From an uncultured Gemmatimonadales bacterium (lineage in GTDB: Bacteria > Gemmatimonadota > Gemmatimonadetes > Gemmatimonadales > GWC2-71-9), in the NCBI GenBank assembly GCA_963844035.1, contig CAWJMT010000010.1, forward strand, positions 1-64,000: DNA of 64,000 bases, written 5' to 3'. The notes below the pieces were generated by a model. It had not been told where the DNA came from and did no database searches. It saw only the letters and a list, made by a program, of their open reading frames with translations. A program made the position numbers and the translations under genes. Positions 1 through 64,000 of this stretch are shown piece by piece (the first letter of the stretch is position 1; each line of letters opens with the position of its first letter).

Positions 1-425
1 GGCCCGCGTCAACCGGCGGAGCGCGCGCATTCGATTGTTGCACGCATTGTGCTCGACCTCGGCGAGGCCCAACTGCTCCATCACCGGCGGAACGTAGTTG
101 GCGAAGCGTCCGCGCAGACCTTTCTTCAGGCCGTACCAGCCGCCGACCGGGTTGTCGGCCGCGCGCGCCCAGCTCTCGACCGTTCCCGCCGCGGCCGGCT
201 TCTGTTCGTCGGCGCTGCCGAGGGGCACCCAGTCGCCTCGCTCGACCAACATCGCGTGCAGATCGTCGAGGCAACGAAGGTGGTACCGGAGCTCGGTCTT
301 GCCGACCTGCACGACGAGCGCGGGTGGATCCACCGTTTCGTCGCACGGTACGCGGAGTACTCGACTCGCCGCTCGGGGTCTGTGAGCTTCCACGGTTGCT
401 CACACGTACCACCCACGTCGGTCAT
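1..425 (-). CDS. DUF6855-like hypothetical protein (frameshifted, runs off window edge)
   Basis: Manual minus-strand translation gives ...PPALVVQVGKTELRYHLRCLDDLHAMLVERGDWVPLGSADEQKPAAAGTVESWAR...WYGLKKGLRGRFANYVPPVMEQLGLAEVEHN, recalled as this conserved family; ATG at 425. Confidence 0.6.
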
Positions 426-738
426 TCGTCGGCTCCTGCGGTCGTGAAGAACTGGTAGGAGACCGACGGCGTCGCGTCCGAACCACCGGGCCCTCTTCGC
501 AGCGATCGGCGATGTCGCGCACGAACTCGACGAACGCCGGAGCTGCGTCAACGGATTCGTCCCGTCGTCGGGTCGATGGCGGCGACGTGGACGAAGCTCA
601 CCACGTCGGCGAGGCGGAAGCCGGCGTAGCGGAGACCGGCGGGACGAGCGGCGTCGGGCTCGACGAACACCTTCTCGATGAGCGCCTGGTTCTCGTCGGC
701 GCGCTGGGCTTGGTCGTAGCGGACGATGGTCACTCCAT
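422..738 (-). CDS. small hypothetical protein, dimeric alpha/beta barrel (ABM-like), frameshifted
   Basis: RADENQALIEKVF..LRYAGFRLADVVSFVHVA..NPLTQLPAFVEFVRDIADRCEEGP across frames; GAGGAGG RBS upstream; stop overlaps next ATG (ATGA). Confidence 0.5.
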
Positions 739-749
739 CGACACCTCCT

Positions 750-784
750 CGGTAACGGAGCAGTTACCGTAACAGATTCGTTAC
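750..784. promoter_or_regulatory. two tandem GTAAC-N6-GTTAC palindromes (probable repressor operator)
   Basis: CGGTAAC GGAGCA GTTACCG followed by GTAAC AGATTC GTTAC, directly upstream of the RBS of the 422-738 gene. Confidence 0.55.
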
Positions 785-847
785 CGAAGCGCCAGGCTCG
801 AGCGTCGGCGACATCAGCCGTTGAGACCGCTCGCGACGGCCGATTCG

Positions 848-2233
848 TTAGTCGCGCTGGTTCTGGTCGGCGTAGGCCGAGACGAAGTCGGCGATGGCGC
901 GGTCGAACGTGTCGCGCGAGCCGAGGTACGCCGCGATCGCCACCCGGTCCCCCGACCGGGCGTGCCCGCGGGCGAGCGTCCACCCGCACATCTGCGAATA
1001 GAGCCCGAGCATCTTCGGCGGCATCGTCTCGACATCGGCCGAGATCTTCGAGTCCCACATCTGCCGCACGTAGAAGTCGCGCTCGACGCCGTCGATGCCG
1101 ACCGCACGCACCCAACCGAGGAGCACGTCGCTCGCCGCCTGCAGCAGCCGCTGGCCCTCGACGACCCGTTGGCCGTGGTTCGCGTACCCGCTCCTCGCGG
1201 TATGCGGCTCGAGGACCGACGGTTCCGCCTCCTTCACCTGGAGGAACAGGGGGTCGCCGTGGTCCTTGCCGATCAGGGAGCGCGACCCAGCCGGCGCGTG
1301 CCCACACTCCCGACACCGACCACCTTGCGGGCGAAGTCGACGACCCGGTAGCTCTCGAGCAGGTGCCGTCGGTCGCCCTGGAGGCTGCGCCGGTCCACGC
1401 GGAATCGGTCCTGGAGCCACAGGGCGGAATTCCTCCGCCTCCGCGGCCGGCAACAGATCCGAGAGCGGCACCACCACGGGCGGGTCGCTCACGATCTGGT
1501 ACTCGCCGTCGACGAGACGAGCGAGCTTGCCGAGCGCCTTCACGCTGTCCTTGCCCTTCGCCTTGGCAATGTTGCGTTCGAAGCGCTTCACCTCTTCCCC
1601 GGTCAGCTCCCCGCGAAAGTGATCGAGCAGGGCATTCGCGTCGAGGCGGGCGAGTACCACACGCCGAGGTTCGTGAGCTCGGCGAACTGAGCCATCGCTT
1701 CCCGGTACCACGCGTGCCGCGGTCATGCGAGTGACCGTGCTTCCTTCGGCGAGAGCTCCCGCGACCGGGCGGCGATCTCGAAGCTCGCCGGCGAGACGCT
1801 TGACGTCCCATTCGAACGGCCCGGGGTTCGTCTCGTCGAAGTCGTTGATGTCGAACACCAGGTCGCGATCCGGTGCCGCGAAACCTCCGAAGTTGGCCAG
1901 ATGCGCGTCGCCGCAGGCCTGCACCCGAAGCCCGGAGTGCGGCCGTCGCAAGATCGGTCGCCATGATCGCGGCCGCACCCCGGTAGAAGGAGAACGGCGA
2001 CGCCAGCATCCGCTCGTGGCGGATGGGCACGAGCTCGGGAACCCGCGAGACCTCCTCCGATCGCAGCAACGCACTCGGATCGAACCTCGATGCGCCCGGG
2101 CTCCACTTCGGCGTGTGACGAGCACGGCACCGCGGCGGCAGGCGGCGCGACCCTTCGCCGCCCGCTCGTCGACGGTGAGATGGACGACGGGTGCCGGAGC
2201 GCTCGCGGAAGGCTGTTCACCATGGGTTGTCAC
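848..2233 (-). CDS. DUF2252 family protein (kinase-like), frameshifted
   Basis: Motifs RHERMLASPFSFYRGAA, VQACGDAHLANFG, FDINDFDE, LQVKEA, GQRLLQAASD, DFYVRQMWD. Confidence 0.9.
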   Translation of the reverse strand: MTTHGEQPSASAPAPVVHLTVDERAAKGRAACRRGAVLVTRRSGARAHRGSIRVRCCDRRRSRGFPSSCPSATSGCWRRRSPSTGVRPRSWRPILRRPHSGLRVQACGDAHLANFGGFAAPDRDLVFDINDFDETNPGPFEWDVKRLAGELRDRRPVAGALAEGSTVTRMTAARVVPGSDGSVRRAHEPRRVVLARLDANALLDHFRGELTGEEVKRFERNIAKAKGKDSVKALGKLARLVDGEYQIVSDPPVVVPLSDLLPAAEAEEFRPVAPGPIPRGPAQPPGRPTAPARELPGRRLRPQGGRCRECGHAPAGSRSLIGKDHGDPLFLQVKEAEPSVLEPHTARSGYANHGQRVVEGQRLLQAASDVLLGWVRAVGIDGVERDFYVRQMWDSKISADVETMPPKMLGLYSQMCGWTLARGHARSGDRVAIAAYLGSRDTFDRAIADFVSAYADQNQRD

Positions 2234-2351
2234 GCGCCCGCACCGTAGTCCGCACGGCAACGGCGCACTGCCACCGGCCGCGTGCGGCTGAGCCGGCGAT
2301 TCGACTGATCGGTCGTCGTAGACGTCTTCACTACGATCGGCGACGATCTGA

Positions 2352-3329
2352 TCAGGCGAAGCCGGCGACGGGGTGCGGGACGTACGGCTCCTCGAGCCGC
2401 GCGATCTCCTCGTCGGTGAGCTCGACGTCGACCGCGGCGACCGCGTCCTCGAGGTGGTTCGGCTTCGTCGCGCCGACGATCGGCGCGGTGATCGACCGGC
2501 TTCGACAGCATCCACGCCAGTGCGACCTGGGCGCGGGGAATCCCGCGTTCGTGTGGCGATCTCGCCGACCCGGTCGACGACGACCCGGTCGGCGTCGGCG
2601 GTGTAGAGCATCGCGGCCGAAGTCGTCGGACTGCGAGCGTTCGGTCTCGTCGTCCCACTCGCGCGCGAGGCGGCCGCGGGCGAGCGGGCTCCACGGGATC
2701 ACGCCGACTCCCTGGTCGGCGCAGAGCGGCAGCATCTCGCGCTCCTCCTCGCGGTTGAGCAGGTTGTAGTGGTCCTGCATGCTGACGAAGCGGGTCCAGC
2801 CGTGCGCGTCGGCGGTGTACAGCGCCTTGGCGAACTGCCACGCGTACATCGAGGACGCGCCGAGGTAGCGCACCTTGCCGACGCGCACGAGATCGTGCAG
2901 CGCCTCGAGCGTCTCCTCGAGCGGCGTGCGGTGGTCGAGGCGGTGGATCTGGTAGAGGTCGATGTAGTCGGTGCCGAGGCGGCGCAGGCTGTGGTCGACC
3001 TCGGTCATGATCGCCTTGCGCGAGAGGCCCGCGCCGTTGGGCCGCTGCCGCATCGGGCCGTGCACCTTGGTCGCGATCACGACCTCGTCGCGGTTCGCGT
3101 ACTCCTTCAGCGCGCGGCCGAGGAACTCCTCGCTCGAGCCCGCGGAGTACACGTTGGCGGTGTCGAAGAAGTTGATGCCGGCTTCGATCGCCGCACGGTA
3201 GAACGGCCGGCTCGTCTCCTCGTCGAGCGACCACGGGTGGCCGCCGAGGTCGGGCTGGCCGTAGCTCATGCACCCGAGGCAGATCACCGAGACGTCGAGA
3301 CCGGTGGCCCCGAGCTTCGTGTACTTCAT
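2352..3329 (-). CDS. aldo/keto reductase
   Basis: GINFFDTANVYSAGSSEE, SLRRLGTDYIDLYQIHR, GKVRYLGASS, PWSPLARG; compensating frameshift near the C-terminus. Confidence 0.95.
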   Translation of the reverse strand: MKYTKLGATGLDVSVICLGCMSYGQPDLGGHPWSLDEETSRPFYRAAIEAGINFFDTANVYSAGSSEEFLGRALKEYANRDEVVIATKVHGPMRQRPNGAGLSRKAIMTEVDHSLRRLGTDYIDLYQIHRLDHRTPLEETLEALHDLVRVGKVRYLGASSMYAWQFAKALYTADAHGWTRFVSMQDHYNLLNREEEREMLPLCADQGVGVIPWSPLARGRLAREWDDETERSQSDDFGRDALHRRRRPGRRRPGRRDRHTNAGFPAPRSHWRGCCRSRSITAPIVGATKPNHLEDAVAAVDVELTDEEIARLEEPYVPHPVAGFA

Positions 3330-3412
3330 GGCGCTCCTCTCAACCGGACATCACACCGCACGCTGCGAGCACGACCGATCCGGGGCGGGATCGGCCCACG
3401 AAATCGCAGCGT

Positions 3413-4252
3413 ATGCTCGCCGCCGTGGCGGCCTTCGGTGCGCAGGTCGCGGCGCGAGTTCCACGTCGGAGACCGCCGCGTGCTCGGGTTCGCCGACGGC
3501 GTCTTCACGATGACCGAAGGCTTCATGAACGTCCCCGGCTTCCAGCTGCCAGTTCGAAGACGAGCACGGCAACGCCGAGTTCCGGTCGGGTTCGTTCCTC
3601 GTGCCGGGTGAGCAGACGCTGCTGATCGACGCCGGCATCGGCCCGTTCTCGACCGAGGGACTGTCGGGCGGCGCCCTGCTCGACGAGCTCGCGGCCCTCG
3701 GCGTGCAGCCCGCCGACATCGACGTGATCGCGGTCTCGCACCTGCACCTCGACCACGACGGCTGGCTCGCGACCAAGGATGCCGGGGTCACGTTCCCGAA
3801 CGCGGTCGTGCACATCGGCAGGCCCGACTACGAGTACTTCGTGGTCGACGACGCGTCGAACGAGTTCCAGATGGCGCGCCACAAGAAGGCGGCGCTCGCC
3901 GAGCTGCTCGACGCCGGCCGGGTCGTGCTCGTCGACGACACGCACGAGATCGTTCCCGGAGTCGTCGCCCTCCCCACGCCGGGACACACCCCGGGCCACC
4001 TCGCGTTCGCGGTGCCGCGACCACGACGAGTCCCTGCTGATCCTCGGTGACGCGATGTACTGCCCCGCGCAGCTGACCGACTCCGACCTCACCGCGATGC
4101 ACGACGTCGATCCGGTGCTGGCGCGACGAACCCGCGAGCTGATCCGCCGCGATGCCGATCGGCACGGGACGCACGTGGTCGGCTGCCACTTCCCCGGGCT
4201 GGAAGCGGCGCGTGGTCGTCGAGCGGAAGCGCGGTTACCTACACGCCGCTGA
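3413..4252 (+). CDS. MBL-fold metallo-hydrolase, frameshifted
   Basis: SHLHLDHDG, TPGHTPGH, GDAMY, GCHFP motifs across frames. Confidence 0.85.
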
Positions 4253-4665
4253 CCGACGACGGTGACCAGGCTCAACAGGTTGAGCGCCAGGAGCGCCCGC
4301 GGCGAAGCCTGCCGCCAGCCAGTCACGCGCTCGCTGGGCGCTGCGCCAGAGCGCACCGGCGGATGCGCCGATCCCGAGGGCGTAGAGCCGCGAGCACGAT
4401 CGGGATCGCGAGCACGATGGTCGCGCCCAGCACCGGCAGCGAGGAAGGGAAGGACCAGGTAGGTCGCGACGCACCGCAGTCCGCTGAGCCAGAGCGCGAG
4501 CGGACACCGGCCCGAGCGGGCGGCGCCGCCGACCGCCGCCCGGGTCGGCGGCGCCCTGCCACTGCGGGAGTCGCGGGGCCACCGCGATCGGGCGGGGTCA
4601 GCCGACGGGAGCATCGTGCAACTCCCGTTCGGAGACCGACGGTTCGACGTCGGCCTCGGTCTCCA
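4235..4665 (-). CDS. small membrane hypothetical protein, frameshifted
   Basis: Hydrophobic segments LALWLSGLRCVATYLVLPF, LGATIVLAIPIVL, LLALNLLSLVTVV; directly downstream of the PepSY gene. Confidence 0.5.
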
Positions 4666-6059
4666 CGGGTGCGCCTCGCCGGGCGCGCTTGCGGCGGCGG
4701 ATGACGTACATCGTGATCCCGGTGATCCCGAGCACGCGATCGGCGAGAGGCCGATCACGACCCACACCGCCCGGGTCGCGGTGCCGCCGAAGTCACCGGT
4801 GTGGAGCGGGAAGCTCCAGTCGCTCCACAGTTGGTCGAAGACGTTGCCGACCTCGGGCGTTCCTTCGTAGAGCACCTTGCCCGTGTACTGGTCGGCGGTG
4901 ACCCAGACGTTGCCTGCACCGCCCCTCGCACGTCCACGGGCTGAAGCCCCGGGTGGTCCATGCCGTGTAGACGCCCTTCTTGTCGGCGGGCGGCGCGACG
5001 CTCTCGATCCTCTGGTCGGGGAAATTCGTCTCGAGCACTTCGACGAACCCGTCGAGACCGATCGGGTCGCGCCCGGCCGCCTTCTCCGACGCCATGGCGG
5101 CGTCGGGGCGGACCCACAGCTCGGTGCCGCGCTTCGCGGGCGTGACGTTCTCGAACCAGCCCTTCAGGTTGGGGAACCCGAACGCGATCCCCGTGAACAG
5201 CGATGACGAGGAGCGGCACGAACACGACGAGCCCGATCAACTTGTGGAGCGACATGTTGAACGCGAACGGTCCGCGCTTGCGTTGCACACGGAGCACGTT
5301 GGCCCAGCGGCGCACGCCCGGCCAGTACCAGAGGTAGAAGCCCACGAGCAGCACGACGATGAACCCGACGCCGAGCCAGGCGGTCATGTCCTCGCCGTCG
5401 GGGATGACGTCGCAGACGACGCCCTTCACGCCACCCGGCTCGGCACCGGCCAGCGTTCGGGCGGCACCATCCGGTCTCGGGATCGAACACGCCGAAGATC
5501 CCGTGGTCCTGCCAGAGGTACATGTGGCCGCGGTAGAGCCACCACGTGAAGCCTTCTTCGTCGTTGCGGGCTCCGTTGACCGTCCCGGTACCGGGATCGA
5601 CGTAGACCGTCTTGTACTCGACGGCGGGGACGGCGTCGCCCACCGGCTTCGGTGCCCCGGCGACCGGTATCTCGGCGCCGACCTGGTAGACGCCCCGCCC
5701 GTTCCCCGGCAGGATGACACGCCCCAGATCGTGCGCGTCGTCGGGGAGGGTCGGCCGGGCCGGCCTCGAGCGCGGCCTGCGGGCCGACGTCGCCGCTGGT
5801 CGAGGTGTAGCGATCGCCGTGGAACCAGCTCATCGATCGCGTCGCTCGAGACCAGCCAGGCGCCGGTCAGCGAGATCACCACCAGCCAGGCCATCAGCCC
5901 GATGGCCATCCACCGGTGCACCTTCACCAGGGTGCGCCGCGGGCGCATCGCCACCGCCCGCACCGGTGATCGTCGCCTCCGGGTGCCCGGGTCCAGCTCG
6001 GTCTCCGCCGTCGCCTCGTCGACGTCCACCCCGTCACCGTTGCGCTCGTCGGTCCCCAT
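4660..6059 (-). CDS. PepSY-associated TM helix domain protein (iron-regulated membrane protein), frameshifted
   Basis: KVHRWMAIG..SLTGA, VYVDPGTG, WLYRGHMYL, GFYLWYWP, SLHKLIG, FPLHTGDFGG. Confidence 0.9.
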
Positions 6060-6074
6060 GCTCCATCCCGTCGG

Positions 6075-6093
6075 TTAGGTTAGGTACTCCTAA
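6075..6093. promoter_or_regulatory. IdeR/DtxR iron box
   Basis: TTAGGTTAGGTACTCCTAA matches 15/19 of consensus TTAGGTTAGGCTAACCTAA and lies ~15 bp upstream of the PepSY-TM start. Confidence 0.75.
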
Positions 6094-6191
6094 TTAAGGG
6101 GTCGTCTAGCAAGAGATCCCGCGTGCGCACAGCAATTCCTCACCCATGCACGGTCGCGAGCAGGCGGCCCTTCCGTAGGCTGGTGCACGAG

Positions 6192-7000
6192 ATGAGCTCC
6201 CAGGAAGAGACCCTGAGCGACGCCCTCGGCGGCCGCCGGGAGCGACGCGGCGCCGCCACATCGCGTTCGAGGCGTGCTTCAACTTCCGGGACCTGGGCGG
6301 CTACGAGAACCGGGACGGCCGCCGCGTCCGCTGGAACCGCCTCTACCGCTCCGACACGCTGCACCGCCTCACCCCCGCCGACGTCGAGCAGTTCGACGCC
6401 CTCGGCCTCCGCACGGTGATCGACCTGCGCTCGGCCACCGAGATCGACGACCACGGCCGGCTGGCGACGGCCAGTGGGCACGTTGCCTGGCACCACGTCC
6501 CGATGCTCGACAACGTGAAGCTGGAGCCGCGGGACCCGTCAGAAGTGGAAGCGCTCGTGGCCCAGCCGCTGGCGCCGGGCGAGGGCTACCTCCGCATCGT
6601 CGAGCAGTTCGGCGGCTCGCTGGCGCTCGCGTTTCGAGCTGTTGAGCAACGACGACGCGCTCCCTGCGGTCTTCCACTGCACCGCGGGCAGGGACCGACC
6701 GGGATCGTCGCCGCGCTGCTCCTCGACCTGCTCGGCGTGCCCGACGACGTCATCGCCGCCGACTACGTGCTCACCGAGCGGGCGCGGGTGCGCAGCACGG
6801 CCTGGATCGAAGCCAACGAGCCCGCGTACGCCGCGTACATCGCGCAGTTCCCACCCGAACGGCGCGTCGTGAGCGCGGAGACGATCCTCGGCTTCCTCGA
6901 CGGCGTGCGGTCGACGTACGGCAGCGTTCCCGAGTTCCTCGCCGCACTCGGGATCCAAGCGGACCGGATCCACGTCCTCCGCGCCCAACTCCTCGAATAG
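6192..7000 (+). CDS. tyrosine/serine protein phosphatase (Y_phosphatase3 / PtpB-like), frameshifted
   Basis: FNFRDLGGY, LYRSD, TVIDLRS, VFHCTAG(K)DRTG, IAADYVLT. Confidence 0.9.
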
Positions 7001-7019
7001 GAGCGCACCCGACGTGCGT

Positions 7020-7811
7020 TCAGGCGGCGATGTCGACGCCCGCGCCGAGGGTCAGCAGCCGGAACCGGTCGTGGATGTCGGATGGCCCGCGGGCCAGCTC
7101 CTCCTCGATCGCCGCCCGTCCCTGACGGAAGTGTGACCATCCCTCGTAGTGGACGGGATCGCGGTGTGGGGACGAACGAGCGTGCAGAGCTCGACCGCGT
7201 GCTCGCGTTCATCGTGTAGCGCACCGGTCCCGTCACGGGGAACTGGGCCGAACCGAGATGCAGGATGGCGACGCCGACCCGCACACGGTCCGCGACTTCT
7301 CGTACTCCGTCGTAGAGCACCGTGTCACCCGAGATCCACAACGCGCCATGCTCCTGACCGGCCCATTGCAACGCGAAACCGATGACGTCACCGACCAGCG
7401 CATGGCTCAACGGCGGGCCGTGACGACACGGCGTCGCGGTGACGTCGATCGTTGGTCGCCCCGGTGCCTCGAGTCGCGTCGCACCCCACGGTTCGAGCCC
7501 ACGTGTGTCACGGCCGAGGCGCTGCGCTCCCGTGGTGGTGGTGACGACGACGCCCGCCGACGGCAGCAAGGCGCGCCCGGCGTCGTCGAGGTTGTCGGCG
7601 TGGTGATCGTGGGTGAGCAGCACCGCGTCGATCGGTCCGAGGTCGGCGGCCTCGACCGCCGGCCCCGTGACCTTCCGCGAACCCGTGCCCCAACCGAAGT
7701 GGTACGTGCGACCCGGGCGGTCGAAGCGTCGGATCGGTCGCGGTCGGCCACCCGGCGGAATTCGATGAGCACCGTCGGCCCACCGATGTGCGTGAGCCAG
7801 ACGGTGCTCAT
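7020..7811 (-). CDS. MBL-fold metallo-hydrolase (UlaG-like), frameshifted
   Basis: LTHIGGPT, LLTHDHHADNLD, TPCRHGP, WISGDT. Confidence 0.85.
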
Positions 7812-7892
7812 GCTTGCCCGCTCTCGGCGCTGCGCGCCGGGCCGCTCGGGTCCCGCTCGCTACTGCCGGGATACCCGGCTCCCCACGCTCGC

Positions 7893-8710
7893 TCATGCAT
7901 TGACTCGTGCGTCCACGAGCGCCCAGTCGAGGGCGTAGTCGGCGACCTCTTCCCAACCGTCCCGCGCCGGCAGCAGGTGCGGGCCCTCGAACTCCTTCAC
8001 CTCGGTGACCAACCCGTCGGCCTTGTAGTGCTTGGCGTTCGACCGCTGGATCTTCGGCGGCATGAGGTGGTCGTCGCTGCCGGAGATGAACAGCAACGGC
8101 GCCCGGTCGGGGTTGTCGTAGTTGACGTAGTTGTCGTCCTTGCCCGGGTGGATGTTTCGCGAGCACGCTCCCCAGAAGATGCCACCCGACGCCGGGATCG
8201 CGTATCGCTCGTAGCGGTGCTGCGTCTCCTCTTCGCTGAAGGTGTTGGTGAACCCGTGGCTCATGGTCGAGGTGAGGCCGACCCCACGGTGCCGGTTCGC
8301 CGGGTTCTTCAGCACGGGGAACACGTCCCGACCTGCGCCAGGGGCACCACCGCCACGCCTCGGTCGGCGCCGAGTTGATCGCCACTCCGCACCGCGCCGT
8401 ACCCGCGGTCGATCAGGATCTGGGTGAAGCACCCCGCCGGCGGAGTGCCCCATCAGGATCGGCGGCGACTCCAGCGCGCCCACGACGCCCTCCAGGTGCT
8501 CGATGATCTGCGGCACCGTCAGCTGCTCGATGGGGGTCGGGTCGGCGTTGAGGGCCTCGACCTCGACTTCGAAGCCGGGATATGCGGGCGCGAGGGCACG
8601 AAGGCCGCGTTGCTCGTAGTGGGCAACCCAGTCCTCCCAGGCTGCCGCGGCGTGACCCAGAAGCCGTGGATCAACACGATGGTGTCGGGCGTGTTCGGAT
8701 CGGTGCTCAT
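7893..8710 (-). CDS. alpha/beta hydrolase, frameshifted
   Basis: IVLIHGFWVT, ILMGHSAGG nucleophile elbow, LLFISGSDDH, EGPHLLP. Confidence 0.9.
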
Positions 8711-8739
8711 CGGAGTCCCTTCCAGTCGAGATCGTGTAC

Positions 8740-9275
8740 TGAATGCCCTGTGGCACGGTATCAGCGGCGCGCTTGGCTGGATTTCCCATGAACCCCGCGC
8801 CGGCATCCATCCGCTCAAGGGCGTGACCGAGAGCGGTGACCGCCTCGTGGTGGCGCGCCGTGCCCAGCTCACCCTGCGCTTGCCCCAGGAGCGGGCGGCA
8901 GAAGCGTTCGAACTGCGCGGTTCCCGCCTGGAACTGGGCGGCGCGGTCGAGGTCGGCGAGGCGGCGGTCCGGCAACTCGCGCCCTATCCGGTGCTGTATT
9001 CCCACTTCGTGTCGCTGGGACTCGACGAGGAGGAGCGGTTCGTGGCCGAAGCGACTCGGCTGGTCACGGCGGCCGGAATCGAATGTAAACTGATCGTCGG
9101 CAAGCGTCGCGGCGCAAGCGCCGATACGGCCCGAATCTCCGGCTTCAGTCTTATGCTGCACGGCCTTTCGGCCAGGCATTCGCTGCAGGTGCAAGGCGCC
9201 GGGCTGGGCGGAAACCATATGCTCGGCTGCGGCATTTTCGTTCCCCACAAGACAATCGCGGCGGTCGGGACCTGA
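8740..9275 (+). CDS. cas6: Cas6/Cmx6 (type I-MYXAN)-like RAMP protein, 5' truncated at a junction
   Basis: GIHPLKG, RRAQLTLRLP, FSLMLHGLS..HSL.VQ..GLGGNHMLGCGIFVPHK: Gly-rich G-loop typical of Cas6. Confidence 0.8.
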
Positions 9276-9313
9276 CGCGGACGACAATTTCAAACAATCC
9301 AGATGGAGGAGAC

Positions 9314-9796
9314 ATGACGACAGCAAAACCGAATGTGACCCTGGACATGAGCGGCCTGAGCTGCCCGGCGCCCTTGCTGGGTGCGAAAAAGGTGGTGGAC
9401 GATCTGCCGGCGGGCGAAACCATGTTGCTGATCTCCGACTGCCCCGGCACGCCGGACGATCTGCACGCCTGGGCCGGCTTCACCGGCAACGACATCGTGT
9501 CCGCCGAGCCGCTCGGCGGCAAGAAGGTCGGCTTCCTCATCCGCAAGGGCGGCAGCGCCAAGCCCACCGCCAACGTGGTGCTGGACATCCGCGGGGTGTC
9601 TTGTCCCGGCCCGATCGTGGAGGCGAAGAAACTGCTCGACGGCATGGCCGCCGGCGAAGTGCTGCTGCTCATCAGCAACTGTCCCGGCACGCCGTCCGAC
9701 GTGGATGCGTGGACCCGGACCTCGGCCCACATCGAGCTTGCCGGCAAGCACGACGCCGCCCGCGGCACCCATGAATTCTATCTGCGCAAGAAATAG
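9314..9796 (+). CDS. tusA: tandem double-domain TusA-family sulfurtransferase
   Basis: Two repeats LDMSGLSCPAP / LDIRGVSCPGP, each followed by LLIS[DN]CPGTP; GGAGGAG RBS. Confidence 0.9.
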   Translation: MTTAKPNVTLDMSGLSCPAPLLGAKKVVDDLPAGETMLLISDCPGTPDDLHAWAGFTGNDIVSAEPLGGKKVGFLIRKGGSAKPTANVVLDIRGVSCPGPIVEAKKLLDGMAAGEVLLLISNCPGTPSDVDAWTRTSAHIELAGKHDAARGTHEFYLRKK

Positions 9797-9840
9797 ACTC
9801 GCACGTTTTCAACTGAACCGCACGGTAAGGAGGCAATCCC

Positions 9841-10169
9841 ATGGCGTATGTAGTAACGGTGTTGAACTGGAAGTGGATGACGACGGCTATCTCCTCGAGC
9901 CCAACTATGGCGACGAGATCGTCAAGGTCATCGCCGAGGCCGAAGGCATTACCCTGAGCGACGACCACTGGAAGGTCGTGCAGTACATGCGCGACCAGTA
10001 CCGGGAGCATGGACATACCCCGAACTTTCGCAACATGTTGAAGGACATCGAGGAGATCATGCCGGGATGGACAGCAAGGCACTCTACGATCTGTTTCCCA
10101 CCGGTCCCGCCAAGCAGGGTGCGAAAGGTCGCCGGACTGCCGAAGCCCTTCGGCAAGGGCGGCTATTGA
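9841..10169 (+). CDS. TusE/DsrC/DsvC family protein lacking the C-terminal Cys, frameshifted
   Basis: EVDDDGYL, IAEAEGITLSDDHWKVVQYMR, LYDLFPTGPAKQG, KVAGLPKPFGKGGY*. Confidence 0.85.
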
Positions 10170-10276
10170 ACCAACGTAGCGGCGCCGCTGCAGCCGCAGG
10201 CCGGATCGTGCGCCGCAGGCGCGGATCCGACTGCCTGCGGCGCGCAATCGGCGGCGAGCAGCGGTAACGGAGCATC

Positions 10277-10859
10277 ATGCGCACGAAAAGCAAGTGGTTC
10301 GCCAAAGGCAAGGCGCGCGATCCGCAGCAATTGGCGACCGTCGTCGCCATGACGCTGTGGCGGCTCGGCATCCAGACCCTGCGCAGCATGCGCAAGGCGG
10401 ATTACGATATCGTCACGGGACCGCCCTACTTCGACTTCCTGCGCGAATACCTGGTGTTCCTGACGAACCTCGCCGACCGCTACGTGTTCCCCCATGTCGA
10501 CGCCGAGGGCAGGCGCGACTTCATGACTACCCTGGTGATCCGGCTGGCCGAGATGCTGGCCGAGAACCAGGCGGATCTTCTCGGCAGCGACCATGCACAG
10601 GCCAGGCAGGACTTTCGTCGATCTCTTCAACCGCCGCAGCGAGGACTATGCCCACTTCGACTTTCGCGACGGCGAGCCGGAGTACGGTTTCGCCCGCTAC
10701 GTCGGCAATCAGTTGATGGACGTGCTGCCGGAAAAGGATCGGGTGTGGGTGGTCGAGCAGGTGGTCTCGATCGAGGCGCCGGAAGCGGTGAAGACGCTGA
10801 AGACCGCTTTCGCCAATCTGTTTGCCACTGCCGCGCCCACCGCCGCGCCGACGGAGTAG
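10277..10859 (+). CDS. conserved hypothetical protein of the sulfur cluster, frameshifted
   Basis: MRTKSKWF..EYLVFL..ADR..FVDLFNRRSEDYA..EQVVSIEAPEAV; co-directional and operonic spacing. Confidence 0.7.
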
Positions 10860-10865
10860 GTGTCG

Positions 10866-11747
10866 ATGACCAAGGCGGCGCAGTTCGATCTGGACGATGG
10901 CGAAGCGTACCGGACGTGGCGCGCGCGCAAGCTGGCCGACCATCCACGGGACATCGGCGAACTGCTGGTAAGGGTCGACGATCCGCGCGCGCTGACCGCA
11001 GCCGAGCGGGCCGCGCTCATCGGCCGCTGCGCCGCGCCAACATGGCCATCTACGCCAGCCGCAGCGGCGACGATCCGGACAAGGAAATCCCGCGCCAGCT
11101 GGGCCGGCAGGTCGGCCTGCTGACCTCGACGGCAACTACCTCGCCGACGACGACGGCATTACGCCGCTCGCGGTGGCCGAGCGCGGCACGCGCGGCATAC
11201 ATTCCGTACACCATCGCGGCCGATCAAGTGGCACACCGACGGCTACTACAACCCGCCTGAGCGCCAGGTGCGCGCCATGCTGCTGCACTGCGTGCGAACG
11301 CGCGGACAGCGGCGGCGAGAATGACCTGCTCGACCACGAGATCGCCTACATCCTGCTGCGCGACGAGGATCCCGCAGCACATACGCGCGCTGATGGCGCC
11401 GGACGCCATGACCATACCGGCGCGCGACGAGGACGGGCGAAGTGGCACGCGGCGACAGCCGGGGCCGGTGTTCTCGGTGGATGCGGTCGGCTTCCTGCAC
11501 ATGCGCTACACCGCGCGCACCCTCAGCATCGACTGGAAGGACGACGCCGCGACGCACGCCGCGGTGGCGGCGCTTGGAGGCATCCTCGCCTCGGATTCGA
11601 CCCTACATCTTCCGCGGCCGCCTGGAACCGGGCATGGGGCTGGTCTGCAACAACGTGCTGCATGACCGCGCCGCGTTCACCGAGACGCCGCAACACAAGC
11701 GCCTCTACTACCGCGCCCGCTATTACGAGCGGGTCAGCGCCGTCTGA
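10866..11747 (+). CDS. TauD/TfdA-family dioxygenase-like protein, frameshifted
   Basis: YIPYT..IKWHTDGYYN (HxD), MLLHC, GGENDLLDHEIAYILLRD, HMRYTART, NNVLHDR. Confidence 0.8.
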
Positions 11748-11764
11748 TCCGCGGCAGAACTGTC

Positions 11765-11819
11765 GTAGGGCGGGCCGTGCCCGCCGATTCATAGGCGTGG
11801 CGGGCATGGCCCGCCCTAC
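11765..11819. repeat. GTAG-type REP pair (REPIN-like hairpin)
   Basis: GTAGGGCGGGCCGTGCCCGCC-N13-GGCGGGCATGGCCCGCCCTAC, intergenic inverted repeat. Confidence 0.75.
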
Positions 11820-11825
11820 AAGACC

Positions 11826-13279
11826 ATGAGCGAGAACGACACCTTTCACATGACGCCCGAGGAGTTCCGCCGCCACGGTCACGCGGTGGTGGACTGGATC
11901 GCGGACTACTACGAGCGCATCGAGTCGTTTCCCGTACTGTCGCGGGCGCAGCCCGGGCGAGGTGCGGGCCGCACTGCCGGCGGCCGCGCCGCAGCAGGGC
12001 GAGTCGTTCGAGGCCATGCTCGCGCGACGTCGACAAGCTGATTCTGCCGGGCATCACGCCACTGGCAGTCGCCCAATTTCTTCGCCTATTTCCCGGCCAA
12101 CAGCTTCGGGGCCGGCGATTCTTGGCGAACTGCTCTCGGCCGGCCTCGGCGTGCAGGGCATGCTGTGGGCGACGAGCCCGGCCTGCACCGAACTGGAGAC
12201 CCACGTGCTGGACTGGCTGGTCGATATGCTCGGGCTGCCGGCGAAGTTCAAGTCCGACGGACGCGGGCGGCGGCGTCATCCAGGACACGGCCTCGAGCGC
12301 CGCGCTGTGCGCGCTGCTGGCGGCGCGCGAGCGCGCCACCGGCCTTCGCCAGCAACCAGCGCGGCTGCAGCGGCGACCTGGTCGCCTACACCTCCACCCA
12401 GGCCCACTCGTCGATCGAGAAGGCGGTGAAGATCGCCGGCATCGGGCGCGACAACCTGCGCCTGATCGAGGTCGACGAGACGCTTCGCCATGCGGCCGGA
12501 CGCTGCTGCGCAGGCAGATCGCGCAGGACCGCGCAGCAGGGCTGGCTGCCCTTCTTCGTCTCCGCCACCGTCGGCACGACGTCGTCGAACGCGCATCGAT
12601 CCGCTCGCCGAGATCGGCCGCATCTGCCGGCGAGAAGGCTGTGGCTGCACGTCGACGCCGCCATGGCCGGCACCGCCGCGCTCTGCCCGGAGTTCCGCCA
12701 CATCCACGACGGCCTCGAGCTGGCCGACAGCTACTGCTTCAATCCCCACAAGTGGATGTTCACCAACTTCGACTGCGACTGCTTCTACGTCGCCGACCGC
12801 ACCGCGCTGATCAACACGCTCAGCATGCTGCCGGAGTACCTCCGGAACCAGGCCACCGAGTCCGGCGCGGTGATCGACTACCGCGACTGGCACGTCCCGC
12901 TGGGCCGGCGCTTCCGCGCGCTCAAGCTGTGGTTCGTGATCCGCCACTACGGCGTCGAGGGGCTGCGCCACCACGTCCGGCGGCACGTCGAGCTGGCGCA
13001 GGAGTTCGCGCGCTGGGTCGGGAGGATCGCGCCGCTTCGAGCTGGCCGCGCCGGCGCCGCTCAACCTGGTCTGCTTCCGCCACCGCGGCGGCGACGCTGT
13101 CAACAGAGCGTCTGCTGGACCGGCTGAACGCGAGCGGCCGGCTGTATCTGACGCATACCCGGCTGAACGCCCACTACACGCTGCGCATGTGCATCGGCCA
13201 GACATACACGGAGGAGCGGCACGTGCGGGCCGCGTGGAATCTGATCGAAGAGACGGCCGTCGCCCTGGAGAGCCCCTGA
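11826..13279 (+). CDS. PLP-dependent aromatic-L-amino-acid decarboxylase, frameshifted
   Basis: MTPEEFRRHGH, HWQSPNFFAYFP, SPACTELE, LHVDAAMAG, FNPHKW (PLP Lys), LGRRFRALKLW. Confidence 0.95.
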
Positions 13280-13325
13280 GCACCTTCTGCGAGGGGCGCC
13301 GCAGCCGGTGCGAACTTGCCGTCGC

Positions 13326-14522
13326 CTAGTGGCGCGCGGTAACGATGCGGTTGCGGCCGCCGCGTTTCGCGTCGTACATGCGCCGGTCGGCGATCTCCAG
13401 CAGGTCGTGCCAGGTGGCTGCGCCGTCCTGAAGGCGCTCGGCGACGCCGAATGATGCGGTCACCGTCTGGTTGTCGGGCCGGTTGCCGAGGCCGGCTGCG
13501 CGCACGCGTTCCAGGGCGGCGACCGCCTGATCGGCCTGAGTGTTGGGCAGGATCAGAATGAATTCCTCGCCGCCCCAGCGCGCCAGCACGTCGCCGGTGC
13601 GCAGGGTGGCGCGCAGGCGGCGCGTGGCCTCGATCAGCACCTGGTCGCCGACGTCGTGGCCGAACTCGTCGTTCACCTTCTTGAAGCGGTCCAGATCGAT
13701 GAACGCCAGCGACAGGGGGGTGTCGGCGCGCAGCGAGATGATGAACTGCAGTTCGAGCAGTTCTTCCCCCGAATGGCGGGAGAAGGTGCCGGTGAGGCGG
13801 TCGCGGATGGCATCGCGCACCAGGGCGATCATGAATGCGAGCTGGGACAGTCCCGCCAGCATGCCCACGGTGGCGATGATGGCGAGCAACCAGAACTCCA
13901 CGGCGAACGACAGTGGGTTCATGTCCGGCCAACGCGCGATCGCCGCCAGCGCCTGCACGAGGAAGACCGCGGCGACGAAGGCCCCGTTCTCCGCCAGAGT
14001 GAGCGGAAAGATCGCCAGTCCGGCCACCAGCGCGAAGGGCAGGAAGTTGTAGCCGGACACCATCGCTGCCGGCAGGCCCGTAAGGGCGTAGCGGTGCAGG
14101 AAGAAGTAGCTGAAGATGTAGAACACGATCGGGATCCCGATCAGGATCGCGAGGGAACGGTGCACCGCCGCCATGTTATCGGAGCGATCGTAGGCGATCA
14201 CCAGCGCCATGAATCCGAGGGTGGCGAACATGCGCCCGACCGCGATGCCGAGCCAGACCGGCCACGGCAGGGTCAGCATGTCCACGATGATCCACAGCGG
14301 CGTGATGATGGCGAAGAGCGAGGCGATGAACAGGATGCGCGAACTGATCATGGTCGCGCGGCGCCTCGCCAGCAGCGAGATATGGCCGGCCGGCGACACC
14401 AGCCAGCCAGCTGCTGCCCTCGGAGCCTCGGCGAACAGCTGCGACCAGATGCGGATCCAGAATTGGCCAGACATCGCCTTGAGACCGCGTAATGCGGGCG
14501 TCATTGGTGTTGCGGAGCGCAT
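13326..14522 (-). CDS. membrane-anchored diguanylate cyclase
   Basis: Several TM helices, DLDRFKKVNDEFGHDVGD, ARWGGEEF. Confidence 0.95.
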   Translation of the reverse strand: MRSATPMTPALRGLKAMSGQFWIRIWSQLFAEAPRAAAGWLVSPAGHISLLARRRATMISSRILFIASLFAIITPLWIIVDMLTLPWPVWLGIAVGRMFATLGFMALVIAYDRSDNMAAVHRSLAILIGIPIVFYIFSYFFLHRYALTGLPAAMVSGYNFLPFALVAGLAIFPLTLAENGAFVAAVFLVQALAAIARWPDMNPLSFAVEFWLLAIIATVGMLAGLSQLAFMIALVRDAIRDRLTGTFSRHSGEELLELQFIISLRADTPLSLAFIDLDRFKKVNDEFGHDVGDQVLIEATRRLRATLRTGDVLARWGGEEFILILPNTQADQAVAALERVRAAGLGNRPDNQTVTASFGVAERLQDGAATWHDLLEIADRRMYDAKRGGRNRIVTARH

Positions 14523-14702
14523 GGGGCAGGGGAAGTGCCGCGTTACGCCATGTTTTCGGCGCCTAGCGTGCCTCTAAGGTCATGTTTTCTCGATGACTTA
14601 CTTCACGTTTCCGCGGGCCCGTCCGATCCGGGCGGCACAAAGTCACGTCTGCGGCGGGGCGCCGCGACAGGCGAACCGCACGGCAGGCCGGAGCAGGAGG
14701 CG

Positions 14703-15900
14703 TCACTCCGGATTCTTCGCGGCGATACCCCACACCGCATAGATGGGATCGGAAAAGGGCATCACGCGGGCGTACTTGTCGTCCGGCGGGCGCGGCAGGT
14801 CCCGCACCGACTCGGTCGCCAGTGCGGTGAATCCGTCGCAGAGGCGAAAGTAGTCGAGTACCAGGCCCATGCGTTCGAAGGGGTGCAGCTCGGCCCAGAT
14901 GCGCACGACCTTGGGCGGGAACCAGCGCTCGGAGAAGGTGACGACGAACGGTGCGCCGCGCTTCAGGACGCGGGCCACCTCGCGGAATACCGCCGATGGC
15001 CGGGTGAGGTATTCCACCGATACGGTGGGCACAGGGCGGTATCGAATTCTCCGTCGCCGAACGGAAGCACCGGATCGAGGTTGAGATCGCGGACCACGCG
15101 GTGCACCAGCCGCGAATTACGTTCCAGTTCTTCCCGATTCATTCCCAGCCCCGTCACCCGCAATCCGTCGATGTGCCCGGGCAGGTGCGAGGTCCAACTG
15201 CTCATCAGATCCAGCACCGCCATGCCCGGAACGAGAAGGCGGCCGTACAGTTCGCGCACGCGCTCCATGGCGGTGGCGTCGAGGTGATGCACCAGCCGCG
15301 GCGCCCGGTAGAACAGCGTGTCGTCCCTCTCGTCGCTGCGGGCGAACGGATTGTCGGAGAAGAAGTCGGTATCGCCCGCCGCCGCCGCCGCCGGCGCCTG
15401 CATGCCGGGGCCGTTGTCGGCCAGCGCGGCGGCGATGTTCCGGACCGGCTCGCCGGGCCCATCGACGCTGCCGGACTGCGGCAGCGGGGTGATTTCGACG
15501 GTCAGCGGGACTCCGGCGAGGGGATGGTTCAGGTCGGCTTCGAACCGGTCCGCGTCGCGGCCGGTGCAGCGAAAGCCGCGGCGCTCGCCGGGTGAAACGT
15601 CGGGCACGCCGAGGAGCAGGCTGCGGGGTAGAAGCGGCCGGACCGCAGCTCGATCGGCACGCCGTTCAGGCTCACGCGCTTGAACTGTTCGCTGCGCAGG
15701 CTGCGACGCAGTCGCGCGTCGAGATCGGGCAGCGCCTCGCCCGGTTTCATCTCGATCGATACGGTCCCCGCCCGCCGCGCAGTGCGCAAGGCGCTCGGCG
15801 AGGTCGCCGGGCAAGTCATGGCGGCGCAAGTCGGCGGCGGCGGTGAGACGCGCAATCGCAGTGGCTGGCATGGCGGCTGCGCCAGCGCAGTGCCGCCTCG
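14703..15900 (-). CDS. SAM-dependent methyltransferase with SlyD/FKBP-like N-terminal region, frameshifted
   Basis: DLNHPLAG, FYRAPRLVHHLD, VLDLMSSWTSHLP, GLGMNREEL, VSVEYLTRP, TFSERWFPPK. Confidence 0.85.
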
Positions 15901-15910
15901 ACTTTCGCAT

Positions 15911-16998
15911 TCAAGCGTCGATGGGCGCGTCGCGGAGTCGCTCCGCGGCCGCCTCCGGGCTGATGGTGTTGACGAACAGGCCGGAGCCGAGTTCGAAGCC
16001 GGTGGGTATGCTGGTGCGCGGGCAGATTTCCAGGTGCCAGTGGTAGCTGGCGCCGCAGTCGGCTTCGTGCCGTCGTGCGGCACCGAGTGCAGGAAGTAGT
16101 TGTACTGGGCGCCGCCGATCACCGCGTCCAGGCGCGCCATGGTGCGGCGCAGGACGCGCGCCAGGTCGGCGAGATCTTCCGGGGTGATGGCGAGAAAATC
16201 GCTCTGGTGGGCCAGCGGCAGGATGTGCACCTCCCACTCGTAGCGGCTGGCGAAGGGTTTGATGGCGATGAACTTCTTGCCGCGCTCGATCACGAACTGG
16301 CCGACGTTGATCTTGCGCCGGATCTCGCCGGAGTCGCGGTCGTACAGCGTGGCCTCGAAGGTCAGCGCCTCGTCGATCAGGGTGCAGAAGATGCAGTGAT
16401 GGTGCTTCTCGTAATAGAGCCGGCTGTTCTCGACCTCGTCCTGCGACGTTCTCCGGCACCACCGGCATGGCGATGAACTGGCTGTGGGTGTGGGCGATGC
16501 GCGCGCCGGCGGCCGGGCCGAAGTTCTTGAACACCAGTACGTAGCGCAGACGCGGGTTGGATTGGTAGAGCTGCTCCATGCGCGCTGCGGTAGGTGCGAC
16601 AGGAGCAGTGCAGATGTTCCTCGCTCATCTCGTGCACCGCGATGCCGTGCTGGTGGTGGTCGATGATCACCTCGTGCCGGCCGTAGCCGTCGATGGTCTG
16701 CTGCAGACCGAAGGTCAAGTTCGGGTTCTCGCGGTCGTCGCCCAGCACCGGGTAGAGATTCTCGACGATGCGCAGTTGCCAGGGCTCGCCCTCCGGGTAG
16801 GTGCGCGATCGCCGGCGGCGTCTTGTGCTCGTTGCCCACGCAGAACGGGCAGGTGTCGACATGCGCGCGCGTGTCGCGCGGCGCCGGCGCCTCGGCCTTC
16901 TTCGGGCGCATGCTGCGCGCCGTGGCCACCAGCACCGATTCGCTCGGCACGATGGGATTGATGCGGATCTCGCGGGTTTCGCTCGCTTGCTCGGTCAT
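15911..16998 (-). CDS. GalT-family nucleotidyltransferase, probably APS:phosphate adenylyltransferase (ADP sulfurylase), frameshifted
   Basis: CPFC, ENLYP, GYGRHEVIID, FKNFGPAAG..IAHTHSQ (HxHxQ), YHWHLEICPR, GFELGSG; sulfur-oxidation neighbourhood. Confidence 0.8.
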
Positions 16999-17147
16999 CT
17001 GCTGCTCCGGTTCGTCGCCGCGCGCCGCGCGGCATTGCGGGAGGCAATTAGATCATCGGCGGATACACCGCGGGCGAAGATTCCTCTATCGACGGATACG
17101 CAGGCGTAATGCGCCGGGAGGCTCGCCCGGCCCCGCGAATGCGACTC

Positions 17148-17471
17148 TCAGCGGACTCTGGCTTGCTGCGCCTTGCACACCGACTGCGGGCAGGGGAAGT
17201 GGTAGTACTTGTCGTTGAGGTAGCGCGCGACCTCGTTGATTTCCTCGTCGGTCCAAGCGGCGCAGAGTTCCCTGTTCCAGCGCGCGACGAAGGCGCGAAT
17301 GTGGTCGAAGGTGCGGGCGCTGCGTGGATCGCGGCTATGCACGCTGAGGTCGTGGCACTTGTCGCAACGGGATTCGTACAGTGCCTTGCCGCGGCCGGTG
17401 TCGGCGGCTCTGCCCGGGGTCGTGGCAAACAGCAGGGATAGGGCGACTAAGGCAACGGACAGGCATCGCAT
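17148..17471 (-). CDS. small monoheme cytochrome c
   Basis: Signal peptide, GKALYESRCDKCH, YLNDKYYHF. Confidence 0.85.
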   Translation of the reverse strand: MRCLSVALVALSLLFATTPGRAADTGRGKALYESRCDKCHDLSVHSRDPRSARTFDHIRAFVARWNRELCAAWTDEEINEVARYLNDKYYHFPCPQSVCKAQQARVR

Positions 17472-17607
17472 GGCGTGCTCCAGTTTTTCGGGTCCATGGC
17501 GAATGGTAAGCCAAGTTGCGCCGCGCAGAGCCGACGCCACGGGCGCCGCCGGCGAAAAAGAAAACGGCCCGCAGCGAAGGGGCAGTCCGTGCGTCGGGGC
17601 GGAGCGG

Positions 17608-17937
17608 TCAGACCTGTTCGCTCAGATCCACGACCTTGGCGTCGGCCGCATTCTTCTTCACCGAAGCGATGCCGCCTTCCATCGAGGCGGCGGAAGCATA
17701 CATCTCGCTCCTGCCGATCACCTCCCCGTTGGCCGCGCTGAGAACGAAGTACGGTTCTCCCTTGGCCGAGGTCTTGCGTTCGAAGCGGGCTTCGTCGGCG
17801 GCGTTCTTCTGCACCGACGCGATGCCGTTCTCGGCGTCCGCCTTGACCTTGTACATGCCGCTCGAAAGAATCACTTCGCCGTTCCCTGCCTTCAAGTTGA
17901 AGTGGAACTGTCCGTTCGTGGCCTTCTTCAATTCCGC
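17608..17937 (-). CDS. yegP: YegP/DUF1508 family protein, N-terminus cut by a junction
   Basis: Two repeats FNLKAGNGEVILSS / FVLSAANGEVIGRSEMY..GIASVKKNA. Confidence 0.9.
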   Translation of the reverse strand, partial: AELKKATNGQFHFNLKAGNGEVILSSGMYKVKADAENGIASVQKNAADEARFERKTSAKGEPYFVLSAANGEVIGRSEMYASAASMEGGIASVKKNAADAKVVDLSEQV

Positions 17938-17939
17938 AT

Positions 17940-19557
17940 TCCGCCAGCAGTCTCCCATCTACCTGGGCGACATCGCCGACGTCCGCGAGGGGATGGTGGA
18001 CCGCACGTCGCTCATCACCGGCAACGGACAGCCGGCGGCCGTCGTCAGCGTCGCGCGGCAGATTCAGGGCAACATCCTGTCGATTGCCCAGGGCGTGGAG
18101 CAGGCGCTGCGCGACAACGCCGCCTCGCTGCCGCCTGCGCTGCGCATCACGAAGGTGTACGACCTGGCCGCGTTCGTAGCCGAGGCGGTCCGGAGCGTCG
18201 GCGAGGCCATCGTCATCGGCGGGTTGCTGGCGATTTTCGTGCTGCTCGCGTTCCTCCGCGACTGGCGCGCGACGTTCGTCGCGGCGACGATGCTGCCGCT
18301 GACAATCGTCGGGACGTTCTTCGCCCTGCGTCTCACGGGCGGGACGATCAATCTGATGTCGATGGGGGGCCTCGCGGTCGCCATCGGGCTCGTCGTGGAC
18401 GATGCCATCGTCGTGGTTGAGAACATCCACAGGCACCTGGCAGCGGGCGAGCCGCCGGATGCCGCCGTCGAGCGCGGGACGAACGAGCTCGTGGCGGCCG
18501 TCGTGGGATCGACGCTGACGACCGTGGTCGTGTTCATCCCGCTGGGGCTACTGCAGGGCATGGTCGGTCAGTTCTTCGCGGCGCTCTCGCAGACGCTGTC
18601 GGCGGCGGTGCTGCTGTCGCTCGTGTACGCGCTGCTGTTCATCCCGATTCCGGCGCTCCGCCTGCTGAGGCCACATGCCGGGGAGCGGCGGGAGACCGGT
18701 TGGCTCGGCCGGCGGTACGAAGCTGTGCTGCGGGCGGCGCTCGACTGGCCTGCTCTGGTCGTCGCCGTGACGCTCGCGGTTGCCGTGGCGGGAGGGTTGC
18801 TGTACTTCAGGCTGGAGACCGGATTCCTTCCCGAGATGGACGAGGGCGGGTACGTCATCGACTACTGGACGCCGCCCGGCACCTCGTTGCCCGAGAGCGA
18901 CCGCATGGTCAAGCGGATCGAGAACGTGCTCGCGAAGACGCCCAGATCGCCAGCTTCACGCGGCGGACGGGCACCGAGATGGGCATGTTCGCAACGGAGC
19001 AGAACCGCGGCGACATCCTCGTGCGGCTCAAACCTCGGCGCCAGCGGGAGAAGAGCTCCGCGGATCTGATCGCCGAAGAGCGCGAGCAGTTCGCGAAAGA
19101 GATGTCGGGGATGACGATCGAGTTCGTGCAGATCCTGCAGGACATGCTCGGCGATCTCGAAGGCGCGCCGGAGCCGGTCGAGGTGAAACTGTACGGCGAC
19201 GACACCGGCACGCTCGAGGCGCTCGCCACCCGCGTGAGCGACAAGCTGAAGAAGATCGAGGGCCTCGTGGACGTCGTCCAGCCGCTCCGCGGTAACCCGG
19301 AGCTCGAAGTCCGCGTCGATCCGACGCGCGCCGCGAAGGCCGGGTTCACGGCGCAGGATGTGTCGACGCAGCTGGCGAACGGCCTGCTCGGTAATGTCGC
19401 GACCGAGGTGCGCAGGTCGGACCGGCTGGTCGATCTGCGGATCCGCTATCCCGACGCGTACCGGTTCAACCCCGACTGGATTCGCGAGGACCCGCTCGTC
19501 TCGCCGTCGGGCGCGGTCGTGCCGTTGTCGGCGGCGGCGGATGTCACGCCGATCGAT
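17940..19557 (+). CDS. RND efflux permease (AcrB/CusA family) internal fragment
   Basis: LGDIADV, INLMSMGGLAVAIGLVVDDAIVVVENI, STLTTVVVFIPL, TGFLPEMDEG; truncated at both ends. Confidence 0.9.
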
Positions 19558-19559
19558 GC

Positions 19560-22548
19560 TGGCGGTCTACACACAGACAATAACAGTCACGGACAATACG
19601 AGGCCGACGTGGACGACGGTTGCCGGTAACCTTGACCGTACGGTATCGTGCAGTGACGGAGCAGGTCTTACGGCAGCACAGGCCCTTGCACCAGTAGCAA
19701 CAGTAGACTGCGATGTAACGTTAACACCGGTAAAGACGGCAGGATTTGTTTGCAGCCGGTACGTGTCCTACAGGCAGGTACATACACAAACACATGGACT
19801 GTATCGGATGACTGTGGTAATGCAGTACTGGCGGTCTACACACAGACGATAACCATTATAGATACTACCTCACCGACGTGGACCACAGCAGCCAATGCAC
19901 TTGATGTTACTCTTGAGTGCAGTGACGGAGCAGGACTGACAGCAGCGCAGGGGATGTTCCCGGTGGCAACGGATAACTGTGATACGGATGTCACGAACAT
20001 AGTCAAAGTAACGGGAGCTTACATACCGGGTGCTACCTGTCCCGAGGCAGGGAGTTACACGAACGCCTGGACAGTAACAGATGCATGCGGTAATGTTAGT
20101 GCAGTATACACGCAGACAATCACCATTATAGATACCACCTCACCGACGTGGACCACAGCAGCCAATGCACTTGATGTAACTCTGGAGTGCAGTGACGGAG
20201 CAGGACTGACAGCAGCGCAGGGGATGTTCCCTGTGGCAACGGATAACTGTGACCCGGATGTAACGAACATAGTGAAGGTAACGGGAGCTTACATACCGGG
20301 TGCTACCTGTCCCGAGGCCGGTAGTTACACGAACACCTGGACGGTAACAGATGCATGCGGTAATGTTAGTGCGGTATACACGCAGACAATCACCATTATA
20401 GATACTACCTCACCGACGTGGACCACAGCAGCCAATGCACTTGATGTAACTCTTGAGTGCAGTGACGGAGCAGGACTGACAGCAGCGCAGGGGATGTTCC
20501 CGGTGGCAACGGATAACTGTGATACGGATGTCACGAACATAGTCAAAGTAACGGGAGCTTACATACCGGGTGCTACCTGTCCCGAGGGGTAGGGAGTTAC
20601 ACGAACACCTGGACGGTAACTGATGCTTGTGGCAATGTTAGTGCAGTATACACGCAGACAATCACCATTATAGATACTACCTCACCTGACGTGGACCACA
20701 GCAGCCAATGCACTTGATGTTACCCTTGAGTGCAGTGACGGAGCAGGACTGACGGCAGCACAGGGGATGCTCCCAGTGGCAACGGATAACTGTGATACGG
20801 ATGTAACGAACATAGTTAAGGTATCTGGAGCATACATACCGGGTGCGACCTGCCCCGAGGCAGGGAGTTACACGAACACCTGGACGGTAACAGACGCTTG
20901 TGACAACGTTAGTGCAGTGTACACGCAGACAATCACCATTATAGATACTACCTCGCCGACCTGGACCACAGCAGCCAATGCACTTGATGTTACCCTTGAG
21001 TGCAGTGACGTTGCAGGACTGGCAGCAGCACAGGCAATGTTCCCAGTGGCGACTGATAACTGTGATACGGATGTCACGAACATAGTCAAAGTAACGGGAG
21101 CTTACATACCGGGTGCGACCTGTCCCGAGGCCGGTAGTTACACAAACACCTGGACGGTAACAGACGCTTGTGGCAACGTAAGTGCAGTCTACACACAGAC
21201 AATCACCATTATAGATACTACCTCACCGACGTGGACCACAGCAGCCAATGCACTTGATGTTACTCTCGAGTGCAGTGACGCAGGAGGCCTTACAGCAGCA
21301 CAGTTGATGTTCCCTGCAGCGACGGATAACTGTGACACGGATGTGACGAACATCGTAAAGGTATCGGGAGCTTACGTAGCAGGAGCATTATGTCCCGAGG
21401 CAGGCAGTTACACAAACACATGGACAGTAACTGATGCCTGTGGTAATGTGAGTGCAGTATACACGCAGACAATAACAATCATAGATACCACTTCACCGAC
21501 CTGGACTACAGCAGTAAATGCACTTGATGTTACTCTCGAGTGCAGTGACGTGAGCAGGACTGACGGCAGCACAGGCAATGTTCCCTGTAGCGACGGATAA
21601 CTGTGACACAGATGTTACGAACATCGTAAAGGTATCGGGAGCTATACATACCAGGAGCATTATGCCCCGAGGCAGGGAGTTACACACACATGGACAGTAA
21701 CTGATGCATGTGGTAATGTGAGTGCAGTATACACGCAGACAATAACAATTATAGATACTACTTCACCGACGTGGACGACAGTAGCGGAAGCACTTGATGT
21801 AACCCTTGAGTGCAGTGATGTGGCAGGACTAGCGGCAGCACAGGCAATGTTCCCTGTGGCGACTGATAACTGTGACCGGATGTAACAAATATTATTAAAA
21901 CTTCGGTTGGTTTAGTAAATACATGGACGGTAACTGACGCATGCGGCAATGTTAGTGCAGTCTACACGCAGACAATCACTATTGTAGATACTACCCCACC
22001 GACGTGGACCACAGCAGCAGGAGCACTTGATGTAACGCTTGAGTGTAGTGACGTAGCAGGACTGGCCAGCGGCACAGTTGATGTTCCCTGTAGCAACGGA
22101 TAACTGTGACACGGATGTAACAAACATAATAAAGACTACCGGTGTATTTGTTGCGGGAGTTACTTGTCCTGAATCGGGGTCATATACAAACACATGGATC
22201 GTTTCTGATGACAGTGGTAATACAAGTTTGATCTACACGCAGACAATCACCATTATTGATACCACATCACCGACGTGGACCACATGTCACCGACTGCACT
22301 TGGATGTTACTCTTGAGTGCAGTGACGGAGCAGGACTAACGGCAGCACAGGCGATGTTCCCTGTGGCGACGGATAACTGTGACACAGATGTTACGAACAT
22401 CGTAAAGGTAACGGGAGCTTATGTAGCAGGAGCATTATGTCCGGAGGCAGGGAGTTACACAAACACATGGACAGTAACTGATGCATGCGGTAATGTTAGT
22501 GCAGTGTACACGCAGACAATCACCATTATAGATACTACCTCGCCGACG
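19560..22548 (+). CDS. fragment of a giant surface protein made of 90-aa HYR/Ig-like repeats (Bacteroidota-like)
   Basis: Repeats of [51 protein letters not shown]; several frameshifts; GC ~50%. Confidence 0.85.
19560..22548 (+). repeat. ~11 tandem copies of a ~270-bp coding repeat
   Basis: Period 270 (e.g. 19841, 20111, 20381), with mostly third-position differences. Confidence 0.95.
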
Positions 22549-22549
22549 C

Positions 22550-24168
22550 ACGTCAAGTTGGAACTGGAGGGATTCGAGTTTCCGCCCCTGAAGAAACCGG
22601 AAGCCGGCTCGTCGACTCCGGCGTCCTCGACTCCCACTGCGGGGAGTGTGAGTTTTGTAAAACAAGTTGCGCCGTTATTGGTTACGAAATGCGGCCGGTG
22701 TCACGTCGACAATGCCCGCGGCCAGTTCAGCATGGCCACCTTTGATCAGCTGAAGAAAGGGTCTGCCGCCGGCGTCGTGATCTTTCCGGGGGATGATGCG
22801 GGTAGCGTACTGATCGACAAAGTCTCCAGCGGCGAAATGCCTCCCAATGGCAACAAGCTCAGCGCGGAAGAACAGCAGTTGCTCCGACAATGGATCAAGC
22901 AGGGGGCCAAGTTTGACGGGACGAATCCGCAGACCACGCAGACCAGCTTGCGGAGTCTCGCACCGGGGGCGACCCCGGCTGAGCCACAAGCCGTCGCGAT
23001 TGTAGCGGCTTCCGGCACAGAGACGGTCAGCTTCGCCAAGGACATCGCGCCCGTGCTCGCCGCGAACTGCAATGGCTGCCACGTCGATGCGCGGCGAGTG
23101 CGCGGCAACTTCAACATGACGAACTTCACCGCGATGTTGAAGGGCGGTGACAGTGGTCCGCCGGTTCAACCGGGTAAGCCCGCCGAGAGTGTGCTCGTCA
23201 AACGGATCAAGGGGGACGGGGGCGGCAATCGCATGCCGATGGGTCGCGCACCGCTGTCCGACGCCGTCATCGCCAAATTTGAAAAATGGATCGCCGAAGG
23301 GGCGAAGTACGATGGCGGCGACCCCAATCTCAACGTCGGGCAAGTCGCCGCTTTGGCGAAAGCCCAGTCATCGACCCATGCGGAATTGACCGTCGAGCGC
23401 GCACGGCTCGCCGAACAGAACTGGCGGTTGGGAATGCCCAATATTCCCTTCACGAAAGTCGAGACCGAGAATTTCCTAATCATGGGAAACGTCGGTGAGG
23501 ATACGTTGAAGGATCTCGGGAAGAAGATCGAAGCGGTGCAGCCGCGGATCGCGACGATCTTCAACATGCCCGCGGGACAGCCCATGGTCAAAGGCCGGAT
23601 GTCGATCTTCGTCTTCAACCAGCGCTACGACTATGGCGAATTCGGCCAAATGGTGGAGAAGCGGTCGCTGCCTGCGGAGTGGAAAGGACACTGGCGATTC
23701 ACGACCGTCGATGCTTACGGAGCGTTGATCCCACCCAAGGCCGATGATTATTCATTCGACGCCCTGGTCGCGCAACAAATTGCTGGGACCTACGTCGCCA
23801 GCCTGGGAAAGGGCTGCCCACGTTGGTTTGCGGAGGGCTCGGCGCGCGTCGTGGCTTCGCGGATTGCACCGAAGGACTCACGTGTGTTCGACTGGGAGAA
23901 TGACCTCTCGGGTGCCCTTGGTTCCATGACCAAGGCCGATGATTTTCTGACCGGCAAGCTGCCGCCGGAGCAGTCGGACGTCGTGTCTTACAGCTTCGTG
24001 CGGTTCTTGATGAAGAACGCCGGTCTCTACCAGGCCCTCCTGACGGCGGTGCGTGGCGGCGAGACGTTTGACAAAGCGTTCGTGGCGGTGTTCAAAGGCA
24101 CACCGGCGACAGGTTGCGGAAGTTTGGGCGACCACCATGGCCAAGTCGACCAAGCGCAAGAGAAGTAG
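22550..24168 (+). CDS. planctomycete cytochrome c domain protein (two PSCyt1-like domains), 5' truncated
   Basis: VSFVKQVAPLLVTKCGRCH..MPP and VSFAKDIAPVLAANCNGCH..RMP. Confidence 0.85.
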
Positions 24169-24211
24169 CCACTCCCTTGAAAGCCGCGCTGACCGCGTCG
24201 ATACTCCCCGC

Positions 24212-25289
24212 ATGCTGCTGATTGACGCCAGCAATGCTGAGGACTACCTCCGCCACACCGGACGCATCGCGCCGGACGAGACGGTGCGGGTCCGTGAATT
24301 GGCCGGGGGCGTGTCCAATGTCGTTCTCCTCGTTTCACGCACCACCGGCGAACCCCGGTTCGTAGTGAAGCAAGTCCGCGAACAACTGCGAGTCCCCGAA
24401 CCCTGGTACTGCAGCATCGAGCGGATTTGGCGCGAAGTGGACGTACTCGAAGTATGCCATCGAGCGCTCGCCGAAACATCGGCGGTCGGGCTCCCACCTG
24501 GCGAGCCGACCATTGCCGTACCCCGAGTGTTGTTCTGCGACCGCGACAATTACTTGTTCGCCATGAGCGCCGTGCCGGACCATGAAGTTTGGAAGGCGCA
24601 ATTACTGCGGGGTGAAATCTGCCTGGCAACTGCCGCGGCCTGTGGTCGGCTTTTGGGGACGATCCATGCGGCAACCTGGCAACAGCCGGACGTGGCGCAG
24701 CGTCTGGGAGATACGAGCTTCTTTGACGCCCTGCGGCTCGATCCTTATTATCGCCATGTTGCCCGATCGCACGCCGATGTTGCACCCGCGCTGCAGCGTC
24801 TGGTGGCGTCCTTGGCGGAGCATCCACGCTGCCTCGTCCATGGCGACTTCAGCCCGAAGAACATCTTGGTGCATCGGGGCGGGCTGACGCTGGTCGACTT
24901 CGAGGTCGGGCACTTTGGCGACCCCGCGTTCGATCTTGGGCTTCTTTCTGACGCATCTAGTCTTGAAGGCCATTCGCGCCCGGGACGGATGGTGGGGTTT
25001 CCTTCAGCTGACGTTTGCCTTTTGGAACCAATACAAGCAGAGCCTGCTGCCGACCTGCGGTGCGAAGGAGTACGCCGCGCTGGTGGCACGCGGGATCGAG
25101 AACCTGGCGGGCTGCTTGTTGGCTCGGGTGGACGGCAAGAGCCGAGTCGACTACCTGGATTCCGCCGCACAAGTGACCGTGCGCGGATTCGCACGCGACC
25201 TGTTGTTTCAGTTGCCGGCGACTTGGCCCGCAGTGGTCGCCCGATATGTCAACGTTACTCGCCGTGCCGTACGAGCAGTCCGGACATAG
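24212..25289 (+). CDS. aminoglycoside phosphotransferase / methylthioribose kinase-like protein, frameshifted
   Basis: LAGGVSN, VVKQ, LRLDPYY, LVHGDFSPKNIL, VDFEVGHFGDPAFD. Confidence 0.85.
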
Positions 25290-25331
25290 GCCAGAAGGTT
25301 ATGAACCACGCAAGGCAGGATGTCACGAAGC

Positions 25332-26320
25332 TCACGAAGCGAAGGTCGGTTGCATATTGACGACCATATTGAGATCCACAAATCCGACCTCGCATTCTTC
25401 CGCAAGTTTTTGGAATGACATGATCGCTTCGTCGCTGACCATGGCACGCGTCACTAAGAGGCGCCGGAGTTTTGGCGAAGGGATCAATCGCATGAGACCG
25501 TCGCCGCTGACACGCGTTTGCGAGATGTTGAGTTGAACCAGCGCCGGGTGTTGCTGTAATTTGGCTAAGCCGGCGTCCGTGATTCGGGTCGCGGAAAGGT
25601 CCAGACCTCGCAGGCGTCGGAGTTGAGCGAGAATTTCCAAACCAATATCGGTAACTCCTGTACCAGAGAGGTTCAGATCCGCTAGAGCGCGCGAGTGGCC
25701 TGAGGTGAGTCACGCCCTTGTCGGTGATTTGAGTATTTGAAAGGTCCAGCGACACAATCGATTCGTAGTGCTCCAGCGCCGCAAGTCCATCATCCGTGAC
25801 TCCCGAAGATGAGAGCTTGAGATTCGTCAACGATTTCGCCGCGGCCAATGTCGCGAAGCCGTGTCCGCGCAGCGGGGCGCCCGAACAGATCCAGGCATTC
25901 GAGATTCGTGAGTTGTTGCAGCTCCATGCAGGCCGACGTCGCTTATTTGGCAGTTGGGTAATGACAAAGAGTCGGATTCCGAGTTGCTTCCCAATCTGAG
26001 CGATCCCGCGATCGGTGATCCCGCCATTCTTTACTGCGCACCTCACCCAAATCAGGAAACGCGCTCAGTACTTCCACACCTCCGTCATCACCGGCCTTCA
26101 ATTCAACTACTCTGACGACTGCGAAATAGGATGAATCAAAGATGGCGTGAAGGTATTTGGTCAGGATTCCTGTCGCGGGAACTGTGGCGCAAATCACCGA
26201 ACCGCCCAATCGTCTCGATTTCCGCTCGCCCCGCTTGCTGACGTCCGTGCCACCAAGATTTCATTTGCTGCCAGCGCGAGAACAACGGCCAATACCCCTG
26301 GATCAACAGGAAAGTCGAGA
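25332..26320 (-). CDS. leucine-rich repeat protein (planctomycete type), frameshifted
   Basis: Repeats LDLSNTQITDKGVTHL, LDLSATRITDAGLAKL, LNISQTRVSGDGL. Confidence 0.75.
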
Positions 26321-26592
26321 TTCTAAACCTCGGCAGGTGCCGATCGCGAGGCTTAGAGAGGGCGTTTGACGGACGCTTGTGAAAGTCCATGGTTAACGCC
26401 TTTGCAACGGTTCGCAGTTTCCCTGCAAATCAGACAACTGCGGTTTGGTCACCAACTGCACTTGTGCCAAGCCAGTTTGCGGGGACCACGACGCACTATA
26501 ATCAAAGCCGTTATCACTGAGATCGGCGTTCGGTTGCTGGCAGCCATTGTATGGGATCGCGCCCGTTCCACAACGAATGAAGGAGTCTTCTC

Positions 26593-27885
26593 GTGTCGAC
26601 TATCCGTTCCGTTCACGCTCGCGAAATTCTCGACAGTCGCGGCAAGCCGACGGTCGAAGTCGAGATTCACAATGCGGATGGCACTTGGGGACGGGCCAGT
26701 GTCCCATCGGGAGCCAGCACCGGATCCGCGGAAGCTTTGGAGCTGCACGACGAAGATGCGGCGCGATACGACGGTGACGGAGTCCACAAGTCGGTCGCGA
26801 TCATTGGCAAGACTCTGGCGCCGGCCATCATCGGCCTGGATGCAACGGACCAGGCTGCCGTCGATGCTCGGCTGCTGGCGCTCGATCCCTCTCCGCAAAA
26901 GACGACGCTCGGCGGGAATTCGTTGTTGGCCGTGTCCCTCGCGACGGCCCACGCCGGCGCGGCGACTCAACGGAAACCTCTGTTTCGGCACATCCATCAA
27001 CTCTACGTCGATTCGGCCCGGTCCTTCGCCGCCTCGACGCGAGTCGCAACCGCCCCGCGCATGCCGACGCCGATGACCAATATGATTTCCGGTGGCCTGC
27101 ACGCCGGCGGCAATCTCGACATTCAGGATGTCTTGGTGCTGCCGGTCGGAGCCCCGGATTACGCAACCGGTCTGGAGTGGATCGTCCGTGTTTATCGGCG
27201 GCTGGGAGTGTTGTTACAACGCGCCGGCCATGAGGGACGCCTGGTCGGCGATGAAGGGGGTTATGGTCCGCGGCTCGCCAGCAATGGCGAAGCGATCCGC
27301 TTTGTTGTGCGGGCGATCGAGGCGGCGAATCTGAGTCCCGGCAAGGACATGACGATCGCGCTGGATGTCGCCGCCTCGCACTTCTTCGACAACGGTATCT
27401 ATCGACTGGCGAGCGATGCTGGACGGCAGCTTGATTCCGCCCAGATGGTGGAACTGCTGGCCGAATGGGTCGACGAGTTTCCAATTGCCAGTATCGAAGA
27501 TGGCTTGGCCGAAAACGATTGGTCCGGTTGGCGGTTGCTCACCGACCGACTCGGGCACAAAGTACAACTCGTCGGGGACGACCTGTTCACCACCAACGCC
27601 ATTCGGGTGAAGCGCGGAATCGAGCTGGGTGTTGGCAACAGCGTCTTGATCAAAGTGAATCAGATCGGCACGCTGACCGAAACCCTGCACACAATCCACA
27701 CGGCTCGCGCGGCAGGTTACTCACTCGTGGTCTCGGCTCGGAGCGGCGAAACGGAAGATTCGACCCTTGCCGATTTGGCCGTCGGCGTCGCCGCCGAACA
27801 AATCAAAATCGGCTCAATCGTCCGCAGCGAACGGCTGGCCAAATACAACCAACTGCTGCGCATTCAGGAGCAGCTCCGCAATTAA
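26593..27885 (+). CDS. eno: enolase (phosphopyruvate hydratase)
   Basis: AREILDSRGKPTVE, VPSGASTG, VGDEGG, LVGDDLF, IKVNQIGT, RSGETED, ERLAKYNQLLRI. Confidence 0.95.
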   Translation: MSTIRSVHAREILDSRGKPTVEVEIHNADGTWGRASVPSGASTGSAEALELHDEDAARYDGDGVHKSVAIIGKTLAPAIIGLDATDQAAVDARLLALDPSPQKTTLGGNSLLAVSLATAHAGAATQRKPLFRHIHQLYVDSARSFAASTRVATAPRMPTPMTNMISGGLHAGGNLDIQDVLVLPVGAPDYATGLEWIVRVYRRLGVLLQRAGHEGRLVGDEGGYGPRLASNGEAIRFVVRAIEAANLSPGKDMTIALDVAASHFFDNGIYRLASDAGRQLDSAQMVELLAEWVDEFPIASIEDGLAENDWSGWRLLTDRLGHKVQLVGDDLFTTNAIRVKRGIELGVGNSVLIKVNQIGTLTETLHTIHTARAAGYSLVVSARSGETEDSTLADLAVGVAAEQIKIGSIVRSERLAKYNQLLRIQEQLRN

Positions 27886-27909
27886 ACGACCTGCTCACCG
27901 TTCTCCAAG

Positions 27910-28320
27910 TCACGCGGATGCGATCGCGGGTGGCGTCGGGCCGTAGCTGGCGAGTTCGATAAAGTGGCCGTCCGGGTCGCGAAAGAAGACCTGGTGAATT
28001 CCACCGGCGTTCACTTGTTCGATGAATTCGATCCCGGCCGAGCGAAGTTGGTTTTTCGAGGCCTCGACATCCGTCACATGAAAGGCCAAATGATTGCCAC
28101 GGCTGTCGATGGCTCGTTCGGGATCAGGCGCCGACGAGACGTTCTCGATGATATGGATCTGGACACCGTAGTTGAACAACCAGGCACCGCGGAAGTTGAA
28201 TGCCGGGCGTTGCAGTTCCCGGAAGCCAAGCAGGTCGCGATAAAACGCGATGCTCTCGGCGGGACGGCGCGTGACCCGAGCAACGTGATGTAACGCGGTA
28301 ATTGGGAGCGGAGCGGTCAT
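27910..28320 (-). CDS. VOC/glyoxalase family protein
   Basis: LHHVA, FYRDLLGF, GAWL, HLAF, QVFFRDPDGHFIEL. Confidence 0.9.
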   Translation of the reverse strand: MTAPLPITALHHVARVTRRPAESIAFYRDLLGFRELQRPAFNFRGAWLFNYGVQIHIIENVSSAPDPERAIDSRGNHLAFHVTDVEASKNQLRSAGIEFIEQVNAGGIHQVFFRDPDGHFIELASYGPTPPAIASA

Positions 28321-28400
28321 ATTGTCAGTCCATTGCAAGCGAACAAGGTGGGTGAATATATACCGCGCACGTTCCCGATCGTCCAACAAGCGCATCGTTT

Positions 28401-28442
28401 AACCGCCAGCCACCCAAACGCGCTCGCCTGCGGCTGGCGGTT
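28401..28442. repeat. intergenic palindrome (REP-like)
   Basis: AACCGCCAGCC ... GGCTGGCGGTT inverted repeat. Confidence 0.55.
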
Positions 28443-28631
28443 CAACGCGGACAGGTCTCGCTTAAACCTTGGTAGCTGGGCGCCTCTGTGAAACCTTGCC
28501 GGTTGCGATGATTTTCTCGATTTCGACGACTTTCCGGACGATATACACCAACGTTTGACCGCCAGCCGCAGCCATGCGCGACTGTGGCGGATGCTCCGTA
28601 CGCCAAGTGTCCTGAGAATCGCGCCCAGGGA

Positions 28632-29387
28632 GTGAAACTTAGGTTATGTCGAAACATCTTTGCTTGTTGTTTGCAGCGTCATTGCTGGCGGCGGCCGCTG
28701 CACGGTTGTTGCTGTGTCGATCGCGTCTATCGGCCGATGGGCTGTGCTGACGGCGGTTGGGATCCGGTACTCGGATCGTGTCATGATTGCGGCGGTAATG
28801 GCAACTGCAGCGCCCATACGCCCTGCCAAACCGCTCGACATAACTTGACCTGCGGGTCCGGCTGCGGCGACATCTACTGGGGCGAGTGGCTCAGCACTCC
28901 ACCGGACGCCTGTGATCCGTGCGATGGCTGCGGCAACTGGGTCGGACCGCGCTGCTGCCCACCACGGTGGTGGCAGCAATCTGAGTTGTGGCGCGCCGGG
29001 TTTGTGGGGTTGGCGCTGCGGTGACGACGCGTGCTGCGATCATGGACCCGGTTGCACATCCTGTGGTGGCGGAGGCTGTGGTGCCGGAGAGTCCGGAGTG
29101 TGGAGCGACACGGAATTCGGTGAATACTACGATCCCTCGGACAAACCACTTGAACCGCGTAAGGCCACACCACCTCCTCAGATGGGCCCGACCGACGCGA
29201 AGCCCGAACCGGTTGCCCCTCCGCAACCCATGCCGGAAACGCACGGGACCCCCCACGCCAGGAATGTCCGCCCCTCGTCACCCAAGGCGCGGCCCATGCA
29301 ACCAACACGATCGACGCGAGCACCTCAACCCACGCGAGCTCCTCAACCGCGCCCGGCCACCAACCTCAGCCGGCCGCGAGCTTGTAG
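28632..29387 (+). CDS. Cys/Gly-rich planctomycete hypothetical protein with Pro-rich tail, frameshifted
   Basis: CGSGCGDIYWGEWLSTPPDACDPCDGCGNWVGPRCC; Pro-rich C-terminus; followed by a terminator. Confidence 0.65.
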
Positions 29388-29413
29388 ACAACGATCGCAG
29401 GATTCTTTCACTG

Positions 29414-29447
29414 CAGGACGGATGAAGTCATCCGTCCTGTTTCGTTT
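29414..29447 (+). terminator. intrinsic terminator
   Basis: CAGGACGGATG-AAGT-CATCCGTCCTG followed by TTTCGTTT. Confidence 0.75.
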
Positions 29448-29460
29448 CTTGACGGCGCGA

Positions 29461-29735
29461 TCATTCCTGGGTCAATTCGCGGGCGTTGCACTCAGCGGGC
29501 GCCGACTTCAGAGCCTGTCTGACATCCCACACCAAAACCGTTCCCATCTGCGTGCCCGTCACGATCCACGCTCCGTCCGGAGAGAATGACATGCTCGTGA
29601 TCGTTGTGTCCGGGATTCCGACTGTCGCGAGTTCCTTTCCGGATTTGGCGTCCCATAAACGGACGGCCGACAACCGGCAATCCGCGGGGCAACAAGCGAC
29701 GCCCAGGGCAAACTGGCTTGCATTGCTTGCGGTGT
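29461..29735 (-). CDS. WD40-repeat protein C-terminal fragment
   Basis: VRLWDAKSGKEL..ITSMSFSPDGAWIVTG..VLVWD. Confidence 0.8.
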
Positions 29736-29794
29736 AAGGATTCAAGTATTATGCGTTTGACGCGACAACGGTTGTGATTTTGGAGTGTATTCAC

Positions 29795-30310
29795 ATTCTT
29801 CCGCCGTGGGCGTAAACCTGCAGGCAGGTGAATTCGATGATCACCATCACGGCAAGCATGGTGAGCAGCTGCGGCGCCAACGGCCGACTCTGGTCGATGA
29901 ACGGCGGCAGCAGCGCGACATTGAACGCCCAGGCCTTGGGATTCGACACCGCGGTGATGAAACCCTGCGCGATCAGCGAGGAGCGGGTGCGCCGGTTGTC
30001 GCCGGCCACCTGCTCGGGCAGCATCGGCTCGGCGCGCCAGGTCTGCCACCCCATATAGAGCAGGTACGCCGCGCCAATCCATTTGAAGACCGCAAAGACC
30101 GTCGGCGCTGCGAGGAGGAGGGCAGCCACGCCGAGCACCGCGGACGCCCCGACCAAGGCGATGCCGGCGAGCTCGCCGGCCATCATCCACAGGGCGCGGC
30201 GTGGGCCGATGCTGATGCCCAGCGACATCGACAGGGTCATGCACAGGCCCGGGGACAGGGCCACCAGGAAAAAGCTGCCGGCGAAAGCGATGAGTAGAGG
30301 GAGGGGGATG
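29795..30310 (-). CDS. LysE/RhtB family translocator, partial
   Basis: LSPGLC, GELAG, FKWIGAAYLLYMG, QGFITAVSNPKAW; 3' end cut at a junction; no clear start codon. Confidence 0.85.
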
Positions 30311-30313
30311 GGG

Positions 30314-30877
30314 CTAGACCCTCAGCGAGCCACGGAACCCCCGGGCGGCATAGTAGGAGTCGGCACCGTTGTGATACACGAAGACGGTGTCATAGCGGTA
30401 GTCGCAAAAGAGGGCGCCACCGAGTTTTCTGATATCCGCAGGCGTTACGATCCAGCTCGATGTCGTGGTGTCGAATTTTCCATGCTTCTGCAGCTCGCGA
30501 TATTGCTCTTCCGTTAGCAGCTCAATACCCATGCTCGCGGCCATGTCGAGAGCGCTGTTCTTCGGTTTGTTTTCTTTCCGTGCCTCGAGCGCCTTCCGGT
30601 CGTAGCACACACTTCTGCGGTCCTTGGGACTTTGCGCCGAACAATCATAGAAGACGTATTCGCCCGTCTTCTTGTCATGGCCCACAACGTCCGGCTCACC
30701 GCCGCTCCGTTCCATTTCATTGAGCGACCAGAGCTTGTCAGGACTCGCCTCCAGCCTTGCCTGTACCTTCGCCCACTCAAGACCTTCATGGCGGTTCATG
30801 TTGGTGTCAAAACGGGCCTGCAACGTTTCGAGTAGTTCGTCACGCTGTCTTGCCTTCATGTCTTTTGCTTTTGGCAT
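30314..30877 (-). CDS. DUF4256 family protein
   Basis: RFDTNMNRH, MERSGGEPDVV, DCSAQSPKDRRSVCYD, VYHNGADSYYAARGFRG. Confidence 0.9.
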   Translation of the reverse strand: MPKAKDMKARQRDELLETLQARFDTNMNRHEGLEWAKVQARLEASPDKLWSLNEMERSGGEPDVVGHDKKTGEYVFYDCSAQSPKDRRSVCYDRKALEARKENKPKNSALDMAASMGIELLTEEQYRELQKHGKFDTTTSSWIVTPADIRKLGGALFCDYRYDTVFVYHNGADSYYAARGFRGSLRV

Positions 30878-30909
30878 TCCTGTCGCTCCTCTCCGCGTGA
30901 ACGGCGCCG

Positions 30910-31575
30910 TCAGGCCAGCGCGAACGCTCGCACCGGAAATGTCCCGAAGGCCTTGACCTTTACGGGCACGGCGAAGAACCGGCTGCCTTCATTCGGAAGC
31001 GCAGCCAACCCGCGCATGTGTTCGACGATCGGGATCTCGCTGCCCAACAGGACTGTGTGCACCGGACGTTCCCCGGTGGCGACGCTGTCGATATTCAGCG
31101 AGTCGATCCCCACGAGCGCCGCACCTGCCTTCACGAGCCAATCCGCCGCGCGCTCGGTCAGATAGGGATGACCTTCGAAATAGGCGTCGCTGCGCCAATG
31201 CCGGTCCCACCCGGTGTGAAACAACACGGCGCGACCGCCGACCTGGGCGGCCGTGAGGGGTACCCGATCGATCGCCGGGCCGGCCGCGGGATCAACGCGC
31301 ACCACGAGGCACTCGAGGTTGGCGAGCGACTCGAGCGGCAGCTCCGAGAGATCCTTGCCGTTTTCATAGCGGTGAAACGGACTGTCCACGTACGTCCCGG
31401 TGTTGGCGATCATCTCGATCTTGCCGATTTGAAACTCCGTGCCGGGAGCGTATTTCGTGCGCGATACTTCCCGGCTCAGCCAATCGCAGATGATCGGCGC
31501 CGGGAATCCTTTGTAGGTCGTCATGCCGTGTTCGACGGTGTGGCTGACGTCGATCAATCGTCGTTGCGTGGCCAT
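30910..31575 (-). CDS. cyclase / kynurenine formamidase family protein
   Basis: IDVSHT, NTGTYVDSPFH, LVGIDSLN, HTVLL..IVEH. Confidence 0.9.
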   Translation of the reverse strand: MATQRRLIDVSHTVEHGMTTYKGFPAPIICDWLSREVSRTKYAPGTEFQIGKIEMIANTGTYVDSPFHRYENGKDLSELPLESLANLECLVVRVDPAAGPAIDRVPLTAAQVGGRAVLFHTGWDRHWRSDAYFEGHPYLTERAADWLVKAGAALVGIDSLNIDSVATGERPVHTVLLGSEIPIVEHMRGLAALPNEGSRFFAVPVKVKAFGTFPVRAFALA

Positions 31576-31637
31576 CGGGTTGAACTCCGGGACTGAGGAT
31601 CTCGCGCGTGTTGGGGTGCCACGTCACCCCGTCATAC

Positions 31638-32027
31638 TCACCAATTGAGACTGAAAGGCCACGGCTGTGGGATAGCCAGGGACATCCAGGCCGCGCCGAG
31701 CAAGCCGACGTTCTTCTTGAAGTCCGTGAAATTCGCCTCCTTGACGGCGAGATTCGTGTCGGCCCAAAAATTATGGATGACCAACGACGTCGGCACGAGG
31801 AACAGCGTCACGCACAGGACGCCCCATGTGGGACGGCATCCCAGGAGAATGCTCAGACCGCCAACGATGATGAGGAGACCGGACGCGAGGACCATGGTAT
31901 GGGGCGCGGGAACGCCCTTGGACCCTGCATGGACCGTCAAGACCGGAGCGTGGCGAAAATGTTCCAGCCCTGAGAACAGCAAGACTCCACCAAATAGGAT
32001 CCGACCAGCCAGGAACAGGTATGGCAT
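31638..32027 (-). CDS. DoxX family membrane protein
   Basis: GRILFGG, KGVPAP, HNFW, FKKNVGLLGAA; GGAGG RBS. Confidence 0.9.
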   Translation of the reverse strand: MPYLFLAGRILFGGVLLFSGLEHFRHAPVLTVHAGSKGVPAPHTMVLASGLLIIVGGLSILLGCRPTWGVLCVTLFLVPTSLVIHNFWADTNLAVKEANFTDFKKNVGLLGAAWMSLAIPQPWPFSLNW

Positions 32028-32121
32028 GCCGACCTCCGATGGGGTTGCCTGTGACTGCGGCGCGCGTCCAATGTTGCGAGTCGCTCGCCGCGGCGCCAGA
32101 CTGGGTCGGTGATGCCGGGAC

Positions 32122-33628
32122 TCACCGGACGGGGGTGAGCACGTTGGCAACCACGTACGCGCCGATCTGCCGGCCCATCGCCGCGCCGACGTTGCCGGAA
32201 GTGCGATAGTGCACGCCGTCGTAGATCCGGGCGTTGAGCACTTCGGTCGCGTAGTCCGACAGCCGCCGGTACCGGCGCGTGACGCCCGGGGCCGTTGGGC
32301 TGGTCAACGCGAACTCGGGCACGGTGTCGCCGAAGAGTTTCTCCAGGACCGTCGCCACGGCCGTCTGTGAGATGCAGTGCGCGCACGGGTATTCGGGATG
32401 GAGCGGCGTGGGAATGAGGGGCTCCCAGCCGGGATCGCGCGCGGTCGCCTCGTTGCCGTCCACGTCGCCGTTCCTGATCGCGGTCACCGGTCGCCAGAAG
32501 TTGTAGGTGTACTTGGCGTCGAACACGGCGATCAGGGCGTCCGCGGCGGCCATGCAGACCAGGGCGTAGACACGGGCCCGCTCCAATGGGGCCAGCTGCT
32601 TTGCCTCCACGACCTGCCGGGCGACCGGCAGGTAGGTGCCGGGCCCGACGTACTCCCAGAAGCGCGCGATCTCGGTCTGCTCGGGCGTCCGGGTGGAGCC
32701 GGTCTTGGCGCCCAGGCGCTTCACTTCGTCGTAGTCGGCCGCCCACTCTTTGCTCGTCAAGGCGGGGGGCGGGCCGGGACGGAACTGGTTCCCCGCTCGC
32801 AGCGCGAATGGTTTCACCGCGCCCCACGCGGAGCCGATCGGCAACACCGTGGGCACGTACGTGCCCGCCGTGGTGGTCGGGCGCCACACGTTGGGCGATT
32901 CCGCGCCGTCGCCGGCTCGCTCATTCCACAACCGGGTCGCGACGTCTTCGCCCAGGCGCACGGCGTTCGCGCGCGGTCCTTCGGGAACGGCGGCGATGGC
33001 GGACTGGAACGCCGAGTCGAGCGCCGCCGTGTGTGCCGGATAGGCGCGCACCAGGATGGAATGCGCGGCCGCAGCAGCCGCCGCGTCGCCGGCCGCTCCG
33101 GGTGTGGCCCGCGGCTGCTGGCGATAGGGGGTGTAGCGCGGCTCGATCGCGTTGAGGGCATCGAACATGGCCAGCGCCACGAGCGCGACGCAGCGTCCGT
33201 TCAAGGTGGGGGGAACGCGGGCGCGATATCCCACGGCCACCGCTCGATCGATCCAGTCGCCCACGACATCGCCGCTCGGCGGGGGCGAGGCGGGACCGGG
33301 ACCGGTGAGCCGCTGCCTGTGCCGGATAGGCGCGCAGCAGGATGGAATGCGCGGCCGCGGCGGCCGCCGCATCGCCGGCCGCTCCGGGGGTGGACCGCGG
33401 CTGCTGGCGATAGGGGGTATAGCGCGGCTCGATCGCGTTGAGGGCGTCGAACATGGCCAGCGCCACGAGCGCGACGCAGCGTCCGTTCAGCGTGGGTGGA
33501 ACGCCGGCTCGATATCCCACCGCCACCGCGCGATCGATCCAGTCGCCCACGACATCGCCGGCCGGCGGGGGCGGAGCGGGTACTGCGGCGAGGGTTACAA
33601 GCAGCATGAACGGCAGGATGGGTTTCAT
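32122..33628 (-). CDS. vanadium-dependent haloperoxidase / PAP2-family protein with duplicated N-terminal segment
   Basis: Signal peptide; AMFDALNAI; DAKYTYNFWRPVTAIR; HPEYPCAH; RIYDGVHYR; frameshift between the duplicated blocks. Confidence 0.85.
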
Positions 33629-33655
33629 AGGGGTGTTGGCTCCGGGACTGGAATT

Positions 33656-35037
33656 CTAGTGCGTGTTAGACTGCCGGTCGACATCCTTTTCCCAATCGGC
33701 CACGAGTTGCTTCAGCGTCACAACGACCTCCGGATGCCGGGCGGCGAGATCGCTGCGTTCGCCGGGGTCATCGTTGAGATCATACAGGAGGAGATGTCCC
33801 CCGTCGACCAGCAGCTTCCAGCGCCCCGACCTGACGGCGCGCTGTTGACGATTGGGCTGCGCGATGCGCCAGAACAGGTGGCGTTCCAGAAGCGGGGCGT
33901 CTCCGCGCAGGACGGGAAGCAGGTTGATCCCATCGGCACGGTAACCCTCCGGCACGCGGGTGGCGGTTGCGGCGAGAATCGATGCGGTGATATCGAACGT
34001 GAGCGCCGGCTGAGCGGACGTCCTGCCGGCCGGGAGCCGGCCGGGCCACCGCATGATCAAGGGCACGCGGATGCCGCCTTCCCACAGCGTCGCCTTGCGA
34101 TGAAAGAACGGCGCGTTGCGGGACAGCCACTCGCCGCCATTGTCGTTCGTGAAGATCACCAGCGTGTTGCTGGTGAGGCCGCGGCGCTCGAGCGCTGCCA
34201 CGATCTCGCCGACGCCCCGATCGGCCCGCTCGAGCATCCGCACGTAGTCCTGTCGCGTGGCTCGGAACGGAATCGTCGGGCAGCTGGACCAGCCGGCGCG
34301 GCGCGGTGCGCTCCGCCTCCGAGGGAGGCCGATCGGGCGGCTCGAACGGCCAGTGGACGGCGTTGTAGGCCACCTCGAGCGAAGAAGGGTCTGTCCGCGT
34401 GGCGGGTGATGAAGCTGACGCCCCGCCGCGTGATCTCGTCGGTGAGGTAGCCGGTGTGGCTCGACCGGCGTCGTATTCTCCCACAGGTCGGGGGGCCTTG
34501 CCGTCGATGCCCACGGCGCCGGTGTAGAAGTCGTGCGCACCGCCCAGAAACCCGTAGAACTCGTCGAACCCGTGGGCGTTGGGCCGAACTCGGGGTAGCC
34601 GCCGAGGTGCCACTTGCCGATGAGCCCGGTCGCGTAGCCGTGGTCTTGAGGAGGGCCGGCAGCGATGTGCGCGTTGCGGGGAGACCGCGGTCCCGATCCG
34701 CCGGCGCGAGGGTGATCGAGCGGCATTCGAGCCCGACGCGCTGCTGGTAGCGGCCGCTGATCAGGGCGACCCGGGTCGGCGACACACTGCGCCGTTGGCG
34801 TAGCAGTCGGTGAGGCGCACGCCTTCGCGCGCCAGGCGATCGATGTTGGGAGTGCTCGCGTCCGTCCCCCCGTAGCTACCGAGGTCGCCGTACCCCAGGT
34901 CGTCCATCATGACCAGGACGACGTTGGGTCTGGCGAACCGTCGTCTGGGGACTACGCTGAGCGATCAGGGTGGAAACCTGAGCGCACGCGACGAGAATCA
35001 ACGCGGCAACGAGGAAGGCTTGGTGCCTCAGGCGCAC
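33656..35037 (-). CDS. arylsulfatase (sulfatase family), frameshifted
   Basis: GTG start with signal peptide [18 protein letters not shown], then [50 protein letters not shown]. Confidence 0.9.
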
Positions 35038-35075
35038 AAACGCAATTCTACCTCACAACGACCGCGCCGCCAGCA
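35035..35075 (-). other. attC remnant retaining the TAGAAT-N7-GTG core
   Basis: GCTGGCGGCGCGGTCGTTGTGAGGTAGAATTGCGTTTGTG closely matches the left arm and loop of the intact attC at 42048-42187. Confidence 0.75.
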
Positions 35076-35083
35076 GAGGGGCG

Positions 35084-35290
35084 CTACGGCCGCAACGAGT
35101 CCGGGAGGGCCAGGCTGCAGGTGAGGCGGTTCCCGGCGGGCGTCGGTGTGAAGGTCGCCACCAGGGTCACGCCCGTGGGTGCTCCCGCTACGAGGCAGAA
35201 CCCGTTGATCTCACCGCACGCCGAGGCGCCGAGTCCCAGCGCGATGGGGACAACCCAGGAGGCGGTACGCCAAAGGCTCAGAGATCTCAC
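35084..35290 (-). CDS. short putative lipoprotein or gene remnant
   Basis: Signal-like N-terminus with LGASAC lipobox; stop abuts the attC remnant. Confidence 0.35.
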   Translation of the reverse strand: MRSLSLWRTASWVVPIALGLGASACGEINGFCLVAGAPTGVTLVATFTPTPAGNRLTCSLALPDSLRP

Positions 35291-35296
35291 GGAACC

Positions 35297-35782
35297 TCAA
35301 CCGCGGCGCGCCGCCTCGATGGCAGCGATCTCGATCTTCTGCATCAGCATCATCGCATCGAACGCGCGCTCGGCGGCAGCGCGATCGGGATCGGTGATCG
35401 CCTTCGTCAGGGCGATCGGCGTAATCTGCCAGGACAATCCCCATTTGTCCTTGCACCAGCCGCACGCGCTCTCCTGGCCGCCGTTGCCGACGATTGCGTT
35501 CCAGTAGCGATCCGTTTCGGCCTGGTCAGCGGTTGCGACCTGGAACGAGAACGCTTCGTTGTGCTTGAACGCAGGTCCGCCGTTGAGCCCGAGGCACGGA
35601 ACGCCCAGCACGGTGAACTCGACGGTCAACACGTCCCCTTTCTTCCCCGACGGAAAGTTGCCCGGTGCCCGGTGCACCGCGCCGACGGAGGAATCGGGGA
35701 AGGTCTTGGCATAAAACCGCGCCGCGTCCTCGGCGTCGCGATCGTACCACAGGCAAATCGTGTTCTTTGCCGGCTTCGCCAT
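35297..35782 (-). CDS. VOC family PhnB / 3-demethylubiquinone-9 methyltransferase-like protein
   Basis: NTICLWY, LNGGPAFKHNEAFSFQV, CGWCKDKWGLSWQI. Confidence 0.9.
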   Translation of the reverse strand: MAKPAKNTICLWYDRDAEDAARFYAKTFPDSSVGAVHRAPGNFPSGKKGDVLTVEFTVLGVPCLGLNGGPAFKHNEAFSFQVATADQAETDRYWNAIVGNGGQESACGWCKDKWGLSWQITPIALTKAITDPDRAAAERAFDAMMLMQKIEIAAIEAARRG

Positions 35783-35806
35783 GTCACTTCTCCATCGAGA
35801 TGAGCC

Positions 35807-36199
35807 ATGAAGATGAAGAGCTACGCGAGTTTCGACACATACCTCGCAGATCAGTCATCCGGGCATCAGCAAGTCATCCGATCCTTGCGACGACTCGTAA
35901 AGCGCGTGGCTCCCCACCTCCAGGAGGGCGTCAAGTGGGGCAATGGATGCTGGTTGAATGTGAAGGAGCCCGTCGCGTATGTCTACTCCGCTCCCGACCA
36001 CGTTCAATTCGGCTTCGTGATGGGCTCCGCGTTGAAGGACCCGGACAAGATGCTCCACGGCGAAGGCGCGTATGTGCGGCATATCAAGGTGTTCACGCCT
36101 TCCGACATTGACGAGCGGTCCTTCGGAGCCCTTCTGCTGCAAGCTGCAAGAAAGAAGCGACCGCTGGGACGCGCCGCCAAGTCATCGCGTCATAAGTGA
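35807..36199 (+). CDS. DUF1801 (YdhG-like) protein
   Basis: LRRLVKRVAP.L.EGVKWG, HVQFGF..G..LKDPDKML.GEG..VRHIK. Confidence 0.85.
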   Translation: MKMKSYASFDTYLADQSSGHQQVIRSLRRLVKRVAPHLQEGVKWGNGCWLNVKEPVAYVYSAPDHVQFGFVMGSALKDPDKMLHGEGAYVRHIKVFTPSDIDERSFGALLLQAARKKRPLGRAAKSSRHK

Positions 36200-37693
36200 A
36201 TCCCTGGCTGCCTCCCGGCGCTCGCTCTCCTCGACGACCAACCGGTAGGCGATGTAGTACTTGAAGATGTTCGCGACGTAGGTCACGGTCTCGCGCCCGA
36301 TGCGCTCGGACGCGATCACCTCCACGTTGCCGAACCAGACGTTGGGGTTGAGTCCGCGCTGCTCGGCTTCCTTCCGCAACTGGCGCACCCGGCCCACCCC
36401 CGCGTTGTACGACGCGAAGGTGAACAGCGCCTTGTTCAAGTCATCCATCGGCTCGTTCTCGAAGTACGCGTCCCGCACCGAGCGCATGTGCTTGACGCCG
36501 GCGTGGATGTTCGGCTCCAGTTCCGTGATGTCGCCGACCTTCAGGAGTTTGCCGGTCTCCGGCATGATTTGCATGACGCCGATCGCACCAACCGGGCTCC
36601 GCGCGTGCTGGTGGAGGCGGGACTCCTGGTAGCCCTGCGCGGCCATCAGCAGGTAGTCGACGTTGTACCGGTCGCTGTACTTCCGAAACAGCGCCACGAC
36701 CGAGAGAAAGGCCTTCCGCTCCGCCGCCGAGGTGGCGCCCTTCGCGTAGGTCGCCTTGACGAGGTAGTCGCGGTTGACTCGGTCGCCGAAGGCCGTGCCC
36801 AACCCATACTTCCCCATGAACGTGTTCAGCGCCGCGAGCAGCTGCGGGTTGTTCTTGCGGACCGCCACGGCGAGCGTTCCGCCGGTGCGCAGCGCGATGC
36901 TGTCGTGGACAATGAGGTACCGAAAGACCTTCTTCCAGAAGATGGCGAGATAGTCGTCGACCACCACCGCCGGGATCAGGCCGGCGTTCACCATCTCGAG
37001 CAGGTCGTCGTCCTCCAGGCCCGGCGGAGCGTCCCGGATCATCACCGGCGGCCGCCCCTGAACCTTGAACCGCTCGTTGAGCACGAGCAGGCTCTGAGTG
37101 TAGCCGCCAAATTCGCGGGCGAACACTTCTTTGCCTGACAGGTCCTCGAGGGAGGCGAACGTCGATTCGCCCGGAGCGCTGACCAGGATCTGGCGGACGT
37201 TCGTCCGTGTGGGGTCGCTGAACGCGACGTGCTGCTGCAGCTCGGGTGTCACCGGGACCTGCGCCGCAACCAGGTCCACCTTGCCGTCGATGAGCGCCGG
37301 CAGCAGCATGTCGCGCGGCAGAGGCAGGAAGATCACGTGGATCCTGTTGCTGGTGCCGGTCAGGAAGTGCTTGTTGAGCCGCTCCTCCATGAGCCGACCG
37401 TACTCGTACGCGATGCCGCGTTGCACGCCCCGGTCGACGAAATAGAACGTGCGATTGAACGTCACGCCGATCCGTACGACCCGTCGCTTCACCAGCGAGT
37501 CGAGGTCGCCGGTAAACGGCTTCAGCACCACCTCGCGCACCGACGGCGGCAGCTGCGTTTCGAGGACGGAGGGTGGGAGTGGCGCCTCGACCTCGTCGAT
37601 CGGCGGCGGCGGCGGCTTGTCGCCACCGCACGCCGTGCAGGCCACCACGGCGCCAACGAGCAGAACAGCAGCGAGTTCGACCCCTGCCCTCAT
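36182..37693 (-). CDS. MltF-like lytic transglycosylase with substrate-binding domain
   Basis: SBP_bac_3 region followed by AQGYQES, GAIGVMQ, ASYNAG, ETVTYV. Confidence 0.9.
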   Translation of the reverse strand: MRAGVELAAVLLVGAVVACTACGGDKPPPPPIDEVEAPLPPSVLETQLPPSVREVVLKPFTGDLDSLVKRRVVRIGVTFNRTFYFVDRGVQRGIAYEYGRLMEERLNKHFLTGTSNRIHVIFLPLPRDMLLPALIDGKVDLVAAQVPVTPELQQHVAFSDPTRTNVRQILVSAPGESTFASLEDLSGKEVFAREFGGYTQSLLVLNERFKVQGRPPVMIRDAPPGLEDDDLLEMVNAGLIPAVVVDDYLAIFWKKVFRYLIVHDSIALRTGGTLAVAVRKNNPQLLAALNTFMGKYGLGTAFGDRVNRDYLVKATYAKGATSAAERKAFLSVVALFRKYSDRYNVDYLLMAAQGYQESRLHQHARSPVGAIGVMQIMPETGKLLKVGDITELEPNIHAGVKHMRSVRDAYFENEPMDDLNKALFTFASYNAGVGRVRQLRKEAEQRGLNPNVWFGNVEVIASERIGRETVTYVANIFKYYIAYRLVVEESERREAARDSLMTR

Positions 37694-37705
37694 GATGGTC
37701 TCCTC

Positions 37706-37738
37706 ACCGCCTGTCAGCTTCAATCGCGCTTGTTAGAC
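37706..37738 (-). other. truncated attC (left arm only)
   Basis: GTCTAACAAGCGCGATTGAAGCTGACAGGCGG = R''/L'' arm; upstream ORF stops on the TAA of the R'' box; right arm replaced by the GAGGAG RBS of the MltF-like gene. Confidence 0.75.
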
Positions 37739-38008
37739 GGCACGTTCGTTCTCCGTGCGCTTCTTGTGCAACCATTCGGCCCAGGAAAGGAACCCGATCA
37801 TGCCAAAGATCAGGATAGTTACGACGCACATCACGAGTGTGAATACACCGGCAGGATTCTCCAGCAGGCGGTGCACGAGAGGTGTTAGAGGTGTATCCAA
37901 CGCAATTACGACGTAGAGAATTGCCACTTCCACCCCGGCCAGCACCGCGAGGATGATGAGCGCGCTGTAGTCGCGCGCAGTAGTTGGGTGCTGTGGAGGC
38001 TCGTTCAC
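37733..38008 (-). CDS. small two-TM hypothetical cassette protein
   Basis: Two hydrophobic helices; starts on the GTG of one attC remnant and ends in the R'' box of the next. Confidence 0.7.
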   Translation of the reverse strand: MNEPPQHPTTARDYSALIILAVLAGVEVAILYVVIALDTPLTPLVHRLLENPAGVFTLVMCVVTILIFGMIGFLSWAEWLHKKRTENERAV

Positions 38009-38058
38009 AAACGCAATTCTACCTCCAACGACGGGCGGCGCCAGCTTCAGGCGCGCGC
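38006..38058 (-). other. attC remnant retaining the TAGAAT-N7-GTG core
   Basis: GCGCGCCTGAAGCTGGCGCCGCCCGTCGTTGGAGGTAGAATTGCGTTTGTG; R'' box and right arm absent. Confidence 0.8.
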
Positions 38059-38071
38059 TCCGGTCGGCGTC

Positions 38072-38952
38072 TCACACTCTGGTCAGCAGGATCACGGGGA
38101 GCTCGGGAGGATTACCCCAGCGCGGCACCCAGGCGCTGCCGATCCCCGCGGACACGTATAACCACGTCTGGCCCACCCGTTTCAGTCCATGCAAGTAACG
38201 GCGGCCGAACTGGGATGGGGCGGTGATGGGACCGATGAGGGGCAAGTGTGCCTGGCCGTTGTGTGTGTGCCCCGACAGCATCACGTCCACACGCAGACCA
38301 GGCGGCAGATATTCGATGAGATCCGGGTTGTGTGAGAGCAAGATCCGGGGCACGTGGAGCGGAACCCCGACCAGGGCATCGTCCGGTCGAACCGCACGCC
38401 ATGGGAGAAGTCATCGACTCCCGCAATGGCCAGTACTCCCGTCCCACGGCGGATCAGGACGTGCTCATTGGTGAGGAGGCGCGCCCCGCCGCGCCGGACG
38501 GCCTCAGCGACAGCGTCGGGGTCGACCCAGTGATCGTGATTGCCCAGGACGGCGAGCGCGCCATCGCGCGCGTGGAATCGCGCGATGATCTCATCGAGCC
38601 GTCGGAGATCGTGGCGAGCGTGACTAACGAAGTCGCCGCCGAGGACGACAAGATCGGGCGCAAGCTCCTTCACACGCTCCGCCACGCGGGACAGCCACTG
38701 CTCGGGGACGGCCGGGCCGTGGTGCAGGTCGGTGACGAGCGCGATTCGATAGCCGGCGAACTCCGGGGCGAGATCGCGGACCGCGACAGGGATCTCGGGC
38801 GTGATGAGCCGAGCCTGCTCCCAGCGAAAGAACGGAGTGGCAATCCGCTCGGCCGCCCAGCCCAGGGGGACTTCGGTCAGGCGTTCAAGCACCGGAGCCC
38901 GACGCTCCCGTGATGGCGCTCGACGGCGGGGATGGAGAAAGAACCATTTCAT
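38072..38952 (-). CDS. metallophosphoesterase (YkuE-like), frameshifted
   Basis: TDLH, GGDF, LGNHD, AGVDD, LSHNPD, LSGHTH.GQ. Confidence 0.9.
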
Positions 38953-39070
38953 TGGCAGGCGATCCGTGGCGCACTAACGCCATTCTATACGGGTGGTTGC
39001 TTCGTTGCTGCGTTCCCGGGCGCCGGAGGATCCGGACCATAGACCGCGAAGGCGCTCGGCACTCCTTTGG

Positions 39071-39619
<549 letters not shown>

Positions 39620-39654
39620 GGGCGGCAAGTAGTCTTGGGGGCGCGGCGTCGCGG

Positions 39655-40236
39655 TCAGCGCTCGACGGCATACCGGGCCAGGAGCAGGCTCGAGCCGTCG
39701 AAGGTGCGGGTATCCAGCAGGCGGAGCGAGCCCGGCGGCCGCGTCTCGAACGCCCGCACGCCCTCGCCGACCACGCCGGCACCGATCATGAAGTGCAGCT
39801 CGTCCACCAGGCCGTTGGCAAGCAGGTCGTTCCAGAGGAGGTGACTGCCGAACATCAGGATTTCCCGACCCGGCCTCTCTTTGAGTGCGGCGACCTCCGC
39901 GTGCGCGTCCGCGCGCCGCACGACGCGGGTCGGACCCCACCCCTCGACTTCGCCGGGCTTCAAGCTGTTCGAGACCACGACCTTCTCGATGGCGGCGTTG
40001 AGTCGCGAAATCTCGCGCTCTACAGCCGGCTGGCTCACGTCCTCGGCGATCGCTGGCCAGTAGGACCGAAAGCCCACGTACGACTTGCGCCCGAGTAGCA
40101 GGGTGTCGGCCGCCCGGAGCCGTTCCGCGTTGTAGTCGGAGAAGCCGTCGTCGAACGGCATGGCCATGACGTCCCCGCCCGGGCCGGAGTAACCAGCCGT
40201 CAGCGAGACGATGTTGCGAGCGATCACCTTGCGCAA
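39655..40236 (-). CDS. dihydrofolate reductase family / RibD_C protein
   Basis: RKVIARNIVS, LLLGRKSY, KVVVSNSL, FGSHLLWNDLL..GLVDEL. Confidence 0.9.
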   Translation of the reverse strand: MRKVIARNIVSLTAGYSGPGGDVMAMPFDDGFSDYNAERLRAADTLLLGRKSYVGFRSYWPAIAEDVSQPAVEREISRLNAAIEKVVVSNSLKPGEVEGWGPTRVVRRADAHAEVAALKERPGREILMFGSHLLWNDLLANGLVDELHFMIGAGVVGEGVRAFETRPPGSLRLLDTRTFDGSSLLLARYAVER

Positions 40237-40518
40237 TGGATCAGGGTCGTTGATCGCCAACACGCTTCCAGGAGGCAGTGCGTGCACAGGTCATCCACCA
40301 ATAGGACGGTCGGGAACGTGAGCAGCACGTACCGCTGGGCCAGGGCCACGTTGTCGGCAAACCCCACGTCCCCGATCCGCCACCGACCCTGCTCCGGACC
40401 GATCATCGATCGCCGCAACCATCCCGGATCGAATGACGCCCTCGAGAATATGGCCCGCGACTACTGGCCCTGTGCCGGTGAGGTGAAAGACCCGGTGAAC
40501 GCTGAAGTACGCAGGCAT
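40224..40518 (-). CDS. small protein resembling EF-Tu/SelB domain II, frameshifted
   Basis: MPAYFSVHRVFHLTGTGPVVAGHILEGVIRSG resembles [21 protein letters not shown] of tuf in this window. Confidence 0.5.
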
Positions 40519-40596
40519 GTTGGAGGAATGTAAAGGGAAACCCTCCTCGCCGGTGTTCCTGTCTCCGCGCGACGGGTGCCGTTTCCATGATTCCCT

Positions 40597-40622
40597 AATA
40601 CTTAGGTATTGACAGAAGTATT
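40597..40622. promoter_or_regulatory. ArsR-type operator palindrome
   Basis: Perfect AATACTT-N12-AAGTATT upstream of the ArsR-SRPBCC pair, overlapping a TTGACA. Confidence 0.7.
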
Positions 40623-40670
40623 GCACGGTTGTAGGATCCCTCGGGCAGATCGGATAACCCGCGCACTGGG

Positions 40671-41024
40671 ATGGTGTCGGACATGGTTCAATCCGCAGCC
40701 GCTGACGACGTCTTTCACGCCTTGTCCAACCCGACTCGGCGGAAAGTCCTGGAGCGACTGTCGGTCGGACCCGCCACCGTCAGCGAGCTGGCGGCGCCGT
40801 TCGACATGCAGCTCCCGTCGTTCGTGCAGCACCTCTCGGTGCTCGAACAGAGCCGACTGGTGCGGTCGAAAAAGCGCGGGCGGGTGCGGACGTATGAGAT
40901 CGCACCCGAGCGGTTCAAGGTCGTGGAGGACTGGCTGACCGCGCGCCGTCGGTTGTGGGAAGCCCGACTGGACCGGTTCGACCACTACGTCAAACAACTC
41001 AAGGAGAAGGAAGCAGAATCATGA
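40671..41024 (+). CDS. ArsR/SmtB family regulator
   Basis: VFHALSNPTRR, TVSELAAPFDMQLPSFVQHLSVLE, GRVRT. Confidence 0.95.
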   Translation: MVSDMVQSAAADDVFHALSNPTRRKVLERLSVGPATVSELAAPFDMQLPSFVQHLSVLEQSRLVRSKKRGRVRTYEIAPERFKVVEDWLTARRRLWEARLDRFDHYVKQLKEKEAES

Positions 41025-41518
41025 GCAAGCAATTCACGATCGATCCGAAACTCGATTTCGCCATCGAACGGTTCATCGACGCTCCCACGCGGCTCGTCTG
41101 GGAAGCGTTGACGAAACCGGAGCATCTCAAGGAGTGGTACATGCCCAAGCCTTGGGGTCGTGTGGCGCGCGCCGAGATGGACGTGCGACCGGGCGGCATC
41201 TTCAGCATCGACATCGCCACGGGAGACGGTCAGGAGTTTCCCAACCTCGGCTGTTTCCTGGAAGTCATTCCGATGGAGCGGCTCGTCTGGACCTCCATGT
41301 TGTTCCCCGGCTATCGTCCGGCCGTCTTTGACGACATTCCGATCACCGCCATCGTCACGATGGAGACCGTGGGAACCGGCACTCGCTACGTCTTCACGGC
41401 GCTGCACCGGAACGAAGCGGACCTCGAGACAAACAAGACGTCGGGCTTTTACCAGGGCACCGAGATCGCCGTCGATCAGTTCGTGGCGCATGTGAAGTCG
41501 ATGAAAGTATTGACCTGA
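41021..41518 (+). CDS. SRPBCC / AHSA1 (START-like) protein
   Basis: IERFIDAP..LVWEALT.PEHLKEW, MDVRPGG, LEVIPMERLVWT; ATGA overlap with the ArsR gene. Confidence 0.9.
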   Translation: MSKQFTIDPKLDFAIERFIDAPTRLVWEALTKPEHLKEWYMPKPWGRVARAEMDVRPGGIFSIDIATGDGQEFPNLGCFLEVIPMERLVWTSMLFPGYRPAVFDDIPITAIVTMETVGTGTRYVFTALHRNEADLETNKTSGFYQGTEIAVDQFVAHVKSMKVLT

Positions 41519-41614
41519 GCGCCGGAGATAGTGCGACGCTCCGATCCGCCAGCGCTCCCGGTCATTCGGAGCTAGGGTGTTTGAGACCGCCTCGCGCAGC
41601 ACGGCGCCTGGCGT

Positions 41615-42010
41615 TCACTCATGTTCACCGGCTTCGACGCGCGCTCCGATTTGGCGAACGACATCGCGGATGTACTCCATCGACGCTGGATCCGGGCAGT
41701 CTCCGAAGTGATGCCATCGCCGCTGCTCGAAGAACAGGCAAGTCCGAAGTTCCGTGAGATTCCCGTTCCGCCGAGCGTTCGCGATCTCCGCACATCGCTC
41801 AAACGAACCCCAGTACGTATAGCCGTCGAACGATCGAGCGAACCGAGAAATGACGGGCCAATCCGCGTCTGCGGCAGGGACCAAGAGCGCCGTGAGATTC
41901 GCACTTGAAACGTTGCCCAGCTCTCGCAGTTGCGTAACCGAACTACTTCTGAAACGGTGCACGAAGGGCAGTGTGTCCAGTAGATAGCCTACTACGGCCT
42001 TCAAGGACAT
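41615..42010 (-). CDS. hypothetical cassette protein
   Basis: 131-aa ORF starting ~40 bp after the R' box of the intact attC, GGGGGA RBS; motif FA.SFDGY..LRTCLFFEQRRWHH. Confidence 0.7.
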   Translation of the reverse strand: MSLKAVVGYLLDTLPFVHRFRSSSVTQLRELGNVSSANLTALLVPAADADWPVISRFARSFDGYTYWGSFERCAEIANARRNGNLTELRTCLFFEQRRWHHFGDCPDPASMEYIRDVVRQIGARVEAGEHE

Positions 42011-42047
42011 CGGTCCCCCGTCGTACAGTGTGGCAGGCTGCAGGTCG

Positions 42048-42187
42048 GTCTAACGGAATGCGCGTAAGCTGCGGCGCCCCGCCCTGCCGGGCGCCCCGGT
42101 GATCAAGCCGCTCCACAGATGAAGACGGGCGCACAAACGCAATTCTACCTCCAAGAAGGCGCCGCCAGCTTCACGCGCTTGTTAGGC
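42048..42187 (-). other. intact integron attC site (140 bp)
   Basis: Minus strand GCCTAAC AAGCGCGTGAAGCTGGCGGCGCC ... GGCGCCGCAGCTTACGCGCATTCC GTTAGAC: RYYYAAC and GTTRRRY cores, complementary arms with bulges. Confidence 0.92.
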
Positions 42188-42191
42188 AGCG

Positions 42192-43272
42192 CGGATTCAT
42201 ATAGTAAGTGCAACACGGCCCCCGACGGAAAAGGTGACCTGGCGATACCATAGTCTTCAATCTCCGCCAAGAGAAAGAAGCCTACGATGATGTATCGCCA
42301 GATCACCTCGGAGGAAAGATACACGCTGGGCCTGCTCCGCCAGCGCGGGCTGGCCCCGGCCGCGATCGCCCGCGTGCTCGGGCGCCACCGCAGCACGATC
42401 GGCCGCGAGGTGCGGCGCAACGGCACGCCCCGCGACGGCTGCTACCGCCCCCAACTCGCCGACTGGTATGCGCGCGGCCGCCGCTCGCGGTCCCGGCGCA
42501 ACCAGCGGTTCACGGCGGCGGACTGGGACCAGGTGCTGGCCCTGGTGCGGGAGGACTGGAGCCCCGAGCAAGTGGCGGGCTGGTTGAAGCGCCACGGGCA
42601 CCTCTCGATCAGCCACGAGACGATCTACCGCCACATTTGGGCGGATCTGCGGCGCGGGGGCACGTTGCACCAGCATCTCCGCGGCGCCCGGAAACAACGG
42701 CGCAAGCGCTACGGCCGCTACGACAGCCGCGGCCGGCTCGCGGGCAAGCGCCCGATCACCGACGCGGCCCGCCGTCGTCGAGACCCGCACGCAGCTCGGG
42801 CATTGGGAGGCGGACACGATGCTCGGCGACAGCCAGGCCGGCCCGTGTGTGCTGAGTCTGGTGGAGCGCAAGACCGGGTACCTGCTGCTCGGGCAGTTAG
42901 CGGCGCATACCAGCGCGGCGGTGAATCAGCGCGCGCACCGCTTGATCGCGGCGCAGCCCCACCCGGTGCGGACCATCACCGTCGATAACGGCACCGAGTT
43001 TCACGACTACGCCGCGCTCGAGCGGGCCACCGCGACCGCCTTCTACTTCGCCACGCCGCATCACGCGTGGGAACGCGGCACCAACGAGAACACCAATGGC
43101 CTGGTCCGGCAGTACCTGCCGAAGCGCCAGAGCATGGCCCACCTCACCCAACACGATTGCAATCGGATCGCTGCGAAACTGAACCGCCGACCGCGGAAGC
43201 GCCTCGGCTACCGCACCCCGGAGGAATGCTATGCCTGAGGACCTCAGTGTTGCAGTTCAAAGTTGATATCAA
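42192..43272 (+). mobile_element. IS30-family insertion sequence
   Basis: Imperfect terminal IRs GATTCATATAGTAAGTGCAACAC / GTGTTGCAGTTCAAAGTTGATATC flanking the transposase. Confidence 0.88.
42287..43238 (+). CDS. IS30 transposase (DDE), frameshifted near 42765
   Basis: IARVLGRHRSTIGREVRRN, WSPEQVAG, ISHETIY, GHWEADT, TITVDNGTEF, WERGTNENTNGLVRQYLPK, LNRRPRKRLGYRTP. Confidence 0.95.
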
Positions 43273-43287
43273 ACGGCGACGCTTCCG

Positions 43288-43803
43288 TCACCGATACTGA
43301 ACCCTAAACGACCCCTCCGTCACCTGTAGGACCGCGGTCCCGCCGAGCTGCAGCGCCGAGAACGTGAATGTGCCTGCGACGACGTGCCTGGCAGCATCGA
43401 CGGCAGTGATGCGGACCTGGCCGATGCGGTCCGCCCACGGCGTAGCGAAGATCCGGACGTCGGAACCGGATTGGTCTAGGTACATCGTGTAGCTCCCAAT
43501 GTTGCTAGGATCGCGGTCATACGAGAGAGTGTACGTGCCGGTAGTCGCGTGAAAGTGACCCACCTGAAAGCCGAGCGCCTCTTGGTTATTGCCGAGCACA
43601 TCTGTCCTAGTTCCCCATACGGCGAACGTGCTGTCAGGAGTGAGCTCCGCAAACGCATCGCCATTCGTATCCATGGTCCAGCGTGTGCCATCGATGGTCG
43701 CGGTTACGAAGGGCGCTCCGTCCAGGCTTGGTCCTGTGGTGTCTGCACAGCCGACGACGAGTGCCATCAGGGCCATTGTGGGATAGCGTGGACGCATCGA
43801 CAC
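43288..43803 (-). CDS. DUF6252-like lipoprotein (first cassette)
   Basis: Lipobox LVVGC; TATIDGTRW; GQVRITAVD..VAGTFTF.A..VTEGSF; AAGGAG RBS. Confidence 0.7.
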   Translation of the reverse strand: MSMRPRYPTMALMALVVGCADTTGPSLDGAPFVTATIDGTRWTMDTNGDAFAELTPDSTFAVWGTRTDVLGNNQEALGFQVGHFHATTGTYTLSYDRDPSNIGSYTMYLDQSGSDVRIFATPWADRIGQVRITAVDAARHVVAGTFTFSALQLGGTAVLQVTEGSFRVQYR

Positions 43804-43837
43804 TCCTTCAGGGAAGCGTTAGGACGAACGCGTTGCC

Positions 43838-43862
43838 ACCTAACTCATAGTAGGTGTCTAAC
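43838..43862 (-). other. candidate attI site
   Basis: Minus strand CACCTAC-TATGA-GTTAGGT (L box, 5-bp spacer, R box as in attI1), with an extra GTTAGAC upstream; R box nearly complements the R'' (GCCTAAC) of the first attC. Confidence 0.55.
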
Positions 43863-44019
43863 CGGCTCCTGGGCCGCTCGTGCTCGGTGCAACCTACCCC
43901 CGAACGCCGTCTCCATCGCTGCCGGAACACGCTCCTTCGAATATGCCACCGATACCCGAGGACAGCGAGCCGACACCGGCACTATTAGGCCGCGCGGGGT
44001 GCGACCTTCGGCTCCCGCA

Positions 44020-44065
44020 GCCTAACACTCAAGACGCGACATTTGCCGTCACGCGCTTGTGAGAT
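44020..44065 (-). other. short degenerate attC-like hairpin after brnA
   Basis: ATCTCACAAGCGCGTGAC..GTCGCGTCTTGAGTGTTAGGC shares ACAAGCGCGTGA with the attC left arm and ends in GTTRRRY. Confidence 0.45.
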
Positions 44066-44074
44066 CGCTGCTTC

Positions 44075-44323
44075 TCAGGCGCTCGTCCCTCCACGCTTGC
44101 GACTGGGCTTCCATTTCATATCCAGCTTCCGGCCGCTCGCCGCGCAATCGCGCAGGTAGAGGTTGATGAGGGTCTGGTAGGGCAGGTCCAGGTCGCTCGC
44201 GAGGGCCTTGAAGTAGGCCACCGCTCCTGAATCGAGCCTGATGGTCACCGCCTGCTTGAGACGGCTCGCGTAAGGATTCGGCCTGCCATGGGAAAAGTCG
44301 TATTCGCGTCTCATCTGCTCCAC
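44075..44323 (-). CDS. brnA: BrnA-family antitoxin
   Basis: MRREYDFS..NPY..K.AVTIRLD..YFK..PYQTLINLYLRDC. Confidence 0.9.
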   Translation of the reverse strand: MEQMRREYDFSHGRPNPYASRLKQAVTIRLDSGAVAYFKALASDLDLPYQTLINLYLRDCAASGRKLDMKWKPSRKRGGTSA

Positions 44324-44607
44324 CCCTCGTCGTATTGTTGGCGCTCATACATCGTCGCTCGGCGAGCGGAAATCATCCGAATCGTTTCCGCGCGTTCGTC
44401 ATAGGTGTGTACCACCACAAGAACGCGAAAGGCCGTGCTCAGACCCACCAGCACGAACCGGTCCTCCCTGGCGGAGTGATCCGGGTCGTCGAGCAGGATC
44501 GCGTGCTCATCCGCAAACACCGTGAGCGCTTCCTCGAACGAGAACCCGTGCTTGCGTTGATTCTCTGCGTCCTTCCTCAGGTCCCACACGAACCGCGGAC
44601 CCGCCAT
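44311..44607 (-). CDS. brnT: BrnT-family ribonuclease toxin
   Basis: FVWD..K..N.RKHG.SFEEA..VF.D, DPDHS..EDRF..VG, VVVHT, IRMISARRAT. Confidence 0.92.
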   Translation of the reverse strand: MAGPRFVWDLRKDAENQRKHGFSFEEALTVFADEHAILLDDPDHSAREDRFVLVGLSTAFRVLVVVHTYDERAETIRMISARRATMYERQQYDEGWSR

Positions 44608-44611
44608 CGTT

Positions 44612-44640
44612 AATGTACGTACGCTGTATGTATGCTGCAA
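44612..44640 (-). promoter_or_regulatory. sigma70-type promoter of brnTA with overlapping palindromic operator
   Basis: TTGCAG-N17-TACATT, then 4 nt and ATG; imperfect palindrome TACATACAGCGTACGTA spanning the spacer and -10. Confidence 0.7.
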
Positions 44641-44669
44641 TAGAAAGAGCACAGCAGCGCGCCTCAGGC

Positions 44670-45653
44670 TCACAGAAAGTCTGCCGGGCTGCGCACGCCG
44701 AGCCCGCCACGGTTCAATACGTGGGTGTAGATCATCGTGGTTCGCACATCGCGGTGGCCGAGCAGCTCCTGCACGGTGCGGATGTCGTACCCTGACTCGA
44801 GGAGATGGGTGGCGAACGAATGGCGGAAGGTGTGGCAGGTCGCGCGCTTGGGAATCCCCGCGTCGCGCACAGCCTGGGTGACCGCGCGCTGGACCGCGCT
44901 GTCATGAAGATGGTCGCGCCGCCAGTCGCCGGTCGCTGGATCCCTATACCGACGCGTGGCCGGAAACACCCACTGCCACGGCCACGCTCGGCTCGCCCCC
45001 GGTACCTTGTGCGCGAACGCGCCCGGCAACACCACCGCCCCCGCACCCTCGCGCAAATCGCCTTGATGCTGACGCTCGACTCGCCGCAGGTGATCCACCA
45101 GGCGAGGCCGCACGCTCACCGGCAGCATCGTCACCCGGTCCTGCTCCCCCTTGCCCCGGCGGATCACAATCTCGCCCCGGCCGAAATCGACGTCCTTCAC
45201 GCGCAACGTAAGCGCCTCGAGCAGCCGCAGCCCACTGCCGTAGAGCAAGTACGCGACGAGCTGCGACACGCCTCGCACATGCGCGATCACGGCCTTCGCC
45301 TCCGCCGGAGTCAGCACCACCGGTAACCGCCCCGGCTCCCTCGCCCGCACCACAACGGCCGATCCGGCCAGAGGCCGTCCCAGAACCTGCGCGAACACAA
45401 ATTGGAGGGCGCTGGCGGCCTGGTTCTGCGTCGCCGCCGCGACGCCCCCCGGATCGGCGAGGGACAGGAGAAATCGCGGCACCTCGCCCGGATCTACCTC
45501 GGCGGGATGACGCATGCCGCAGAAACGCACGAATCGCCGCACCCAGGCGACGTACGCCTCCTCTGTGCGGGGACTGTAGTGACGCATACGCAGGGCCTGG
45601 CGCAACTGCGCGAGGAGTCTGGGTCGTTGGGGCTCGGCGGGAACCGGCGCCAT
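44670..45653 (-). CDS. intI: integron integrase
   Basis: [34 protein letters not shown], integron-specific insert VLP.A..HK.P.A...[34 protein letters not shown]. Confidence 0.97.
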
Positions 45654-45781
45654 CGCCCCACCGTATCGAGCAAACCGGCCGCCGCTGAATCAGAGCTACG
45701 CGACGGGGGCCTTTTTCACGCGGGACAATCCTACCGCTTCGCCCGAGTTTTCAAGATTGTGCGCAGGGCGTCATTGACGGG

Positions 45782-46243
45782 TCAACCCCAAAACGGGGTC
45801 AGAATCACCCAGAGCGCTGCCGCCACGACTATGGCACCAACGATGCTCGTAATGGCACCATACCAGAGGGCGGAATTCCCGCTGAGCTCGCGCCCGTCAC
45901 CAGGCCAGCGGCTGCGGATACGACCCCGGATCATGCCGTCGCGCACGCCGACGATCATCGCGCGGCCACCGATGAATAGCATCAGGAGAGCGAATGCAAA
46001 CCGGAGGAATAGCGGCTCGCCGCCGTACAGAGGTCGTACCGCCTAAGAAGGCGATGGAGGTTGGCGCAGGTTGCGCCACGCGGCGATCGCCCCCGAGATC
46101 ATCCCGATCGCGATGATCGATCCATAGATGATCAACAACGCGTTGCCGGTGCGACGGTATGCGAGGACCGTGAGGACGAGCAGGCCCGCCCCAACGAGGA
46201 TCAGGACGATGACAACGGCGATGTTGAAGGCCCTCATCTCCAC
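45782..46243 (-). pseudogene. membrane protein gene with a single in-frame TAG (or two small ORFs)
   Basis: ORFs 46043-46243 and 45782-45982 share one frame and are separated only by TAG at 46043-46045. Confidence 0.5.
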
Positions 46244-46249
46244 TCCTGA

Positions 46250-47030
46250 CTATTCACGGAGGAGCGCGCGGGTGCGATCCAGGTGCTGGGCCCCGATCAG
46301 CGCCACACCCTCGCGAAACAGCCACGCGTAGACGGAGCGCTCCTCCGGTACGTGGTGGATCCGAATCGGGACGCCGTATTCCGCCGCCAGACGACGAGCG
46401 GCTGCAAGCACCTCTTCATCGGCCGGCGGCACGATACCCCGCCCCGACCACCTCAGGGTCTTGCCGTAATCGATGCTGACAAGACCGATGCGGGTCGCGA
46501 AGGGTTGCTCAGGTGGCGTGTCCTCAGGGCCGAGCTGAAGCTGCACCCGCAGAAAGCTGGGCCACGAGGATGGATCGGCCCCCCCGCGCGGCCACCATCC
46601 GACCAAGCGTGACCCGGACGCTGGGTGGTGACTCGGGGCTCGGGGCTTGCAGGATCTCCTCGTAGGCGAGCAGTTGGGACACGAGGAGTCGAAACGCCGC
46701 GGCATCAGCTTCCTTGAGCTCGATATTGAGCAGGAATGGTATCGAGTCGGACAGCACATGACCGCAGGCGCGCTGCCGCTGCCGCAGCGGCTCGAGGTAC
46801 AGTCGTCGCAGCGTCCTCGACCCTTGGATCTCGCCGCGCCCGTGACCGACAAACAACTCCGTCCCCACGCGAACCAGATCGGCTTCCGCGCCCCGGTATC
46901 CGTACGCCAGCGCGTCGAACAGCGGGCGCCGGTTGTAGTAGTCGTTATGCGAATAGGCAGGCAACAGGAGGGGGGTTCCGCACGGTATCCCGCGACGCAA
47001 CTGCGGACAGTGCAGAGAGGACGAGGAGCG
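46250..47030 (-). CDS. PLC-like/GDPD phosphodiesterase (AIM6-like), frameshifted
   Basis: AYSHNDY..RPLFDAL..G..GAEADL..VGH..RTL..LYLEPL..LLNIELK. Confidence 0.7.
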
Positions 47031-47043
47031 CGAGGATCGGTGC

Positions 47044-47802
47044 TCAGTCGGCGGTGGTCAACACCCGCGGCGCGCCGCTCTCCCGAATCGCCACCGTATG
47101 CTCGAAATGCGCCGAGAGCGAGCCGTCCTCCGTGACCACGGTCCACTTGTCGTCGAGCGTGCGAATGTCGGCGCCCCCCACATTGACCATCGGCTCGATC
47201 GCGATCGTCATCCCCGCCACCAGCCGCGGCCCGCGCCTGGGCTTGCCATAGTTCGGGACCTGGGGCTCCTCGTGGAAGCTGGCGCCGATCCCGTGCCCCA
47301 CCAGCTCCCGCACCACCGAATACCCCGCCCCCTCGGCCACCCGCTGCACCGCGTGGCCGATGTCGCCGACGTGGTTGCCGGCGCGCGCCTGCGCCACCCC
47401 GGCCGCGAGCGCCTCCTGCGTCACGCGCAACAGGTTCTGGGCCTCCGCCGACACGGCGACCACCGGAAACGTCGCGGCGGAGTCGACGTGCAGCCCGTCG
47501 AGCCACACCCCCACGTCCACACTCAGGAGGTCGCCCTCCTTGAGGATCCGCTTGGGCGACGGGATGCCGTGCACGATCTCCTGGTTGATCGACGTGCACA
47601 GCGTGGCGGGAAAATCGTAGAGGCCCTTGAAGGACGGCTTGGCGCCGGGATGGCTGCGGATGAACTGCTCGGCGATCCGGTCCAGCGCCTCGGTGGACAC
47701 GCCGGGACGGACCTCCCGCGCCACCACCGCCAGCGTTTCGGCGAGGATGCGGCCGGCGACCGCCATCGTCTCGAGCTCGCGCGGCGACTTGATGGTGATC
47801 AT
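47044..47802 (-). CDS. map: methionine aminopeptidase type I
   Basis: CTSINQEIVHGIP, DVG..DSA, LVGHGIG..FHEEP, AIEPM, SAHFEHT. Confidence 0.97.
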   Translation of the reverse strand: MITIKSPRELETMAVAGRILAETLAVVAREVRPGVSTEALDRIAEQFIRSHPGAKPSFKGLYDFPATLCTSINQEIVHGIPSPKRILKEGDLLSVDVGVWLDGLHVDSAATFPVVAVSAEAQNLLRVTQEALAAGVAQARAGNHVGDIGHAVQRVAEGAGYSVVRELVGHGIGASFHEEPQVPNYGKPRRGPRLVAGMTIAIEPMVNVGGADIRTLDDKWTVVTEDGSLSAHFEHTVAIRESGAPRVLTTAD

Positions 47803-48362
47803 TGGCCGAGGATGCGGGTGATCTCGGTCGCGATCTCTTCCACCGAGCCGGTCCCCGGCACCCGGTGCACGTTGCCGCGCGGAGCGTAGTGGGCGATGAG
47901 CGGAGCGGTGTCGCGCTGGTACACCTGGAGCCGCGTGCGGATGGTCTCGGGCGTGTCGTCCGACCGCCGTTCGATCCCGGCTCGGGCTTGAATGCGCCGC
48001 ACCAGCTCGTCCTCGCCCACGTCCAGCAGCAGGATGTGCGTGAGCCGATGCCCTCGCTCGGCCAAGGTGCGGTCCACCAGCTCGGCCTGCGCGGCGTTGC
48101 GCGGGAAGCCGTCGAGGATGGCGCCCTGCGCCGCTTCCGGCTTCGCCAGCTCGTCCTTGATCAGGCCGAGGATGACGCCGTCGGGCACGAGCTGGCCCTT
48201 GTCCATGTATTTCTTGGCGTCCTTGCCGAGCGGCGTGCCCGCCTTGACGGCGGCACGGAGCAGGTCACCGGTGGTGATTTTGGGGAGGCCCAGGCGTTGC
48301 GCAAGAATGTTCCCCTGGGTGCCTTTGCCCGAGCCCGGAGCGCCGAGGAGGAGAATGAACAC
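47799..48362 (-). CDS. adk: adenylate kinase (short LID)
   Basis: GAPGSGKGTQ, TGDLLR, LDGFPR, RSDD. Confidence 0.97.
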   Translation of the reverse strand: MFILLLGAPGSGKGTQGNILAQRLGLPKITTGDLLRAAVKAGTPLGKDAKKYMDKGQLVPDGVILGLIKDELAKPEAAQGAILDGFPRNAAQAELVDRTLAERGHRLTHILLLDVGEDELVRRIQARAGIERRSDDTPETIRTRLQVYQRDTAPLIAHYAPRGNVHRVPGTGSVEEIATEITRILGQ

Positions 48363-48368
48363 GCGAGG

Positions 48369-49690
48369 CTACATGTACCGCTGGCGCCCGCGGAACTTGA
48401 CGCGACCTTCCTTCATGAAGCCGTCGTAGTGCCGGAGCAAGAGGTGCTGCTGCACCTGCTGAACCGTGTCCAGCGCGACGCCGACCACGATCAGGAGCGC
48501 CGTCCCACCGAACCCGAAGGGCATGTTGAGCACGTTGGAAATGATGATCGGCATCAGCGCCACGGCGGTCAGGAAGAGCGAGCCCGGCAGCGTGATGCGC
48601 GACAGCACCTCGTCGATGTAGTCGGCGGTCGCGGCGCCCGGTTTCACCCCGGGGATGAACCCGCCCTGCTTCTTCAGGTTTTCCGCCAGGTCCACCGGGT
48701 TGAAGATGATGGACGTGTAGAAGTACGCGAAGAAGATGATCAGCACCGCGCTGGTGATGATGTACACCCACGACGTGGTGTTGAAGTACTCGGCGAGGCG
48801 CTTCAGCGCCGGGTTGTTGCTGAAGGTCGCGAGCGTGCCGGGCACGATGATCAGCGACTGCGCGAAGATGATCGGCATCACGCCGGACGAGTTGATGCGC
48901 AGCGGGATGAACGTCTTCTGGCCTTCACGGATCCGCCCGCGGCCCATCACCTTGCGCGGGATCTGGATCGGGATGCGCCGCGCCGCCACCGTGACCGCCA
49001 CCGTGCCCGCCACCACGAAGACCATGATCGTGAGCACGATGAGCAGCGTCGGGAACGACAGCGAGTGCGCCCGCAGCGCCTCGATGGTCCGCAGCGTTTC
49101 GGGCCACATCCGCTCGACGATCGAGAAGAAGATCAGGAGGCTGGCGCCGTTGCCGATGCCCCGCTCGGTGATCTGCTCGCCCAGCCACATCACGAAGATG
49201 CCGCCGGTCGAGAGCGTGAGCACCGTGGTCATGCGGAAGCCCCACCCCGGACTCGCCACCGCCCCCGGCAGCTGCTCGGAGAACACCGCGTAGCCGTACG
49301 CCTGGAACACGCACAGGATCACGGTCAGGTAGCGGGTCCACTGCGTGAGCTTCTTTTTGCCCTTCCTCGTCGCGCTGCATCTTCTCGATCGCCGGGAACA
49401 CCGGCGCCGCGAGCTGGAATACGATGCTCGCCGAGATGAAGGGCATGATGCCGAGCGCGAAGACCGTCGCGCGTGAGAAGCCGCCGCCCGCGAACAGATC
49501 GTACAGGCTGAACAGCGTGCCCTGCCCCGCGGTCTTGAGGAAATCCGCCAGGGCCGAGACGTTCACGCCCGGGCGTCGCGATGTGCGCGCCGATCCGGTA
49601 CACCAGCAGGCAGATGAGCGTGACGGAAAACTTTTCCCAGAGATCCTCCGGGAACTTGAACACGTTCATCCAGTTGGGAAGCCGAAACAT
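48369..49690 (-). CDS. secY: preprotein translocase SecY, frameshifted
   Basis: FALGIMPFISASI, WLGEQITERGIGNG, GVMPIIFA, GGFIPGVKPG, GGTALLIVVGV. Confidence 0.97.
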
Positions 49691-49697
49691 GGATGGC

Positions 49698-50269
49698 TCA
49701 GGCCTCGATGGTTCCGCCCGCCTGCTCGATCTTCGCGCGCGCGGATGCGGACACCGCGACGCTCTTCACCACGAACTTCCGGGCGACGTCGCCCGTGCCG
49801 AGCAGCTTGATGGCATGATCCGGCCGGCCCACCAGCCCGGCGCCGAACAGCGTATCGGGGGTCACCTCGACGCCCTCAGCGAGCGTGGCGAGCTGGTGCA
49901 CGTTGACGACCTGCGCGATCTGCTTGAACGGATTGGTGAAGCCGCGCTTGGGGATGCGCCGGATGAGCGGCATCTGGCCGCCCTCGAACCCGGGGCGCGT
50001 GCTGCCGCCCGAGCGCGCCGTCTGGCCCTTGCCGCCGCGGCCGGCGGTCTTGCCCAGCCCCGAGCCCGGCCCGCGTCCCTTGCGGAGACGCGCGCGATGC
50101 GAGCCGACGGGCGGCTTCAGGCTGTGGAGCGTCACCCGCGCCACGGCGGCGGCTGCGGCGGCCGGCACGCGCCTTCGCTTTCGCGGCCGCGCCGCCGGTT
50201 TCGTCGGTTCTTGCCGCTTGTCTTCGCGCTTCGGCTGCGGCCTTCGCGCGGTTTCTTCTCCTTCGCCAT
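49698..50269 (-). CDS. rplO: 50S ribosomal protein L15 with N-terminal extension
   Basis: GRGPGSGLGKTAGRGGKGQ, GFEGGQMPL. Confidence 0.95.
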
Positions 50270-50271
50270 CG

Positions 50272-50539
50272 TTACTCCCGAGCCTTGGCGGGCGTCACCT
50301 CGATGAGGTGGCGCACCTTGTAGAGCATGCCGCGCAGCGACGGGTGATCGGTCTTGACCACCACGTGCCTGATGGTGCTTGAGGCCCAGGGCCTCGAGCG
50401 TGCGACGCTCGGGCGCCGGGCGGCCGATGCCGGACCGCACCTGCTCGATGCGCAGCTGCCCCTTGCCTGCGGGCGGCATCTTCCGGTCGCGGCCCGGTTT
50501 GCGCTTGCGGAACCGGCGTGTCGGGGGAAGCCTACCCAC
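50272..50539 (-). CDS. rpmD: 50S ribosomal protein L30, frameshifted
   Basis: [31 protein letters not shown]. Confidence 0.9.
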
Positions 50540-51251
50540 GGGTCGCCTCCTGGCGCGGCTTGTACTGAATCATTTCCACCTCGACGCCGCGCTCGCGTGC
50601 GACGCGCCGCTGCGGTCGTCAGATGCAGCAGCCCGTCGATCGTCGCCCGCACCATGTTGTGCGGGTTGGTGGAGCCGAGGCTCTTGGTGAGGATGTCCCG
50701 GACGCCGACGCACTCGAGCACGGCGCGCACCGGGCCGCCGGCGATGACGCCGGTTCCGGTCGCGGCGGGCTTCAAGCAGCACGCGCCCGGCGCCGTGATG
50801 CCCGATGATCTCGTGCGGGATCGTGCCGCCGGTGAGCGGAATCTCGACGAGTTTGCGCCGCGCGGATTCGACCGCTTTGCGCACCGCCTCGCTCACTTCG
50901 TTCGCCTTGCCGGTCGCGATGCCGACTCGACCCTGCCCGTCGCCCACGGCGACGAGCGCGTTGAATCCGAACCGGCGGCCACCCTTCACGACCTTGGCGA
51001 CGCGGTTGATGGCGATCACGTTCTCGACCAGCCCGTCGCCTTCGCGCTGCCGCTCGCCGCCGCCGCCGCGCTCACCGCCCCGTCCACGACCGCGACCGCC
51101 ACCACCACCGCCACCACCACCACCACCGCCGCCGCCGCGCCCACCCTGGCCGCGGGACGGGCGATGCGGCGCGTGCGCCGGCGTCCGGGGCGCTTCTGCC
51201 GGCGCCGTGGCCGGGACCGCGGGCCGCTGCCTGTTCCTGATCGTCGATCAT
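50532..51251 (-). CDS. rpsE: 30S ribosomal protein S5 with Gly/Arg-rich N-terminal extension, frameshifted
   Basis: [39 protein letters not shown]. Confidence 0.95.
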
Positions 51252-51622
51252 CAGAACTCCAATCCGCCTTTGCGCGCGCCCTCGGCCACAGCCTTCACCC
51301 GCCCGTGGTAGCGATAGCCCGCCCGGTCGAATACGACCTTCGTAATGCCCTTGGTCTTCGCCTTCTCGGCGACCAGCTGGCCCAGGGCAAAGCTCTTGCC
51401 GGTCTTCCCCTTCGCATCCGCCGGGATCCCCTCACTCCGGTCGGACGCTCCGAGCAACGTCACCCGGGCGTCATCGTCCACCAGCTGCGCGTAGGTGTGC
51501 TTCGACGACCGGAACACCACGAGCCGCGGACGGGCCGCCGTCCCGCGCACCTTCTTCCGGACGCGGAGGTGGCGCCGATAGCGCTCGTCGGCGCGCGTCT
51601 TGATCCTGTAGAGTGAGCGCAT
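51251..51622 (-). CDS. rplR: 50S ribosomal protein L18
   Basis: [25 protein letters not shown]. Confidence 0.97.
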
Positions 51623-51624
51623 GG

Positions 51625-52173
51625 CTACTTGGCCGCCGCCTGAGCGGTCTTGCCGGCCTTGCGGCGCACCTGCTCGCCCTGGTAGCGGACCCCTTTGCCC
51701 TTGTAGGGCTCGGGGGGCCGCACGTTGCGCAGCTCCGCCGCCACCTGGCCGACCATCTCCTTGTCGATGCCTTCGATTTTCACGATCACGTTGTTCTCGA
51801 CCGAGATCTTCACGCCCGCGGGGGCGTGATAGGGGACGGGATGTGAGAAGCCGACGACCAGCTGCACGCCGAACGGCTTCGGCTCGGCCTTGTAGCCGAC
51901 GCCCTGAATCTCGAGCGTCTTCTGGAATCCCTTGGTCACCCCGTCCACCATGTTGGCGACCAGGGTGCGGGTCAGGCCGTGCAACGCCTTGTGCTGGGCC
52001 TCATCGGAGGGCCGGCGCACCACGACGGTGCCCTCTTCGACGGCGAGGCTCATGGCGGCGTGGAACGTCCGGACGAGCTCACCCTTCGGCCCTTTGACGG
52101 TGAGCTTCTGGCCGTCGAGCGTGGCCGTCACGCCCTTGGGGATCGGAACGGGTCGCTTGCCGATACGTGACAT
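51625..52173 (-). CDS. rplF: 50S ribosomal protein L6
   Basis: [18 protein letters not shown]. Confidence 0.97.
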
Positions 52174-52182
52174 GCGCCGCTC

Positions 52183-52579
52183 CTACCAGACCAGGGCGAG
52201 CAGCTCACCGCCGATACGGGCGGTGCGCGCTTCGCGGTCCGACATCAGGCCCTGGGGCGTCGACAGGATCGCCATCCCGAGGCCGTTTCTGACGCGCGGG
52301 ATCTCGCGCGCCTTGACGTACCGTCGCAGGCCCGGCGCGGACACCCGCTTGCAGCTCGCGGATGACGGGCGCGTCGTTGTGGTACTTCAAATAGAGGCGC
52401 AGGAGTCCGTGCCGCCCATCATCCAGCACCTTGTAGTCCTGGATGTAATGGTTGTCGCGGAGAATGCGCGCGATTTCGACCTTCAGCTTCGACACCGGCA
52501 TGTCCGCCCGTCGGTGGCCCGCCGTACAGGCGTTGCGCACCCGGGTCAGCATATCGGCGACGGGATCTGTTAGGCTCAT
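52183..52579 (-). CDS. rpsH: 30S ribosomal protein S8, frameshifted
   Basis: [31 protein letters not shown]. Confidence 0.95.
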
Positions 52580-52595
52580 CTCGTCCTTCCGTCCT

Positions 52596-52781
52596 TTACC
52601 AACTGGCCTTGCGCACGCCGGGGATTTCCCCGCGCAGTGCGAGCTCGCGGAAACAGATGCGGCACAATCCGAACTTGCGGAGGGTGCCCCGGCTCCGGCC
52701 GCAACGCTGGCAGCGGTAGTAGCCGCGCACCTTGAACTTCGGTTTCCGCTTGACCTTCTCCATCCAGCACTTCTTCGCCAT
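52596..52781 (-). CDS. rpsN: 30S ribosomal protein S14 (Zn-binding type Z)
   Basis: [26 protein letters not shown]. Confidence 0.97.
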
Positions 52782-52792
52782 CCGAGAATCTC

Positions 52793-53560
52793 CTAGTAGG
52801 TGACCGCAACCGGAGCTTCGCCCCGGAACGGCATACCCAGCTCCCGCAGGAGGGCCATGGCCGCGTCGTCGCGGCCGGCATTGGTGACGATCGTGATATC
52901 CATCCCGTGGATCTGATCGACTTTGTCGTAGTCGATCTCGGGAAAAATCATCTGCTCCTTGATGCCGACGGTGTAGTTGCCCCGCCCGTCGAAACTGTTG
53001 GCCGGCAGCCCGCGGAAGTCGCGCATGCGCGGCACCGCGATCGTGATGAACCGGTCCAGGAACTCATACATCCGTGCCGGCGCGCAGCGTGACCGCGCAG
53101 CCGATCGGCATGCCCTCGCGCAACCCGAAGTTCGCGATCGCCTTCTTCGCCCGCGTCACCACCGGCTTCTGCCCGGTGATCGAGCCGAGCTCCGGCGACG
53201 GCCGTCTCGAGCGCCTTCGGGTTCTTCTGGGCGGCGCCCATCCCGACGTTCAAGCACGATCTTCACGAGCCGCGGAATCTGGTGCGGGTTCGTGAATCCG
53301 AACTGCTGCGTCAGCTTGGCCCGCACGCGCTGCTCGTAGTGGTCCAGCAGCCGCGGCCGCGGGCCCGGCTCGGGCGGCGGACCTTCGGGCTGCGCCGGAG
53401 CCTGCGCCCCGCCGTCCGGACCCTTCTTGGGCTTCTTGGCCTTCTGCTCCTTGCCCTTGGGCTCCTCGCCCTTGTACTCCTTGCCCGCCGCCCCGGCGTC
53501 GCCGCCGCCCTTCTTGGGCTGCTTCTCCTGCTTCTCGTGCTTCTCTTTCGTATCCGCCAT
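52793..53560 (-). CDS. rplE: 50S ribosomal protein L5 with Lys-rich N-terminal extension, frameshifted
   Basis: [29 protein letters not shown]. Confidence 0.95.
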
Positions 53561-53949
53561 TATTTCGCCCTCACCCGCGGAATCGGCTGACCGGACTTGA
53601 CCGCGATCCGCTCGAACGTCCCGTCCTTGTCGCGACGCCGCCGCACGCGCGTCGGCTCACCGGATTTGGGGTCGAGCAGCATGACGTTGGACGCGGCGAT
53701 CGGGCCGGCGATCTCGATGATGCCGCTCTCGCCCTGGGCGGTCGTCGCGCGCTTGTGCTTCTTGAGGAGGTTGATCCCCTCGACGATGATCCGGAACTGC
53801 TTGGGGTAGACCTCCAGGATCTTCCCCTCGCGGCCGCGGTGCTCGCCCCGGATGACGCGCACGGTGTCGCCCTTGGCGACGTGCATCTTGTGGCGCTCGG
53901 GCTCGGTGCCGCGCACGCGGCGGCTCTTCTTGTAGACGAGCGGCTTCAT
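53560..53949 (-). CDS. rplX: 50S ribosomal protein L24
   Basis: [23 protein letters not shown]. Confidence 0.95.
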
Positions 53950-53950
53950 G

Positions 53951-54319
53951 TCAGATCACCTCCGGCGCGAGCGACACGATCTTCATGAACTTCTTCTCGC
54001 GCAGCTCGCGGCCCACCGGGCCGAAGATGCGCGTGGCGCGCGGCTCGCCCGTGTCGGTGATCAGGACGGCGGCGTTCTCGTCGAACCGGATGTAGGAGCC
54101 GTCCTTCCGCCGCGTCTCTTTGGCGGTGCGCACGATCACGGCCTTCACCACCTCGCCCTTCTTGATCTGGCCGGTGGGAATGGCGTGCTTGATCGTGACG
54201 ACGACGATGTCGCCCAGCCCCGCGTAGCGGCGCTTGGATCCACCGAGCACGCGGATGACGAGCGCGTCGCGCGCGCCCGAATTGTCCGCGATTTTGAGAA
54301 TCGTTTCCTGCTGTACCAC
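53951..54319 (-). CDS. rplN: 50S ribosomal protein L14
   Basis: [26 protein letters not shown]. Confidence 0.97.
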
Positions 54320-54335
54320 GGTGCCGTCCCCTTCC

Positions 54336-54614
54336 TCAGCGTGCCCGCTCGACGATTTCGACGACACGCCACCGCTTGGTCTTCGACAGCGGCCGTGTCT
54401 CCATGATGCGCACCGTATCGCCGGCCTTCGCCCCCTGCTCGTCGTGGGCGTGCACGTGCTTGGTGCGGACCACCTGCTTGCCGTACAGCGCGTGCGCAAA
54501 GCGGCGCGTGAGCGTGACCGTGACGGTCTTCGTCATCTTGTCGCTCACGACGACGCCGGTGCGCACCTTGCGCCGGCCCCTCACGAGGGTCTCACTACTT
54601 GCCGGAGTGCTCAT
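54336..54614 (-). CDS. rpsQ: 30S ribosomal protein S17
   Basis: [22 protein letters not shown]. Confidence 0.97.
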
Positions 54615-54814
54615 GCCGATGCCCTCTCACGCAGAATCGTTTTGACGCGCGCGATCTCGCGGCGCATCGCCCGGAACTGCAGCGGGTTGGTAATCGCCTC
54701 CGTGCCCCGGCGGAACGCCAGCCGGAAGCGCTCTTCCTGAAGCACCGCGAGCTTCTGCTCCAGGTCTTCGGTCTTCAGCTCCCGCAGCCCTTCGGCCTTC
54801 AGCGGCTTGGCCAT
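54611..54814 (-). CDS. rpmC: 50S ribosomal protein L29
   Basis: [13 protein letters not shown]; syntenic position. Confidence 0.95.
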
Positions 54815-54815
54815 C

Positions 54816-55229
<414 letters not shown>

Positions 55230-55232
55230 GCC

Positions 55233-55892
55233 CTAGGTTCCCGTCGAGTAGGTGCGACCCTGCAAGTCCTCGGTCTTCTCTCCCTTGAAGATCCAGACCT
55301 TGACCCCGATGGTGCCGTACGTGGTCTTGGCGGTCGACATGGCGAAGTCGACGTCGGCGCGCAGCGTGTGCAGCGGCACGCGGCCCTCGTGATAGCCCTC
55401 GGTGCGCGCGATTTCCGCGCCGCCCAGGCGGCCGGCCGTCTTGATCTTGATCCCCTGCGCGCCCATCCGCATGGCGCTCTGCACCGCGCGCTTCATGGCG
55501 CGGCGGAACGAGATGCGCTGGGTGAGCTGATGGGCGACGCTGTCGCCCACGAGCTGGGCATCGAGCTCGGGCCGCTTGATCTCTTCCACGTTGATGCCGA
55601 CTTCCTTGCCGGTGAGCTGCGTCAGCTCGTCGCGCAGCTTGTCGACTTCCGCGCCGCGCTTCCCGATCACGACGCCCGGCCGGCCGGTGTGCACCGTCAC
55701 GGTGACCTTCCCCGGCTTGCGCTCGATATGGATATCGGCGATCGCCGCGTGGGAGAGGCGCGTCTTCAGGTACTTCCGGATGAGCTCGTCTTCCTTGAGC
55801 AGCTCCGGAAAATTCCTGCGAGCGTAGTAGCGGGAGCGCCACGGCTTGACGATCCCGAGCCGGAACCCATACGGATGTGTTTTCTGGCCCAC
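55233..55892 (-). CDS. rpsC: 30S ribosomal protein S3
   Basis: [32 protein letters not shown]. Confidence 0.97.
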
Positions 55893-55893
55893 G

Positions 55894-56367
55894 TTACTTC
55901 TTTCCTTTCTTGGCCTTGGCGCCTTGGCCCGCCGGAGCGCCGGTGCCTTCTTGGCTCCTTCGTCCCTTCTTCTTCTCGGCCGCCGCCGCCGGAGCGGACG
56001 AGCCTTCGGCGCGGGCGCCGGCATCGGGCGCGACGCGAATCTCGATGTGGCTGGTGCGCTTCATGATCGGTGTCGCGCGCCCCATCGCCGCCGAGCCGAA
56101 CCGCTTCAGGGTCTGGCCTTCGTTCACGATCGCGTACCGCACCCGCAGGCGGTCCACGTCCAGCGGCTCGTTCTTCCGCAGCGCCTTCTGCTCGCAGTTG
56201 GCCACGGCCGACTTGAGCACCTTGTGGATCTGCTTGGCGGCGCGCTTCTTCGAGAACTTCAGGATCGCGTACGCCTCCGGCACGGCGCGCCCCCGGATCA
56301 GGTCGATCACGAGGCGCATCTTCCGCGCCGACTGGCGCACGGTCCGCTGAATCGCTCGGGCTTCCAT
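55894..56367 (-). CDS. rplV: 50S ribosomal protein L22 with Ala/Lys-rich C-terminal tail
   Basis: [25 protein letters not shown]. Confidence 0.97.
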
Positions 56368-56370
56368 GAC

Positions 56371-56676
56371 TTATGCCGGCGGCGGGGCGGCTTCGGCCTC
56401 ACGCTCGGCCGCCGAACCCTTGGCGCTGTGACCGCGGAACAGCCGCGTCGCGGCGAACTCGCCGAGTTTGTGGCCGACCATGTTCTCCGTGACGTACACC
56501 GGGATGAACTTGTTCCCGTTGTGCACCGCCAGCGTGTGGCCGACGAAATCGGGCGTGATGGTGCTGCGCCGCGACCAGGTCTTGAACACCTTCTTCTCGT
56601 TGCGCTCGTTCAGGATCCGGATCTTCTCGAGCAGCTGCTCCTCGACGTACGGACCCTTCTTGACCGAACGTCCCAT
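56371..56676 (-). CDS. rpsS: 30S ribosomal protein S19
   Basis: [24 protein letters not shown]. Confidence 0.97.
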
Positions 56677-57515
56677 TACTGGGTCGCTTTCCCGCGGCGA
56701 CGGCCGCGTACGATGAGTTTCGTCGACGCCTTCTTCTTATGCCGGGTCTTCTTGCCCTCGACCTTGCCCCACGGGCGACGTCGGTGGACGGCCGCCCGAG
56801 CTCTTGCCCTCGCCGCCGCCCAGCGGATGGTCGACCGGGTTCATCGCGACGCCGCGCACGCGGGGCCGGCGCCCGAGCCAGCGCGTCTTGCCCGCTTTGC
56901 CGACGGAGAGCAGCTCGTGCTCCGCGTTCCCGACCTCGCCGATCGTGGCGAGGCACTCGCCCCGCACCATGCGCATTTCGGTCGATCGCATGCGCAGCGT
57001 CGCGTAGTTCCCTTCCTTGGCCACGACCTGCACGCCGGTCCCGGCCGAGCGGCACAGCTGGGCGCCGCGGCCGATCTTCAGCTCGACGTTGTGCACCGTG
57101 GTGCCGAGCGGGATTTCGAACAGCGGCATGGTGTTGCCGATCCGGATGTCCGATCCGGGGCCGGAGACGACCTTGTCGCCGACGCTGAGGCCCTTGGGCG
57201 CCAGGATGTAGCGCTTCTCGCCGTCCGCGTACACCAGCAGCGCGATGCGCGCCGTGCGGTTCGGGTCGTACTCGATGGCCGTCACCTTCGCCGGGATGCC
57301 GAACTTTTCGCGCCGGAAGTCGATCCGGCGGTACTGGCGCTTGTGCCCGCCGCCCTGGTGCCGGTGGTGACGTGGCCCTTGTTGTTGCGGCCGCCCGTCC
57401 GCCGCAGCGGCTCGAGCAGCGAGCGCTCCGGCTCGGTCTTCGTGATCTCGGAGAAGTCCGACACCGAGCGGAACCGCGTGGCCGGGGTGACCGGCTTGAA
57501 CTGTCGAATGCCCAT
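56676..57515 (-). CDS. rplB: 50S ribosomal protein L2, frameshifted
   Basis: [37 protein letters not shown]. Confidence 0.97.
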
Positions 57516-57516
57516 A

Positions 57517-57804
57517 TCAGCCCTCGAAGACCTCGATCGCGTCGCCCTCTTTGAGCGTCACGATGGCCTTCTTCCAGGACGACCGCCGGCCGACGTGCTG
57601 CCCCATCGAGCGCCGCTTGGCGCGCACCACCAGCGTGCGGACGTCGGTGACCGTCACCTTGAACAACGTTTCAATCGCTCCCTTGATCTGCGGCTTGGTC
57701 GCGTCGGGGAGGACGCGGAACGCGTACTCCTTGCGCGCCGACCACGCCGCCGACGACTTCTCGGTGACGATGGGCGCGACGATGATCTGATGCATATCAG
57801 GCAT
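57517..57804 (-). CDS. rplW: 50S ribosomal protein L23
   Basis: [28 protein letters not shown]. Confidence 0.97.
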
Positions 57805-58444
57805 CGTCGGTCTCCGCCGCGTGCGCAGCGTTCGCGCCGAGCGCCGGCAGCTCCACGATCACCGACTTGGCCCAGAGGATCTCGTACGCGGTGGCGTCCG
57901 AGAAGCGCAGCACGCGCACGCCGGGCAGGTTGCGGCCCGACAGATACACGTTGTGCGCCCGCTCGTCGCCCGCCGTCAGCACGAGCACGTTCTGATCCGC
58001 CACCCCCAGCTTCGCGAGCAGCTCCGCCAGCACCTTGGTCTTCGGCTTCTCGTACGCCAGCAGATCCACCACGAACAGCGCCTCTTCGCGCGCCCGGGCA
58101 TTGAGGGCGGACTTCTTCGCGAGCTGGCGCATCTTCTTGGGGATCCCCAGGCGATAGTCTCTGGGGTGCGGGCCGAACACGATGCCGCCGTGCCGCCAGT
58201 GGGGCGCCCGCGTCGAACCCTGGCGCGCGCGACCGGTGCCCTTTTGCCGCCAGGGCTTCTGGTTGCCGCCCGAGACGAAGGCGCGGGTCTTGGTCGGAGT
58301 GCGTGCCCTGGCGCTGGTTCGCGAGGTACGTGACGACGGCGCGGTGCAGCACGTCCTCGTTCACGGTGCCGTCGAACAGCATTTCGGGCAGCGCACGGCC
58401 TTCTTCTTGGCGCCGGCGGCCGAGAAATGCGGGGCCTCAATCAT
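57797..58444 (-). CDS. rplD: 50S ribosomal protein L4, frameshifted
   Basis: [30 protein letters not shown]. Confidence 0.95.
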
Positions 58445-59058
58445 GGCGGCTGCGCCCTCCCTGTTTGCGCACGGTGAGCAGGCCGTTCACCGACCCCGGC
58501 ACCGCGCCGCGGACGAACAGCAGGTTGCGCTCGGCATCCACCCGGACCACCATGAGGCCCAATTCGGTGGTGCGGCGCGCGCCCATATGCCCCGGCATGC
58601 GCTTCCCCTTGATGATGCGCGACGGATCGGTGCCGGGAGCGATCGATCCGGGCTTGCGGTGCCGCGTGTTGCCGTGGGTCGCCGGGCCGCCGTGGAAGTG
58701 GTAGCGATGCACCACGCCCTGGAACCCGCGCCCCTTCGAGATCCCGGTCACTTTGACGCGGTCTCCCGGGGCGAAGATCGCCACGGTGATCGTCTCGCCC
58801 GCTTTGGGCGGCTCGCCGTTCAGGGGGAAGCTCCGCAGCATCGCGGTGGGCGGTGTCGAGCCCGGCGCGCTTCACGTGCCCCAGCAGCGCCTTCGGCGTC
58901 CGCTTGGCTTTCCGCGTCTCGAAGCCGATCTGCACGTCGGTCGCCCGCACCTGCACCACGGAGCACGGCCCCGCCCCGATCACCGTGACGGGCACGTGCA
59001 CCCCGTCCTCGGCGAAGATGCGAGTCATCCCCAGTTTTCTGCCGATCAGCGCGTCCAT
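58437..59058 (-). CDS. rplC: 50S ribosomal protein L3, frameshifted
   Basis: [25 protein letters not shown]. Confidence 0.95.
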
Positions 59059-59070
59059 GCCTGCCGCCCC

Positions 59071-59379
59071 CTACTGCACTTTGATTTCGACGTCGACGCC
59101 CGCCGGCAGATCGAGCTTCGTCAGCGCGTCTACCGTTTGCGAGCGGGTGTCGAGAATGTCGATCAGCCGCTTGTGCGTCTTCAGCTCGAACTGCTCGCGG
59201 CTCTTCTTGTCGATGTGCGGGCTGCGCAGCACCGTCCACATCTGCCGCTTGGTGGGCAGGGGAATCGGCCCCGACACCTGCGCGCCGGTCTTCTCGGCGG
59301 TGCGCACGATGTCGGCCGCGGCCTGATCGATCAGCGCGTGGTCGAATGCTTTCAAGCGAATCCGGATTCTACCGGCCAT
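59071..59379 (-). CDS. rpsJ: 30S ribosomal protein S10
   Basis: [25 protein letters not shown]. Confidence 0.98.
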
Positions 59380-59392
59380 TGGTGCTCCGTTG

Positions 59393-59473
59393 TAAGACGC
59401 TAAGTCGCTAAGTCGCTAAGTCGCTAAGTCGCTACGTCGTCCTTGCCGTCTTAGCGTCTTACCGTCTTAGCGT

Positions 59474-59476
<3 letters not shown>
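59393..59476. repeat. inverted array of 8-bp tandem repeats
   Basis: TAAG[AT]CGC x5-6, then GTCTTA[GC]C x3, between tuf and rpsJ. Confidence 0.85.
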
Positions 59477-60674
<1,198 letters not shown>

Positions 60675-60697
60675 TGTCTGTCTTTCCTTGCTCAACT

Positions 60698-60770
60698 GCG
60701 GTGTCAGGTGTCGGGTGTCAGGTGTCAGGGAAGTGCCGGCTGACACCTGGCACCTGACACCTGACACCGC
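60698..60770. repeat. inverted array of 7-bp tandem repeats (long hairpin)
   Basis: GC-(GGTGTC[AG])x4-G-loop-C-(TG[AG]CACC)x4-GC between fusA and tuf. Confidence 0.9.
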
Positions 60771-60776
60771 CTTTGT

Positions 60777-62876
<2,100 letters not shown>

Positions 62877-62900
62877 TGCCTTCCTTTGTCCAGCAAAAAT

Positions 62901-63037
62901 GCGGGGCGACCGGGTCGCCCGCGAACGGGCCGGTCTCGCTCCGCCGTCATCCGGGGACGACGCGCCCCCTGGATGCAGGATCCCTTACAGCAGGGTCCCG
63001 GATTGTCGGTCATGGGGCACGGCGTACCGTGCCCGTA
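62901..63037. repeat. REP-like palindromes in the rpsG-fusA spacer
   Basis: GCGGGGCGACCGGGTCGCCCGC and GGGCACGG-CGTA-CCGTGCCC. Confidence 0.55.
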
Positions 63038-63048
63038 AATTCAGTCGC

Positions 63049-63519
63049 CTACCACCGATAGTGCGCGAAGGCGCGGTTCGCCTCCGCCATACGATGCGTG
63101 TCTTCCTTCTTCTTGATCGACTCGCCTTCACCCTTCGAGGCGAGGATCACTTCGGCCGCCAGGCGCTCGGACATCGTCTTCTCGCGCCGCGACCGGCTGT
63201 ACTGGATCAGCCATCGCATGCCGAGCGCGGTGCGCCGCTCGGGCCGGACTTCGACCGGAACCTGATAGGTCGCGCCGCCCACGCGCCGCGACTTGACCTC
63301 GAGCGACGGCTTCACGTTCGACAGCGCCTGCTTGAACACGTTCACGCCCGGCTGTCCGGTGCGTTGCTCGATCAGGTCCATCGCGTCGTAGAAGATCCGC
63401 TCGCCCACCGACTTCTTGCCGTCCGTCATCAGATTATTGAGAAACTTGGAGACGGTCTGGCTGTCGTAGCGTGGATCGGGCGGCACGGGCCGCCGGACCG
63501 CCTTCTTGCGCCGGCTCAC
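63049..63519 (-). CDS. rpsG: 30S ribosomal protein S7
   Basis: [27 protein letters not shown]. Confidence 0.98.
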
Positions 63520-63902
63520 GAGGCTGCCGCCTTCTTCGGCCGCTTGGCGCCGTACTTCGAGCGCGACTGCTTGCGCTCGTTCACGCCCGCGGCGTCGAGG
63601 GTTCCGCGAATGATGTGATACCGCACGCCCGGGAGATCTTTTACGCGGCCGCCGCGGATCATCACGATCGAGTGCTCCTGCAGATTATGTCCCTCGCCCG
63701 GAATGTACGCCGTCACCTCGAAGCCATTGGTCAGCCGGACACGCGCGACCTTCCGCAACGCCGAGTTCGGCTTCTTCGGCGTGGTGGTGTACACGCGCGT
63801 GCACACGCCCCGCTTCTGTGGATTGCTGCGCAGGGCGGGCGCCTTTTCCTTCTTCTCGACATCCTTGCGCCCTTTGCGCACGAGCTGATTGATGGTCGGC
63901 AT
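63516..63902 (-). CDS. rpsL: 30S ribosomal protein S12
   Basis: [32 protein letters not shown]. Confidence 0.98.
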
Positions 63903-64000
63903 AAGCTCCAAAAAAAGTTCCAAAACAGAGGCGGAAGGTAGCCGCGGGATTGCACTTAGGTCAACCCCTGCGACGTGGCGGCAGCGTCGGGTGAGGCAGC

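Follow-up and report, generated by a model that had tools for sequence, protein, structure and literature searches.

Results

The window, by which we mean the whole stretch of DNA analysed, comprises positions 1 to 64,000 of contig CAWJMT010000010.1 (assembly GCA_963844035.1) from an uncultured Gemmatimonadales bacterium. It contains an integron integrase gene, and a cassette array which lies on the same strand, behind the 3' end of that gene. The features discussed below are these:

44670..45653, minus strand: integron integrase (TIGR02249, 412 bits; cut-off 265)
42048..42187, minus strand: intact attC of the long subfamily (R'' 42181-42187, L' 42061-42072, core 42048-42054)
42142..42168, minus strand: predicted promoter in this attC (weak -35 region 42163-42168, TAGAAT 42142-42147)
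42050..42134, minus strand: position of the mini-ORF, from the GTG to the core-site TAG
41615..42010, minus strand: next cassette ORF, 131 aa, without family match, its ATG 39 nt past the core TAG
38972..38987, minus strand: look-alike of TAGAAT-N7-GTG, not attC-derived
38006..38052, minus strand: left-half remnant of an attC of the short subfamily (33.7 bits, matrix trained without this genome)
37733..38008, minus strand: gene of a 91-aa membrane protein, a former cassette apparently started by the attC GTG
37707..37738, minus strand: attC remnant with R''/L'' kept and the -10 box absent, followed by an SD-like motif and an SLT gene
35035..35074, minus strand: promoter-only attC remnant (28.2 bits)
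33656..35037, minus strand: sulfatase gene, frameshifted in this assembly
33653..33671, minus strand: short remnant of an attC (R'') with TAGAAT behind it and, 24 nt further on, the ATG of a PAP2/VCPO-type gene

An attC site is recognized by an inverse core RYYYAAC and a core GTTRRRY around the L''/L' inverted repeats, which fold as a hairpin, and by its place at the 3' end of a single-gene cassette in an array that has an integron integrase. In the site at 42048-42187 the attC boxes were located and both arms pair in the centroid structure, with a folding z-score of only -1.27; the integrase scores above its cut-off, and tandem arrays of such sites occur in relatives and on contig C35, where a second array holds six close copies of this attC. 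By sequence and predicted fold we assign it as an integron attC site and, as the earlier note had proposed, it is the only one in the window with both arms. RNA folds gave no further information.

The motif TAGAAT-N7-GTG occurs four times in the window (35035-35050, 38006-38021, 38972-38987 and 42132-42147, all on the minus strand) against 0.08 expected, and none of 100 shuffles reached four. All four had been described before as copies of a recurring attC core; this holds for three of them, which are attC-derived, but not for the copy at 38972-38987, where no attC arm is found (no match at 16 bits). Its GTG at 38974 is out of frame with the metallophosphoesterase gene that follows and is ruled out as a start; in all 15 homologues compared, of 71 found, the N-terminus falls on the column of ATG 38952 or no more than a few residues from it. 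Here TAGAAT is possibly the gene's own -10 box; comparison of the regions upstream of the homologues gave no information. The observation that GGAGG is not common to all copies is borne out, since it precedes TAGAAT only at 42147 and 38021. Its 13-nt spacing and its absence from most copies rule it out as a Shine-Dalgarno (SD) sequence of the GTG.

In intact attC sites the GTG is the first codon of a mini-ORF which is 14 or 27 codons long, runs through the right arm and closes on the core-site TAG. With starts counted by TAnnnT-N7 alone (193 sites), 177 are in frame with the core TAG and 174 are open throughout, and in a separate count of intact sites the frame ended at the core TAG in 113 of 124. 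The distance from start to TAG is 42 or 81 nt, while the distance to the left of the start is free to vary (26, 29, 33-35 or 62-63). Among 144 distinct variable loops, stops in the variable part numbered 0 in the frame of the mini-ORF and 48 and 15 in the other two, compared with 24 +/- 4.8 after shuffling; of the 17 loop clusters, 14 have an open start in frame 0 and 2 have one in the other open frame. A column-permutation null was less decisive (3 stops against 5.9 expected, P = 0.04). There are only two independent length classes, 42 and 81, so being in frame by descent has a prior of one in nine. Subfamilies which do not carry the box also keep the frame (56/58, 14/17 and 47/59), in the last two behind SD-like motifs resembling GGAGG or AAGGA. 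The peptide itself is probably irrelevant, because its variable part is not conserved.

The next gene starts at a median of 27 nt past the junction (250 junctions), and its frame relative to the attC start is random (80/90/80), contrary to the earlier expectation that the attC GTG would be in frame with downstream genes. Cassette genes are no poorer in SD sequences than host genes (66/250 and 295/1107). In the window's own attC, GTG 42134 and ATG 42010 are in different frames, and the stretch at the position of the mini-ORF measures 82 nt where most long-subfamily copies have 81 nt (27 codons). It is thus one base off frame in this assembly, and assembly indels are attested here by essential genes that are broken in the window: secY is split between two frames, and L4, S5 and EF-Tu are cut short. 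Three of the six C35 copies are likewise off frame or broken.

In the host genome, TAnnnT before 2363 candidate ATG codons peaks at spacers of 6-9 (38-41 each, against 1-12 at most other spacers) and before 3110 candidate GTG codons at 7 (25, against 3-13 outside 6-8). The spacing of TAnnnT in the attC loop matches this genome-wide leaderless signature of 6-8 nt before the start codon, and we consider a -10 box at leaderless spacing, as the earlier note had read it, to be supported as a predicted promoter. The hexamer varies within TAnnnT (TAGAAT, TACAAT, TAGTCT and others) and is separated from a -35 hexamer by 17 nt in 148 of 154 sites, the pattern having allowed 16-18; the attC at 42048-42187 has 15 where most relatives have 17. 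The -35 hexamer is a weak one, at the 77th-85th percentile of a host matrix, an extended -10 TG is found in 77 of 194 sites, and a consensus promoter scan of 33500-46500 did not place 42147, 38021 or 35050 among its listed promoters. Seven RNA runs shared 5-6% of the sequence words; the four that were compared consisted of contigs from other organisms and gave no transcription start.

The box is a trait of one subfamily, and most attC sites of the family lack it. Among 208 attC loops of relatives defined by their arms, 37 have it (reverse strand, 1; shuffles, 2.4); across the family it is not conserved more than the arms, the comparison that the earlier note had called for. The attC sites bearing it are confined to a single family, where 15 of 192 genomes have them, against 0 of 208 in the two sister families, and a right-arm search of five sister-family genomes gave no more matches than the control. 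A loose-pattern contig scan returned 121 loci from scattered unrelated taxa, which were left out of all counts. The bearers of the box belong to a single Gemmatimonadales family of soil bacteria.

With a matrix trained without this genome and a threshold of at least 18 bits, we called 12 promoter-only remnants (the -35/-10 segment) in the genome itself and none in the reversed control; right-arm-only remnants gave two matches, one of them borderline. Eight of the 12 have L''-like bases directly upstream and several have attC loop sequence downstream. Five lie in or near the two arrays, and several are far from intact arrays (contigs C3, C4 and C27). TAGAAT or TAAAAT is intact but the GTG lost in four. 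In five the start codon shares the frame of a gene, those at 38008 and 35037 among them. The remnant at 37707..37738 is a counter-example to promoter retention.

The remnant at 38006..38052 keeps L'', the -35 region, 17 bp, TAGAAT, N7 and GTG, and R'' and the right arm are gone. That this GTG starts the 91-aa membrane ORF is supported by its homologues (23, of which 15 were aligned), whose alignments begin at about the column of GTG 38008; a partial paralogue on C35 has a different upstream sequence, and the stop codon of the gene lies inside R'' of its own attC remnant. At 35035..35074 the -35 region, 17 bp, TAGAAT, N7, GTG and four further attC bases are kept. The earlier assignment of GTG 35037 as the sulfatase start stands only in part: the signal peptide aligns with homologue N-termini, the homologue Met aligning with a CTG two codons past the GTG, but the frame of the GTG is one base off the sulfatase core. 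The sulfatase is spread over three frames, and these breaks are probably an assembly error because essential genes in the window are likewise broken; a search of 60 relatives yielded a single sulfatase homologue. At both loci the attC GTG seems to have taken the place of the native start, and its capture in frame by the downstream gene is supported by the sequence comparisons.

Outside this genome 20 half sites were left when only those with a right-arm score of 13 or less were kept, 18 with a start codon and two without; in-frame fusion occurred in 4 of the 18, which is at chance level. Among broken sites in the arrays of relatives the promoter type was not enriched (5/53 against 36/223), in a test confounded by ungapped matrices, which miss intact indel-bearing sites, and by the choice of stretches around attC. 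The proposal that the promoter is kept after loss of the arms fits the 12 remnants of this genome; in relatives the bias was not reproduced. Donation of a start codon is seen at 38008, 35037 and C35 27274 but is a minority outcome (5/12 here and 4/18 elsewhere).

Discussion

In the working model of the integron, cassettes away from the Pc promoter are silent, and the attC serves recombination as a structural signal and can do no more to expression than slow it. We think it probable, with some reserve, that the box and GTG of this attC subfamily form a promoter with a leaderless mini-ORF, from which ribosomes would re-initiate on the next cassette gene. RNA polymerase would start at the attC GTG, and since transcription would begin there, past the left arm, the transcript would lack that arm and therefore could not form the attC hairpin. 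Ribosomes would load without an SD sequence, pass through the right arm, terminate at the junction and then re-initiate. Each attC with a box would express any cassette behind it, and Pc would not be needed. Deletion of the right arm would fix a cassette in place; the promoter would often be retained, and would either drive a gene that has an SD of its own or, less commonly, donate an in-frame start as at 38008 and 35037.

Could the mini-ORF instead be translated from read-through mRNA, begun at the integrase promoter or at others, by SD-led or re-initiating ribosomes which melt the hairpin, with TAGAAT inactive as a promoter? The subfamilies which keep the frame without a box speak for this, and short attC ORFs are said to relieve a hairpin block (PMC8876359, in the part consulted). 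However, in the subfamily with the box the GGAGG stands 13 nt away from the GTG and many copies lack it, and remnants which keep TAGAAT but not the GTG would go unexplained; we regard this alternative as unlikely, if the strongest of those considered. Somewhat less likely still is that the loop was inherited with the attC and constrained by hairpin geometry alone, so that box, spacing and frame are coincidences in a few ancestors. The small number of independent lineages, the weak column-permutation result, the weak -35 and the restriction to one family would agree with this, but not the complete lack of in-frame stops in the distinct variable loops, the retention of the frame by subfamilies whose left halves differ, or the way the segment has selectively survived in this genome. 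A further alternative, which bears on the domestication step only, is that the promoter-only copies belong to an ordinary host promoter family and are not decayed attC sites. Their occurrence far from intact arrays and the asymmetry not reproduced in relatives' arrays would suit it, but the L''-like bases and loop sequence flanking many copies, and those in or near the arrays, make it very improbable. The strict form of the original proposal, in which the next cassette gene takes the attC GTG as its start codon, holds for some remnants but is scarcely tenable as a general account and, unless the TAG is read through, is refuted for intact sites, whose frame stops at the core site.

In our search of the literature, which took in few subscription papers and no supplements, no conserved promoter turned up that had been reported from attC loops. 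Short ORFs across attC sites that enhance downstream translation, with termination-reinitiation proposed for the next cassette, were described by Jacquier et al. 2009 (as cited in PMC8876359 and PMC11511950), and are presented there as few and anecdotal. In those, ribosomes enter from the upstream gene, whereas here a family-wide frame ends on the core-site TAG and one subfamily has a predicted leaderless promoter. ORF-11 and ORF-17 of class 1 integrons (PMC11511950, PMC8876359) similarly bring ribosomes to poorly initiated cassettes; they lie in attI, under Pc, and as outlined in these sources serve the first cassette only, whereas the mini-ORF lies in the attC and would travel with each one. 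Like them, it is a short open frame that ends just before the next cassette gene. Transcription independent of Pc in long arrays is known from promoters that cassettes carry and from promoter cassettes that have no gene (Blanco et al., 10.1101/2023.11.21.568050; PMC2945992), these promoters being located in the cassette body according to the sections consulted; here a single box recurs at a fixed place in attC loops and not in intI/attI. The same sources mention 5' ends inside the attC of one cassette (F2), called possibly spurious. Group IIC-attC introns (PMC3001079) also supply a promoter at the attC position that drives downstream cassettes, but it comes from the inserted intron as described there, and no such element is present here. 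Against our reading, the part of PMC11511950 consulted describes class 1 cassettes of which most, among those tested, were little affected when attC was deleted.

We propose only tentatively, with the chances slightly against it, that these attC sites are self-contained expression modules, each with a promoter, a leaderless loading site, a bypass of the hairpin and a stop supplied by the junction, which free arrays from Pc, and that decay of their arms seeds the chromosome with promoters and starts, fixing cassettes. Loss of attC has been proposed before to fix cassettes chromosomally (10.1101/2022.09.11.507474), but in the account given there a nearby resident promoter is needed, whereas here the attC remnant itself would be the promoter. 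If a promoter and a translated mini-ORF are built into the attC, the expression of a cassette would be set by the attC upstream of it, and shuffling would alter expression by neighbour and not by distance. The hairpin would then likely switch on its downstream neighbour, the box outliving the hairpin before a dozen genes of this genome. It would also provide a concrete way for a mobile cassette to become a fixed gene, and two junctions in the window can be read at base level. A fifth TAGAAT, overlooked in the earlier note, lies at 33653-33658 behind another attC remnant, and on C35 the paralogue of the PAP2/VCPO-type gene has TAGAAT 8 nt before the same ATG.

The motif and its setting

The motif TAGAAT-N7-GTG occurs four times in the window, always on the minus strand and where the earlier note had placed it, against 0.08 occurrences expected. 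The positions concerned are:

35037, minus strand: GTG of the sulfatase
38008, minus strand: GTG of the 91-aa membrane ORF
38974, minus strand: GTG of a look-alike motif near the metallophosphoesterase gene
42134, minus strand: loop GTG of the intact attC
42048-42187: intact attC, both arms present, part of a decaying array of cassettes that follows an integron integrase

The last of these had been described as intact, and structure prediction indeed returned an attC fold. The copy at 38974 had also been listed as a recurrence of the attC core, but it is unrelated to attC in a matrix scan and its GTG was rejected as a gene start. The integrase matches TIGR02249 and shares its strand with the cassettes, co-oriented with the array; a BrnT/BrnA toxin-antitoxin pair follows at its 3' end (integrase and pair together, 44075-45653), and no attI was identified. 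A sigma-70-like site at 45756-45785 could provide read-through into the array. Taxon labels of homologues point to Gemmatimonadales. An IS30-family element (about 42240-43270), its transposase split over two frames, lies directly upstream of the sole intact attC on the opposite strand.

The loop box is a trait of an attC subfamily

TAnnnT at such spacing before a start codon is a mark of leaderless transcription. In a survey of the whole source genome, with genes called by a crude gene finder, TAnnnT peaked at distances of 6-9 nt upstream of ATG and 6-8 nt upstream of GTG, and TTG was enriched 17-18 nt beyond it (22/176 at spacer 17); such leaderless promoters are therefore normal in this organism.

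Searched with an arm-only pattern, 49 of 301 genomes from the bacterial family contained these attC, two unpublished genomes included. The TAGAAT form was present in 15 of 192 genomes from this family, whereas 208 genomes from two sister families had none. A metagenome scan retrieved 143 loci with this form, of about 2800 estimated in all, and among their 154 distinct sites the spacer was 17 bp in 148 (the pattern allowed 16-18). In stretches from relatives, the source genome excluded, 37 of 208 arm-defined attC carried TAnnnT-N7-RTG in the loop, a count inflated because 12 of the 59 array stretches fetched had been picked by the TAGAAT pattern; the reverse strand as a control gave 1, and shuffled sequence 2.4. 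The -35 element of the loop is weak. On these comparisons the predicted loop box is real but is the trait of a subfamily, and therefore the proposal that TAGAAT is conserved more than the arms does not hold at family level.

Three attC (in L219, L232 and L307) are cut at one identical L' point, followed by identical foreign sequence, as would be expected of an attC-targeting insertion sequence.

The loop GTG opens a short frame ending on the core TAG

The loop GTG had been proposed as the start of the next gene. In intact sites it normally serves instead a mini-ORF running through the right arm to the core-site TAG. This holds for 113 of the 124 metagenome sites that have a right arm and, in the genome stretches, for 41 of 49 sites that bear the box (one duplicate counted). 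With the box as the sole criterion for the start, 177 of 193 were in frame with the core TAG and 174 were open; start-to-TAG length was 42 nt in 157 sites and 81 nt in 19, and the distance left of the start varied with no triplet pattern. No stop interrupts this frame in the variable part, where shuffling gives 24; the two remaining frames contain 48 and 15. A stricter null, column permutation in the short class, gave a weaker result (3 vs 5.9 stops, P = 0.04). Among 439 arm-defined attC, 225 of them from metagenome loci, an open start lay in the mini-ORF frame in 369 vs 114 in the other open frame; for loop clusters of three or more members the figures were 14 of 17 vs 2. Box-less subfamilies also keep the frame (56/58, 47/59 and 14/17), two of them behind SD-like motifs. 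The peptides share only those residues that the arm DNA forces. The next gene starts a median of 27 nt past the core TAG, in any frame (250 junctions), and is preceded by an SD in 66 of the 250, a rate equal to that of host genes.

In the window's own attC the start-to-TAG length is 82 nt and the spacer 15 bp, and on contig C35 of the source assembly 3 of 6 attC copies have a 27-codon frame. Frameshifts in secY, L4, S5 and EF-Tu of the ribosomal protein operon (47000-63000) indicate that the assembly contains uncorrected indels, essential genes included, and little can therefore be read into a frame offset of one base in this genome. A palindromic repeat of about 70 bp (60690-60779) lies beside the EF-G/EF-Tu genes and has many copies on other contigs.

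How might such a loop work? It is most likely a promoter whose transcript would start at the GTG. Such an RNA would lack the left arm and so would be unable to fold the attC hairpin. Ribosomes would load leaderless on the mini-ORF, pass across the right arm and terminate on the junction TAG, from where they could re-initiate on the next gene; we infer transcription, translation and re-initiation alike from sequence. Short ORFs within attC are already known to aid downstream translation (PMC8876359) and are elsewhere termed anecdotal (PMC11511950). For one Vibrio cassette, transcription starts within its attC have been reported, with the remark that they may be spurious (10.1101/2023.11.21.568050). 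We found no report of a conserved attC-borne promoter in the mainly open-access literature searched. The attC feature is genuine, a new variation on integron expression devices already known.

Decayed attC and the fate of the predicted promoter

Deletion of attC has been proposed as a route of domestication (10.1101/2022.09.11.507474). The earlier note's ideas of an attC promoter and of domestication by arm loss stand in part: promoter-only remnants exist in the source genome, but a bias towards promoter retention was not reproduced in relatives' arrays. This genome was left out when the matrices were trained; at a threshold of 18 bits they found the -35/-10 segment at 17 places, vs 0 in the reversed genome. 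Neither arm reached threshold at 12 of the 17, which lie on contigs C3, C4, C10, C27 and C35; L''-like bases upstream were kept in 8 of these 12. Lone right-arm matches numbered only 2, one borderline, although the right-arm matrix is the richer in information. In five of the 12 the box is followed at 7-8 nt by a start codon in frame with a gene, two retain an out-of-frame GTG and five have lost the GTG, four of the latter preceding genes with SD-like motifs. A few promoter-only copies were found in two genus relatives as well.

The GTG at 35037 does appear to be the sulfatase start as claimed, an attC start having replaced the native one, because a CTG two codons further on is the position that lines up with the homologue Met, and the intervening bases match the attC loop. 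At 38008 the closest homologues and a C35 paralogue reach about six codons further upstream, with Val or Ala at the GTG column; more distant homologues start at that column or one before.

Against box retention and start donation as a general rule stand several observations. The remnants at 37707-37738 and at C35 17236 retained the arm but lost the box. Outside the source genome, of 18 remnants that have a start only 4 are fused in frame, two of the four with a later ATG. In relatives' arrays, broken sites showed no excess of the promoter type, although intact sites that were missed confound this comparison.

A second array (C35, 8300-33000) has no integrase match; its distal genes recur in the window, identically ordered and 84-99% identical, but the attC remnants before those genes differ. 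The window's PAP2/VCPO-type gene has its 5' part duplicated (32921-33628 and 32122-33372; about 270 bp, 92%), and the C35 paralogue has one copy of that part only. A tandem repeat at 19559-22548 comprises roughly 11 copies of a unit of about 270 bp, with 72-82% identity.
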